Source of the DNA: Rhizaria sp. SCN 62-66
Taxonomy: Eukaryota
DNA length: 64,000 nucleotides
Assembly: GCA_001724265.1 (NCBI GenBank)
Contig: MEDY01000076.1
Coordinates: 1-64,000, forward strand
Direction of reading: 5' to 3'
This document shows positions 1 to 64,000 of the stretch, in pieces. The notes under the pieces are model-generated. The model was not told the origin of the DNA and did no database searches. It saw nothing but the letters and a program-made list of their open reading frames with translations. Within the stretch, counting starts at the first letter, position 1. Each line of letters begins with the position of its first letter. A program made the position numbers and the translations under genes.

Positions 1-278
1 TGGACTATTTCGCTCGTAGTGAAATAGAAAAGTGCGCACCAAGGCGCGAAAATCGCGGAAAACACGTTTTTTCATAAACCTCTACATCAGGGGTACGTAG
101 TATGTTATCATTATCATCATCAACCATCCACAAGAACAAAAGCTCTCACAACGTGGACATAAATTGTTGATAAAAACACATCATCACAACCGTTACAAAC
201 CAACTTCGAGCAGCAAAGCCACCACTTCGACCATCAGCACCAAGTACTACTGCGATCTATCAGGCGAGACTTCCTTTC

Positions 279-2675
279 TTAGAGCTTGCACTCGAGGCCG
301 ACGTACTTGGCCGCGGCGGCGGGCGCGTAGGCCGCGGGCACAGGGGCCACAGCGTTGATGCCGGCCGCAGCGAAGGCGGTCTTGTAGGCCGCGTACTCGG
401 CCTCGGCGCGCTTGGCAACCTTCTCGCCCGTGAAGCCGAAGTGGTCGTACAGCTGCGGGGTGGGGGCGGACTCGCCGAACGACGTCATGGCCACGGAGGC
501 GTGCGCGTAGCGGTCCCAGCCCTGCGCGGCGGCGGCCTCGACCGAGACGACAAAGGCGCCGGCGGGCAGCACGGAGGCACGGTACGCAGTCGTGGTGCGG
601 TCAAAGAGCTCGAGGCAAGGCGCGGAGACGACAGCGACGGAGGAGAAGGCGGAGCCAGCGTTGGCGGCGACCACAGCGGCGGCCTTGAGCGCGACCTCGA
701 CCTCAGAGCCCGTGGCGATGAGTACGAGCGGCACGGCGCCGGCGGCGGGGGTGGTGGATACGGTGTAGGCGCCGTCCATGACCTTGGCGGCGGCCGACGT
801 GGGCAGCGAGGGCAGGTTCTGGCGGGAGAGCGCGAGCACCGAGGGGCCCTTGAACTGCACTGCGACGGCGTAGGCGCCGGCGACCTCGTTGCCGTCGGCA
901 GGGCGCAGCGTGAGCAGGTTGGGCATGGCGCGGAGCAGGTTGAGCGCCTCGACGGGCTGGTGGGTGGGGCCGTCCTCGCCGAGCCCGATCGAGTCGTGCG
1001 TCATCACGTAGATCTGGTGGTGGCCAGACAGCGCACTGAGGCGAACGGCACCGAGGGCGTACTCGATGAAGTTGAGGAAGGTCGCCGTGAAAGGGATGAA
1101 GCCGCCGTAGGCCGCGAGCGCGTTGCCGATGGCGGCCATGGCGTGCTCGCGGACGCCGAAGCGCAGGTAGCGGCCCGCGCGGTCGGCGGGGGAGTAGTTG
1201 CGCGAGCAGTTGAGCCACGTCTTGTTCGAGGGGGTCAGGTCGGCGGAGCCGCCAACAAGCTCGACGAGCGTGGGGGCGAGCGCGTTGAGCACGAGCCCGC
1301 TGGTGTTGCGCGTCGCGTCGGCCTTGGCAGTGGCGGGGTAGACGGGCAGGAGAGACTGCCAGTTGGCGGGGAGGTCACCGGCCATGCGGCGGGTGTACTC
1401 GGCGTGCTCGGCGGGGTACTTAGCCGCGTACTTAGACAGCATCTCGGTCCACGCGGCCTCGGCGGCGGCGCCGCGGGTCAGGATGCCGGTGTAAACCTCG
1501 CGGACCTTGTCGGCGATGACGAAGGACCTGAAATCAATAAGAACAAATATACATCATACAAAATGTTAGAATACACAAATAAACAGTTCTTTTTCTTATA
1601 TATATAGCATTTGGTTGTTTCATGCCAAGAAATGTTCATATCTTTAGACGTACTCTGCGGGGTTAAAGCCGAACTTCTCCTTGACGGCGGCGATATCCTT
1701 AGCGCCGAGCGGAGAGCCGTGAACCTCCTCCGTGCCCTCCTTGGCGGCGGCGTAGCCGATGGTGGTCTTAAGCACGATGATCGACGGGCGGTCGCTCTCG
1801 GCCTTGGCGGCATCGATGGCGGCGAACATGGCGGGCAGATCGTGGTTGCCGTCGGCGACGGTCTGGACGTGCCAGCCCATAGCAGCGAAGCGGGCGGGCA
1901 CGTCCTCGGTGAAGGCGAGCTCGGTGTGGCCGTCGATCTGGATGTTGTTGTCGTCGTAGAGGACGATGAGGCGGCCAAGCTTCATGGTGCCGGCGAGGGA
2001 GATGGCCTCAGCGGCGACACCCTCCTGTTTTAGTAATACAGAAACAAAAATAAAGAAGGAAAATAAATACATGGTGAGTCAACAGTGAGAAATATACATA
2101 AGTACCGACATGACAGATCTAAATACCAAACTAATATCTCCTGGAAGAAAGTTAACGCCGAGATATCTCGTGTTTTGAGGACGCACCTGGAGGCAGCCAT
2201 CGCCGCAGATGGCGTAGGTGAAGTGGTCCGAAACCGGGAACTCGGGCTTGTTGTACACGGCCGCGAGGTGCGACTGCGCAATGGCAAAGCCAACAGCGTT
2301 GGCAATGCCCTGGCCGAGGGGACCCGTGGAGACCTCGATGCCGGGGGTGCGGAACGACTCGGGGTGGCCGGGGCACTTGGAGCCGAGCTGGCGGAACGAC
2401 TTGAGGTCGTCGAGCGAGACGTCATAGCCGGAAAGGTGCAGCAGAGTGTACTGCAGCGCGCAGGCGTGGCCGTTGGAGAGCACAAAGCGGTCGCGGTTGT
2501 TCCACTTCGGGTTCTTCGGGTTGGCCTTGAGGACGGAGGAGAAGAGCGCGTGGCCGATGGGCGCGAGGCCCATGGGAGCGCCGGGGTGGCCGGAGTTGGC
2601 GGCCTGAACCATCTCGGCAGCCACGACACGGATCGTGTTGACGCAAAGCTTGTCGTCGGCGTTCTGGATAGACAT
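279..2675 (-). CDS. TKT: Transketolase, 3 exons (2675-2187, 2024-1654, 1527-279), ~702 aa
   Basis: Motifs [48 protein letters not shown] and [22 protein letters not shown] introns join the frames. Stop is TAA. Confidence 0.97.
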
Positions 2676-3356
2676 GATAAGAGTCGCCCCGCTGCAGTAC
2701 ATAGACGGTGAACGTTGTGAATTGTGTCAATCAAGAGAAAATGCGGAGGAAGAGGGTGGTGAGATTCGTTGAGCGTGATGCTAAGGGTCGATGCGACAGA
2801 AAGTGGTATAACACATCACGACCAAGTTTATTTGGCAATCTCAACTACCATAGTAGAGATATTCTCGGTGTATATCGTCACATATCTCTTTTCATGGCAT
2901 CTATCGTCTCAGACGCATGATATGGACTACGAAACTCTGTGCATTTTCGTCCGATGACCACGCTGTCGTCGCAGACCGCAACCAGGCGTTTTTTTGCGAA
3001 CCGCCGCCAAACGACCAAACCGCGTGAAAGTTGAGGTTGGGGGGAGGAGAGGATAGTATCACGTCCTGTTCTCTATTCCCTCCAGAGAGAATAGCGGTTC
3101 AACAATGTGCTCTAAATGAAGAGTGCATTTTCAATATATAGAGCTTAGTCTTTCTACTCCTGGCGAATGGCAATGCTTTCAATATCTTGCGTAAACTTTC
3201 CCATTTGTCATGACCAGCACCACTACGTCCTTCGTTTCATTCAGTCTCACTTCTGATCTACAACATTGATCCCGACAACAATAGCGCTTACAAGCGTACC
3301 TTACACAAGACTTCCTACCTTAGCAGACACTTTCTGTGTCTTAACAGACCAAGACA

Positions 3357-6300
3357 ATGGCGACGTTCTCCCACTCGAATGACCTGGTGGACGCGCTCGC
3401 CGAAGAGCGGGCGCGTAACCGCACCGAGGGCCGGTCTGAGATCCGTGCCCTCACGCTTTTGCTATGCCCCAAGTGCCAATTCTGCGAGTTTCCGGGCTGC
3501 TCCACCCATGACTCGATCCTCAACGCGCCCAAGACGAACAAGGCGACGCGCTGCTACGCCTGCAACATCAAGAACCTCGACTCCGCCAGCGGTGCGTCCA
3601 CCGACATGTCTGCGCCGTGGAACAAGGCGTGCATCACCTGCCACGACGCGCGCGCTATGCCGCGGCTCGTGCTGACGGACTTTGACACCGTGCAAGGCAT
3701 CGTGCACGGCCTCGCGCGCAGCACGCTGGGCCCCACGAAGCGCGAGCCTGAGATGCTGCCGGACTCGTGCTCGGCCCAGCTGCTCGTGTGCCGCGACTGT
3801 ACCATGTGCATGCCCATTCTCACGCCCTCGGGCAAGTTCGCGCTGCCCGGTATGCGCATCGCGCCCGCGAGCGCGATCACGCTCGACAGCAGCAGCAACA
3901 CCAACCACACCAACCACGAAGCTCATGATGACGACGATGACGACGAGGACGACGGTCACCACGCCAGTGAGGCTGAGGCGAACGCTGACAACGACGACGA
4001 AGACGAGGACGGCGAAGCTGTGAAGACCGCTCGCAAGGGCAAGAAGGGCTCTCTCAAGGGCAAGAAGTCCAAGCACAACAGCAGCAGCAGCCGCGGCAGT
4101 CATAAGGCCAAGAAGGCGCCCTCTGCTTCTGCTAGCCACTACCTGACCTTCACAGATTGCGTGGACGCGACCAAGAAGGCGATGAAGCACCCGCTGCTGT
4201 GCCCGTCCCGCGCGGACCAGTTCGAGGTTATCCCCGTCAAGTTCACCACCAGTGAAGTGACCTATCTGACGAGCGCGTACCGCACCACGCTGACTGCCAT
4301 GTCCGACGCCATTCTGAAGCTCCGCAAGCCTAAGGACGGCGCCAACGCGCTTATCCACGCCACCGGCGGCGGCGAGCACGATGTCATTGCGGACGATGAT
4401 AGCGATAGCACGGGCAAGGACAAGGGCAAGGAGGACAGCTACAAGAGCCTCTGGGTGACGCACCCCGACGTCGACTCGCAGCGCCTCACTGCGGCCTCAG
4501 TCTCGCCGGCCACGCTGGCGGCCGACGCCGCACCCGTGACTGCGTACAACACCGACGCGCCCTTGCTCCCGGGCTCCGAGATCGCGGTCAAACTGGACGA
4601 AACCAACGCCTTTTCGGCCCCCAGCGCCGGCGAGAGCGCGCCGGACAGCCGGTACACTCTGGCCGGCCCGCTGACGCGGCACCCGTACCCGCTGTGGACG
4701 GCGCGCGCGTTTGTCGGCCACTTCGGCGACCCGTACCTGAAGGACACCGAGCTTGAGGGCGGGCGCACCAGTGAGTCGATCGAGTTCATGCTGCACTACC
4801 TGCGCAAGGTCGCCGACGCGCACAAGCACACGCTTGGCGACGCAGCCGTCGCGGCCGCCGGTAAAGTCGCCAAGCTACTGATGGACTCGCTAGACACCGC
4901 GCGCGGGCTCAGTACCACGGCGAACTTATCCGCGAACGTGAAACCGGAGAACACGGTCGAGACGCTGCGGCGCTACGGCCTGCCAGCGCGTGTCGCCGCG
5001 GCCGCGAGTGTGCCCCGCGACAACGAGCTGAGCCGCAAGGTGAGCGCGGACGACATCGCGGCGCTCAACGCTGTGGTGTGGGATGCGCGCCGGCTCAACG
5101 ACGCCTCGATGGCGTCCGCGAGCAGCACCGAGACGGAGAGCCAGAGCATCGACGCCGTGCTCGTCAATATGTACTTCACGCACCAGAGCACGGCGTCCGA
5201 CAGCAATGTGCCGCTGACGCACCGCATGCTGTACCAGACCGTGCTGGGCCACATGGACAAGCTCGCCGTGCTGCCGCCCGGCGGCGTCTACGTCTTCCCC
5301 GGCGGCTACCGCGGACCCTCTGGCGGCCACGCGGTCATGCATGCGGTCATCCGCGGTCGCGATGACAACGTCCCCGCCGGCGCTGCACTGAAAGACGGCA
5401 CGGTGAGCGCCGGCACGGGCACCAAGGCGGACTCGTTCGACCTCATCGTGTGCAACACCGGCGACGGGCTGAGCTTCCACCCCTGCAAGCCCAACGAGCG
5501 CAAGATCAAGTACGTCACGGCGCTCTGCCTCAACAACATCCCGCGCAAGCGCATGCTTGTTGACACTTTCTGGTCGGTGTACTTCACCTCGATCACGCAA
5601 GTCGCGCAACCTTTCTCCGCGCGCCGGCTCTACGAGGCGTTCCTGCCCGTTTTGACTGGTGCACGCGTCAGCAAGAGCTTCACGCTGGAGCCTGCGCAGC
5701 TGCACGGCGTATACCGCACGCAGCAGCGCGCCGGCACCTGCTTCCACCGCTGCGTCATCGACATGACGCGGTACCTCCTCGCGCTGCACGGCGTGTCGCA
5801 CCTCAAGTGGAAGGACTTTTCCTATCTTTTCCGCCTTGAGATCCTTCGCGACACCCTCGCCGACCTGACCGTCTCGCCCACGATCGCCGACGCCGCCGCC
5901 GTGCCGCTGATGCGTCTCGCGGCGCGGCAGACCGCGCGCGCTGCGCTCAAGACACCCCGGTCGGCGGGTGAGCTGGAAGAGGTGCGCGTGCTTGTGCTGG
6001 GGCTGGAGCGCGCGCTGGCGGCGCTGCCGGTGCCGGCGACGTCGCAGGGCGGCAGCAACTACCTCTCTGCGGCCGCGGCCGAGATCGCATTCGAGGCCGC
6101 CAAGAAGGACGCGCTCGTGCATCTGCCGCAGCTCGCGAGCACGCTGTCGGACGCGGTTACGCTGTCGCGCACTGGGAGCTCCGTTGCCGCCGTCGGCGGG
6201 GCCAAGGCGGGCAAGCGGGTCGTTTCGAGCGCGGTCGGCGGCGTCGCCGGTGCGATCTCGTTCACACTGCCTCCCAATGATCTTGCCGGGGGCGGGAAAA

Positions 6301-9300
6301 AGAAGAAGAAGGGCAAGAAGGGCGGCAAGGCGGCTAAGAAGGACACTACCGAGAGTGATGCCAACAACACCAGCTCTGACGATATCGCCGCGAGTCTGGC
6401 CATCTCGTCTGCGTTTGGGGGCGACAACACCAGTGCCGCTGTGAAGTCTAGCCGCCCCCGCGCGGCTGTGCCTGGCATCACGTTTGATTTGCCTCCTGTC
6501 GACAATGAGAGCGAGAGCGGCTTCGACAGCGATGATGACGACGATGATGATGACGATGAGGCTGACGAGATCGTTGCCGCGAACGACGATGACGACGCGT
6601 GTGTGTACGACTTTGACGCCTCGCTCTCCCTCACCGTCCCTGACTCGAGCAACACGCTGGGCCCTAGTGTGCTCTTGCGTGGGCAGTCTCTGCAGCGCAC
6701 GGGGTCTTACGACGCGGTGACGCCGGCGTCTGACCCCGAGCTCCACGCCGCCTTCATGGCCGCCTCCGGCGCCTACGACTCCCTCTCCGCGTCTGACATC
6801 AGCAACATCATCAGCGACGACAAGAATAGTGCCAACATCGCCAGCCTGGTCGAGGCTGACCGTGCGAGCGCGACGGCGCTGCTCCGTGCACACGGTCCCT
6901 CCGAGGGCGACCTCACCGACCTCCTGTTGCCGCCACGCTCGCTGTCCGAGCTGCCGGCGCCGTCGCAGAAGCTCGTCTACCTGCCGCCGCAGCTCGGCGC
7001 CAAAGCGACCGTGAGCGGCGCGTGGGCGCTGCACCGCGGGTTCGACGCGTTTGCGCGCAGTCACGCCAAGGTCGTCGCCGCGCTGGCGGGCGGAGAGAAG
7101 AAAGGACAGGTGCATGAGGCGCCGAACACGGTCACCAGTATGGTTGTGACCGCCGGTGACCGTGAGAGCGCTACTAATGACGGCGCCAATACGGTTAGTG
7201 CTGCTGCAACGACGGCGGTCAGTACTGGACGTGACGGTAATATTGCTGCAAAGCTTAACGCTCGCTACAAGGACGCCCTCGCCGAGCTTGAACGCCTCAG
7301 TATCACTCTGAACCGCTTTATCGAAGTTAACACTGTCGCTGCGCGCATTCAGGCGGTGCAGTACGCGTCGTACATTATCACAACGCGTCTCCCGTTGCCG
7401 AAGACTCTCCGTGAGCGTGGCCTTGACGTGCTTCCGTCGAATGACTCCTCCGCCAAGTCTGGCGACAGCAGCAGCAGCAGCAGCAGCAGCAAGTCTCTCT
7501 GTGGCGACAACGCCGTCTCAGCAGCTGATGCCGCCGCGCCGGTCCGCGAGCGCAAGCACGTGTGCGCGTGGCAAGACGTCACGCGCACCCGCTCCGAGGT
7601 CATCGATGCGCTCAACGTCCTCACGGGCGTGGCGGGCAAGATCTTCCTCGCGCTCAACTCGGTCGGCCACGCGCACTCGCAGGGCAGCTCCGAGGCCGAG
7701 AGCACCAACGCGGTGATGCTCGCCGCGCTCTTTGCGATGGGCGACGCGGCGATGCGCGTGCAGACCACCAAGGTGGGCGGCCACCTCGCCGACTCGGCCG
7801 CCGCGGCCGCCGACGCGCTGGACTCGCCCTGGCGCCTGATCCTCGAAGGACTGCACTCTGGCTGCACTGGCATCGCGTCGATCCCGCTCACGCTCGACAA
7901 CGGGCTCTGCGCTGACACGCTGACCGCGAACCTGCCTCTGCTCACGCCGGAGACCGCGATCACCCGCGCCTGTGTGCTGGCGTACCTCAAAGAGCGTGAC
8001 GCGCGCGCAACAGTGCCTTTGTTCCCCACGACGGGCATTGAGCAGACGACCGAGGTGTACCGCCTCTACGGCCGCATTATCGGCGCGCCCACCAAGGTCG
8101 GCGGGCAGTCGATGAGCGCGCTCAAGGCGGCCCGCGAGCGCATGGTGTGCGAGGTCAAGGACGCCGCGACGTGTGAGAGCACGGGCGTGGAGATGGTCAA
8201 TTACCGCGATCTGTCCTTTTTCGCGCGCGCCGCTCTGCTGTCGACGCAGGCGCGCTGTGCGCTCATCTCGCAAAAGATGTGGCCGCTGCTCTCTTCGAAC
8301 CTCGTGCCGAGCTGGCGCTGGTTCAGCATCAACGAGTCGGACTCCAACCTCATCGTCATTTCCTGCTCCATTTTCTCCGTCACGGTGCCGTTCTCGCTCT
8401 CAGCGCAGGGCGACGGTCCGCGCGCGTCCCGCGCCAGCCCCAACTACTACCTCACACCGCTGGCGCCGCGCGAGAGCGTGCTCAAAGACGCCATCACGGC
8501 CGCCGAGAACCCCGACGGCAGTGGCGTGACCCACTTAGACGGCACCCCGCTGGTACTTACATCGACCCTGCTGCTCGGCCCCGCCAAGGGCCACGCGATC
8601 AAGGCCCACGGCGGCTACGCCAAGCGGTTCTCCGACGAAACCGGCGCAGTGCTGCGCGGCCCGACCCCGCACCGGACGCAGGAGCTGCCTTTCTCGCGCT
8701 CCCGCATGCCAGGCGAGGCCGAGGCGGACCCGGAGCTGGCGCTCGTCCTCGATGAGATGGAGGCCAGCGCGCTTCCCCCGCTCAGCACGCTGCCCGAGAC
8801 GTTCACGATCGGCGCGCTCACCCAGAGCTCTGGATCTAGTAGCTCTAGTCCTGGCGCTGGTGCGCCTGTCATGGACCGGAACCGTGGTTTCATCACCAAG
8901 GCCGACTTCGACAGTGCCCTCTGGGTCGACCTGCCCGAGCGCCACGTGCTCACGGCCTCCTCGCTCCCCACGTTCGCCCACTTGCTCAACGCCGACTCGT
9001 CGCGCATGGTCATCTCCGCGCTCGCTGAGCCCTACCTACGCATCCCACTGCTGCTCGCGCGGTTTGTCGACGGCGCCAAGAGCAGCTGGCTGCACAGCCA
9101 CCCGCTGCGCGAGCTGCTCCACGCCGTGCTGTTCGAGCCCGGGCGCTTCCAGTCGCCACACGCCTTCTCGCTTGCGCTTACCCACGCGCCCGCGCACCCG
9201 TTCCGCCTCGGTACGCCCCACGGGCTGCTGCTGAACGAACTCTTCAACGCGCCTGAGGCCACGCTCTTACCGCTGTGCGCCATCTTCGACGCCGTCGCTG

Positions 9301-12300
9301 CGCCGCTGCCTGCCGCCAACGCGCTTCTCTCGGTCGCCACAGCGAAGAATGTCTCTGGCAGTGCTGCTAAGGGGTGCGGCTTGACTTTATCCGGCGTGAT
9401 TTCCGATGCCTGGAACGGCGCTACTGCAAGCGCGAGCGCGACCAGCAGCGGCAACGCCGCTAGCGTTGTCGGCATCACGAGCGGCACACTGAGCGTCACC
9501 GACGCCGGTCTCGTGCTGCCGACTGTGTCGACCGTGGCCGCGTTCATGTTCGCCGTGCGCACAATTGCGCGCATCGTGCAGTTCGCCAAGTGGGCGCAGA
9601 AGCAGCAGCAGGACAAGAGCGACGTCCTGGCCGGCTTGACCTCCGCGCTCCAGACCCGCCTAGTCGGCGTCGCCGTGCCCATTCTGCTCCGCTGGCGCGA
9701 GAGCGTACTCGCCAGCGCGACCCGCCGCTCGCAGATCTCATCCGCGCGCTCCTCTGCCGCCAGTGCCGCGGCCACGACCGCTGCCGAGAGCCGCTCCGGT
9801 GGCTCGAAGACCGGTGCGGCGGGCGATGTCAGCGCTGAGGACAGCGCTGCCGCGGCTGCCAGCGCTGCGGCTGCGGGCACGGTGACCGCAACCCCCGCGG
9901 CGCAGCTCACGGTCTCCGAGCGCCACCTGGTTACCGCGCTGCACTGCCACATCGCGCTCGCTCTTGCCGCTCTGCCCTCCTCCAGCGACGCCGTCACGAG
10001 CGCTGAGGAGACGGCGGCGGCTGTGAGCGACAATGCGTTTACCGGAGACTCGCTTTTCTCGGTCCACCCGCGCGGCATGACCGCGCCGCAGCTCGCTTTG
10101 TTCCTCGGCTCTGTGGCCTTCGCCTCGGTTTGGGGCCGCGACAAGGACATCCAGGCCGACGACAACCTCGCCACGGCCGTCTCCAAGGCCTTCGCTGAGG
10201 CGGGCTCGGGCGATGGCGCCGGCGTAGGCGAGGAAAACGACAACGGTGAAGAGGAAGAGGATGAGGATGACGAGGAGAGCAAGCAAACCGCTAGCGACGC
10301 CAGCAACGCCGCCAGTGCTGCGGCCGCGCTCGTCGCCGCCCAGGCTGCCGAGGAGCTTGCTCTGGCGTCGCAGCAGCAGGCACTCGCTTCCCCCATGTCC
10401 CCCGGCTTTAGCTCCAGCACGAACGGCATCCCCGCGAACAGCTCTGCCAACGGCGCCGCGGCGACTGGCAAGGCCAAGACCGCTAGCATCAGCGCGAGCA
10501 GCGCGGCGTTAATGGGCGCTGGCACGGTCAAATGGGAGTCCATTGTGCCGCAGTGCGTCGCCGACGCGTGGACCGCGCTCACGCAGCTGCGGTCAGCCGT
10601 CTACGCGACGCTGTCGAGCTCGCTTAAGGGCGACGCCGCCGCCAGCGTCAAGGCGAGTGTGGTGCTCAATGCGGCCGTCGCGATCGCCCGCGGCGAGGAC
10701 CCCCTCCTCATCACGAGAAACAGCGGCGGCAACAGCGCCAACGCTGACGGAAGCAGTTACGATGATGCTGCAGCTGTGAAGTGCGAGTGGGTGATCAACA
10801 GTCGCGACAGCGCCACCGAGACTGCGGCCGCGAGTGGGGATAGCTCTAATGACAACGACAACAGCTCCGCCGACCCCGCTGCGTTCACCCACTCGGCGTC
10901 TGGCCTTTCGTTCTCGCTCACGACGACCCTCGTGTCGACGGGCAACCACTCGGTGACGCCCGTGTCGCCGTCGATCATGGCGCACCGCCACGTCACCACG
11001 GTGCTGGGCTCGCACATGCTCATGGTCATGCAGAAGTCCGCCACCACTGCGGTCACCGTGTCCACGGTGTTCGGACAGGGCGCGACCATCGAGCACTGGG
11101 AACCCTTCTCCGTCGCGCTCGCCTCGGTCGCGCTCAACGGGGGCAGCGACGACGCCGAAGACGGCGATGAAAGCAAGAAGCCGAAGAGGATTCCCCGCCT
11201 CGCGATGCAGCCCGCTCCCATCTACAAGCCCGTCGTCGACGGCAAGTCTGCCGGCACTGCTGCTGACACTGATGCTGGTACCGTGGTCGGCTACGAGTAC
11301 AACAGCGTGCGCTACACGCGCGCGTACGGCACGGAGCCGCTCGCCGAACACGAGGCCTGGGTCGCGCTGCTGCTGGAGCCCTTCTTCGCGGACCTCTTCG
11401 ACCGGCGCCAGAACCTTTCCTACACCTGCCTGCTGCCCGAGCGCCCGCTGACAGCGCGCGCGGGTACGGTGACGCTGCTGTCGTGCGATGAGAGCGGCAC
11501 CGGCGACGGCGCGGTCTCTGGCGCGCCCGTGTGGCGCCTCATGGTGGTGAACCGGTCCCGTGGCAACATCGAGCTCTTCACGCTCGCGGACCACGCGCGC
11601 GTCATGTACCCGGTGCCGATCTTCACCACGCACGGCGCGCACTCGCTGTCATCGTTCGAGATTGCGCTCGCGGGGCCTGCCGCCTCGGTCAACTACGCCT
11701 TCGGCGGCAGCTCCACGGACCTCACCTCCGCGCTGGGCTACCAGTTAACGGGCACGGAGCTCTCTGCGAACGCCAAGGGCATCATCAACCTCGCGACGCC
11801 CTCCGCGGCGACCGTGGTCATCCGCAGTGCGGCCCCGCGCCCCGCCGCGCCGGCGCTGCAGCGGTCCGTGCTGTTTGCACCCGTCGGCGAGCAGGTCGTC
11901 GTGCCGAGCTACCTCCTCAACGGCATTCTCCCGCGCGCTCTGCTCACCGGTTTCACCTACTGGCTGTCTCTGCGCGACCACACGCTGCGCGGCCACCCCA
12001 ACGCCAGCGCCAGCGCCGGCGCCGCGGGCTCCGGCTCAGACGGCTCCGGCTCTGGCAGCGACAGCGGCGACGGGCGCTTTGCGGTGCTCGTCAAACCCGT
12101 CAAGTTACCGCGCCACTGCGGCGACGTCTACGACGGCAAGCACCCGACGCTGCAGCCGCACTGCGCCGAGTCCGCCACCGAGCGCGCGCTCGAAGCGCTC
12201 GCCGCGCTGGGCCGCTACGGCGGCTTGATTTACCGCACGCCGCTGCCCGCCGACGTCATCAGCGACGTGCGCTCCGCGGCCGACGCCGCCGCGTTGGCGA

Positions 12301-15300
12301 CGGCGCCCGACTCGCCAGTGCGCCTGCTCGTGAACCCCGCGAGCACGGTGCAGGGCTCGCCGCTGGGCCGTCTGGCCGACGTGCTGGCGCGTGTTGACGA
12401 TCTCTCGCACGTGTTCGTGTGGGGCATCCCGCCCGCTGAGCTCGACATCACCAGCCTGGTATACGGCCACTCCGCTGGCGTCGACGCCGACGCGCCGCTC
12501 GCGAAGCTCTTCGCCTCGCACACGGCTCCCGACGCGCGCCCGGATCTTCCCCTCGCGGCCGACGCTGACGCCGACAGTAGCGGTGATAGCGAGAACGACC
12601 GCGAGAACGACATCAACGGCGACGCGATTGTCGTGATCCTGCTATCTTCGCGCATCATCATCGACACCATCTGGCTGCCGCGGCTCAACATCACCCTCGT
12701 TGCCAAGACGGACCGCGCGAACCGGACGCGGTTCCACATCCGCGAGTACAGCGACTACTACATCAGCGACGTGCGCTCCCCGGCGCTCGCCGTGCTGTGC
12801 ATGGGTATCCCGCACGGCATCCTGCTGCAGACGGCGCACAACTCGTTCGCGATCCTTGTCCCGACGCACCGCGTGGTGCGCATGCTGCCGCGCTCGCGCC
12901 CGCTCAACACGGATCTGGGCCAGCTTCGCGGCTGCTGGGCCTGGGAGCGCATGGTCGCGGCCGGCGGCGCGCGGTTCTATCTCTACCCGGTGCACCCGGC
13001 GCAGACACACCTGACGCTGCCCACGGGACTCGGCGCCGGCCCGCTTCTGTATCTGCTCCTGCTGCGGCTGCTGCACCGCGTCTACGGCGAGGCGTTCGAG
13101 CTCGCCAAGGCGCTCACGAGCACGGACACGGCGCTGAGCACCGAGGAGACGTACATGCTGCAGCAGATCGAGTGCTCGATGGGCGACCAGCACCCCGACG
13201 CGCTCGCCGTGCGGCTCAAGGTCGTGGTCTCGCTCAAACACACCAACACTCACCATGGCTGGACGCTGCGTTTCGCGCATGGGCACTCGCACTACGACAC
13301 GACGTGGTACTCGACGCTCAAGGAACTGGGCGACTACTCATCCAAGGCGCACATCGCGTCCGCGCGGTGCACGCTGTCCGTAGACGACATCTCCTGGCTC
13401 GGTGATTACAACAACACGCACTTCATCCCGGGCGTGCCCGCGACCGAGCCACCCGGCGCGGCGGACCAGTTCCTCGGCCTCACTGCGCGCTCGCACAAGC
13501 CGCTGGACGGGAACCTGCACCTGGGCGTGCGCGGCGACGTGCGCCACGCACCCACGCGCGCGCACTTGGACGGTTGGGTGTATGACTACGTCCCCGAGAG
13601 CGAACTCAAGGCCAAGGGCTTTGCCACGGTAAACCGCTGCAAGTCGAGCGACAAGAGCGCCGCGAAGTTCTCTGGCCGCATTGTGCGCCGGCGGCTTAAC
13701 CTGGGCCAGTCCCCGTTCATTCGCCTGCAGAACGTGACGATCGACGACGTGTGCACGCAGAGCAACAACGGCCGCCACTGGATCCCGCTCACGACGCCGC
13801 TGGTGGTGCCGACCGCAGACGCCGCGCGCGAACACACTCTACCAATGCAGGTAAGTACCCCCTTAGCCATGGAACAGTACCTCGGTCTTAGGGCGTCTTC
13901 GGAGGACATCAGCTCGCGCCTCCCGCGCTGCCTGCCGCTGCGCACCGACAAGAACTGCAACGCAATTGCCGATGACTATATAGAAGACGACATTGGTGAC
14001 CTGTTCGATATGCTTGACTGTATGGTCTGTGACGATGATGACGTGGACGCGTTCCTTGAGGAGTGTCTCACGAAGAACCACAACAAGAGCCGCAACCACC
14101 GCGGCCACATGCAAAACTGCAAGGCGAATCAGCACAACTACTTCACCGGTGACTCCAACGCGGTGCCCGCCGGTCTGCAGCCGTATCTCAGCACGGGGCT
14201 CTCGAGCGTCGAGTCCAACATCAGCAGCGTGCTCTACTACCCCGCGCGCTCGCTGGGCGAGCTCGAGACGCCTCTCCTCTCGCACGTGTCTTACACCGGC
14301 CGCTCGGTCGAGCGCGCGCATTTCTCGCGCTTCGCGCTCCCGCCCGCGGCATTCGCCAGCTACTCGTTCCTGGACCTGTACGGCGAGACGGACCACCAGA
14401 CCGATGCGGACTTCGCCGGGTCCCCCGACGACGCGTGCGCGAGCGACTGGCTGTCGCACCGCGGCGCGATCGCGGCCCCGCTGCCGGTGCGCCTGCGCCG
14501 CGACCGCACGCGCGCGACGATCAAGATCCGCCTCCCCACGGAGCGCTACTGCACGCTCGACGTGGTGCACCACTCGGTGTACAAGATCTCCCGCACGACG
14601 GCGCCCGTCGACGCCGCGTCCGAGAAGGCAGAGCGCGCGCGCATCGCGGCGCAGGCGCGCGATGATGAGTATCAAGAGGAGAAGCGCGCGCGCAGGAAGG
14701 CGCGGGTTGCGAGGAAACTCAAGCTGCTGGCTGTGAAACGCGCTGCGTCGCACGGGGCTGGCGTGACTGCCAACGACACCGAGTCCTCCGCTGACGGCGA
14801 AGAGAGCAAGACCATCAAGAGCAAGGACGACGACCCGAACTGCGTCGACGTGTTGACCGAGAGTGACTTCGAGAGCGATAGCGAAGACGGCGACTCGTAC
14901 GACGAAGACGGCGGCGACGACGGTGACGACGGCGCCGGCGGCACTGATGCCGGCGGCGGTGACGGCGAGGAGGAGACGAGCGACGAGACGCGTGCCAAGA
15001 TCGCCAGCATGGGCTCGTGGCAGGCAACGCTTATCTACTCGCGACCGGTCGCAGCGTCGCTGATCGGGCCCAAGGCCATGGAGCTCGTGTACAAGGCGTG
15101 CAACGACAACCTCGCCGGCCACACCATGATGATGGGGCTGATGAGTCTTATCGAGCTGCTGCAGGGCACCTTTAGCCTCGGCATCAAGCGCGAAGACGTC
15201 GCCAAGGCCTCGGGCCGGGTGAACGGCAAGTCCAAGCCCAACCTGACTGCGGCGGCGGCCAAGCTGCCTTCTGCGACTGCGCCGACAGTCGTCGGTGCCC

Positions 15301-18300
15301 CTGATGCCGTCGCAGACGCAGACGCGGACTCTGACGCCGAGGCGGACGGCGCAGGTGATGAGAGTGCTCACAGTCGCAGCGAGAACGAGAGTCTCGCCCA
15401 CGATGACGACGACAACGACGGTGGCGACGATAGTGAGAGTGCCAACGGCTCTGACGGTGAGGCAAGTGTTGCTGAAGACGACAAGGCCACAGCCGCCGCT
15501 GCCACTGTGAAGGGCAAGTCTAAGGGCAAGGCACCCGCTGGTGGCAAGAAGAAGGCTGCTCGCAAGGGTGCCAAGTCCGCCACCAAGGCCAAGAGCTCGA
15601 AGGCTGGCTCGAAGGGCGGCAAGAAGGGCGTTAAGAAGCCCGCGAAGAAGGCCGCGGCCGGTGCCAAGTCGGGCAAGGGTGCTGCTGCTATTACCTCAGA
15701 GGCAAAGTACCTCTCGACGCGCACAAGCCGCGGCGTCACGATGTCGCGCGAGTCAGTCACGTTTGCGGAGCTGATGCTGCGGATGGCGGCGCCGATCGAG
15801 GAGAACGATGACTTCGAGGACACCATCGCGCCGCTCACGCTGCTCTCCGTCGCCATTGCGCAGGCCTGGGAGAGTGTGAGCGACGCCGAGGCCGCTCAGG
15901 AGCGCGCCAAGGCCGTGGCCGAGATCATGGCTGCGAATCCGAAGCTTTCGCACAAGGAGGCCGAGGACCGGTACAGTGTCGATCGCGCCGTTGCCGAGGA
16001 AGCCGCCGCCAAGGCCAAGCTCGACAAGAGCAAGGACAGCAAGGACTCGGACAGCAAGGACTCGGACAGCAAGACGGGCTCTTCCGCGGCGGACGCGTTC
16101 CTCGCCAGCATCGCGCTGCCGACCCTCAACACCAGCGCCGAGTCGGTCGCAGCCAAGACTAGGGCCGCGCTGATGGAGCTGCCGTTCGTCTTCGGCGAGC
16201 GGCCGCTTCGGTATAAGAAGGTATCGGCGGCTTTGCTGCACGGTCTCAGCCTCAAGAGCAACCGCAACGGCGGCGACGCCGACGACCAGGAGGACTCGCC
16301 GATCCAGCTCTTCCGCCGCCGCCTCAAGACCGCGTTGCGCCGCGCGCGCACGATCACCCGCAAGCTCAAGAACTGGGAGCTGCAGGCGTTTGACAACAAG
16401 ATGCTGCAGTACGGCATGTGTTCGTTCCGCAAGTTCAAAGAACTGCCGCAGGACCGTCTGCGCAACGTGCAGTTCATCGCCACGGGCGCCGCCGAGATGC
16501 CGCTGTGTCTCGCGGGCAGCGCGGAGGAAGTCGAGCTGTTGCTCTCGCAACCGCTGTTCGAGGCCGATCTAAGTACCCACTTAGCCATCCCGCTCCTCTA
16601 CAGCGGCGGCGCTGCAACCGCCACTGCCGGCGCTGATGCGAGCAACTTGAGCGGGCTCTCGGCTGAGTCGCTCGCCGAGCTGTCGGCGCTGGGCATGCTC
16701 GAGAACCACCCCACCGTGGCGACCTCTGCTCCGGCGCGCGCGATGCTGTGCCGCATCAAGCAGGACCTGCTCATGGTCAACTCCACCGCGGCCTCGGCGG
16801 CCTCCGCGCCGACGCTGCCCGAGGTCTCCAGCCTGCTGGCGGCCGCCCACGCCGCGCTTGCCGCCGGCGACGGCGACGGCGCGGCCGTGGAGGCAGGGCT
16901 CGGCGCGCAGGCGCTGGCGCGGCTGTCGGCGCTTACGGTCTCGCTCCGCGGGCTGCTGCGCAAGGACGTTGCGTTCGCAGACCAGGCGCAGCGGCTCTCG
17001 CTCTGGGCCGCCAACGCGGTCCCGCTCCGCATGCTTCCCAACGCAAACAGCAGCGGAAGCTCCACTGCGCGAGCGCATGCGAGTGCAAACGCGAGCGCGA
17101 GTGCTGCTGCTGCGTTCGGCTACCTTGCGGGCGCCCCGGCGGTGCTGCAGTCGCCGCTGTCCCCGCCGGCGCTGCTCCCGTCGCCGACGCTGCTGCGCGG
17201 CGCGTCCGTTGTCAAGTCGTCGGCCGCGGCCGTCGCGCTGTCCGCGAGCGACATCGTGCGTGCGCTCACGCTCACGCGCCAGCTCTCCGCGGGCGCGCAG
17301 ACGCCTAAGGCCGCGGCCGGCGACGGCGGCGCGCACCCGGGCGACGCCGCCGCGGGCGTCACTGCGACGGATGAGGCTGGAAACAGCATAGCCGCACAGA
17401 TCGCGCGCGGCGCCGGTCTGGCCGAGCGCGCGGCCGGGTTGGGCGTGCTGCCGTCGCCGCAGCAGCTCTTCGCTCAGGCCGTCCACTTCGTTCAGAGCCT
17501 CAGCGCTGGCGAAAACGCAAACTGTGCTGACAGCTGCTCTGTGTTGTCGCTGGGCGCTGGCGTCAGTGGCCGCGAGGCCGTGGACCGCGCCTTCGAGCAC
17601 TTCGGTCGCGAGATGCGCGTGATCGGCCCGGACTACGTCGAGAACAACGAGAAGGTGTACCGCAACAACGCGGCGCGTGCGATCGCGAGCGTGCTCTTCC
17701 CGCATGTCAAGAAGGCGTACGCCAACGCTGTTGCTACTGTCGGTATGAGCAACGCCGCTGCCAATTTGGCCAAGATCTCTGATGTCGCGGCCTCCGAGGC
17801 CGAGGCTGGCGCCGTACTCTCCGCTTCCTTCGACGAGGAGGAGCAGAAGCAGAACGACGACAACAGCGGCGACGGCACCAAGGCAGCTCCCGCCGCCTCT
17901 GAGACTAAGACGACTGCGGCGGCTACTGCCAAGAGCGAGAGCGACGCCGTGCTGAACAAGCTCGCCGCGACCGTGACCGAGACCATGGGCACGCAGAAGT
18001 GGTTCACGACGCACGCGCGCTCTACCCGGGCACCCGCGCCCGCGCTGCTGCCCTCCGCGGCCTACAGGCTCCCGCTCGCCGCTGTCAAGGACAGTGCGCA
18101 GTCGGAGACCACCGTGGTGCCGCAGCAGCAGTGGAGCCCGCGCGAGCTGCTGACCCAGGCCATGCACCTGCCTGCGCCCGCGCTGCCGCCGTTCCGCGTC
18201 ACTTCGGTGACGGCGATCCGCGCCATGTCCTACCTGCCTGCGCTCGAGTCGGCGCGCTTCCTGCAAAACCCGAACACGGCCAACAGCACGCCCGACGCCA

Positions 18301-21300
18301 ACTTCGCCGCGCCCACAGAGAACCAGTTCCCGCTCCCGCGCACCCACGCCAACCACGACGCGCTCCACCTGCTGCTGACGGCCGACGCCACCGCGGCCTT
18401 CGCCGCCGCGACGGCGCCCGCAGTAGGCGACGCGGTCAAGCACGACGTGCCGCCGCCCGAGGCGCAGTTCACCGCCAACCAGATCCGCGGACTGCTCTCC
18501 ACCGCCGTGCTCATCGACAACGCCAAGCGCGCGGCGCGCAGCGCGCTGCTTGCCGCTGTCGCCGCCAAGGACACCGCCGCGGCGGTCGCGGCCGCGCGCC
18601 AGCTCGCCGCGGCCACGCGCGCCCGCGCCGCGCACCGCGCGCAGGTGGCCGTGCTGCTGCGCGCGCTTAAAGCCCGCGCGACGGTGCTCGTGCGTGCGCG
18701 CGTGGCGGCGCGTGACGCGCGCGTGTGGCGCTGCGTCGAGGCCTTCGCGCCTGTCGTCGCCGCGTTCCACGTGCGCGCCATCGCCGAGGGCGCCGAGGCG
18801 CACCGCCGCGCGTTTGTGCTGGGCCGGTACGTCGAAGAGCTGCCGTTCATCACGCAGGACAAGGTGCTGCAGTCGAGCATGTCGCTTACGGCGGCGCGTC
18901 CGGGCGCAGATTCGCTGGTGCTGCTGAACCCCTTCACGGCGCACTGCGATTCGAGTCTCCCGCTGTCGCCGGAGTACGCGCGTACGGCCGCTGCGATGCA
19001 CGTGCTGCGCGTGTCGCGCATCTCGCTCGCGCACAAGGCGCTCAACGCCACGCGCGGGCTCGCCAAGGCCATCCTCGACGCCGGGCTCGCGCAGCTCTCG
19101 GCCAGCGCAGCCAAGGCGAACGCGTGCATCGGCCGCAACAGCAGCTCCAGCAACATGCCGCTGCTGCAGTCGCGCCTCACGACGGTCAGCACAAGCGCGG
19201 GCTCCTACCGCAGCGGCGGCGGCGGCGCGTCTGCCGCGGCGGCCGCTCTCGGCGTCAGCGCTGCCGACCTGCTGACGCTGTCGCACCGGCTGTCGTCGCT
19301 GTGCACGCTGCTCATGACGGGCCGCTTCCACGCCAACACGGTCCCCGACGCGCCGCAGCGCACCGTGTGCTTCGACCCGCGCTTCTTGGCGTTCGAGCAC
19401 GCCGCCGGCATCGTCCTGCACAAGGGCCAGGTCGGCCTCGTGCGCGCTCTTCTGGGCGCCGACGAGAACGTGCCTCTGCCGACTCTCGCGACCCGCATCA
19501 CCGATGCTGACGCGAGCGCTGAGAGGAACGCATCTAAGCCCAACGTCACTGCGACTGCGGCTACCAAGTACGTGTCTTTAGGCGCTCCGAAGCTCGCCGC
19601 GCGCCCCAACGCCGCGGCGCGGTACGCGGCCCGCTTCGTGGGTGTCGCCGCCAAGGCCGCCGGCGTCCCGCTCTCGGTCGCGGACATCAACAACCTGACG
19701 AGCGCGAGCCCGTTGATCGCGGCGCTGGGTGGCGACTGCGTGCGTGTGGCCGACGTGCCGTGCTTCGCCAACCCCGAGGACGCGGCCGATCAGTGCGCGT
19801 TCGCCGGCGTGTCGCCCAGCTTCACCGCGAACCTGGGGCTGTACGGCAACATGGTCGAGGGCCAGGCGCGCGCGCTCGCCGGTTCGCGCCCGCGGCTGCC
19901 TGCGCCCGTGGCGATGATTCCCACCGCGGTCGTCTCGCTCGAGAACGCGCCGCCGCAGGGCGCGTCGCGCGTGCATCAGATGATCATGGGCGCTGGCAAG
20001 ACCACGGTGGTCGGTCCGCTGCTGATGCTCATCGTGACGGGTCCGCAGCAGGCGTACCGCGAGCCCAACAGCGACGCGCGCATCGAGCAGCACAACGTGG
20101 CCTACTGCGTCACGCCCTCTGCGCTCGTACCCATGACCCTGTCCGTGCTACGTGGCTGTTTGTCGTCGTCGTTTAACATCCCCGTCTTCTTGATGGATTT
20201 CCAGCGCGACATGGGCGGCTTCTGCGGCACGGGCAGCTCCGGCGAGCCCAGCATCCTGAAGCCGCTGAGCCGCATCGAAGCCCGCCTCGACGCCGTGTCG
20301 CCGGGCCTCTCGCACGACTTCATCGACGGACTCGAGACGGCGTTCAGCGGCGACGACAGCATGCGCACGACGGTGTCCGACTTCAGCCGCGTGTTCCGCG
20401 CGCTCGACAAGGCCAACGACACGTCGCGCGCGAGCGACACGCAGATGGGCGGCAACGGCGGCGTTCACTACAACAACCGCGGCGGCGACGAACAGGCCGG
20501 CGACGGTAAGTACGCCGTCACGACCATGTACCTCGACGTCATGGACGTGTTTGCTAATTACTTGAACGACAAGCCCATGCTGACGTCGCGCCGGTCCGTT
20601 GGCCAAACGCATGCGCACGTTGATAGTCTGGTGCACATGTCGACGCCCTACGCGGCGCTGTGCGGCAAGGTCGAGTCCGCGGCCATCCAGGGCGGCGTCA
20701 TGGTCGCCTCTGACACTGCGGTCAAGTCGATGCTGCTCAAGGCCGTCGAACTTACGGGACTCATGGCCGAGGCCGTGATGGACATGGTGGCGCGCCTCAA
20801 CATCTCCCACATGGACCGTTCCACGCCCAGCAGCAGCGGTGTAACGGCGGACTACAGTCACAAGGAGCGCGACGCTGACGGCAGCGGCAGCGGCAAGAAT
20901 AACGCAGCCAAAGCCGGCGACGACGTCACGGGCGGCGACTTCGTGAACCGTCCCATTGGCGCGCCGGGCAGTCTGGCTCGCTTCGCCGGCGAGCAGCGCT
21001 ACACACTCCGCGACGCGCTCAAGGCGCTCGCCAACGCCGTCAAGGACGCACCCGTGCGCGGCGGCCGCACGCCGATTGCAGCGCCGCAGCTGTTTGCCCG
21101 CGTGTGCGAGCGCGACAACGCTAACCGTGCGCAAACCTCGGAGCAGAACAAAGAGGCCATCACCATCAGCGCCGACGCGTCGTGGCTGCTCATGCGCCGC
21201 TTCCCGGCCTCTGCGCTCAAGCTGCAGTCGCTGGCGAACGCACACGTGCAGCTCTGCACGGCCATCACGCAGCTGCGCGAGAGCACGCTGGTGTTGGATG

Positions 21301-24300
21301 AGGTCGACGTGCTGACGCACCCGCTTAAGTCCGAGCTTAACTTCCCCATGGGCCCCAAGACGGCGCTGGAGCCGGCGCCGCTGCGCTGGCTTGTCCCCAT
21401 CGTCATCTACGCCGGGCTGCTCACCGTCACCACGGGCGCGCCCGACGCCGAGACGGGGCGCTGGCGCGTCGACTGCCCCGCCGCCGCGGCGCTGTCGCAG
21501 TCGGCCGCGGGGCAGAAGGCGCTGCAGGCCATGGCACGCGTCATGGCGCAGGCCGTGGCCGCGGGCGCGGTGGTGCTGCAGCCGCACGTCACCGTTGTCG
21601 ACGGCAACGTTTACCACGACAAGGTCAAGGAGACTGTTGCGCGCTGGATCACACTGTTCCTGCTGCTGCGCGGCGTCGCTGCGGTCGCTGTTGACGATGA
21701 CGACGATGAGAGTAAGGAGAACACTGACGCCGCTTGCGCCAACACGGCCAATGCGAGCACCGAGGAGCTCGTGTTTAAGTACCTCACTGCCGAGTCCGTC
21801 TCAGTGATGCCCGACGACGTCGACGCCGACACAGCCGCCATTTTCACCGCCAACACGGCGACCGCGGAGAACACGGTCATGCACCGCGGCCGCAGTGCGT
21901 TTGTGGGCGATATGGTGCAGAAGCGCTTCGCCCCCGACCACATCGCGCTGCTCAACCTCACGCGCGACTGGCTGCAGGTACGTAAAATTTGACGCATATA
22001 GACCATCCTTATCTCGACAGCTGTAATTGTATTTCACTCCTAAATTTCAGTCTATAACTCGAAACTTCGCCCATATGAGCTTACTTAATGTCATTATTAC
22101 TGGTTTTTTTGTGTGTTTTGTAGGACTTCTTGCCGCACACTCTTGGCAAGATCAACCGCGTCACTTACGGTTTGCTGACGCCCGAGTACATCGCGGCGCA
22201 CCCGCAGCAGACGCACACGCGCCTGCACTCGGCCGTGCCGTACTCCGGCAAGGACGCCCCCACCGCGGCCAGCGAGTTCGCACACCCCGATATTCTCGCC
22301 GGCCTCACCGTTCTCGCCTACCGCCACCAAGTATGTTCGATCGGCAATATACCCTTCAACTTACGCAATCAAAATCTGAATCTCGAGTGTTTTATTCATT
22401 TGTGTTTAAGTCGTCGTCTTTTGTCAACGTCGTGTTTCCTTCCAATCACTCACAAATTCTACTCTCTATCGTGTTTTGTTTCTTTCACTCTTCCTAGGGT
22501 CTGCGTCGCGCCGACCTGCGCGGCCTGCTCGCGCAGATGAAGCTGTCTCTAAGCCAGGAGGCCGGCCCGTCGCACCAGCGGCCGACCTTCGTGCGCTTCC
22601 AGTCCTGGCTCACCGGCGCGCTATCATATTCCAGCAGCAGCGCTACCAGTTCGGCCAGTGCGGCCAGCGCGGCCAATGCGAGCGCCGCGACCAACACCAC
22701 GGCTGCTGCTGCGCGCGCGGCCCAGCTGCAGCAGCAGCAGCTGCAGCGCTTCAGCGGTCTTGACCTGGTTTCGCTGCAGCTCAACGACCCGACGCACGTG
22801 ACGACGATCCACACGCTGCTGTCTCGCTACCCGCCCGTGATCGAGCACTTTTTGCTCACGCAGATCTTCCCGCTCGTCATGAAGCGCCAGGACCGCAACC
22901 TCACGGCCACGGGCTACGACCTCGCCTCCCGCGCCTTGGCGCGGCGCCGCGTGGGTTTCTCGGGCACACCGTCCAACTCGCTGCCCGCGGGGCTGGGCGC
23001 CCAGTGCCACTTCGAGCACGGCAGCGAGGGCGGCGTGCTCCGCACTCTCGCGCGCGCTGAAACGGCTTCGCTGCATTGCCTGCCCGCAGGCTGGCGGCCG
23101 CTCTCGTTGCTGGCCACCGTCGCGCGCGCCTCGGGGCCCGTGTTCCACGCGCTCATCGACACGGGCGCGCTCGTCACCGGGTTCACCAACGAGGAGGCCG
23201 CGAACCAGCTTCTTAACCTCGGGCTGCCGCACGTCGACGGTGTCGTTTTCCTCGGCAAGGACTCGCGCCCCATGGTCGTCATGCGTCACCGCAGCGAGAT
23301 CACCGCGCTCACGCTCGCGCGCGACGCCTCCAGCGCCGACGGCGGTGCTAGCGCCGCCAACGGCACTGCCGGCGCTGGCGCTGGCGCTGGCTCGAGCACG
23401 ACGCCGTTGTCGCGCGCCGACAGCGAGAGCGCCGCCGCCGCCGCCGCCGCGGGCGCTGCGGGCGGCGCGAGCAAGCTGGCGGTGCCGCGCCGCAAGCGCG
23501 CCGTGATCCCCCTTGCCCAGTGCGGTCTGCCCGCCGAGCGGCGCTTCACCTTCTACGACCAGGTGCACACGGTCGGCATCGACATCAGCCAGGCGCCCAA
23601 CGCCGTCGCCGCCGTGACCGTGGGCAAGGACATGGTGCTACGTGACTACTCGCAGGGCGCGTACCGTATGCGTGGGCTCAAGAGCGGACAGCGTATCGTG
23701 ACGATGCTCCCGCCTGAGGTCGGCAGGCTCGTCTCGGCCGCGGTCACCACGGCCAAGACTATGACCGCCACCGCGCGCGCTGTCGCGGCCATCAACAAGA
23801 CCGCGTCCGACGCCAACGCTCACACGGCGAACGCGGACGTCGGCGGCTTGACTTTGAGCACCGCCGAGAGCAACGACGACGACAGCGGCGCCGCCGCGGT
23901 GACCGCGCTGTCCCCGCTGGGCGTGATCATGTGGCTGTTGACCAACGCGGCGCGCGCCGAGCAGCGTCAGTTCTTGCGCCACTGCTCTCTGCGCGCGCGC
24001 GAGACGTCCCGCGCGCTGGCGTTGCGGCGGCTGACGATCTCGCAGAACGAGCCGCTGCAGTCGCTGCTCAACGCACCCACCGCGCTGCTGGCGCCGATCC
24101 TCAACGACATCCCGATCCTTGACTCGCGTTTCGAGTCGTGCTACGCACTGGCGACGCGCACGCCGCACTTCACCGAGCGGCTGCGCACCGAGATGGCCTT
24201 GGCGGGCGCGCTCGACGTGTTTGTGCACTCGGCGGGCGACTTGCGCGTGGTCAACACGTTCCAGCGCAAGGTGGGCGTAATGATGCGCAACCGGCAGCGG

Positions 24301-27300
24301 CAGCTCACAGGGATGCGCTTCAAGGAGAACATCGACGAGCTGCCGGTGTTCGGCGGCGAGAAAAAGGCTGCGCTGCAGTCGCGCATGAGCGACATGCGCG
24401 AGCCCTTCAGCAGCCCCGCGCCCTTCAGCGTCGTCGCACAGCTCGTCTTCGTGCACTTGTCGCCCGCAGACTCTCGCGGCGACATGCGGCGCCACTTCGC
24501 GACCGAGAGCGCGCGGCCCACGCAGTTCCGCCCGCTCTGGTGGATGGACTTCGATGATTTGCTTGAGCTGCTGCAGCAGCCGCTCACGCACGCGCTCAGG
24601 AACAGCGTCCCGAAGGCGGACATGCACTACGCCAAGGCCGCCGCCGCCGCAACTGCCAAGTCCAAGCCCAGCACTGCATGCGACGGTGACGCTTCGACGA
24701 AGCTTGGCACCAGCGGTGCTGCGCAGTCGCAGGCGCAGTCGCACTCTCAGACTGCGGAGTTCAAGGTTCCCACCACGGGTCCGCTTGACGTGTCACACAT
24801 CCACTTCCTCAGCATGGGCGGCTCCACGGGCCTCACCCGCGCCGACAATCTGCGCCCCGGTCTCGTCGCGCGGCTTAACTTCGAGCTCCGCACGCTGCCG
24901 TGGCGCGGACTGGGCATCGCGTTCCCGAGCAAGTCCGATGTCGAGATCTCGATGAATCTGTCGCGTGTGTTCGAGCGCATCGCCGGCGACTACAACAGCG
25001 CGCAGCAGGCGCTCAACGAAGACGCGCGCGTCGTCATCGCCACGGCCACCGCGGCCGCCGCGGCGACTGCGGCCGCGACGGGCGCCGCCGTGACGGAGAG
25101 CGAGCTCTCCGACGCGGCCCGCTCCGCCGCCGCCGCCGCCGCCGCCGCCGCGACGGCCGCGGCGGGCGCGCTGGAGCAGGAGATGGTCACCGAGCAGGAA
25201 GTCGAGATCGAGGTCGAGACGGACGTCGCCGAGGAGGCGCGCAGCGGCATGTACCAGCTGGGCGCCGGCGACGACCGCTCGGCCGAGTGCGTGTGGTCCA
25301 TGGCGCACCTGCTGCTGCCGCCTACGCAGACGGCCGCCGTGCTGGCGCGCCTCCGCGCGGAGGCGCAGGCGCGCGCCGCAGCGCTGGGCGACGACACCGG
25401 CAAGCGCTCCGGGCTGCTCTCCTGGTTCTTCCCCTCCAAGAGCAGCAGCAGCAGCAGCAGTGGCAACGCGCTTGCGATCGCGGGCGGGGCGAACGCGGCA
25501 TGCAGTGCGCTCGCGCCGTCCCCCGCGTTCGCCGAGGTGCTGTCGGCGTACGGCCGCAACCTGCAGACGCGCGACGCAGCCCGCACCAAGGTGGTCGCCA
25601 CACAGGGCCCCACGGTGGCGCCTAAGTCTGACTGGATGAGCTCCGACCCGCAGGCGATGCTGATGGAGCTCTTTGCCTGGTTCCCGCCCGAGCTCAACGA
25701 CCGCGTGCGCGCAGAGATCTCCGAGTGTCTGGAGAAGCTGCGCATGGGTGTGTTCATCGACGACAAGAAGCTGCGCTACCAGGCCATCGTCGTCGTTGTC
25801 GTCAACGCCATGAATGGCGCCCCCATCACCAAGAACAACATCCTCGACCTCGCCAAGGTAATGGCCGCGATTGTCGAGGTCGAGGCCACCACGGGCAAGC
25901 CTTTCGACCCCAAGTCGCCCGAGGCGGAGCGCGTGCACGCCATGACGCGCGGCGACGGCGGGCGTGGAGGGCCTGCCGACGGCGGCAACAGCGCCGCGGC
26001 CCGCGCACGTGCTGCCGCGCTCGCGCGCGTGCGTGCCGCGGCCAAGAGCGGCAACGGCGCGTGGGTGCGACCCGCGCTACGCGGTGTCACGTGGACTGAC
26101 GCACTGCTTTCCTCGCTCAACAGCCCCTTCGCGCCCGCGGGGCTCGCGCTCGCCCCCCTCGGCAGCGCCGCCGCCGCGGCATCTGCGCACCACCACAAGA
26201 AGGCGCAGGCCTCCGTGGCCAGCGAGGTCGAAGGCTGCTGCGACGCGACTGCGCTGCCGCCGTCGATGCTCGTGTCGACGCTGTTTGACCCCAGCGCGAC
26301 CGAGACAGCCGCCGCGGCGCCGCTGCAGGCGACGCTGCGCGCGCCCGTCCAGGTCTTCCTTGAGTGGCACATCATCACCAGCAGCAGCAACACTAACGCT
26401 CAGGTTGCTGCTTGCGACAAGAGCAGCAAGAAGGCCGCCGACGCTGGCAAGAGTGAGACCGCAGTGGTTATTGCCGGCCACCAGCAGCAACAGCAGCATC
26501 AACACAAGAGGATCGCCAACGGCGCCGGCGTCGGCGTGTTCGGCGAGCTCGCATGCACGCCCGTCACCGTGGCCGCAACCGCCGCCGCCGACGCGGCCCG
26601 CGCGATCATCCTGGCCGCCGCGACCGCGACGGCAACAGCGAACGGTGCCGCGGGCTCCAACTGTGACGACTTTGCGCTGAGCCGCGACGTCAGCGACCAG
26701 ATCGAAGCCCTCGGCGTCGCGGGCATCAGCGCCCCGCGCGGCACCGTCACCGCACTGCTCAGGGCCGCCGGGCTCACGCGCGAGGCCGCTCTGCTCACCG
26801 CCGGCGCCAACGCGGGCGAGAAGGTGACGACCTACGCGGAGGTTGCCGCGGCTCTTCGCGACAGTGACAACGCCGTCTGGCACGCGACGTCGCCTGCGAC
26901 GAACAGCACGACTGCGAACGCGCCGATTATCTCGTCATACCTGGTGCCTGTCACCCTGGCCGAGGCGGCGAGTATCCGCAAGGCGATCCACTCTGGCGGC
27001 TTAACTTCCCTCCTCGCCACGGTCACCCAGAGCCAGTGCAGCAGCGGCAGCGAAGTCACGCCCGCGCTGGGCGTCGTGGTGCAGATCCGCGTCGCCGACC
27101 TGTCCAACGACTCCAACGGCCTTGGTCCCGTTATCGACTCGTGGATTTCCCACAACAGCAACAGCAACCGCAGCGACACGAGCGCCGTGAGCGCGGTCTC
27201 TGCCCTCGCCGCTGTGCCGCGCGCTCCCACGGCAAGCGACGAGACGACGGCGGCGGTTCTTCTGCAGTTAGCTCTCAACTACAGCAGCCACCCGCAGGCG

Positions 27301-29394
27301 ATCGCGTCGACACAGGCGTACCGCATCATGTACACGCTGCTGGCGCAGGCCGGCGAGGCGCGCGCGATCGCGCACCTTGGCCGCACTAGCGCCGCGCACG
27401 CCGCCAAGTGGTCTCAGAGCCCCGGTTCGGGGCAGGCACAGCTGCAGCAGTTGACGCTCACGCAGCCGCAGCGCGTGGCCGCCGTGCGCGCCTTTAGCAG
27501 GCTCGCGCCGCGCGTCCGCCGCGGACTCGTTGCGCTCGCACTCGCCGCGAAGGCCGCGGCTGCCGACGCAGCCGTGGCCGCCGCCGAGGTCGCCGCCGCC
27601 GAGGCGGAGGTCGCGCAGGCCGAGGCCGCCAAGTCGGTCGCCGCCGCGCTGGCCATGGCCGAGACTGCGGCGCGCGTGGCGGCCGGCAAGCTGGCCGTGC
27701 TCGAGAACGCACACAAGGCGCAGCTCGAGCAGCAGCAGCAGAAGAAGGCCGCCGCGGAGTCCGCCAACAAGCCGCTTTTCGGCGCGAGCTCGAGCTCGAG
27801 TAACAGCAGCAGCATGGAGCGCGACATCGCCAAGGCCCGCGCGGACGCGGCGGCGACGGCGACAGCGCTGGCGTCGCTCAAGAGCAGCGGCGGCACGCAC
27901 GTCTTGTTCAGCGGCGGTGTTGTCAGCTCAGCTGTTACGACATCGCCCGCCGTCGTCGCCGCCGCAGCCGCTAAGGCCGCGGCCGCGACCGCCGCCGCCG
28001 CAGCCACGGCGGCCACGAGCGCTGCTTACCAGACGCTTGCAGCGACCCACGTGGGCGCCGTGCTGACGACCGAGGCGCCCCCGCGCGCGGTGTACACCGA
28101 GGCGCTCGTCACCGTCGTCAGGGGTGCCCTCGTGCGCGCCACTGCGGACCACGCCACGGGCTCGCCCAGTAACAACAACAACAGCGGCAGCGGCAGCGGC
28201 AGCGGTGGCGGTGACGCTGCTGACGACGACATCGGCGCGAGCAAGATCGACGTCGTGGCCGCCCTGCTCAAGGGCCGGCCCGCGGCCTCCGCGTCGCAGT
28301 CGCAGAGCAACAGCGGCAGTAAGTGCGCTGCCGGCAGCGGCAGCGACAGCGGCAGCAGCGGCAGCAGCGCAGAGTCTGAGTCCAGCTCCAGCAGCTCTGA
28401 CGACGACGCGGTCGCCGCCACTGCCGCCGCGGCCGGCTCGGGCAACAGCGACGACCACAAGGAGTGGCTGACGCCGGACGACGTGCGCCGCGCAGTCGTC
28501 GCGACTAAGTGCTTCTCGCCCGCCCTGCTGGCGCTGCTGGCCAAGGCCGCCACCGCCGTCGCGGCCTCGGCCGTCCGCGCCCCGGGCGTCGTCGCCGCGC
28601 TGGACTCTGACCTCGAATCGGATTCCGAGGACGACGACGAAGACGAGGACGGCGATGCTGAGGACGGCGACGACGACGATGCTGCTGGTGATGGTGACGA
28701 GACCAAGAGCAACGACAGCGACGAGAGTGGTGCGAAGCACAAGAGCAAGCGAGACCGCCGCCGCCGCCGCCGGGCGGGCAAGCGCTCCGTCGTCTCGTTC
28801 GCTGGCACTCTCGTCAAGGACCTCATGAACGCGCAGCGCGACAACGAGGCCGCCGCGGCCGCCACTGCCGCCGCCGCCGCCGCAGAGGCCGCCGCCGAGG
28901 CCGAGGCCGCCGCCGCCGCCGCCGCGCTCGCCAGCTCTGGCTGGGGCGCCTGGCTGGTCGCTAAGACGGTCCAGGCGGGCAAGCGCGCGGCCGGCACGGT
29001 CGCCGCCGCCGCCGTGACGGTGGCCACCGCGCCCGTCGTCGCCGCGCGCGCCGCCGCGGCCGCTACTGCGCGCGGCGCGGCGGCGGCGGCTGACGCCTGG
29101 GGCGGCGGCGCCGCGGCAGCGCGCGCCAAGGCCGTTGCCAAGGCCCGGGCCGACGCCGAGAAGGCGCGCCTCCGCGCCGTTGCGCGCGTGGCCAAGGCGA
29201 TGGCCGGCACTGCGACGGCGACCGCCGGGGCCGACGGCAAGCGCGGCGGTGGCGGTAAGCGCGGCAGCAGCAACGCCGTGGAGGCCGACGCGGCGCGCGC
29301 GCTGATCGCGGTGTGGGACAGCGACAAGGACGGCATGGTGTCGTACGGCGAGGTTATGTCCTGGCTCGAGGGATCTGAGGAACATCAGCTCTAA
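3357..29394 (+). CDS. Giant (~8,574 aa) DUF3638/DUF3645-family protein with SF2 helicase-like P-loop ATPase motifs, putative N-terminal cysteine-peptidase motifs and a C-terminal EF-hand; exons 3357-21977, 22124-22330, 22498-29394
   Basis: The 6,207-codon open first exon is followed by two GT-AG phase-0 introns that join the three ORFs. Motifs: HQMIMGAGKTTVV (Walker A, ~19974), VLDEVD (Walker B, ~21291), AVPYSGKDAPTAASEFAHPD (DUF3645-like), GFSGT, ALIDTGA, TFYDQVHTVGIDI, QGAYRMR, EQEMVTEQEVEIEVE and DSDKDGMVSYGE. Stop is TAA. Confidence 0.85.
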
Positions 29395-29869
29395 AGGAAT
29401 GAAAGGAATGACCAACAACAAGCCTAGTCAAGCCAAGTCACTCACTGCAGCGTCGGGTCGTCGACTAGCATCACACTCAGTGTGATATCCAAGTAATATT
29501 TGTCAATATAAGAATGATATAGAAGAAAATAATTGTGTTTATGCGTGAAATAACGCTCTAATAAGTAATGTATGATAAGTGTAAGGACACATTGTCTTTT
29601 TAATTCGATGTCACTCTTTGAGTGTCACTAACCTGTAACCTAATAACAACATGAACAATACACATGTATGCCACGTAACCAGGACAAACCGAAGCTAAAA
29701 ACGAAAGTAATTAAATGATTTTATGTATAAAGCTATGTAACGATGAATAATTGGCCCTACGAAGGCCTATATTGGTCTTGCAAGCACACTGCAGCTGACC
29801 GAATCATCGCGTATTAATCTCTAAATGCAAATATACGTGTGAGCGGGGACATATGTGTGTGATTCGCGC

Positions 29870-30540
29870 TCAAGTACGCCAGCCGACCTTGCGCGCGACG
29901 TCAACGAGCCTGTTTTCGAACGGCGCCGAGTAAAACACCATTGCGGGGTCGTGGAACGGGTTCATCAGCAGACGCACGTAGCCCTCGTAGGCGTCCTCGA
30001 AGAAGTGTTTCACGTCCTGTTCGCGGTAGCGCTCGTCGTGGAGCAGCAGCATGCGCGCGCCTATCCGATTACAGTTCAAACAACGTGTTGGTAGCAACAA
30101 TGCAGAGCGAGATATGGTGTGAGCGTCGTGAAGCAAAAACATGGTTCGAAAAGCAGTCGCAAAGCATGAGGAAATCGGGCTTTGTAGCAATAAATGCGGG
30201 GCGTACCGGAGGCAGTGACAAAGGATGACACGGTCATGTCGTTAAACTTGTCGATGCCCTTGAGGAACATGGCGGGCGTGGCGGCCGCGCGCTGGTCCAC
30301 GATGTCGAGCGCTGCGTGCACGATGAACTGCACAAGGTCCGTTTTCTACAAAACCACAGCCGTCATAAGAAACAAATGTGACACATAAATTTAGACGCAT
30401 CTTAAAAATATTGGATGGCGATGCACATTTACTGAATGGGGACGAACCTGGGTGTCCTGGGGCATCTCTGTGCCGAGGGACGTCTCGAAGAGTGGGACGT
30501 CAGCCGTGGAGACGATACAGAAGTAGAGCTTCAGGGACAT
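29870..30540 (-). CDS. TRAPPC2: TRAPP complex subunit 2 (sedlin/Trs20); exons 30540-30448, 30345-30207, 30060-29870
   Basis: Spliced product reads MSLKLYFCIVSTADVPLFE...QFIVHAALDIVD...MFLKGIDKFND...VSSFVTASG...LLLHD...FF...YVRLLMNPF, matching the sedlin family. Stop is TGA. Confidence 0.92.
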
Positions 30541-31066
30541 CTCTGTCGTTGGTGGAGACACAAAAAGAGAAACAAAGACAAAACGTTAAGTTGCAATCCG
30601 AAATCGTAGACACGGAGCTACTGTCGGAAGATTGATGCTGCTGCAGAGACACAAAGTTTAGCTACGATTGACTGAGCTCACGGTCGTTGGCTGAGACCTG
30701 ACCTTCGGTTGGTTTGTGGTGACTCAAAGTAGCCCCATGATCTCGCCGCTGCATCGTTGTATTGCAGTGTGAGTAAAATGTTCAGAATGTCCATGTGTGG
30801 ATCTCGTTGTCATTTAAACAGATTCTCTTGTAGCCGCTGCTATCCCTCCCAAATCCACTCATCTGTGGAACCTGGTCGTTGTTGTGGTTCAACGACCCTC
30901 TCACTCTTCAAACACTTCTCTCCAAACATACTAAGCAGCATTGCACGGATGCCAGAACGACGGATCGGTGCGGTGTGATAGGCTGTTTTTATTTGTCGTG
31001 TTGTGGCTCGCAAAACTTTGATTTTGGCTCATACTCTTCACTTTTGTGTTGTCTTCTTGCAGTTTG

Positions 31067-32980
31067 ATGAGCTCGGCCACCATGTCCGACTCTTCTTCCT
31101 CATCGGCCTCGGCCTCCGCCTCCGCCGCGGTTCCCTCCGCGTCCTTCTACACCACCGACGCGTACGATGAGGCCGTTGAGCTGATGTCGATCCGCCCCGC
31201 CGAGGCCGCGGCCGCCTTCGTCGCCATCGTGCAGGAGAAGGACGCCGACGCCGACGAGGCCGCCAAGAAGTCCAAGATGAAGGAGGAGGCCATCTACCAC
31301 CTCGGCGCCATCTACTCCAACTCGGGCGAGACCGCCAAGGTGTCTCAGCTCATGGTCGACATCCGCCCCTTTTTCGCCGAGATCTCCAAGCCCCGCTCGG
31401 CCAAGATCGTCCGCACGCTCATCGACGACATCGCCAAGGTGCCCGGCACCGAAGCCTTCCTCGTCCAGCTCTGCCTCGACTCGATCGCCTGGTGCGTCGC
31501 CGAGAAGCGCTCCTTCCTGCGCCAGCGCCTTGAGGCGCGTCTCGCGGCGCTCTACTGTCAGATGCAGCGCTACAAGGAGGCGCTGGCGCTGATCAAGACG
31601 CTCGTGCGTGAGGTCAAGAAGTTCGACGACAAGCCGCTCATGGTCGAGATCGAGCTCGTCGAGTCGGACGTCTTCTTCGCGCTCCAGAACATCCCCAAGA
31701 GCAAGGGCGCGCTTACTACGGCGCGCTCCAACGCTAACGGCTTCTACTGCCCGCCTCTTGTCCAGGCCCAGATCGACCTTCAGGTACGCTTCATCTCATG
31801 CCGCTCTGTATCGCATATATCGTCTTCAGATTGCCCAGCTTTTGTGTAAAATGTCATTTTGTGGTATCTCTGTTGGGTAAAGTGTTATTATCTAATTCGC
31901 ATGTATACGCCTTCAAGGACTCTCTCTAATAAGCACAACCCACACATTTACCTGTTTTTTCTCTCTTCGCTTGCTACACTTCTGCAGGCCGGCATCCTCG
32001 CCGCAGCCGAGAAGGACTACAAGACCTCGTTCTCGTACTTCTACGAGGCCTACGAGGGCTTCTCTACTGGTGGCAAGGACGCCCAGGCTGTGCAGTCTCT
32101 CAAGTACATGCTCCTCGCTAAGATCATGTCCAACCAGGTACGTCTTGCCTACAGACAGACGCTCGGAGCAAAATGCAGAATTTAGTGCTGCTGAATATAT
32201 TGACGATGTGTGATATCGTGTAAGAGAGTTTTTTTGTTTTATGAAGGCCTCTCATCCTAGTTGCTTTTGCGTGGTGCTGCCTGTTTTGCTATAAAATGCT
32301 TGCTCCACACCATATATAGGCTTCCGACGTGTACAACATCGTTCACAGCAAGGCGGGCATCCGCTACGCGGGCGTTGAGGTTAACGCCATGCGCGCCATT
32401 GCCAACGCCTACAAGGAGCGCTCAATCCGCGTCTTCGAGAGCGTGCTGGCCGAGTACAAGGCCCAGCTGCAGGACGACGCCATCGTCGCCACACACCTCA
32501 CGGCGCTGCGCGACTCGCTGCTCGAGCAGAACCTGCTGCGCCTGCTCGAGCCCTTTGTGCGTGTGCAGATCGCGCACGTCGCCACGCTGATTCGCCTGCC
32601 GAAGAAGGACGTCGAGGCCAAGCTGTCGCAGATGATCCTCGACCAGAAGCTCCGAGGCATCCTCGACCAGGTACGCTCTATCAAAACACTAAAATACCCC
32701 TATACGGATACTAACTGTGATTGAGTCATAGTATTCGATGTGTTTCTATTAGATCTATGTTGTGTATTGTTTTGTGATGATTCGATCCTATTAATGTCTC
32801 CAAATGTCGTCCTTATTGTACTGTTTGTTTGTGTTCTTGTCGTAGGGTACCGAGGACCTCGTGCTTTTCGACGAGGTTGCTGAGGACAATACCTACGGCA
32901 CCGCGTCCAAGGTTGTCAAGGAGCTCGACCTCGTCGTCGACCGCCTCTACTCCAAGACCCACAAGCTCGCCATGTCATAA
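31067..32980 (+). CDS. RPN6: 26S proteasome lid subunit RPN6 (PSMD11); exons 31067-31783, 31988-32137, 32320-32670, 32846-32980
   Basis: Motifs [63 protein letters not shown] and the PCI-domain [13 protein letters not shown]...[10 protein letters not shown]. The start could be ATG 31067 or 31082. Stop is TAA. Confidence 0.96.
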
Positions 32981-33606
32981 GCGCAAAGCCAAGGGGGACT
33001 CGCCACCTAGACATGTAAGTGCTTGGTTCGTAAAGTACTTGGGTGAATGAGGAGTCAAGAACGGTTATTATTTGTTTAGTTTTTAATTGATATTCGTGTA
33101 TGAATAGGTTTACAAGTTAGATATTAAACCATTGATAGAAAAATCACAAGAAAAAATACTAAAAAGCTCTGCGGTGTTGCTGTCTCAGTCGCATTTTTGA
33201 GTGTGAGCGTCACAACTTTGCAATGTAAGAATACAAAATGCACATAAAAGACTTTTGCACAATTTGAAACATGGGCTGGAAATGTGAAGTAATAAATCCA
33301 ATTGGCTGACAGATATTTTATCGAATTGCTTCTGTTTATGGCGTAACATTTTTCGAACGATCAAAATCAAACGACGAAATATGGGATTGTTCATAAATGA
33401 TATTTGAAGAATATCAACAGGATATGGTCACGTATTAACTTTAAAGTGCCACTTTTAAATACAAAAATAAGATGTAAACATAATTTCAGACTTTATTTGG
33501 ATAAGAAATGCATTTAGTTCAGGAAAGTGGCCATTTTAAATGTCAGACTCGCAGAACGACTTGGCCACTGCGTCCGGCTATACCGTCGGTATTATAGCGA
33601 TTCAGC

Positions 33607-34797
33607 TCACTCGGCGGGCTTCTGCGCAAGCAACGGCAGAACGTGAGCAAAATGCTTGCAGAAACGATGCAGCGGGAAACCTACGACGTTGTTGTAACAG
33701 CCAGTGATGCCCTCCACGAAAGCGCCACCGGAGCCCTGGATGCCGTATGCGCCCGCCTTGTCCCTATATATTTGACAAATAACCAAACAATACAAAATAA
33801 ACAATATCAAGAAAGAATTCATAGTGAGATTGTCGCAGACAGATGGTTTCAAGTCAAGGCATCACTCAACAACGGTATCACAACAATAACATCAATTCAA
33901 GTACACAGAAGCATATCTTCGTTTTTCAAAGATCTCACAACGTACATGGGCTCACCCAACGCAATATACGCCTCGATCGCCTCGTCAGACACGTCGCCAA
34001 AGCGCACCTCTGTGGCCTCGCAGAAGCTGACCTCGACTGCCGTCCATCCACCGTCGACAGTGACTGGGATGATTGTGAGCGCCGCGTCCGCGCTCTGGCC
34101 GGCCTGCAGCACGGCGCCGTCAGCGACCACGGTGGCCGGCACGCCGCGGCTGCGCAGCGCGGCAGCGGCGGCCGCGGCGGCAGCGGGGGACGGGCAGCGG
34201 AAGAAGAGGCTCACGCCGGTCACGACGCTGTGCGCCCGGCCGCGTAAGGAGACCAGGATCTCGCGGGCGTTGGCCGCGCTAGTGGGCTTGCCGAGGATGC
34301 TCGCGGCAGTCTGCGCGCCCGCGCTCGGGGCAGCAACCGCCACGCCGCTGGTGGCGATATCCGCGGTCGCGCTTGTGTGTGCAGTGCCGGCAATGTTTGG
34401 ATCAGTGTTCGCATTGTTGGCGCGGGTGTGGATGTGAGGCGCGACGATCATGGTGTCGGCGCCAATGACCACGGCGGTCTTATCCGCGTTGGCAAACACT
34501 GCGGCGGCCTTCCCGCGCGCAGTCAGCGTGACGAAGTGCTCGGGGGTGAACTGAGTGCGGTCGAGGTCCTCGGAGAAAGGGCTGGGGACGATGGTGGGTG
34601 TCAGTCCCTGCGCGCATGAGGTAGGTATAAAGAGTTATGGTGAGAGTGAAACGGAATATCAATAGAAGGGTCACTAGATACTGTACAAATGTAAAGTATA
34701 CACGTACGATCAGGCGGAACATTTCGATCCTGCGCGGGCTGGTGGACGCAAGAATTATGTTGGCGGTCTTCGCAAAGTGGTGGACGTGTGCGAGCAT
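33607..34797 (-). CDS. Maf-family nucleoside triphosphate pyrophosphatase with Ala-rich insertions; exons 34797-34708, 34607-33946, 33763-33607
   Basis: Motifs [45 protein letters not shown] and [10 protein letters not shown]. Stop is TGA. Confidence 0.93.
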
Positions 34798-35695
34798 TCT
34801 AGACTGTCACAAAGGGTACATATCGAGCTGTAAGAATATAATTGCAAACACAAGTATAAATATATAGTGTCAATATCAGGGGAAGCGCATACAGGTACAG
34901 ACGGAATTCTTGACGAGTTATGCCTTATACAAGTCAGAGCACTTTCGGGTCCCACCGAAAGAGCTCTTCCTGGACAGTGTACAGATAGGTTTGAGTTTGC
35001 GAATATATTGCGTTTCTTGGGTTAATTAAGTTTGACTATTGTATTGACAGGACCAACGAAAATCCTATTTGTGCACACATAGTTCCCACACTGCCCGCCA
35101 TTCAGCAGCATGAGGAGAGTTTATAGTTAGTTGAGCGAAGCAGTGTCACCATGTTACGTGATTGATTAAACACAGCAATCTGTTCCGCGTTATGACAAAG
35201 AGAGCGGAAGGAAGAGAGTTATGAAGTCTGTAGACGTCGAGAGATTGAGAGACACCACCGCTCGGTTGGCAGCAAGCAACACTCACCAAGAGACGATGAC
35301 AAGAGCAGGCGACACCAACCATAGCGAAAGTGCTGTTTGTTGTGTCGTCGCCAGATTGTCGGGTCTGAAAAATAAAAAGAGTGAATGTTACGAGATGCAT
35401 TTCACTTAAGAAGTGACCACGGCAGTAAGCGGAGTGTCTAGCCAAGCTGCTGCAAACAGATGATCGCTTCCGCAGCTGTTTCCACTATCGCTGGCGACTC
35501 GTAGCGAGTTGATGGTGCCTGGGACAGCAGCAAGCGGCCGCAATCATTGTCGTTCGGAGTAGAAGCGCGCCCCTTGACGCAATGATCTAAAGCCACTCCT
35601 AGCATTTAAACACCACTAGGACTACTGCGCTAGCTTTAGTCCAGTGTGTTCATAAGCTAACAGTTGGTACGTATTATAGCGCCAGGAGAGCTCAG

Positions 35696-35746
35696 AGCAG
35701 CAGCAGCAGCAGCAGCTGCAGCAGCAGCAGCTGCACCAGCAGCAGC
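35696..35746. repeat. Imperfect (CAG)n microsatellite downstream of the ATP synthase g stop codon
   Basis: gcagcagcagcagcagcagctgcagcagcagcagctgcaccagcagcagc seen directly. Confidence 0.8.
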
Positions 35747-35851
35747 GACAACGTCACACGCTTGCATGGCGAGCCGGCAAGCCTACACTGCTATAACTGT
35801 AGCTGTTGCTGTTGTGCGCGCAGCGACGAAGAAGGCGGAGGGCCGGCTTGC

Positions 35852-36325
35852 TTAGTGGTGGTTGTCCTTGGGGAGGAAGACGGGGTAACCACGGAAGTCA
35901 CGGCGCGCGATGGCCTCGCCGATGCAGAAGCAGCCGAAGACCTGGAGGGACCACACGGCGGCGGTAGCGACCTGCTTGTTGGTGAAGTCAGTGACCTTGG
36001 TGCCGGCAATCACGCACGCCTCCTTCTTGGCGGCGGCGTAGGTCGCGGGCATCGCGGACGCCTTGCGGTACCAGAACTCGAAGCGGCGGAAAAGCAACGC
36101 AAAAGAAAACATTTGATTCGCAGAATAGATATCGTGCGTGTAAGTGTGTGTATGCAGATGGGACGTTGCCAGCGACGTTTGTGCCATGTTTAGACGCGTG
36201 TTTAGGTATATAGAAGTGTGACGTACGCGACGGAGCTCCTCGATGGACATGTCGGGCTTGGCGACACGGGCCTCGGTGCGGGCGAAGCCGGGGAAGCGGT
36301 TCGCAATCTTAGCCAGGATAGACAT
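35852..36325 (-). CDS. ATP5MG: Mitochondrial F1Fo ATP synthase subunit g; exons 36325-36227 and probably 36076-35852
   Basis: C-terminal transmembrane segment FGCFCIGEAIARRDFRGY resembles the subunit g signature (F.IGE.IGRR...GY). Donor GTACGT at 36226; the acceptor is uncertain (GAG). Stop is TAA. Confidence 0.75.
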   Translation of the reverse strand: MSILAKIANRFPGFARTEARVAKPDMSIEELRRVRHTSIYLNTRLNMAQTSLATSHLHTHTYTHDIYSANQMFSFALLFRRFEFWYRKASAMPATYAAAKKEACVIAGTKVTDFTNKQVATAAVWSLQVFGCFCIGEAIARRDFRGYPVFLPKDNHH

Positions 36326-36982
36326 AAGGCTGTTCTGGGAAGTTACAGAAGACGGATAGAGCATATAGGAGGAGCAGGAGAGACGAATAAGAAAGTGAGG
36401 GTAGTGAGCGCGACGGTCGGACAAAGAGGGCGTCGAAGAGACGGGAGACGAGTGACCAGGGAGACTTTAAATAATAATTTGAGCAGAATAAAGCCCAAAA
36501 GATCTTAACATTAAACGCCATTGATAGCAACAGATCCCTCGTTGCACACGAGACGCTTTGGTCCTCCCGGCTTAATTTCGGTCCTCTGTGTGTGATCGAC
36601 CGAGACCGACCCAGACTGTGAGCCAGTCCCCCGAAGCGACCACGAACGAGAATCACCCGACCTGTCTGGTGACCGTTCGTTCGTGGTCTGACTTGAGGGG
36701 GCGCAATCTTTGCCTGTGCTTGTAGGATAGGAATGTGAATGCGCGTTTGGATGTGTGCCATGCGTGAAGTTTATAATATTAAAACAATTTTGCTGGACTC
36801 GCGGCCGATCTTGCGCTGTGACGCTTTTACGATTGCTATCAAGACTGACCTTTGACTCGCCCCCCACAGCCACTTTCCCCCCACTCTCTCGCTCTTGAAC
36901 AACACCTTCCCAACTCCACCACTATGTCTAAGATCTACTTCCGCTTTTTATCTGCCTTATTGTTTTGCTCTATCCTCTGTAG

Positions 36983-38862
36983 ATGTCTTCGACTGCTTCA
37001 GCGGCAGCCGCGCGGGCAGACGACATCTGGTACGTTCCTTCTTCCCCACAGTCCTGACTTCTTCAAATTGTGTTCTCAATCCCATATTCTCCACATCTAC
37101 ATAAATTCCTTTGAGAAAACACACTTTACGAGCGCATCTCGATCTTACTTGGGTTTTGTCTCTGTAAGCGCTTACATTTTCCTTTAACGGACATGTTTTG
37201 TGTTGTCTTGTTGCTTGCTTGCTTGCTGCAGGGGTGAGGAGGATGAGAACAACCTCACGAACCAGATCAACGGCCTCAGCAACGCCCAGCTTCAGTCGCG
37301 CACGGCGATGTACAAGACCAACATCGGCGTGATGCGGTACGAGATCGAGAAGCTGCGCTACGACAAGCAGCAAGTCGAGGCCGACCTCAAGGACAACCAA
37401 GAGAAGGTTAAGATGCACAAGCAGCTGCCTTATCTCGTCGCCAACGTCGTTGAGGTACGCCCCACTCTATTCAAACAAATAACAGTTAAACACATTTATT
37501 CTCTATTTCCAAACTTTTAGTTTCGATCTTCGATCTTCTTTGCTTGCAACGGTCGACTCCTGATGTCTCAATCCATGCATCGCTCGCTTGCTTACTGTTT
37601 GATCTTGTCTCTTTTGTTTGTTATTAGATCCTTGACCTCGAGCCCGAGGCCGAGGACGACGGTGCTGCCGTTGACGTCAACGCCCAGCGCAACGACAAGT
37701 GCGTTGTCATCAAGACATCTTCCCGTCAGGTATGTTCACTACTCAAGCTCTCACAACTCGCAACGAACATTAGCTTACGAGTTTGAAGAGTCGGTATCTC
37801 GGCGATATCGAGAATTTTTCTATTACGACTTCACTTTGACTTATAGATCACTAGTATCATATATTTTTTTTGAAACTATGTAACTCACTCATTCGTATCT
37901 ATCTATACCTCTCATTTTGCCAATCTCAGACCGTGTTCCTGCCCGTGGTGGGCCTCGTGTCCCCCGACACCCTGCGCCCCTCAGACTTGGTCGGCGTCAA
38001 CAAGGACTCGTACCTGATCCTCGACTCGCTGCCCGCCGAGTACGACGCGCGCGTCAAGACGATGGAGGTCGAGGAGAAGCCCACCGAGGACTACCTCGAC
38101 ATCGGCGGACTGGACAAGCAGATTGAGGAGCTCAAGGAGGCCGTCGTGTACCCGATGACGCACAAGCACCTCTACGACGCCGTCGGCATCCGCCCGCCTA
38201 AGGGCGTGCTGCTTTACGGCCCCCCCGGCACCGGAAAGACGATGCTCGCCCGTGCGTGTGCCGCCAAGACCAACGCGTGCTTCCTTAAGATCTCGGCGCC
38301 GCAGCTTGTGCAGATGTACATTGGTGACGGCAGCAAGATGGTCCGCGACGCATTCGCGCTCGCCAAGGAGAAGGCGCCCGCCATCGTGTTCATCGACGAG
38401 CTGGACGCCATCGGCACGAAGCGGTTCGACAGCGACAAGTCCGGCGACCGCGAGGTGCAGCGCACGATGCTGGAGCTGCTGAACCAGCTCGATGGCTTCG
38501 CGAGCGACGACCGCATCAAGGTAATCGCGGCGACCAACCGACCCGACATCCTGGACCCCGCGCTGCTGCGGTCTGGCCGGCTGGACCGCAAAGTGGAGTT
38601 CCCGATGCCCGACGAGGACGGCCGCGGCAAGATCCTCAAGATTCACTCGTCACGCATGCTCGTCGATAAGGACAACGTCAACTTCGAAGAGCTGGCGCGG
38701 TCCACCGAAGACTTCAACGGCGCACAGCTTAAGGCCGTGTGCGTTGAGGCCGGCATGATCGCGCTGCGCAGGGACGCCGCGATGCTGACCCACGAGGACT
38801 TCGTGCAGGGCATCCAGGAGGTCGCCGCCAAGAAGAAGGTCTCGCTCCAGTACTACGCCTAA
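36983..38862 (+). CDS. RPT5: 26S proteasome AAA-ATPase RPT5 (PSMC3); exons 36983-37029, 37232-37454, 37628-37729, 37930-38862
   Basis: Motifs [71 protein letters not shown], and C-terminal LQYYA (HbYX). Stop is TAA. Confidence 0.97.
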
Positions 38863-39724
38863 GTACTTATCGTGGAGTCCTTACATCTGATTCCTTACAC
38901 CATCGACGCACAAGGTCGCCAGTCTAAGTGGTGGGTGACGCTGTGGTAGTGGTGATGATGCGTGCGATCAAGATCAGGATCAAGTAACATAGTCAACAGA
39001 AGAAAAATGAAGATATGTGTTTATAGTGTACGATATGAGTACAAAAGAGTTGTTTATTAGATAATAATTCGATGTGAACATGATTTATGCAACAAAAAGA
39101 CATTTGAAAAAAACAATATTAATACAAATCGAAACATAGTTACAGAGACATAGTTAAATAGTGATGTCTATTGTTTCAAACACCAACATGCAAGCCAGGC
39201 GTAGATGCGACATGGTTCTTGTTATCGGAAACATTTTCTGCCGCATTGAGTTTACTTGCGGTATGTTACGGACATTTAATTGTCTGTTGTGAGAATTAAT
39301 GCGGTGCTGAAACACTGGAGGACAGTTTATTCAAAGATAAGTAGCACAATAGAGAAGTACGTGGGCAACAATAATCATGGTTCACAGAGCAAACCTAGAC
39401 AGCAGTGATCGATCACACAGGCCACCCACTTCATGGGAGCAAAAACGCGTCTCACAGCTCATTGTGCGCAGAGTCATTGCTGTTTTGATACGCGTTTGAG
39501 CGCTTGCACCCACTCTTGGTGAAGATAACGCCCGCGACGCAGTTGTGCACATTTGAGTAAAGCTGAGACAAGCTTTAAACTCTCGCGTCGAACTTGTGCG
39601 TTGCACTTGCCAAGTCTCCCACCAACTTCGCATTCTGTCATCATAAATAGTCGCTTTCTTATCAGGCCGTCCGGTGGGTTTGAAGCTCATGATATAAAAA
39701 AGCAACATTGCTGCCGTTGCGCAC

Positions 39725-40666
39725 TCACAGGTCGCTTTGCACCGACGACGAGTCGCCGGTCTGGTAAGCCCCCGAGCGCTTGCAGCCGCCCTTGGTGAAC
39801 AAGACACCGGCCACGCAGTTGTCCTTAAGCGCGAGCCAGACGGCCTTGTTGGGGCAGGCCTCGCGGCCGAGCGAAAGCCCGTTGCGCTTCCAGTTCCACA
39901 CGCAGCCGGCGACGACGTAGACAAAGACGGCGACGAAGAACAGAATGAGGAAGATGGAGCCGCCCGAGAGGCCCCCGTCACCGTCGTCGTCGCCGCCGCC
40001 GCCCAGGCAGCCCGCTGGGTGGTCGACGGTGAAGATGATGCGCATGACGTCGTCCGCGTCATACTCGCGGCTCGACACGGGCGTGCCCGCCTTCTTAGCG
40101 CAGTTGACGTTGACTTGGAGGCGCGTGTCGTCGATAAACTTGTCCACGGCGTTGCGGAACTCGAGCTGCACGCCCGCCGCCGTCGTCGCGGCCATGTAGA
40201 TGTCCGCGTCGGAGCGCCAACGTGCGGCCGAGAGGAAATAGGCCTGTTTCTCGGTCACGACGCAGAATGCGGCCTAGTCGTTCTAGCAGCGCGCGACGGG
40301 GGCAGCGACGCCGCAGAACTTGTAGTAGAGCTGCAGCGACGAGGCGGCCGGCAGCGGAACCATCGCAACGTCCTGCGCAAAGGCCTGCAGGTTGAAGGTA
40401 TCGCCTGTTCAGGTGGTGAAGATGTGCGTACGAACAATAGAGCAAGGAATTGATGAGGGGAGGCGAAAAGCAAAGGAGGATGGTAGGGTTCTTATGCAGG
40501 GATACAAAGTAGATCCAAGATAGAGACAAAGCGGGATACAAATTAAGCGCATATGATATGTACCGTGCGTAGTTGTAACGCTGCACTTGTTCTTGGCGGC
40601 GACTAGGGTGGAGGAGAGCGCGAGCAGCAGCACGAGTAGTGCTGAGCGGAGGACGCCGGATTGCAT
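39725..40666 (-). CDS. Mannose-6-phosphate-receptor/ATG27-like type I membrane protein, paralog A (~260 aa); exons 40666-40564, 40404-39725; two in-frame TAG codons (40285-40283, 40276-40274)
   Basis: Signal peptide, Cys-containing luminal domain, transmembrane GLSGGSIFLILFFVAVFVYVVAGCVWN and cytosolic GREACPN..W. Colinear with paralog B across both TAGs, with the same intron position and phase. Stop is TGA. Confidence 0.8.
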
Positions 40667-41333
40667 TCTATACAGGGGATATACGACAAGCGCAGAGTTT
40701 CATAAAAATTCGTGATATATAGAATGACAAGTATTGGTATTTTAACATCACCAACAAGTTATTAAACGAGATAATGTTCATATAAGCCTTGAAGGCGTGT
40801 GAGAGGCGATGAAGTGTGAGGGGCTGACGAGCGACGTGCCCAATGTGCGAGAGATGCTACAGGGCAAGAAATACAATGTCGCAGAATTGATAATTAAGAA
40901 AACAAGACAAATACACATGGATCGTTGATAACAAAGTACTTTCACGCGACTTTGTTGAAGCGTTACATGGCGAGTCAATTGCGAAGATCGACGCGATGGA
41001 GTGGTGCCAAAAGGCTCAAATCAGCCACAAACCGCGACAAAACGCGCAAATGACGCACTTCATAGAACAAGATGAACTTTGACAACAGTGAATCTAGAGT
41101 ATAAAACCAAAGTGATTGTTTATATTGTTTTCTAATACTAAGTAACATGAAGTCTGTCCAACATATACGCTGAATTACCTCACAAATATCTGTAGGTTGA
41201 CACCCCTTTCAAGTCGTCACATTCAACACAAGGACGGATCTAGAGTCATCCAAACAACTCGCACAGAAAGCAGGGCTATCCTTGATCACACAAAAGACCT
41301 AAGAGAATATAAAGACACCACATATAACCCATT

Positions 41334-42300
41334 TCAGAGCTCATTGTGGCCGGTGTCGTTGCTGCTCGTGTGGTACGTGCCACTGCGCTTGCAGCCGTTG
41401 CGGGTGAACATGACTCCCGCCACACAGTTATCCCTCAGCTTGCACCACATCTCACGGTTGGGACAGGCTTCCCGGCCCAATGCAAGCCCGTTCCTGCGCC
41501 AATTGATGCAGCAGCCAGCGACAATGTACGCTAGGATGAGCGATGTGAAGACGATCAGGAAGATGGAGCCACCAGAGAGGCCCGACTCTGCGCTGACTTT
41601 GCACCCCGCAGGGCTATCAATGGTGAAGTAAACGTTTATCTTGTCACTCGTCGCGCTTGACTCGCGGTGCGCCACGGGTGATCCGGCCGTTTCAGCACAG
41701 TTCACGACGACATGCATGTATACGTCGTCGAACAGCGTATCCAAAGCGTTGTGAAACTCAACATGAACGCCAGTTGCGGTCGTTTCCGCCATGAAGACAT
41801 CGTCCTTACGGCGCCAGCGCGCGGCGGTAAGCTGGTACTCCCCGTCGTCGCCGGAGAGCAGACAGAACGCGGCCTCGGCCGACTGGCACTGCGGGTTAGC
41901 TGTGACGGTGCCACAGAACATCCCATGTAGAGTCAGCGACAAGGTGTCTTTGACTGGTGTGACAGTGGCGCTTTGCGCAAGAACACTCAAGTCGAAGGTG
42001 TGCCCTACAGTTGGGTACGTGGCAGTGCAGTAACACGCGGATTCATGGCGCTTAAGAATGAGATATCTTGTAAATTGTATGTTCAACTTTACTTTTAGGT
42101 TTGCGCGCGCGTGATGAAATCGAAGATAAGGACCACATCAAAGAAGTTTAAGAGTACGAGGGCGTAACATCACATAATTCACCAAAATCTATCGTAAAGG
42201 TACCTTGAATAGTGTTCACACTGCAGGATGCACTTACTGTGGCTCTACTCGCAATACAAGAGAGTATCACGAGCGCCACAGCAAGCACGGCAGCACGCAT
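41334..42300 (-). CDS. Mannose-6-phosphate-receptor/ATG27-like type I membrane protein, paralog B (~255 aa); exons 42300-42204, 42004-41334
   Basis: Signal peptide MRAAVLAVALVILSCIASRA, then CSVNTIQ|GHTFDL, transmembrane GLSGGSIFLIVFTSLILAYIVAGC and GREACPNREMWCKLRDNCVAGVMFT. Stop is TGA. Confidence 0.82.
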
Positions 42301-42976
42301 GCTGAACCTAAAAAGGCAGATTTACATAATGGTTTAATGAGGTGTAGACATAGGGGTGAAGTAAGTTGAATAAAGATTAGGTTTGCATGCGGCAGACTCC
42401 GTTTCTTTGACTGAGGGAAACGCTGCTTTGCTGGCCGTCGTATGATTTGAGTGTCGATATCATCTGCTTGTCTCCTTCGCAGCAAGAAGCAAAGAGTCAG
42501 GACAGCAACCTTAGTAGAGGCTGGAGGAAAAGCCGCCACATTGAGATGGTTATACGATCAGATTGACAATTTTTACTGAACGATGACTCTATGTCATGTG
42601 GCTATGCCGAGATACAGCTCATTTTGTGAGTTGCTATTGGCGATCTGCGAGCAGAGCTTCTTGACTCTACAGAGTTCGCGTTGCCCTACACCGCATTGCA
42701 CTCAGCAAGCTGTATAATTAAGAGGTCAAACACACAACTTGCGCATTATTCCTGACATAGGCTCTGTAGTGCCGTTGACGGAACTCCCACTTCGTTCTAT
42801 CAAGAGTTTCTCATCGTTCAGCTCATCACCCACGAAACTGCCGCTGCCCCGCTTTTGCTTTCTATACTTCGCAACACTTACAAGCTTGTGCATTCAACGC
42901 AATTTTCCTTGCTTAATTTGTCCCCGCAGTGGGTTTAGCTTATTAGCAGGTTGGCATAGGCGTTATCTGGCGTACA

Positions 42977-45900
42977 ATGGACGCCCCCTCGTCTCTCTTT
43001 ATCGCTCCCGCCCCCTCGACCGCCTCGGTCTTGGCCGCCCACGCTGCGCCTTTCTCCGCGGCCCCGTCGGTCCCGCTGCCGCCGCCGCTGTCTCCACGCT
43101 ACGGCAAGGGCGCGGCCAACACGGAGGCCGTGTCGTCGCGCACTAACGCGCGCTACGCTGACGTCTTTGCCCGCACTGCAACGCACTCGCACTCGCCCTC
43201 ACACTCTAGCTCTAGCTTCAACTCTAACTCTAGCTCTGGTGCCGTCGGCGCTGGAAGCAGCAGTACGGGGACGTTGCAGCATAGCAATAGTACGCTGTCG
43301 CTGCCACGCATATTGAAACCGCCATCAGTAGTCGCAGTTGCTACAACAACGGCAACTACTTCTACTGCGTCATCGCCCAATGCGACTGTAACAAGCGCAG
43401 GTGCAGGAGCAGTAGGAGGCGCGGGCTCTGGAGGAAGCACAGCGACTGTGGCTGCCGTGTTGGCGGCCCAGGCTAGCCCGCGGCGCAATCCCAAAAGCAA
43501 TGCTATCGTCAATACTGGCATCAACTGCAGCAACAACGCTGCTGTTACTGCGACTGCAGCGACAACTGATTCTGTTGTCACCTCCAGCGCAAGCAGTGCT
43601 CCTGCGACAGCAGCTGCAACTAACAACAGTGTGGCAACGCCTGCGAAACCCTCTTTCCGCGTTCTGAGCAACAAGTCTGCAGTCGCAGCGGTAGAAGCAG
43701 CAGACGCTTACAGTCTCACGACGACCGCAACAGCGGGCACTGCGCTCAACGGAGGTCCCTACAACGTCAGCGAGGGGAAGCGCGATGTAAGTGGGCTGGG
43801 GTCACGGTTCGTTCGTTTCCACCACAACTCGCTGCCACCGTGCGACACGAGCCTTAGCAAGAGCAACACCGCTAGTCACACAAATGCACACAAGAACAAC
43901 GCAAGCGCAGCACATGCTCGCAGCAGCGGCGATGCGCCAAAAGCAGCTTCTGAGAGCGCTCCGGCCGAGGGCAAACATAATCCTCATACTGCAGCTCCTG
44001 AAGCTCCGAGTGCAGCTCAAAGTACTCAATCTAGTAACACTGCGATCGCAAACCCTTTTGCTTCGGCTGCTGCTGCTGAGACCAACCATGCATCTGACAA
44101 CGTTGCTCCTGCTGCAGCGTGCGGGAACACATCCGTCCCAAGCCCAGTTGCGGCCGCGAACGCAACCCCAGCTCATAGCTCTAGCTCTAGCTCTGGCTCT
44201 AGCTCTAACTCTAGTTCCAGCTCTAGCTCTAACTCTCGCTCTAGCTCTAGCTCTTGCTCGAGCTTGAGCTCTAACCTGAGCAAGTCCTCTGGCTCTGGCT
44301 TGAGCTCTAGCCCCAAGGCAGTGGCGGTTGCGAGCATTAGCTCGAGCACTGCTCCCGTCGCTGCAATGTCTCACGAGCAGCTTGTCTCCGAAGTCACTTA
44401 TCTCCGGGCAGCAGTCGCCGCCGCCGCTGCCGCGACAACAGGATTATCACCTGCAAACGCAACCTCCGCCGCTGCCGCCGCCGCTGCTGCTGCTGCCGCT
44501 TCTGCTGCCGAGGCCGAGCTCGAGCTGATCATCCTCCGTCGCCTCACCTCTAAGGGGGCGCTTAAATCTGCCAGTAACAGCAAGTCCCACTCCGCCACCG
44601 ACGGCGCAACTGACGGAGACGGTGAGGCCGATAACGCCGTCCTGGTGGCCGCACTCACCGCGCGCTGCGACGCGCTGACTGAGGCCGCGGCCGCGCAGCA
44701 CGCGCGCCTCGCCCAGACCGGGGGCCAGCTCGCCACAGAGCGCGCGCGCGCTGAGGCGGTGACGCGGGAGCTGGCCGCGGCTCTTACCCGCGCCGAGGGC
44801 CTTACAGCCGCGCTGGCGGCGGTCCGGCGGCAGCGGGAGGCGCAGCACCGCGCGCTAGAGACCGCCCGGGGCGACATCGCGGCCGTCTCGGCCCGGGCCA
44901 CGCGCGCGACACACGTGCTTACGCTGACGCAGGCCAAGGAGGCCGAGGCCGAGCAGTCGGCCGCCGCCGCGACCGCCGCCGCCGCCGCCGCGGCCGCGGG
45001 CGGGGGCGCGGCCGCAGCGCGGGCGGAGGAGGCCGAGGCACGCGTGGCGGCTCTGGAGCAGCGCCTCGCAGACTCGGAGGATGCGGCGGCGGCACAGAGG
45101 CAGCGTGCGGCCGCGGCCGAGGCGCGCGCGGACGACGCCGAGGCCGGCGCGCGGTCGCAGAAAGCGCTGGTGGCGGCCGCGGCGGCGCGCGCGCGGGCGG
45201 CCGAGGCCGAGACTGGCCAGTTTCGGGCGCTGGTGGGCGTGCAGGAGCGGGAGCGCGAGGCCGAGTGCAAGGCGCACTCTGCGGAGGCGGCGGCGCTCGC
45301 GGCCAAGGCCGGCAAGGCTGAGCAGGAGCGCGCGGCCGCGGTCAAGCTGTCCGAGACGGCTGTTGCGGACGCGAGCCGGGCTCTTGCCAACGCGGCGGCG
45401 GCCGAGGCTGCTCGTGCGCAGTTGCAGCAGGAGCTCGAGGACGCCGTTGCCGCCGCCAATGCCCACGAGACTGAGCTTTTGCAGCAGCTCGCAGCGAGTA
45501 AGGGCCGGGAAAAGGCGTTGACCGCCGCGAACGAGCAGCTTCAGGCGAAGCTGGCGAGCGCAGAGGACGCCGTCGCCGCCGCGACCAAGGCCCGCACTGC
45601 CGCCGACATCACCATCGCAGAGCTGACTCTAGACCTGCGCAAGTTAGGCCGCGAGCGGTCGCAGCTTGAATCGAGGCTTGAGAACGCCGTCGCCGCCGCC
45701 GCCGCCTCGGCTGCCGAGACGGCCCGCACCCAGGACGCGTTGGGCGCCGCCCGCGGCGAGGGCGCAGCAGCGCGCGCGGCGCTGGAGCAGTGCGGGCGCG
45801 AGCTGCGGACCGCGCAGACCGAGGCCGGGGCCGAAAAAAGGCGCGCAGAGCGGCTCGCGCGCGACGCCGTCGAGTCCGCGCGCGCCGTCGACGTCGCGCG

Positions 45901-47036
45901 CGCGGAGGCGCAGTCGCACAAGGCCGCCGCGGCTGCACTGGAGACGGCGAAGGGGAAGCTCGAGGAGCGCGTGGCGGCGGGCGCGGCGGCGCTGGAGAGT
46001 GCCAAGGCAACTGGGGCGGAGCGCGGCGCGCGCGCGGACCACTTGGCAAAGCAGGTGAACGAGCTCTCAGCGCTGCTGGCGCTGACACAGAGCGAGGCCA
46101 AGGAGGCGCGTCTGGCCGCCGCCGAGGCGCGCGTCAAGGCCGAGAGCGCGCGCATTGCGGCCGCGTCTGGTTCAAGCGGCAGCTCGAGCCGCCGTGGCAC
46201 CGGCGAGAGGGAGGCCGCCGCCGCCGCCGCCGCTGCGTCCAGGGCCGCGGAGGCCGAGGTGGTGTCACTGCGGTCCGCCGTGGCGGCCGAGACGGCGCGC
46301 GCCGCGGCCGCCGAGGCCGAGAATGACGACACGCGGGCGCGGCTGGCGGCCGCCGAAGATCGGGCCGCCTCCGCGGCCACGGCCGCCGCTGCAGAGGCTA
46401 GTCGGCTCGGCTCAGCGCTCGCGCACAGCGAGGCCGCGCTAGCGGCGGCCAAGGCGACGCTCGCGGAGGCGGCGGCACTCGTTACGACCGCGGAGGCCGC
46501 CGCCGCTGAGGCCGACGCGCGCGCGCAGGACGCGCTGCGCAAAGAGGCGGCGACCGCGGCGCGGCACGAGCAGTGCGACCCCACGATCTTCTACCTTGAC
46601 GACCGCGTGCGGGGTCTCGAGGCACGGCTGGCGCGCGAGCAGGGCAGCGAGCGCGTGCTGGGACAGGCGACTGTGCGCGCCGTCGTGGCGCAGCGCGAGC
46701 AGGACGCCGCCGAGCGCGCGCGACAGGAGGCGAGCGATAAGCTAAGCCGTGCTGAGACGGCGGCCGCGAAGGCAATCGCGGAGCTCGAGGCGACGCTGAG
46801 GCGCGCGCTGAGGGCCGAGGCCGAGGCGGAGGTCGCCAAGGCCGCGTTGCAGACTGCTGCGACGACCGCGTCATCGTCCACGGTCGCATCAGCGACGACA
46901 ACAACAACGAGCGCGGGCGCTGCTGGTAGCGGTGGCAAGAAGGGCAAGACTGGCAGCATGAGCAAGAAACCAGCTCTCTTGAACGCTAGTAGTGCTGCGG
47001 CTGCGGTCGCAACGCCCGCACCATCGAGCCCGGATG

Positions 47037-47071
<35 letters not shown>

Positions 47072-48618
47072 GCTGATGACGAAGAGACGGACGCCTTCGA
47101 CCGGGCGGCTACTTTGCCGAACACGCACTCTCAACACAACAATCCTCCTAATGCGGCCAGTCTCTACGGTGCGGGCGCTGGAACACAAGGCGGCTTGACT
47201 TCCGCCGAGGCGGGCTTGAGTGTCACGACCGACTTCGAGCGTCAGCAACGGTTCCAGATCGTCGTGTCGCCGTTCACGCCTTCGTCCACGTCGTCCTCTG
47301 CAGCACTGTCGCGTCCAACGTCGTCGACGTCGCACACGTACACTGGCCACAGCAGCAGCGCCGCCAATAACGCTAACTCGAGCACAACGAGCGGCAGCAG
47401 CAACAGCGCCGTCGTCGCCCCCGCGGCCTCGCCTGCCTTCGCCGTCGCAGCACCCATCCTCGTGTCGCCCACCGGCACTCCCGGCCTGACCGCGACAGGA
47501 GCAGCCACAACAGCAACAGCAGCAGCTGCAACGGCAGCTACAGCGACAGCCACGAAGGCGCCGGCCAAGGTGAGCTTCACCACGACACCTGCTTCTGCCC
47601 GGTCGTCAGCCACAACGACGGCGACGGCGGCGGCGACACGGGCGCCGCAGTCCGCGACCAGGTCGCGCGGCGCTAGCAGGACCAGCGGCGGCGCCAAGGC
47701 CAAGGACGGCGCGGGGAGCTCCTCTCCAGCTGAGACTGGGGCCGAGGCGGCGGTGGAGGCGGAGCTCGTGACCGTGGGCGCGGGGGCGTGGCAAGCAATG
47801 CAGAGCGACTGCGCGGCGGCGACGGCGCAGGTACTTTCACTCACGCTGCGGCTGGAGGCGCTCGAGTCGGAGCTGGGCGAGAGTAAGCGCAGCATGGAGC
47901 GCGCGCGCATCAGCTACCAGATCTCGATGGAGAAGGCTACCAGAGGGGCCATGGCTGCGGCGTCGCCGGCGGCGGCCGCGGCGGCGGTCGCACTCGCGGT
48001 CTCCGGCAGCAACAGCAGCGCCAGGAACAACTACAACACGAGCAGCAACAGCGACAATACCGCTGTCACCAGCAGCAGCAGCAAGAGCAGCGGTGACGCG
48101 AGACACAAGAGCAACAACAGCAGTCCTACTGCTAGTGGGACGGCAACGCTGATGATGATTCGCGCCGACTCTCCCAGCGCTCACGCCGCGACGACTACTG
48201 CGGCTGGTGGCACGGCTACTGCGGCTGCTGCTGCTGGTAGTGAGAGCTCTGTGGTTGATACTGCTGCTGTTAATCCTGCTCCTGTGAGCCAAAACAGCGA
48301 GGTTAGGCCGCCGCCGACGCTGATTGGCGAGGAGAGGGAAGCGATCATTGTTGAGCTTGCAAAGAAAGTACGCCGAAATATTCACATTCAAACTTTATGT
48401 CACTGAGAATTTATGCTGAATCCAATGTTTTTCTTGTCTCATCCTGAACTATTCTTTGCGTTGACTGATTTTTGTTACCCTTTGTGTAGAACGCTGCGTG
48501 CCACGCGTTGGAGCAAATGGTTGCTTCTTTGCGCGCAGCTCTTGCTGCTGCGACTCTCACTGTGCCCCAGCTGCCGTCTGGCCCCAGTATCTTAGCACAT
48601 GCAACAACAGAGCAGTAA
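42977..48618 (+). CDS. Hypothetical ~1,839-aa protein with a long Ala/Glu/Arg-rich coiled coil flanked by Ser/Ala/Thr/Asn low-complexity regions; exons 42977-48367, 48490-48618
   Basis: Long ORF with coding-type codon bias and a heptad-like A/E/R/L composition at ~44640-46850. A GTACGC...TGTAG intron leads to a final exon NAACHALEQMVASLRAAL..., ending in TAA. Confidence 0.75.
44176..44310 (+). repeat. Imperfect (TCTAGC)n hexamer repeat encoding poly-Ser inside the coiled-coil gene; a shorter copy lies at ~43204-43236
   Basis: tagctctagctctagctctggctctagctctaactctag... seen directly. Confidence 0.8.
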
Positions 48619-49331
48619 GACCGCATATGCTGTTTGCGACCGGTCGCGAGTCATGCTATGACTGTCACAACAGATCAGGTGCTCTGAATATCAAGGCGAG
48701 ATATCCCGATGAAAACGCTTTTAAATAGTACAATTTTTAAATATAGTATATTAAGCTTTGCAATTCTTCCAATAAACTCGGTTGACCTTTGAATGCACGA
48801 TTGGTTGGCCTCATGAACCATGTTTTTGCGCGCCTACCACGTGTGTGTGGTGGGGCCCTGCTCACGGTCACTTGTCTCGCCTCCGACCAAGCAAAGCAAC
48901 GAAGGTTTGAGCAGATTTTCGGAGTGTCGATAAGTCGTTGAAGTCACGTCTTCGTGAGATTTTAGACTCAGAATCTGAAATGCAGTTTGCGGAGCTTTAT
49001 GACAAGTTTTTTGTCACGTGGAAGTTTGTCCCGCTTCCCCGTGTGACCACGCTCGAGCTTCTCTTCTGGCTTTCCGGTACGTCACCGATCTCTCCTTCTC
49101 TCTGCCCTGCATTGTCAGCATCTTCCGTCATTGCCCTACTTTGGCCATGGCACTACGTCACTGCAATTGCACTTGACAACATCATACTACTTTTTCATCT
49201 TCATTACACTTTGTCTCCATGCTCATCGTCCTTGTTCTTTGCAATCGCTTTCATTTTCCCGCGCCTACAACCCCGCCCCGCCTCGACCCTACTCCCACGC
49301 CCACTTAGTCACCTTCCTGGCCCTGCTGACC

Positions 49332-50640
49332 ATGCTGGCCAAGGTCTCGACCTTCTTCGCGGCGATCCACTCGAAGCTGCTGCTGTACATCGACGGCGCG
49401 ATCCAGATGGTCGCCAGCCAGGACTCGAAGTGGAAGCAGCCCCCGGACCACACCGCGAGCAACCTTCAGAAGCAGGGCTCCAAGCGCATCGTCTTCATCC
49501 GCCACGGCGAGTCGGCCTGGAACGAGGTCTTCAACCGCGGCTTTGGCCTCAGTTTTATCCCGCGCATCTTCCGCGCCATGCTCCGCGAAGGCACGCTCTT
49601 CCCCACGCCCTACTCGATCTTCTTTGACACCCCGCTTAACGTCGAGGGCATCGACCAGGCGCTCGAGATCGCGTCGTTCCTCGAAGCCGCCCCCGGGTCC
49701 TCCGACGCCACCGTCGCCGAGGTCATCTCCTGCCTGCGCGGCGACACCGCAGAGAACTCGCTCATCGTCTCGTCCAACCTGCGCCGTGCGCTGGCCACCG
49801 TGGCCATCGGCCTCTGGCGCCGCCTCGAGAAGACCAGCGAGCGCATCGTCATCAACTCCATGTGCCAGGTATGTCGATAAACTTTATTCTGCATATAAGA
49901 AGGTCGAGTATCATTTATTTTATGTTGTATCTCATTTTGACCTTTAACTCACATATTTTTGTTGTTAAATCCTTGTTTTTGTCTTTTCATCACAGGAGAT
50001 TTCCCGCAACATCGACTGCATGGCGTCTGCCGAGCCCGGCGCGATTCCCCACATGGAGGGCCCCGACTGCGGCGAGGCGGCCAAGCGCATGGCGCACCCG
50101 AAGCGCGACATGGGCGCCTTTGTCCCCGAGGCCATCTTCAACCCCGCGCTCAACGGCGGCCAGAAGCCCCTCAACGAGCGCGGCGTCGAGCGCCTTCAGG
50201 TACGCCCCAAAACCATTGTCGCACGAGAGCGAGCAATAAGTTATTTGCACTAATTCTGAGCTAAAGTGTATAATTTGTGTTTGTATCCTTCAATTCTTAT
50301 TTTCAGCTCTCTATACTAACATTTGACGTGCTTTATCTTTGCTATTGTTTCCATATAGGCATTCGCCGAGTGGGTTTTCACCCGCCCCGAGCAGACGATC
50401 ATCGTCGGCGGCCACTCCCTCTGGTTCCGCAACTTCTTCAAGGCCTTCTTGGCGCGCTCCGACGACCACGTGTCCAAGGCGCAGAAGATGGTCAACGGCG
50501 GCATCGTCGCACTGACCCTCAATGTCGGCGCCGGCCAGGACCGCAGCGCGGCGCACTGGATCGAGCCCGGCTCTATCACCGTCGTCCACGGCGGGTTTGA
50601 GGCCCCCAAGGGCAAGGGCAGCAAGAACAAGCGCGTCTAA
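49332..50640 (+). CDS. Histidine phosphatase (phosphoglycerate mutase-like) family protein; exons 49332-49868, 49996-50199, 50359-50640
   Basis: Motifs IVFIRHGESAWN (RHG), DTPLNVEG, VSSNLRRALAT, Q|EISRNID and IIVGGHSLWFR. Stop is TAA. Confidence 0.9.
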
Positions 50641-51151
50641 GCTGCTCAGTCTGCAGCTCAGCCGCGAAAAAGAAGACGCCGAGGGGTCAAGCGCAGCAAA
50701 GTGCTCCTGAGGTGACCTGGGATTTTGTAAAAGATGTGTGTTTTTTAGACTTGCTATTATTTGTGTATTGATCTGTGTATTTGTCTGTGTATTTTTATCA
50801 CAATAACAACAATGAGTATTGTTTGTTTCGCTACCGTTTTTTTTTTTGTGAGTGACATTGAATACAACCGTCGTCCTTATCCACTATGCTTCAAGTCGTT
50901 TGTCCATTTGGGACCCGTCATCTGTATCATCGCTCCCGAAATATCACATCGCCAAATGACCTTGGAAATTGATTGACAATTTCATTTTATTATACTGCCT
51001 TTACATCCATTTTTAATATTATCGACTGACTTTCGTATATCACATACAAAGTCCTTGATTGTCAACTTCGGCTCACGACTTAAAGTCTTTGCTTGTGTCA
51101 ACTTCCAGACTTCTGTTGAGCTCAACACAGTCGCGCGCAAACAAAGCCCGC

Positions 51152-54100
51152 ATGCGGCGGCCACATGCAAGACAAGTTGAGCTACAGATTCCTGCTTGGT
51201 CGGTCTGGCGTGGGAATAACCGCTTTTACTGCGGCGGCCGCATCATTGCAGGACCTTCACTGCGACGACTCGTGGTGACAGTGAGCCTCTTACTCCTCAC
51301 CATGCTGCTTGCAGTCACTGTTTTGACTACACAACTTAAACCGTCATCTGCTCTTGCAACAACAGCGATTATTCTTTTTAGCGTTAGCTCTATTGCGAGT
51401 TGCATCGCGCTGTACGCCTCCAATCCCGGTGTATTACCCAGAGCTGCACTGCTCAACGCGTACGTTCACTGCCGCGGTCGTGCAAAGGCAAACATCGCAC
51501 TTGAGACAATGTCAAACCGTCTTGGCTTGCAGCATGCACTTCATTCTCTGAGCCTTTTCAACACGACTATGCGTCGTAATTTATATCCCAACAGCGTAAC
51601 CACGAGTCCGGCAACGGCTGTGACCGCGGCCGTAAGCGCGTTGAGCTCAATCGAGCGTATTGATGACAGCACAACAAATGCTGCGATTGAGACTGCGCCA
51701 GGTGACAATCCTGCTGCGCAAAGTAACGTCGAGCCAAGCAACTCATCTCTGATGGGCGTCGGGTTACTTCAGCATCAGCTGCGGCAAAAGCTTCTCAAAC
51801 ACAACCGAACTGAAGGCAAAGCCAGTAGTGACAGTGCCAGTTGCAAGGCAAAGTTGGACTCGTTGTGTTTGGTTGCAGATGAGTCACACCTGGGGCCGCG
51901 AGTGCCTCCGTGGGCTCTGGGGCTTGTCGCAGACCTTGGCACCGCTGTGGCGCCGCCGCTGCTACACACGGTGTCACTTCAAGAACTCAAACGAGAGAAC
52001 GTGCAGGGGCTTGAAGAGACTCCCACCCCAGACAACAACCCACACGCACAACAAAAGCACATTGGTTCGCGACTTCATGAGCTAAACCAAGAGCACGACC
52101 GGTTGCAGATGCAAGAGCGAGAGCAGTGCAGTCACGTTCTCGCAGCCACGTCGACACTTCGTGAGGCTGTCACGAACGCCGTCGTCACTTTGGAGCTCTG
52201 CCTGGGTGAGAAACGGGTGCCCGAGTGCGAGTGGTGCTGGGACTGCTGTATACTGAGGCCGCGGGTAACGTCGGCGCACTGCAGTAACTGCGGCAACTGT
52301 GTCGAGCACTGGGACCATCGTACGTTGACACGATATCTTTATGAACAAATGAGCATGAACGATTGTGACTTTGTTGGCGCTAGGCGCAATCAACTACATC
52401 CGCAAATGTATCACCGAATTGATTGACTCATATCGCATTTACTCTGTTTGTCATTGTCGCTCACAGACTGCGGCTGGGTCGGTAACTGTGTCGGTGCAGG
52501 CAACTATCGCTTGTTCCTAACCACAATTGCACTCAACGTTTGCAACTTAATCACACTCTTTGCAGTAAGCTTAGCGTACTTAAAGCGCGTATCATCGCTA
52601 TTTCCGACTTTGATAGACGCGTTTAATGCGCACTCGTTTGGCTTCTCCCTCGCAGTTCTCTTGGTGCCTATTTGCACTGCTGTTGCAACGGTGTTCTTAC
52701 ATACGTTTCTTTTGCAAGTAAAGGCTGTCGGACCAGAGCAAGGCGCAACAACAATGCTGCTACAGCGCGGAAGAAGTGCACTATTTCCAGGACTTAAACC
52801 AAGTCAAGCAACGTCGATGATTCGCGATGTTGAGGCTGCTACTGCGACGGTTGCTGCTGCGGCGGCGGTGACTCGTGACGATGGAGGTTACGGACAGCGG
52901 CGTGCAATGACACAGCATAACTACGCATATGACTACGATTACGAGTTTAGCAGCGCGGTTAATGATGCGACTGTCAGCGACAGTGTTGTCAGTGCTAGCG
53001 CTGAGTGCTACAGTGAAGAGGAGGACTTCGGTTACGATGGCGGAAACGCTATGACTGGCTTTGCGGTGTATCGGCAACGGCAGCAACAGCTGTGGGAAGC
53101 TAGGGTTAGGTGCTATCAACAGTTGTTTTGCCCATCTCCGACTTAGTCCTCTTACGGGGAGGATAATAATATCATAGCAACTTCAGTCGATACGGACACG
53201 AAAGGTGGAAACACACATACAGCCAAAGAGGAACAACAACACGCCAGCGCGGTTGACAGCCGCGCCGAGTTAGAGTCTTGTACGAGCGGTAGTACAAGTG
53301 CTCACACTAGCTGTGTAGACAACGTTGTGTCGCATATTTCCTACGCACACAAGCCACAGCCAAACTCTTCGATGAAATCGCAGCAACAGTTGCAAACAAG
53401 TCCGATCCAGTCACACGCGTAGATACAGCAGTGTTCTAAATCACTGTCAACAAGTGATATCACATTGTCGGAGAGTAAGTTGCAGATGTCGGAGTCATTT
53501 TCACTCCACTCACAACACAGTGTAAAACAGGAGAATCAGTGCCACAACAGTGCTCGTCTAAAATCACCAAACTTAGAGTCACTTCCGCGTTCACAGTCTC
53601 AGCATCATAAGAGAAGCAAATCAAATGCGTGTAAAGATGTGCAAAGTGGTCTTATGAGCAAAAGTACTCAGCAAGGTTCTATATTTACACTTAATCCATC
53701 TCCTGCATCGGTGATCCCATCGCAGTCAAGGGGTGCTTACAATGAACCAAACGCACTTGGTGTTAGCCACAGTCTAAGCGTGCCGGAATTATCTGATCTA
53801 AGCGGTGCGTTTTCAATCCCTCTCTCACTACCTTCATTCAACAGTAGTCGGCTGTCCTTTAGCGCGGACACAAACACGCTATCCGGTCACAGTAGTGATG
53901 ATTGTGGCAATAGCGTTATGCATGCTGGTGAGAATGAGACGGACAAGCTGAGCTTTGCGTCGCTGTCTTCTCTGACAATGCCACCTCCGCCCAGCAACAC
54001 CTACGCCACACAACGTTCGGCCCGTCAGCAAAGATGTTTGCAACAGCGACGTCTAACGCCAGAAAGCAACGTAGCGTGCGTAATAAACACAAGATGCAGT

Positions 54101-56074
54101 GATACCCAAGTCGCACATACTTCTCGTAAGCATGCAAAACATCCAGCCACAAACACGGCAGAATCTAAAGCAATTGCTGCAGCTCTGGCTCTAGCAAAAT
54201 TAGAAGCTGATGCTCAAGCTGTTGCAAAAGCCAAGGCTGACGCGGAGGCCAAGGCTAGGGCTGATGCAGAGGCTCGGGCCAGGGCAAAGGTGGCCGCGGC
54301 CGCGCTTGGTGCAGCAATCCGCGCTGCGGCCGCCGTACGCACCGCCGCGACCGCCGCTGTTGCAGCCGAGATCTCCGGTTTGCAGGCGTCGCTGGCGGCA
54401 CCGCGACTGCGGCGCGAGACCCGGCGCGCACAGTCGCTGCTGATGCGCTTTGCAGGCGGCTGCGCGGGGGCGTTGGCTCTGTTTGCTGGCTGCATGCGCG
54501 CGTGGGGCCGGGGGCCAGTGCTGGGCCCGTTGAGGTGTGAGGCGGGACATCGCGCTGCTGTAGCTGTAAAGCTGGCTAAGGCGGGTGAGGACGGCGGACT
54601 TGTTGAGCTGCTGCAAAGCGGGTTCAAAGTTAAGACTGACAGCAACTGCCAACAAAGTGACATTGATCATGAGGATGATGCTAGTGGAGTTGTCGTTGAC
54701 CATGATGTGTTTGTTGATTGGATTAACGGATCTGCAACACAGACCCTTGTCAACGGTGCGGCTCAACAGCTGCATTCATCTCAAGTCGCGAAATATGAGG
54801 AGCAACAGCGGCAGCTCGAAAGTCACGCAAGGTCTACGGCTGCTGGTCGTCTACTGAGGAGGCGCAAGCAACAACAGCAGAATCATCATATTCAACAAGC
54901 AGCAGCCATTTCTAACGCGACACGAATTGGTCGGCTGTTTTAGCGTTTGGACACAGCGGATGTGAGAGCGACAGAGCCGATATCAGTGGCACCACTGTCA
55001 CGACGTGACACCTTGCCTGTTCCTATAGCTGCAACAGTGACGCGTGCAACACCGTTAAACCAGAATCTAACAGTGATGGACGTCATCCTGCCGCGCAATC
55101 TAAACAATATCAACGCACACGCAAATATGCACTTGCACCGACAGCAAACAGCAAGGCAGCGCACCAACACAAGCTTAAGCAATGGTAGCTCGTGGTGTTG
55201 TAGGTCTCGGCGACACGGATATGAGACAGACGAAGTTGCTGTTACATTCTTTGACGTTTTCACCGCACCTGTTAGCATTGCGCGTTTACGCGAGTTTGAA
55301 TACGCCGAGCGAACCATGCAGAGTGCTATGTACTACTCGACTCTCAACAGCGAGAACCCTATTAACGACAGCAGTGACCACACTGAAAGTGATCGCGACG
55401 ATGACGACATTGGTCATGGCCCTGGCAATGCAAATGCTACCCGAAAGCAGCATGGCGTCAACCCAACAGCTCCTGCGGGCACCACTACAAGTGCAGCGAC
55501 TGTGGAGCTGAGTGAGAGCAGCAGTGAAGTTGATAGTGAGCTCAGGGCAGAGGCACTGCGCATTGCACGAGCTCAGTTCCATAGTCGCTACAGCAAACAG
55601 ACAACACAGCACACAGCTGCACTGACAGCTGTCGGTGTCGACTCACGTAATATCAAAGCTAATGAAGGTGGTCTTAGGCATGATAGTACGATTCAAAACA
55701 GCAACGGTCATGTTGCTCAGCATGCACACATGCGCACACACACCCGTGAGCGTGACAAACGGGATGCAAAGCCTCGTCGCCAGACAGCGACTCAGCAACG
55801 CGATCGTCATAGCACTGCGTTCGGCGACACCGACAGTGATGACGATAACGCAGGGCAGCAAACACGCGCGAATCAGAGCAGCAATCGCCGCGGACGTGCC
55901 GCTGCCAGCGGTGCCAATCATAGTCGTCGCGGTGACCGCGAGCGCACTCGCAGTAGGCACCGTGACTCGGCCACCGTTGTTGCCCCTCATCGCAGTCGTG
56001 AGCAGCAACAACGACCTCGAAACAAAAGCAAACACTCTTCCACCGAAGCAGTTTGGTTTGATGAAGACAATTAA
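51152..56074 (+). CDS. DHHC palmitoyltransferase with a long loop insertion and long C-terminal tail; exons 51152-52319, 52467-56074; three in-frame TAG codons (53144, 53420, 54941); ~1,591 aa if TAG is sense
   Basis: N-terminal WRGNNRFYCGGRIIAGP, two transmembrane segments, NPGVLPR, then WCWDCCILRP...AHCSNCGNCVEHWDH|HCGWVGNCVGAGNYRLF with the DHHC motif split by a GTACGT...CACAG intron. The frame has no TAA or TGA until the TAA at 56072-56074. The DHHC call is secure; the 3' extent depends on TAG being read through. Confidence 0.8.
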
Positions 56075-56417
56075 CAAGCAAACAGCACTTACTTAGACTA
56101 ATCGCATTTTCATTGACTAGAAATACAGTAGATTTGACCATATATATTATACTCTTAAGAAGCCTGATGAGAGGGATAACTGATGTGTTGTATTCATATT
56201 ACACGTAGTACGGTCGCTTTACAAGACATACTTGAGGGATAAGCAATCTATCACTACGAACAAAAGATAAACCAAGAGGCGAGTAATATTGTAGTAGGTA
56301 CAACCAACATAATAAAAAAAGAGGACAAAAAGCAAGCAGGGCCCTTTTTGTTTCCCCCATCATCACCCGGTCACAAAATCACAGGAGGAGAACATCGTAA
56401 GTCCTGTAGCTTTGTAC

Positions 56418-58800
56418 TCAGAAGTCGGGGCGCTCGAGCTCCTCGTCGTCGTCGTCCGAGTCATCGGCGCGCTTCTTCTTGCCCTTGGCGCCCTTCTTGC
56501 CCTTACCGTCGTCCTCGGGGTCTTCGGCGTACTTGCTGGCGCTCTTAGCGGCGGGCGCGGCGGCGGCGGCGGCGGGGGCGGGCTTGGCCTTGGGCGCGCC
56601 GGCGAGCAGCACCTCGGTCGGCACAGGCCCCATGATCTCGCCCGCGGCCTGCTGCCACGCGTCGAGCGACATGTTGCCCGCCGAGGCGAGGAAGTCACGA
56701 GCGTTGATGAGGTCTGTGCCGCCGACGATGAGGTTCACGCGCAGCGCATCGGCGAGGATGTTGATCTCGCGCGCCTCAGAGTACGTCAGCCCGCCGGCCA
56801 CGAAGACGATGAAGTGCGGCTCGACCACCTCGCTGCCCTTAGAGGACCCGCTCGCGCCCGACTTATCGCGTTTGTTGCGGCGCGTGCGGAGCGCGCCCGC
56901 GCCGCCGCCGGGCTCATCGCGCTGCTTCTCGCTCACGTAGGGGAAGTCGGCCGTGGAGAGCTTGTCCTCGGCGAGCTCCTTGGCGATCTGCCACAGCAGC
57001 GGCACGTAGCGCAGCAGCACGATGTTCTCGACGCGCTTCTGGCCCTCCTTGCGGCGTGACGACTCCATAGGCGTGCCCTTAAACTTCTCGTCGGTGAACT
57101 TGATTCCCAGCTGCTCGAGCCCTGTGACGGCGCCCAGGCACTGCTCGGGGATGCCGCGCATCAGCTCGCGGCGCGTCGAGGCCTGCACGCCGCCCTGCGT
57201 CAACATGTAGACGAGAACGAGACGGAGACGCTCCTCGACGCCCAGCTTGGGGTTCTGGCAGAGCGAGATGAGCGACGACTTGGCGCGCTTGACCGACATG
57301 GCCTCGCCCTGCTCGTCGTAGCCCGTGGCGAAGTCCTGCTCCAAGTCGCCAATCTCCTTGAGCAGGTGCGCGTCAATCTTCTTCATGCACTCGGCAGACA
57401 GCGCCGTGTGCTGCGCGAACTTGCCCAGCGTCGCAGAGTAGGCGTTGAAGTCCTTGAGCGCCGCGGCCATGTCCTTGACCGAGACGTCCTTAGGCTTGGT
57501 GCCCGCCTTGGCAGCCTTGGCACGCTCGTCCTCCATCTTGGCCAGCTTGTTCTCCTTCTTGAACGCCTTGAGCTGGGCCGGAATCTCGGACATAACGGTG
57601 CCGATGTGGTCGTGGCGGTGCGCGCGCCACAGAGGGTCCTCGCCCTCGTTGAGGATCATTGTGCGCTTCGCCTTCTCCTCGGAGCTCTGGCGGTGGTAGT
57701 CCTCGGAGCTCAGGAAGCACAGCTCGCCGTGATTGCCGCACACGTCGTGCACAAGCGCCTGAAAGAAAAGAGAAGAAAAACACAGATGCAACAAGAAGGA
57801 TAATAAGTGAGTCGGTGTTGCTGAAGGATTTCACGACGTAAGAACACATGTTTCGATAAAACAACGATCAATCTCCACACAGAAACTACACCGGTATCTA
57901 AATCCATTAAACTGCATTGGTTTTGTTTTATATCAAGCGATAGATCGTACCTGGTAGGTGAACTCGTGCATGAGCGGGGTCAGAATGTCGACGGCGCGGT
58001 CGACGATGAGCATCGAACCGTGCGTCTTGCCATGCCAACGCGCGTTCTCCTTGGTGAAGTTGAGCTGCTGGTCCACGGTCTTGGCCAGGATCTTGGCGAT
58101 GCGCGAGCGCGAGTCATATCGGATCGCGGGGTCGTCAGACAGCGTGACGCACAACGACACAAGCTGGCGCGCAGACGAGAGGATCTCGTTGTTGAACGAC
58201 TCCTTGTCCGAGGACCAGAAGAGCGTGGGCAGCGTGTTGGGGCGCGAGAGCGTGAACACACGGTCCTCGCGCGCCGTGAAGTCAACGTTGAGCTCGACGA
58301 GGCACTTGGAGCGGCGCACGATCTTCTGCCCCGAGAACATGTCCATGACGGCGTCGGGGATGGCACGCGTGAAGAACACGTGCGCCTCCTTGTACTGCGG
58401 CTTGTCTTTGAAGTCGTCAATGAGGCGGCGCGCAGATTCAGGCGTGGGGTCAAGGAAGTAGATGGCGCCGAAGGACGGGAGCGGCTCGCGGCGGCACGCG
58501 ATTGCCTCGATGGCGATGATGCCGTGGTTGATGAGCTCGGTCGCGCGCATGCAGGAGGAGATGACCTTGGCCGTGTGCTGGTCCAGGACGAGCACGACGC
58601 GCTCGCCCTCACCGCAGACCGCGCCAACCATGTCGTCCACGATGCCTGTTGTTTGAAGGGCGAAACAACAACAATCGAGTTAAAAGAAAGAGAGCGGTGA
58701 GCTAGCTGTTAAAAGCGAATGAGATCAGAAAAGGACGATATGTGCACTGTTAAGGTATTCGACGAGACGTACGGGACTGAAGAGAAGCACGCAGGCTCAT
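56418..58800 (-). CDS. SEC1: Sec1/Munc18 (SM) family protein, Sec1-like; exons 58800-58773, 58645-57951, 57758-56418
   Basis: Motifs VLVLDQHTAKVISSC, REPLPSFGAIYFLDP, LIVDRAVDILTPLMHEFTYQ|AL, DPLWRAHRHDHI, LEQDFATG and IVFVAGGLTYSEAR. Stop is TGA. Confidence 0.93.
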
Positions 58801-59286
58801 GGAAGACCGGGGCTGATGTCAGGCAGAAGATGGCAGTGTGATGATGAACGTAATGAGGTACGGGAAGAGTTGGGCGAGGTGAGTGAAAGAGTAATGCAAT
58901 GACGCGATCGATCGGCGGGTTTGCAGCGCAAGCCGTGAGGTAGCAAAAGGAAACAAAGAAAAATACATAAACTGCGACAATAGTTACTACCTAACAGCAA
59001 AGTTACATGCCAAACGAACGCTGGAATGAGCACGTAAATCTCGGATTTCGTTTCTACGATGTTTCGAACCACCATCGCTGTTCTTCTGCGAGAAGTGAGG
59101 CGAGCGAGGCTGGTTCGCAAAAATCGCCCAATCATCACATAGTCACCCCTTCACGTTCCCTAAGCAGTATCTACTGTGACTTACACTATCCGTCAGGACA
59201 TCTGTGGCAAGTTTCATTTGAATTAGCACCTAGTGTGCACTAGTGCCCCTTAATACGCGCGTCTCTAGAGCTGGTCTTGAGCGTCT

Positions 59287-61656
59287 ATGGGCAACTACTA
59301 TTCGTGCACGAATGTGCCACCTCACACTAAACAGTGCTTGGCATGTCTCCCCTGGCAGGTACGTCTAAAGCGCATCATAATCTCAACCATTCTAAACCGG
59401 ACTAATATGCCAGTATATATCACCAACTACCGCTTTAAGTGTATCCGCGAATTCGCGTCCAGATCTTGTATTGGCTCTGCAACTCATCTTTCATTTCTTC
59501 ACCCTACCACACCCCACGTTCGTTTTTCTTTCGTCGTTGCTTGCTTCCCACGCACATTTTCGTCCTCTTCAACGCAGCACTGTCGCATGTGCTACTACGA
59601 CTGCGACCCTGCTGCTTTTCCCACGGACCCAACCGCCTGCGCCGGCAAAACAATCGCCTACTGCGTCCTCAGCGCCTAGAAGATGAGCACCTACTTTTTC
59701 GTTCTGATCATAGTTTTTTCGGTCCTCGCGCTCTCGCTGTGCGTGCTGGCCTACCGCCGCCGCAAGCACGCCTTCCTGACGCCCCTCACGGCGCACGCGG
59801 CGTCGCAGCGTGGCTGTTTCTGCCCCATCTGCGGCACGGCGCAGCTGTCTCTCATCCACGCGGCCGTCTTCCGCTGTGGCAACCAGGCCTGCGGGCAGCA
59901 CTTGCGCGCCCGCACCGCCCTGCACAACTCGTACACAGCCGCCGCGACGGCCCGCAACACGACGCGGAGCAACGACAACGCTGCTGCGGGCGCTCGCGGG
60001 CGTGGTCGGGGCAGCAGGGGCGGTATTTCTGTGCGGAAGCAGACGGTTCGACGCGACGAGAATGACCTGGCCAGTGACGACGACAACAACAACGACGAAG
60101 ACGACGACGATGATGACGAAGATAAGAAGAATAACGGCGACCACTGTGCCGGTGACAGCCTGGCTGCACATAACAATCGGAATCGGCGTGCCAAATGCAA
60201 GAGCCACGTTATGCGCAACAACAGGTTTGATTATTCCGACGAGGCTGCTGCTGACGGCGATAGCACCCACGGCGGTACTGGTGACGGGATGTTCAATGAT
60301 TTCTATGAACCGTCGATGTTTCGTCTTGTTTCCGTTAATTCACGCAGCAGCAGCAACAGCATGAGCAGCAGCAACAGTAAAAGCAGTAGCAAAAACAGTA
60401 CCTACAGCAACTCATCTAACTCCAAGAGGAAAAGCAGCAAGAACAACACAACAAAGACCAGTGTGAATAGCAATAGCAAGAAGTCAGCAGCAGCAACCCC
60501 GACTGCTGATCCCCCTAAGGATAAAACCCCTGCGGTTAAAGTTAAGCCGCCGCGCGGCGCCATCAGCTGGGACGATAGCGGGTCCGCGGTCGTGGCGTTC
60601 TTGACTGACTCCGCGACTGTTACGGTACCTGTGCCGAGCCAGGCGCAGGTTGCAGCGCAATATCGCCGATTCTACAACGGTAACAGCACCGCCGGTAAGC
60701 GTGGTGGGGGCAAAGCGAAGGCTGGGAGCAGCAACAAGGGTAAGAGCATTCAGTTTGCCGAGGAGGCTTTGGCTGAAGAGGAGGAAGCTGACGATTACGG
60801 CGACGACGACGACGACGATGATGATGATGATGATGAGTGTGCTCGTAAAAACAAGAGTATGGCTCGGAGGCATCGCAGTGGTGGCATTGATGATCATGGT
60901 AACCAAAACAATGACGAGGACAGTGCAAGTGTGAGCGTAAGCGTGACCGAAAGCAGGCGTCACTTGCTCAGCCCTCGCAACAACACTCACGACGACGACG
61001 ACGGCGGCGACGACGACGATGAACATGATGACCATGATGATGCGGATGGTAACGAAGAGTATAACGTAGAGTATTACCACAATGTTCACGGCAAGAACGG
61101 CTACGACATCAGGAGTCACAACGACGACGATGAGGACGAGGACGATGAGGACGAGGATGATGAGGACGAAAACGACGAGGACGAAGACGAGGACAACGGT
61201 GGCTTCTTTGGCAACGGCGGTATCTTTGGCTTAGGTGGCGGCCGCAATCCCCATCACCGCAGCCGCGACGACATCGATGCGAACTATAGCCATAGCGGCA
61301 GTAACAGTGACCATGTGACCAGCGACGACGAGGAGGGGGGCGCGTTCTCTAAGGGTGCCCAGGGGTACTTAGGCGGGTCGCTGCTGCCCCTGTATGCGTC
61401 GCGCGCTCGTGAGTACACTTACGCCACGCAGAACCAGCAAAACCACAACAACACCAACGACTACAATACCAACAACTGTAGCGTTGGGAGCAGCAACAGA
61501 GCCGATCGCAGTCGCAGGCAAAATAACAATAACCATCTCGCGAATAACAGCTTTGCGTACAGCAATAATAACTCGCATACCCAGAGCAATTCTAGCGCAA
61601 ATCAAGGAGTTAGTGGGACGCGTGTGCAAAGCAAGAAGAGCAGTCGCCGCCAGTGA
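59287..61656 (+). CDS. Hypothetical single-pass membrane protein (~716 aa): Cys-rich N-terminus, transmembrane helix, CxxC zinc-ribbon-like motif and Asp/Asn/Ser-rich tail; exons 59287-59358, 59578-61656; one in-frame TAG (59677-59679)
   Basis: ATG at 59287 and a CAG|GTACGT...ACGCAG intron. Coding-type codons run through ...YCVLSA*KMSTYFFVLIIVFSVLALSLCVLAYRRRK, followed by CPICG...FRCGNQACG. Stop is TGA. Confidence 0.7.
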
Positions 61657-62050
61657 TGATTCCGTGTCAGTGGTGAGTTCGAACTTTAATTTACATACTT
61701 AGAAAGTGAGTTACATAGCACGAGTAATACAAAGTACAGTTATATTCAAATACATACATTGCGGGCATCGTGACGATTGTCGTGTTGACTCCTAGAGTGG
61801 TTAAATGGTTTTTGTATACTATGTGAGGGTTGTCGGTCGGTCAGTTAAGTGTTCCTGCCGTCCCCACAGCCTCCCACCAGTGGCGGAGGGTAGCAGCGAC
61901 GACATGCAACAAGTAAAATTGGGAGTTTGTGATCGTGTGAGCGGCTCGGACGCGGATGCAGGCGAGAGCAGAGTCAGAGACACATGGCTGTGTTTCAGTC
62001 CCTGGCTGGCTCGAGTCCGCGACAGGCGCTCAGTGGGTCAGTCGGCTCAT

Positions 62051-62587
62051 TTACTTGGTGGACTTCTTGGCGGCAGCCTTCTTGGTCTTGGGGGCAGCCT
62101 TGGCAGCAGCCTTGGCCTTGGTGGCCTCAGCGGACTCCAGGGCAGCACGCTCCTTCTGGACGGCCTTGACGGGCGCGGACGATGCTAAATTGGGAGACAA
62201 AACCAGGACGGGAAGAGAAAGCAAAATAGAGAAAGATAGAAGATGGTGAGTGACGCGTATATATGACAGAGCGGGGTCAGGAGGTTGGCGTGGGTGAGAG
62301 AGCGAAAGGGCGGGAGGAAAGGGACAGTTGGGGTGAGAAGAGTGAGCGGTCCAGCGAGGCGTCTAGAGAAGGTTTGAAGGGAACGTACCGCTGGCGGACA
62401 GCGGAGGCGCAGAGGGAGCCACCGTAGGCGCGGGAGACGGAGCGCTTGCGCTTGGCAAGGGACTTGTACTCGAAGGGGTGCCGAGGAACTGCATGGCGAG
62501 GCGGCCGCCGGGGGTGCGGACGACGCAACGCTTGTTGGAGACGGTGTTGTACGACTTGCGACGGAGGAAGGTGATGCGCTGAACCAT
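62051..62587 (-). pseudogene. RPL34: 60S ribosomal protein L34 (eL34) with two internal deletions/frameshifts, either a pseudogene or an assembly error; exons 62587-62389, 62184-62051
   Basis: MVQRITFLRRKSYNTVSNKRCVVRTPGGRL in one frame, HPFEYK...SVSRAYGGSLCASAVRQR|IVRA in a second, and VKAVQKE...KSTK-TAA after a second shift. The conserved PKC...L.GI and FL.EEQKI segments are absent. Confidence 0.8.
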
Positions 62588-63085
62588 TCTGACCTAAGCG
62601 CGGGACAGCAAGCAACGACGGAGTAGCGGGGCGAGAAGAGTGGGGTGTAGGGCGGTGAGCGAGGTGGACTCCGGGGGTCTCAAGCGAGGTGTAGCGCGTC
62701 TGCGCGGATTTGTCTTCCAAACGCAGGAGAATATGTTATCATAACAATGCGATACATTAACCACATCTTTAAAAGTCGATCGATGCCCTCGGGAGGAACA
62801 CTTTTCGTGTCGCCCTCGACCCCGCAACTCCCACCCGCGGCCTAACTTCTGGGACCTCACGGTTCCTAAAAAGTCGGTCGCGAGTGACCGCGACATCACA
62901 ATTTTGACTCGCATCAAACCGTTTCTAACTTGACCCTGCTTTAAAATCTACTTATATGAAAATGATACTATTTCTTCCAGAATATCAATTGAAATTAAAG
63001 TCTGCAGCAATTTGTGTTATTGCATGAACGGTCTCAAATGTGAAGATATACGCCCTGATTTGTATTGACCCAGGGACTTAAAGCG

Positions 63086-64000
63086 ATGCTTCGAGCCTCT
63101 CTCAGAAGGCTCTCTAGTCTCTCACCAACGCTGGCGCAGGCAAAGAACGCAACAAACCCCAACGCGTTGCGCTTTCTCGTAGTCGACAGCTACACCAAGG
63201 CAGGTCGCGACGACTTGACTCGGCACGGGGCTTCAACAGCAGGTACGCATTAGAGTCTTCATTCACTTGAACTCAACTTGGACATAAAACAATACAGCAA
63301 AGATAGGCACGAATCAATCTGATACTCACAAAGCTATTGTTTTACTGCGTCCTCTACACCATAGGCGAGTTATACGCTCGTTTGCTCAGGGATGTCTCGC
63401 CAATTGCCCCGATCATCGACATCTACTACCCCTCCGACCTCTTCGAGTCTACTACAACAAACAACAACAACAGCACGAACATCACAACTAACACGTCGAC
63501 CGCTGGGATTACTTCCAGCAGCATTGGTTCTGCTGCGAACGCGTCGTTTTGCTGCCCGACAGCGTCCTACACCAGCTTGAACACCGCCGCCGCCTCGAAT
63601 AGCCCCACTGTCCCTGGCTCTTTCTCCGCCTCAGCCTTAGCCTCAGCCTCTCCCAGCCTCTCGCAACACCCCGCCCCCGCGCTGCCCGACCTCTCATCGT
63701 ACGCCGGCGTCGCGTGGACGGGCTGCTCTCTCAGCATCACCTCCGAGCCGCTCGACCCCCGCGTGGAATTCCAGCTCTCCCTCGCCCGCAAGGCCTTCGC
63801 CGCCGGAGTCCCGCAGTTCGGATCGTGCTGGGCGCTCCAGGTCGCCGCCGTCGCCGCGGGCGCGCGCTGCCGGCCTGCGCGCAAGGGCCGCGAGATGGGC
63901 TTCGGCCGCAGTGTCACGCTGACTGCAGCCGGGGCGCGACACGGCATGTACCAGGGCAAGAAGGAGATCAAGGAGAAGTCTGGTGACACTGCAACAACAG
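63086..64000 (+). CDS. Class I glutamine amidotransferase-like protein with a putative mitochondrial presequence, truncated by the window end; exons 63086-63242, 63365->64000
   Basis: N-terminus MLRASLRRLSSLSPTLAQA, then LRFLVVDSY, YAGVAWTGCSLSI, nucleophile elbow QFGSCWALQVAAVAAG and GREMGFGRSVTLT. Confidence 0.82.

Follow-up and report, generated by a model that had tools for sequence, protein, structure and literature searches.

Changes of the nuclear genetic code are very few outside the ciliates. For codes that treat UAG and UAA differently, fewer than ten lineages are on record in the main-text passages of Panek et al. 2017 (PMC5304391) and McGowan et al. 2024 (PMC11687900). In those of the former, the fornicate Iotanema spirale reads UAG as Gln and terminates with UAA and UGA, and the rhizarian exLh (Sainouroidea, Cercozoa) reads UAG as Leu, with 384 UAG codons in 71 genes; in exLh, UAG is the commonest Leu codon of the proteasome genes, occurs at conserved Leu sites, and is not used for termination, the 71 genes ending in UAA (56) or UGA (15); the eRF1 position corresponding to human Leu69 is also remarked on for exLh (PMC5304391). 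The corresponding passages of the latter describe UAG as Gln in Hartmannula sinica, Trochilia petrani, and Protocruzia tuzeti, as Leu in TARA phyllopharyngean MAGs, and as Ser in the green alga Scotinosphaera, with suppressor tRNA(CUA) genes in only some of those assemblies (PMC11687900). A search of the literature returned no report of a UAG-sense code in a free-living cercozoan or an activated-sludge protist.

The DNA analysed here is a single 64-kb stretch of a metagenome contig, referred to as the window, in which approximately 16 genes were modelled from ORFs, Pfam matches, and GT..AG introns. The models amount to roughly 16,700 codons and encode transketolase, RPN6, Maf, ATP synthase g, Rpt5, two ATG27/M6PR-like paralogs (A and B), a 1,819-codon ORF, a three-exon ORF, a DHHC palmitoyltransferase, a Sec1-family protein, an orphan membrane protein, L34e, a GATase protein whose gene is cut by the window end, and a giant DUF3638 protein, whose gene has approximately 8,580 codons and is interrupted by two introns. 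The models orf 42947-48406, orf 49047-50640, and the orphan were built from ORFs alone. The introns recognised in the window are 146-219 nt long and AT-rich. Three of the approximately 16 genes contain in-frame TAG codons, of which five are firm (two in paralog A and three in the DHHC gene) and one, in the orphan gene, is probable, corresponding to six per roughly 16,700 modelled codons (about 0.04%). Since these TAGs are inside three otherwise intact genes and no gene was found to end in TAG, the triplet is probably a sense codon. We put the probability that TAG is decoded here as a rare sense codon, with TAA and TGA as the stops, at roughly 0.7.

The source organism, an uncultured sludge protist, is probably a cercozoan, judging from the Rpt5 protein; the placement is tentative because it relies on this one gene. 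Among the named Rpt5 matches, two cercozoans, Paulinella micropora and Mataza sp., ranked highest (81%), compared with 77-79% for amoebozoans. In the Rpt5 tree of 45 rows, the window protein fell inside a 23-row group (SH-aLRT 89) whose other members are P. micropora, Mataza sp., and unnamed environmental sequences; Amoebozoa, plants, Eimeria, and an animal fell outside it. The preliminary description of this DNA had proposed that ATP synthase g is encoded and that a fornicate is unlikely; the former was confirmed by a PF04718 match (E 3.8e-07), and the Rpt5 tree, which leads to Cercozoa and not to Fornicata, agrees with the latter. Relatives known as proteins only include P0005 (96% in Rpt5), P0007 (88%, on a 228,670-base contig), and P0137-P0139. 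For the Sec1-family protein, no named relative exceeds 25% identity, and a profile search of genome contigs with the Sec1 alignment gave no matches. The same type of search with Rpt5 gave archaeal PAN and bacterial AAA ATPases only, at no more than 52% identity, and two profile searches of viral contigs gave nothing from the lineage of the window organism. The 64-kb window contains no tRNA gene, no Rfam match, and no eRF1 gene.

Compared with the main-text passages cited above, the window shares with I. spirale a change of UAG alone, UAA and UGA as stops, a likely polar meaning, and the expectation of a CUA tRNA; unlike I. spirale, its organism has ATP synthase g, an Rpt5 that groups with cercozoans, and a far rarer UAG. 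With exLh it probably shares the supergroup, as well as UAG as sense and gene endings in UAA or UGA only (here 7 + 7 of 14). In contrast to exLh (PMC5304391), Rpt5 and RPN6 of the window are free of TAG, and the columns aligned with TAG are polar, with Leu scoring -5.8; the code state is therefore not that of exLh, and the event was probably independent of it, if the organism is a cercozoan. As in the ciliate and green alga cases, UAG would be uncoupled from UAA and the reading is based on (meta)genomic sequence that contains UAG in frame, but those cases comprise many UAG codons at conserved positions in whole assemblies (PMC11687900) and ours comprises six codons in 64 kb. The GC-rich genes, the canonical introns of 146-219 nt, and the length of the source contig (178,582 bases) are also unlike those of ciliates. 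Overall, UAG usage here is far below that of the described reassignments in the main-text passages compared (PMC5304391, PMC11687900).

The clearest case is that of paralog A, for which, together with its neighbour paralog B, the following features were identified:

40564 to 40666, minus strand: paralog A exon 1, with the ATG and the signal peptide, ending in a split Gly codon
40405 to 40563, minus strand: paralog A intron of 159 nt (GTACAT..AACAG), matching the paralog B intron in phase and position
39725 to 40404, minus strand: paralog A exon 2, with the ATG27/M6PR-like domain, transmembrane helix, tail, and TGA stop
40283 to 40285, minus strand: first TAG of paralog A, at about residue 75 of the 260-aa protein, read directly
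40274 to 40276, minus strand: second TAG of paralog A, read directly
41334 to 42300, minus strand: paralog B, with exon 1 at 42300-42204, an intron, exon 2 at 42004-41334, and a TGA stop

The minus strand over 40340-40260 includes TTC TGC GGC GTC GCT GCC CCC GTC GCG CGC TGC TAG AAC GAC TAG GCC GCA TTC TGC GTC GTG. The preliminary description had located TAGs at 40285-40283 and 40276-40274 in exon 2 of an otherwise intact gene; direct reading gave the same two codons, and the signal peptide, the GT..AG intron, the cysteines, the helix, and the TGA are all present. With TAG taken as a residue, exon 2 is a 226-codon open frame running to the TGA, with no frameshift and no in-frame TAA or TGA ahead of this terminal codon. 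Both paralog proteins match the Pfam families ATG27 and Man-6-P_recep (for A, PF09451 with E 3e-09 and 37.6 bits at a cutoff of 27; for B, PF02157 with E 9.7e-08). The family alignment has invariant C32, C41, C49, C103, and C134 and an invariant GLSGGSxFLI helix start. In the seven-sequence alignment, an invariant cysteine precedes the TAGs, which occupy the short loop leading to the next cysteine; in the five-sequence family alignment, paralog A keeps 41 of 41 invariant columns, on both sides of the TAGs. In this region paralog B reads FCGTVTANPQCQSAEAAFCLL, ungapped against A, with CAG and GAG at the two TAG sites, in agreement with the earlier alignment of the TAGs with Gln and Glu. If TAG were a stop in paralog A, the product would be reduced to the signal peptide and approximately 40 residues, and the better-kept copy would consequently be null. 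A decayed remnant of a third copy, 35 codons long, is present at 39455-39560.

All or part of the stretch is contained in 20 public runs, four of them with at least half of its words and X6-X20 with small shares; X2, X3, X4, and X5 were compared as contigs, not as reads. X3 and X4, which yielded identical pieces and possibly represent a single data set, match 39823-40345 without a difference, and a contig of X2, which comes from another study (2025), covers 40236-41376 with 0 differences. Contigs of the polyA metatranscriptome X5, which belongs to an activated-sludge study, span 39621-40278 and 40265-40463, again without any difference; both TAGs are kept, with no joint and no edited letters at them. 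The TAG-bearing letters are identical in samples of two studies, 2015-2025, and, given 0 differences in independent contigs, the TAGs are real in the DNA of at least two studies. Assembly error, named in the preliminary description as an outcome against a sense reading, is thereby countered in the X2, X3/X4, and X5 contigs. The X5 contigs cover Rpt5 and paralog A and none of the approximately 2,350 bases that make up the intergenic DNA and paralog B, which points to transcription of paralog A. Exon 1 of A and paralog B are without cover in X5, which says nothing about their expression. As the X5 contigs also hold intron sequence at 37800-37926 (Rpt5) and 40405-40463 (59 nt of paralog A), their source may be pre-mRNA or, in part, carried-over DNA.

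The three other firm TAGs belong to the DHHC palmitoyltransferase gene:

51152 to 52319, plus strand: DHHC exon 1
52320 to 52466, plus strand: DHHC intron, 147 nt, GTACGT..CACAG, whose splicing restores the DHHC motif from its DH and HC halves
52467 to 56074, plus strand: DHHC exon 2, with PF01529, a long low-complexity tail, and a TAA stop
53144 to 53146, plus strand: in-frame TAG in the tail
53420 to 53422, plus strand: in-frame TAG in the tail
54941 to 54943, plus strand: in-frame TAG in the tail

The 1,216-codon frame of exon 2 contains these three TAGs, no TGA, and a TAA at its end only, compared with 44-98 stops in each of the other five frames, and approximately 975 codons past the first TAG remain open. 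No frameshifts or mixed stop types were found in the tail. The GC content of the 150 nt upstream of the TAGs is 0.49-0.54, against 0.35-0.41 for introns; the TAGs show neither a fall in GC like that of an intron nor a GT..AG pair that would keep the frame, and upstream of them there are only two GT candidates, both frame-shifting. The ORF pieces ending at and following the TAG at 54941 are present as identical calls on three contigs in the protein collection. An in-frame TGA at 52424 is not coding, being inside the DHHC intron.

The remaining TAG, graded as probable, is in the orphan gene:

59287 to 61656, plus strand: orphan membrane protein, with exon 1 at 59287-59358, an intron at 59359-59577, exon 2 at 59578-61656, and a TGA stop
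59677 to 59679, plus strand: probable in-frame TAG between the Cys-rich N-terminal part and the transmembrane helix

The model starts with the ATG at 59287 and has a 24-codon exon 1 and a canonical 219-nt intron, and the TAG is preceded by a 33-codon Cys-rich stretch with a GC3 of 0.79. An ATG two codons past the TAG offers an alternative start, for which reason the TAG is graded as probable only; it could be part of a 5' leader.

The terminal stops of the 14 gene models in the window are seven TAA and seven TGA; none is TAG, the ending that the preliminary description had named as evidence for termination at UAG, although the sample is small. If TAG ordinarily terminated 20% of genes, 0 of 14 would have a P of approximately 0.04, which is weakly significant. 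A codon-usage model was trained on the best-supported exons (13,017 codons), in which TAG, TAA, and TGA are all absent from the frame. It was used to scan 30 codons on each side of stop triplets whose flanks lack the other two stops, and both flanks exceeded 0.3 for 6 of 217 TAG, 1 of 159 TAA, and 1 of 807 TGA candidates. The single TAA and TGA candidates and three of the six TAG candidates were antisense to known genes; after their removal, 40283, 40274, and 59677 survived, and the paralog A TAGs had the most coding-like flanks among the 217 TAG, 159 TAA, and 807 TGA candidates. The DHHC TAGs were missed by the scan because that gene differs in codon usage (GC3 0.49). No TAG was found in the other approximately 13,000 well-supported codons, including those of the giant gene, Rpt5, RPN6, transketolase, Sec1, and L34e. 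Under a neutral nonsense model, the probability that a new stop is TAG was 0.44 in the DHHC tail, 0.63 in paralog A, and 0.72 in the giant gene, and the probability that five firm stops are all TAG was approximately 0.03. Several other TAGs were rejected as coding: that at 22495-22497, a 3' splice site of a giant-gene intron; that ahead of Rpt5 exon 2, likewise a 3' splice site; and those in the L34e frame, which belong to the 5' leader and the intron. A 'bridged ORF' read-through test was uninformative, as GC-rich DNA has long antisense and off-frame ORFs (19 TAG, 12 TAA, and 28 TGA cases).

A metagenome profile search with the A/B family alignment retrieved 18 loci (L001-L018), the closest of them 45% identical; the source contig was not among them. 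The M6PR-like genes of the 18 loci contain no TAG, and the only tRNA gene found on these loci was a tRNA-Arg(CCG), with none carrying the anticodon CUA. Nine genes on L001, L003, L004, L005, and L006 terminate with TAA (four) or TGA (five) and none with TAG; five of the nine are of one family and hence not independent. Locus L005, which encodes a 42%-identical member of the A/B family, also carries a MORN-repeat gene (637 codons) with an in-frame TAG at 1520-1522 inside the first repeat (YKGDWLDNK-TAG-HGFGVQVW). Six MORN orthologs are collinear across this TAG, and the database copy of the L005 protein begins at a Met past it. On this alignment, MORN would be the fourth gene and L005 would represent the second organism with an in-frame TAG, which hints that the UAG state is common to more than one species. 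The codon model gave nothing above threshold on the related loci, the MORN TAG included. A TAG in the L007 Pex14 gene was rejected as an intron end, and the frame at L003 2735-4204 was rejected as antisense.

Among the alternatives, the standard code survives best, and we consider it rather unlikely. It would make paralog A a young pseudogene or null allele, truncate the DHHC protein at 53144, start the orphan past its TAG, at the ATG two codons on, and turn the L005 MORN gene into a null allele; the downstream DHHC TAGs would additionally have to be neutral changes. Premature TAGs in one member of a tandem pair, beside a decayed third copy, are what an ordinary unitary pseudogene or nonsense allele would look like. 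The locus does have a record of duplication and decay (the 35-codon remnant at 39455-39560), loss of A could be covered by paralog B, mutation of GC3-rich genes yields TAG more readily than either other stop (P 0.63 in A, 0.72 for the giant gene), and approximately 13,000 codons of the best-supported genes are free of it. Unlike an ordinary pseudogene, however, the affected copy has no frameshift or other stops and is conserved, codon-optimised, and apparently transcribed. Identity to three outgroups is 46/42/39% for A and 39/34/34% for B, the terminal branch lengths are 0.41 and 1.02, respectively, and GC3 is 0.89-0.90 in A, like that of the most biased genes of the window, against 0.67 in B. 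Paralog A is therefore the slower-evolving, more conserved, and codon-optimised copy, and it is A that is found in the polyA RNA contigs, from which B is absent. None of the marks of a pseudogene (frameshifts, mixed stops, relaxed constraint, lost codon bias) was seen in A or in the DHHC tail; a very recent inactivation is nevertheless conceivable. Two nonsense changes three codons apart with nothing else broken are odd for decay, and their letters are identical in the samples of two studies, 2015-2025. All three TAG-containing genes are without an internal frameshift, TAA, or TGA, and the approximately 975 codons open past the first DHHC TAG stand against 44-98 stops in the other frames. The standard code thus requires several coincidences: premature stops in two to three of approximately 16 genes, all of them TAG, together with 0 of 14 TAG endings.

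A different possibility, which we regard as unlikely, is that TAG is nominally still a stop but weakly recognised, with readthrough by near-cognate tRNAs, as in an ambiguous or unassigned intermediate. Such a state would accommodate the great rarity of TAG and its restriction to loops and disordered tails, its avoidance as a terminator (0 of 14), and the mixed residues aligned with it (Q, K, E, R, and H), which fit near-cognate decoding by several tRNAs. It accounts less well for a codon-optimised gene with a tandem pair of TAGs, where any inefficiency would be compounded, and the six window TAGs have no common readthrough context, the following base being A, G, T, A, C, and A. The present data scarcely separate a leaky TAG from clean reassignment.

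An artefact or a processing event (assembly error, a tiny intron removing the TAGs, or UAG-to-CAG RNA editing) is very improbable, for although a 24-nt GT..AG stretch (GTCGCG..GACTAG) spans both TAGs of paralog A with the frame kept, its removal would lose the invariant cysteine C41, the known introns are far longer (146-219 nt) and AT-rich, no candidate intron at the DHHC TAGs would preserve the frame, and independent DNA contigs and the RNA contigs retain TAG with 0 differences and no joint.

With TAG read as a sense codon, its amino acid can be narrowed down from the aligned columns, which contain Q, A, Q, T, S, S, R, and I at the first TAG of paralog A, E, K, N, K, T, N, K, and Q at the second, and K, K, H, H, R, and K at the L005 MORN TAG. 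A crude mean BLOSUM62 score over the three columns was 4.4 for Lys, 2.6 for Arg, 2.5 for Gln, and 1.5 for Glu; over the two columns of the window, Lys and Gln were equal (1.88). Leu scored -5.8. Because the aligned columns are polar or basic and score accordingly, the residue is likely to be polar or basic (Gln, Lys, Glu, Arg, or His), and Leu is disfavoured. As no TAG occurs at a strongly conserved column, several of these residues are candidates for its meaning. Gln is the usual outcome of such code changes, and TAG is one transition from CAG, the predominant Gln codon of the giant gene (135 CAG vs. 13 CAA). The preliminary description had proposed UAG as sense, probably Gln: the sense assignment was strengthened by the DHHC TAGs, the probable orphan TAG, the 0 of 14 endings, the persistence of the TAGs in other assemblies and polyA contigs, the slower evolution of paralog A, and the MORN TAG, and Gln, given the variable columns and the tie with Lys, is one candidate among several.

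Under the sense reading, UAG would not be a terminator in this nuclear code and would be translated, leaving all termination to UAA and UGA. It would be admitted at unconstrained sites only, namely the cysteine loop of the receptor, the disordered tail of the DHHC protein, and the linker of the orphan. Decoding would require a tRNA with the anticodon CUA, presumably one that arose from the tRNA of some polar amino acid; Gln would be the most likely source a priori, with Lys or Glu also possible. An eRF1 that does not release at UAG would be expected as well. The rarity of UAG would fit an early codon capture. More speculatively, a clade of uncultured, GC-rich, cercozoan-like wastewater protists may represent the earliest snapshot of stop capture, in which UAG is no longer a terminator and is starting to enter genes, independently of the UAG = Leu of exLh and with another meaning; we hold this to be possible but doubtful.

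If confirmed, this would be a second rhizarian case, with a meaning other than that in exLh, and the low usage would mark an unusually early stage. Since the codon is still so rare, the lineage could serve as a test bed for stop-codon capture, in which codon disappearance, an ambiguous intermediate, and release-factor change could be compared as routes. A practical consequence concerns gene callers, which split or truncate the proteins of this organism at TAG; paralog A, the DHHC tail, and the L005 MORN protein are each represented in databases by copies whose start or end coincides with a TAG.

The ATG27/M6PR-like locus retains the remnant of a third copy, situated directly downstream of paralog A, the member of the tandem pair with two in-frame TAGs. 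The tail of this remnant is nearer to that of paralog B, the adjacent copy, and the remnant shows that an earlier tandem duplication and decay occurred at the locus. The remnant, the other window genes considered here, and one gene of a related metagenome contig (L005, which encodes a 42%-identical member of the same family) are as follows.

Window 39455-39560, minus strand: ATG27/M6PR-like third-copy remnant, 35 codons (..NCVAGVIFTKSGCKRS..HNEL), ending in TGA
L005 1412-3325, plus strand: MORN-repeat protein, 637 codons, TAA stop
Window 3345-29394, plus strand: giant gene, about 8,580 codons, three exons (3345-21977, 22124-22330, and 22498-29394)
Window 51152-56074, plus strand: DHHC palmitoyltransferase, with an intron splitting the catalytic motif between DH and HC
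Window 42947-48406, plus strand: single-exon ORF of 1,819 codons, no Pfam match
Window 37233-38862, plus strand: Rpt5 (proteasome subunit 6A), three exons
Window 56418-58679, minus strand: Sec1-family gene, two exons, strongly divergent

With regard to the reading of TAG as a sense codon, the first repeat of the L005 MORN gene holds an in-frame TAG, at the position of which the orthologs have K, H, or R. No in-frame TAG was found across the codons of the giant gene, the sole Pfam match of which was DUF3638 (E 5.5e-10) and the GC content of which at third codon positions (GC3) was 0.86-0.89. The TAG-bearing DHHC gene had a GC3 of only about 0.5, versus 0.86-0.9 in the adjoining genes; in its product, about 270 aa of low-complexity sequence are inserted N-terminal to the domain, and the tail, about 1,100 aa long, is disordered.

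The composition of the window is two-tone, with 65-73% GC in genes versus 35-48% in introns and spacers. The introns are 146-219 nt long with GTAYGT..YAG ends. Neither tRNA genes nor Rfam matches were detected in the 64-kb window. The 1,819-codon ORF has a high GC content at each codon position (0.66, 0.65, and 0.73 for the first, second, and third) and is overlapped by several long antisense ORFs.

Environmental relatives of Rpt5 were found at 96% and 88% identity, the latter on a contig of 228,670 bases. The nearest relatives of the Sec1-family protein, which bear no taxon name, shared 60, 52, and 47% identity, versus at most 25% for named proteins (Phalansterium and fungi).

Follow-up and report, generated by a model that had tools for sequence, protein, structure and literature searches.

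Three in-frame TAG codons in a long DHHC palmitoyltransferase gene are best read as sense codons and point to a probable UAG-only change of the nuclear code

Nuclear codes in which UAG alone has become a sense codon are known from just a handful of lineages: Iotanema, a single sainouroid rhizarian and several phyllopharyngean ciliates (PMC5304391, PMC11687900). In Iotanema spirale (Metamonada, Fornicata), a likelihood analysis of many conserved sites assigned UAG to Gln, UAA and UGA serve as stops, and eRF1 carries a T32G change in the GTS motif (Panek et al. 2017, PMC5304391). The same account describes the rhizarian exLh (Sainouroidea), in which UAG is read as Leu, with 384 in-frame UAGs across 71 genes and terminators that are exclusively UAA (56) or UGA (15) (PMC5304391). 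Among phyllopharyngean ciliates UAG has come to mean either Leu or Gln, and suppressor tRNA genes have been identified (McGowan et al. 2024, PMC11687900).

Most of the genes described here lie in a window of 64,000 nucleotides, the whole stretch of DNA that was analyzed, and together they probably represent a further case of this already known kind, a nuclear reassignment restricted to UAG. The features shared with Iotanema are that UAG alone is changed, that UAA and UGA terminate and that the residue seems to be polar, with Gln a candidate here. The present case differs in that just three sites are informative, in its far sparser UAG, and in a GC-rich host (GC3 reaching 0.9 in exons) of aerobic type, with a gene for mitochondrial ATP synthase g in the window. 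With exLh it shares a UAG-only change outside the ciliates, terminators confined to UAA and UGA and a scarcity of UAG in highly expressed genes, but Leu is disfavored here (a summed substitution score of −5.8 versus +3 to +5.5 for Gln, Glu and Lys) and the window holds 5 UAGs in ~14,500 codons. The phyllopharyngean ciliates likewise changed UAG independently and alone, kept UAA as a stop and were recognized in mined metagenome and genome data; the window, by contrast, is in our judgement not ciliate-like, since its GC is 0.46-0.73, its introns measure 147-192 nt and the contig it comes from is 178 kb long. TAG is far sparser here than in the UAG-sense organisms described, and a literature search, within the text available, returned no wastewater organism, GC-rich and outside the ciliates, in which UAG has changed.

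The gene at the center of this analysis encodes a putative DHHC palmitoyltransferase on the forward strand. Exon 1 (51152-52319) opens with an ATG at 51152, as counted from the translation, and ends in HWDH. It gave no Pfam match of its own at E ≤ 0.01 and contains what we take to be an N-terminal GNNRFYCGGRIIAGP region, two hydrophobic stretches, a long insert and the first half of the Cys-rich domain. A predicted intron of 147 nt, a multiple of three (52320-52466, gtacgt...ctcacag, GC 0.41), follows and includes an in-frame TGA at 52424-52426. Its removal would join GAC CAT C to AC TGC and thereby restore D-H-H-C, a tetrapeptide that is absent if the intron is retained, and the start of exon 2 at 52467 given in an earlier note on this DNA is thus upheld. 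Exon 2 (52467-56074) runs 3,608 nt to a TAA and supplies the rest of the DHHC domain, two further hydrophobic stretches and a low-complexity tail of ~1,100 residues, in which an Ala/Lys/Glu-rich, coiled-coil-like segment lies near 54150-54500. Pfam DHHC (PF01529) matches residues 1-85 of the translation of 52469-53143 (E 3e-07, 31 bits versus a cut-off of 28.7) over profile positions 36-118, and the first 35 positions fall in exon 1, where they were read by eye. GC at the three codon positions is alike in the two exons (0.60/0.48/0.57 in exon 1; 0.56-0.61/0.48-0.52/0.47-0.52 in exon 2). The encoded protein shares with S-acyltransferases of the zDHHC/Pfa/Erf2 type the PF01529 Cys-rich domain and, by eye, the flanking hydrophobic stretches, and is set apart from them by ~240 residues inserted ahead of the Cys-rich domain and by its orphan tail.

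A single frame (that of 52427) is open from the first base of exon 2, 52467, to the TAA at 56072-56074 except for three TAGs, as the earlier note had proposed and the stop count confirms; it spans 1,201 codons without TAA or TGA. TAG 1 lies at 53144-53146 (PSPT-TAG-SSYGE), TAG 2 at 53420-53422 (IQSHA-TAG-IQQCS) and TAG 3 at 54941-54943 (GRLF-TAG-RLDTA), all on the forward strand; the open reading frame ends used earlier would have placed the third at 54944-54946, 3 nt off. TAG 2 is the only stop within 53147-53464, as had been read codon by codon, and its quoted setting, SQQQLQTSPIQSHA-TAG-IQQCSK, is present. The 975 codons from 53147 to 56071 contain no TAA, no TGA and two TAGs, and the five other frames of the same stretch contain 34, 83, 36, 32 and 39 stops. 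When 53147-56071 was shuffled 2000 times, each time inside blocks of 300 nt, TAA plus TGA occurred 28.2 times on average with a minimum of 13 (observed, 0), and TAG 13.4 times with a minimum of 3 (observed, 2), so that the earlier assertion that such a run is unlikely by chance holds. Repeats fail as a cause of the open frame, because the stretch has one small tandem repeat only (24 nt × 2.3, 54230-54285). The one line of evidence pointing to translation of the tail is this stop-free frame. An exhaustive search of 1.84 billion representative proteins for homologues of the tail returned two matches, both 100% identical fragments of the query, and a word-index search with the public fragment P0001 retained 1 of 8000 scored candidates, P0001 itself; orthologues with CAA or CAG at the TAG sites, which had been proposed as a check, were not among the representatives. 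The gene is best read as having a single 3.6 kb exon 2 in which the three TAGs are sense codons.

Independent contigs bear on whether the TAGs are real. A contig of run X2, which belongs to another study, matches 53267-53424 with 0 mismatches and so contains TAG 2, ending 2 nt past it. A standard-code protein fragment, P0001, stops directly upstream of TAG 3. P0001 and a second such fragment, P0003, are each carried by three contigs, and P0015 by five contigs from three sources. For these reasons the TAGs are not assembly noise. Convergent with the DHHC gene, and with its TGA (56418-56420) 343 nt from the proposed true terminator, is a Sec1-family gene on the reverse strand (last exon 56418-57758, Pfam Sec1 E 9e-55). 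Its intron, 57759-57950, is spliced out in contigs of the two RNA-type runs X1 and X2 (joint 57757>57950), and these runs therefore contain spliced RNA of this organism. A polyA RNA run, which also has the spliced Sec1 joint, yielded contigs matching 53537-53768, 54148-54569 and 55160-55443 with 0-1 mismatches. The contigs of X1, X2 and X4, which cannot reveal transcript ends or strand, included none over TAG 1, TAG 3 or the DHHC intron and no splice joint in the DHHC gene, and the RNA libraries may contain DNA; no RNA contig extended 31 nt beyond one of the three TAGs in both directions.

In-frame TAGs also occur within conserved domains of two other genes. The first, an ATG27/M6PR-like gene on the reverse strand (gene B), begins with exon 1 at 40564-40666, an ATG followed by a signal-peptide-like MQSGVLRSALLVLLLALSSTLVAA as judged by eye against the homologous loci L001-L004. 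A 159-nt intron is predicted at 40405-40563 (gtacat...aacag), both on the sequence itself and because homologues continue unbroken, ...CSVTT..GDTFDL, across its position. Exon 2 (39725-40404; Pfam ATG27 E 3e-09) ends in TGA and contains TAGs at 40283-40285 and 40274-40276, within FCGVAAPVARC-TAG-ND-TAG-AAFC. The closest comparison for gene B is its tandem paralogue A (last exon 41334-42137, reverse strand; first exon starting at 42300), which lacks TAG. When gene B and paralogue A are aligned with five homologues (alignment A1), the alignment passes both TAGs without a gap, between the invariant Cys32 and Cys41/AAFC, and gene B retains 20 of 20 invariant columns. The codons read TGC TAG AAC GAC TAG in gene B and TGC CAG TCG GCC GAG in paralogue A. 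GC3 is high on both sides of the TAGs, and gene B is otherwise intact in its ATG, signal-like exon, intron, transmembrane block (LSGGSIFLI) and C-terminus, which aligns with homologues. The second is a MORN gene (Pfam E 2e-34) on L005, a related metagenome contig that falls in the GC range of the window and has an ATG27-like gene 42% identical. Its TAG lies inside a MORN repeat (YKGDWLDNK-TAG-HGFG), and the orthologue P0016 (63% identity, 97% coverage) aligns over ~40 residues upstream of it, including half a MORN repeat, as well as over everything downstream. A scan of viral contigs with Rpt5 found 24 loci, all 35-46% identical and none from this lineage, and scans of genome contigs with Sec1 and with alignment A1 each confirmed 0 relatives.

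How do genes of this lineage end? The 15 gene ends in the window comprise 8 TAA, 7 TGA and 0 TAG, and the relatives L001 and L003-L006 add nine ends with no TAG; in this small sample several ends (Rpt5, RPL34 and both ATG27 copies, A and B) coincide with the C-termini of homologues and the other ends are taken as the first stop. TAG therefore accounts for six of the six internal stops and none of the 24 terminators, an arrangement with a chance of 1 in 593,775. As a loose comparison rather than a rigorous control, L007, from a different eukaryote (34% identity), and L019, which is bacterial, have open reading frames ending in TAG. TAG occurs 6 times in ~18,700 counted codons, or ~0.3 per 1000 (without the relative, 5 in ~14,500). 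The three giant open reading frames (10,332 codons) hold 286 CAG plus CAA and no TAG, versus 101 and five in the DHHC gene and gene B, a contrast that we estimate by hand at ~1e-3. CAA likewise numbers just 23 in the giants as against 43 in the DHHC gene, so that codon bias softens this contrast and does not remove it. A codon that is decoded poorly or was acquired recently would be expected to be sparse and missing from strongly codon-biased genes, as UAG is here. TAGs just upstream of the open reading frames at 22495, 42944, 59677 and 62594, and similar ones, were set aside as noncoding, being read as 3′ splice sites or 5′ UTR, and a GC3-based scan for further in-frame stops was discarded since its output was mostly antisense frames of real genes.

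We consider it likely that UAG is an amino-acid codon here, that genes end only at UAA or UGA, and that the DHHC gene is one coding sequence of ~1,591 codons running through its three TAGs. Its coding sequence would consist of exons 1 and 2 joined across the 147-nt intron, the product would have a palmitoyltransferase core and, after it, a tail that is lineage-specific and for the most part of low complexity, and the TAGs would be ordinary, rare sense codons. By analogy with reassigned codes, a tRNA bearing the anticodon CUA would be expected, as would an eRF1 that has lost recognition of UAG. ARAGORN found 0 tRNAs in the window and, in L001-L019, one tRNA-Arg only, in the unrelated L007; Rfam gave 0 matches on the window, and eRF1 is absent from it.

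Could the standard code explain the same observations? The DHHC gene would then end at TAG 1, its tail would be recently severed, decaying sequence or else separate orphan genes (the database predictions P0001 and P0002), gene B would be a young pseudogene from a tandem duplication and the L005 MORN gene would start after its TAG. A DHHC protein ending at 53146, ~225 residues after the DHHC motif, would be of ordinary size, the tail is indeed an orphan, the intact neighboring copy could cover the function of gene B, the giant open reading frames contain zero TAGs, and neither a DHHC gene that is the sole one of 15 to end in TAG nor a young pseudogene is absurd taken alone. What makes this account very improbable is that the six internal stops are TAG without exception and that neither TAA, TGA nor a frameshift accompanies them, that the supposed spacers (53147-53485 and 54944-55126) keep the same frame without TAA or TGA (~3e-4 by a hand estimate based on how dense stops are in the other frames), that gene B preserves all invariant residues together with its codon bias, and that the orthologue alignment of the MORN gene extends upstream of the TAG. 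It is harder still to credit that each TAG lies in a small intron of length 3n and is missing from the mature mRNA, as suggested by the one real example of such an intron with an in-frame stop in the DHHC gene itself. The loose pattern GT[AG]NG...YAG gives 6, 3 and 18 pairs of length 3n spanning TAGs 1-3, numbers at the level of chance, but the strict pattern with the local donors GTACGT, GTACGA and GTACAT gives 0 candidates over any TAG, and introns removing each TAG, which the earlier note had raised against a continuous exon, were thus not found. Among the loose pairs a single decent candidate, 53280-53576, stands out, but the polyA-run contig 53537-53768 runs unspliced through its acceptor, and the TAGs have no local dip in GC, unlike the real intron. 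Moreover, homology is continuous through the TAGs in gene B and the MORN gene, so introns cannot account for those.

A third explanation retains part of the stop function. Codes whose reading depends on context occur in Condylostoma, Parduczia and Blastocrithidia (in the last for UAA), and an ambiguous or leaky UAG, terminating in some contexts and read elsewhere by a natural suppressor or near-cognate tRNA, would resemble them or programmed readthrough. The sparseness of TAG (6 in ~18,700 codons) fits this, as does its lack from strongly biased genes, which is expected if decoding is inefficient. We nevertheless think it improbable, since none of 24 terminators is TAG, since with three serial TAGs in the DHHC gene, and with two in the space of four codons in gene B, very little full-length product would be made if decoding were not efficient, and since the bases following the six TAGs (T, A, C, A, G, C) form no common readthrough context. 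Programmed readthrough, as in viruses and Drosophila, usually involves one leaky stop that ends a complete protein and adds a C-terminal extension. Decoding of UAG by a tRNA and the gain of such an extension would be common to both situations, whereas here the TAGs are serial, lie within conserved domains of other genes and are missing at gene ends; programmed readthrough of a single gene was rejected because of the three serial TAGs, the TAGs within the domains of other genes and the lack of a common 3′ context.

With UAG taken as a sense codon, a further question is which residue it specifies. Three of the TAG sites have homologues, whose residues there are Q, A, Q, T, S, S, R, I; E, K, N, K, T, N, K, Q; and E, K, K; the closest relatives carry Q, E and E. 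Summed BLOSUM62 means over these informative sites are 5.5 for Lys, 3.3 for Glu, 3.2 for Gln and −5.8 for Leu. The residue thus appears to be polar, with Lys, Glu or Gln fitting, and the aligned sequences argue against Leu, Tyr and Trp. The Gln-rich context of TAG 2 tests nothing, because the entire tail is Gln-rich (77 CAG plus CAA in 1201 codons). The earlier note had concluded that UAG means Gln: the sense reading of TAG is upheld by gene B, the L005 MORN gene and the lack of TAG among the 24 terminators, while Gln becomes one of three candidates. Gln is the leading candidate and quite possibly the residue, mainly on precedent and on one CAG/TAG pair between the paralogues; Lys we hold to be doubtful, and Glu slightly more so. 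We know of no nuclear code in which UAG specifies Lys.

A further UAG-only case, if true, would add independent evidence on the capture of stop codons, and be especially useful in that the host is GC-rich, intron-bearing and so common in wastewater that two studies recovered it. Very low UAG density together with its lack from gene ends is the picture expected of an early stage of reassignment. A more specific version, in which a GC-rich non-ciliate lineage present in several metagenomes is early in reassigning UAG, the codon being gone from gene ends, sparse, found mostly in weakly biased genes and read as Lys or Glu, seems unlikely as a whole. In public protein sets, standard-code gene callers have split or truncated these genes (P0001, P0002, P0003 and P0015), and annotation of the lineage therefore needs the right code.

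The second exon of the palmitoyltransferase (DHHC) gene begins at 52467, after a 147-nt intron (52320-52466) that splits the DHHC motif, and ends in a TAA at 56072-56074. The earlier note had described a 3.6-kb frame here that is broken by TAG alone, with ~975 codons past the first TAG lacking TAA and TGA, and both descriptions were borne out: forward-strand TAGs at 53144-53146, 53420-53422 and 54941-54943 are the sole stops before the TAA, and the 975-codon stretch contains 0 TAA and 0 TGA. The other five frames of this stretch carry 32-83 stops each, and block shuffles of it (n = 2000) gave a mean of 28.2 TAA plus TGA and a minimum of 13. TAG is likewise depleted (2 seen versus a shuffle mean of 13.4) and behaves in the tail like a rare codon of a coding frame, unlike in non-coding sequence. 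Tandem repeats as the cause of the open frame were rejected by a repeat scan. The three pieces downstream have a codon-position GC (0.49-0.61/0.48-0.52/0.47-0.52) resembling that of the two DHHC core exons (0.60/0.48/0.57 and 0.56/0.48/0.49) and differing from that of the housekeeping genes (GC3 0.87-0.92). On all these counts the gene, with its tail, is one weakly biased coding unit. The core is an ordinary palmitoyltransferase with an unusually long orphan tail that is lineage-specific and largely low-complexity, with a coiled-coil-like stretch, and we would not read special biology into it.

The Sec1 intron is spliced out in contigs of RNA-type sequencing runs X1 (polyA) and X2 (joint 57757>57950), which indicates that both runs contain spliced RNA of the organism. 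X1 contigs match the DHHC tail at 53537-53768, 54148-54569 and 55160-55443, and X2 contributes a contig over 53267-53424 in which the TAG at 53420-53422 is present. These contigs, which are blind to ends, strand and single-molecule span of the three TAGs, fit a long transcript that continues through the tail. Where the tail is rich in Ala, Lys and Glu (54150-54500), contigs from other organisms match it in part, with loose ends at 54233-54407 in X1, X2 and a further run, X4; position 54345, the second of its codon, is variable in X1 (C>T).

How else might such a frame arise? One hypothesis is that separate genes lie downstream of the first TAG, and public sets do contain standard-code predictions of two ORFs there (P0001, 485 aa; P0002, 315 aa). 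The would-be spacers of these ORFs, too, contain neither TAA nor TGA in the same frame, for which the chance is about a few in 10,000 (a hand estimate from the stop density of the other frames). Removal of the TAGs by introns was rejected, as no GT..AG pair whose donor resembles those of the real introns spans any of them; loose pairs spanning them do occur by chance, and the acceptor of the best one is unspliced in a contig of the polyA run. Recent truncation of the tail could still account for the DHHC gene when that gene is judged alone, because the tail is without a homologue (none among 1.84 billion representatives, nor by word-index search).

Independent evidence comes from a second gene. 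Window ORFs were delimited by TAA and TGA with TAG as sense, and a Pfam scan covering 69 of the 169 listed ORFs of at least 88 aa pointed to an ATG27/M6PR-like gene (gene B, 39725-40666, minus strand). Its exon 2 reads ...YYKFCGVAAPVARC-TAG-AAC-GAC-TAG-AAFCVV...; GC3 is high to either side, and the tandem paralogue (gene A, 41334-42300, minus strand; 50% identity) reads CAG and GAG at the two TAGs. In A1, which aligns both genes with five homologues from the database, no gap falls in the block running from FCG to AAFC, and gene B keeps 20 of 20 invariant columns, its ATG, a signal-like first exon and a GTACAT...AACAG intron, and stops at the C-terminus where its homologues stop. Such retention, and TAG-only stops, would not be expected of a decaying pseudogene. 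The paralogues, of a membrane protein type resembling ATG27 and the mannose-6-phosphate receptor, contain an invariant block GLSGGSIFLI, and ATG27-like homologues occur on at least 18 other metagenome contigs.

Searched against metagenomes, A1 picked up 19 loci, the closest of which (L001-L006) show 33-45% identity and a GC of 0.57-0.62. An ORF of L005 (703 codons, GC3 0.87, five MORN repeats, Pfam E 2e-34) contains one TAG, in the context ACG TAC AAG GGC GAC TGG CTG GAC AAC AAA TAG CAC GGC TTT GGC. Its orthologue P0016 (63% identity, 97% of query) aligns both before this TAG (...QTVYWVKAKAPQD...SKWETGTTYKGDWL.NK) and after it, and the TAG is therefore internal to coding sequence. P0015, a standard-code version starting past the TAG, derives from 5 contigs of three sources, so the TAG is no one-off assembly error. 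The remaining large ORFs of L001, L003 and L006 contain no TAG. Locus L007 (20.5 kb of a 65-kb metagenome contig) belongs to a different eukaryote of lower GC, with two ATG27-like genes, a tRNA-Arg(CCG) and some long ORFs ending in TAG, and offers a loose contrast only.

With each gene taken to end at its first standard stop, and with the DHHC and gene B TAGs read through by hypothesis, the 15 terminators of the window comprise 8 TAA, 7 TGA and 0 TAG, and TAG terminates 0 of 9 genes in the relatives (L002, a duplicate of L001, left out). Combined, TAG makes up 6/6 internal and 0/24 terminal stops, a split with a probability of 1.7e-6 when 6 of the 30 stops are TAG. The gene-end preference for TAA over TAG in exons with GC3 of ~0.9 would run opposite to composition.

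Gene B, the L005 MORN gene and the gene ends thus uphold the sense-codon part of the earlier claim that UAG = Gln, while Gln itself is one of three candidates. That UAG is a sense codon in this organism is well supported and, in our judgment, probable; an ambiguous or leaky UAG is improbable. Three TAG sites have homologues: the first of gene B (40283-40285; aligned residues Q, A, Q, T, S, S, R, I), the second (40274-40276; E, K, N, K, T, N, K, Q) and that of L005 (1520-1522; E, K, K), where the protein's other MORN repeats have R, R, R, Q, R, P at the matching position. Summed BLOSUM62 means over the three sites are Lys 5.5, Glu 3.3, Gln 3.2, Tyr -5.5, Leu -5.8 and Trp -8.6, and with the closest relatives alone (Q, E, E) the scores become Glu 12, Gln 9 and Lys 3. 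The aligned residues indicate that the TAG residue is polar, with Leu, Tyr and Trp unlikely. Precedent and the CAG/TAG transition pair favour Gln without demonstrating it.

The pattern resembles UAG-only nuclear reassignment in Iotanema spirale (UAG = Gln) and rhizarian exLh (UAG = Leu), both from PMC5304391, and in some phyllopharyngean ciliates (UAG = Leu or Gln; PMC11687900). These codes keep UAA and UGA as stops, and their highly expressed genes have little UAG (PMC5304391, PMC11687900). By analogy, a tRNA(CUA) would be expected here, as would an eRF1 whose recognition of UAG is weakened. The organism probably adds another case to the known UAG-only variants, and the value of the finding hinges on which lineage it represents and on genome-wide confirmation. 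Some observations weigh against the sense reading. TAG density is ~0.3 per 1000 codons overall, in a sample of one window and a few short contigs, far below that of exLh, whose 71 genes are reported to have 384 UAGs (PMC5304391). The window's three giant ORFs (10,332 codons) contain 0 TAG, versus 5 in DHHC plus gene B (~1,800 codons), a contrast that is in part codon bias: CAA is avoided in the giant ORFs (23/286 Gln codons) and freely used in DHHC (43/93). Gene B, however, has two TAGs despite high GC3, contrary to this account.

The DNA is eukaryotic, with very uneven GC (0.46-0.73 per 2 kb) and genes on both strands. One run contains 94% of sampled words of the window, and parts of the window are present in RNA-type runs from activated sludge and wastewater in two studies. 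An uninterrupted, intronless forward-strand ORF (3345-21992; 6,215 codons, GC3 0.86, TGA end) has DUF3638 as its sole Pfam match (E 5.5e-10, ~residues 2,535-2,623 of the second half); long frames are open on the opposite strand too, as a GC of 66-73% would lead one to expect. A second forward-strand ORF (42947-48406; 1,819 codons), of the Ala-rich coiled-coil type, has an extremely high content of Ala, Ser and Thr and long runs that look like coiled coil, with 0 Pfam matches and 0 TAG. The window also carries genes for transketolase, sedlin, Rpn6, Maf, ATP synthase subunit g, an Rpt-type AAA ATPase (ending ...LQYYA), a histidine-phosphatase-like protein and RPL34e, as well as the DHHC gene and a Sec1 gene convergent to it. 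Housekeeping genes and giant ORFs (GC3 0.73-0.92) lie beside a lower class (0.5-0.68) comprising DHHC, the ORF at 59680-61653 and gene A; 3 of the 5 in-frame TAGs fall in low-GC3 DHHC, gene B nevertheless having high GC3. Introns are few, 147-192 nt long and of low GC, and the three checked at base level have GTAC(G/A)(T/A) donors (52320, GTACGT; 57950, minus strand, GTACGA; 40563, minus strand, GTACAT). This donor consensus might help in placing the organism. Translation across other exon ends (Rpn6, Rpt) starts 'VR', which suggests a GTACG donor there.
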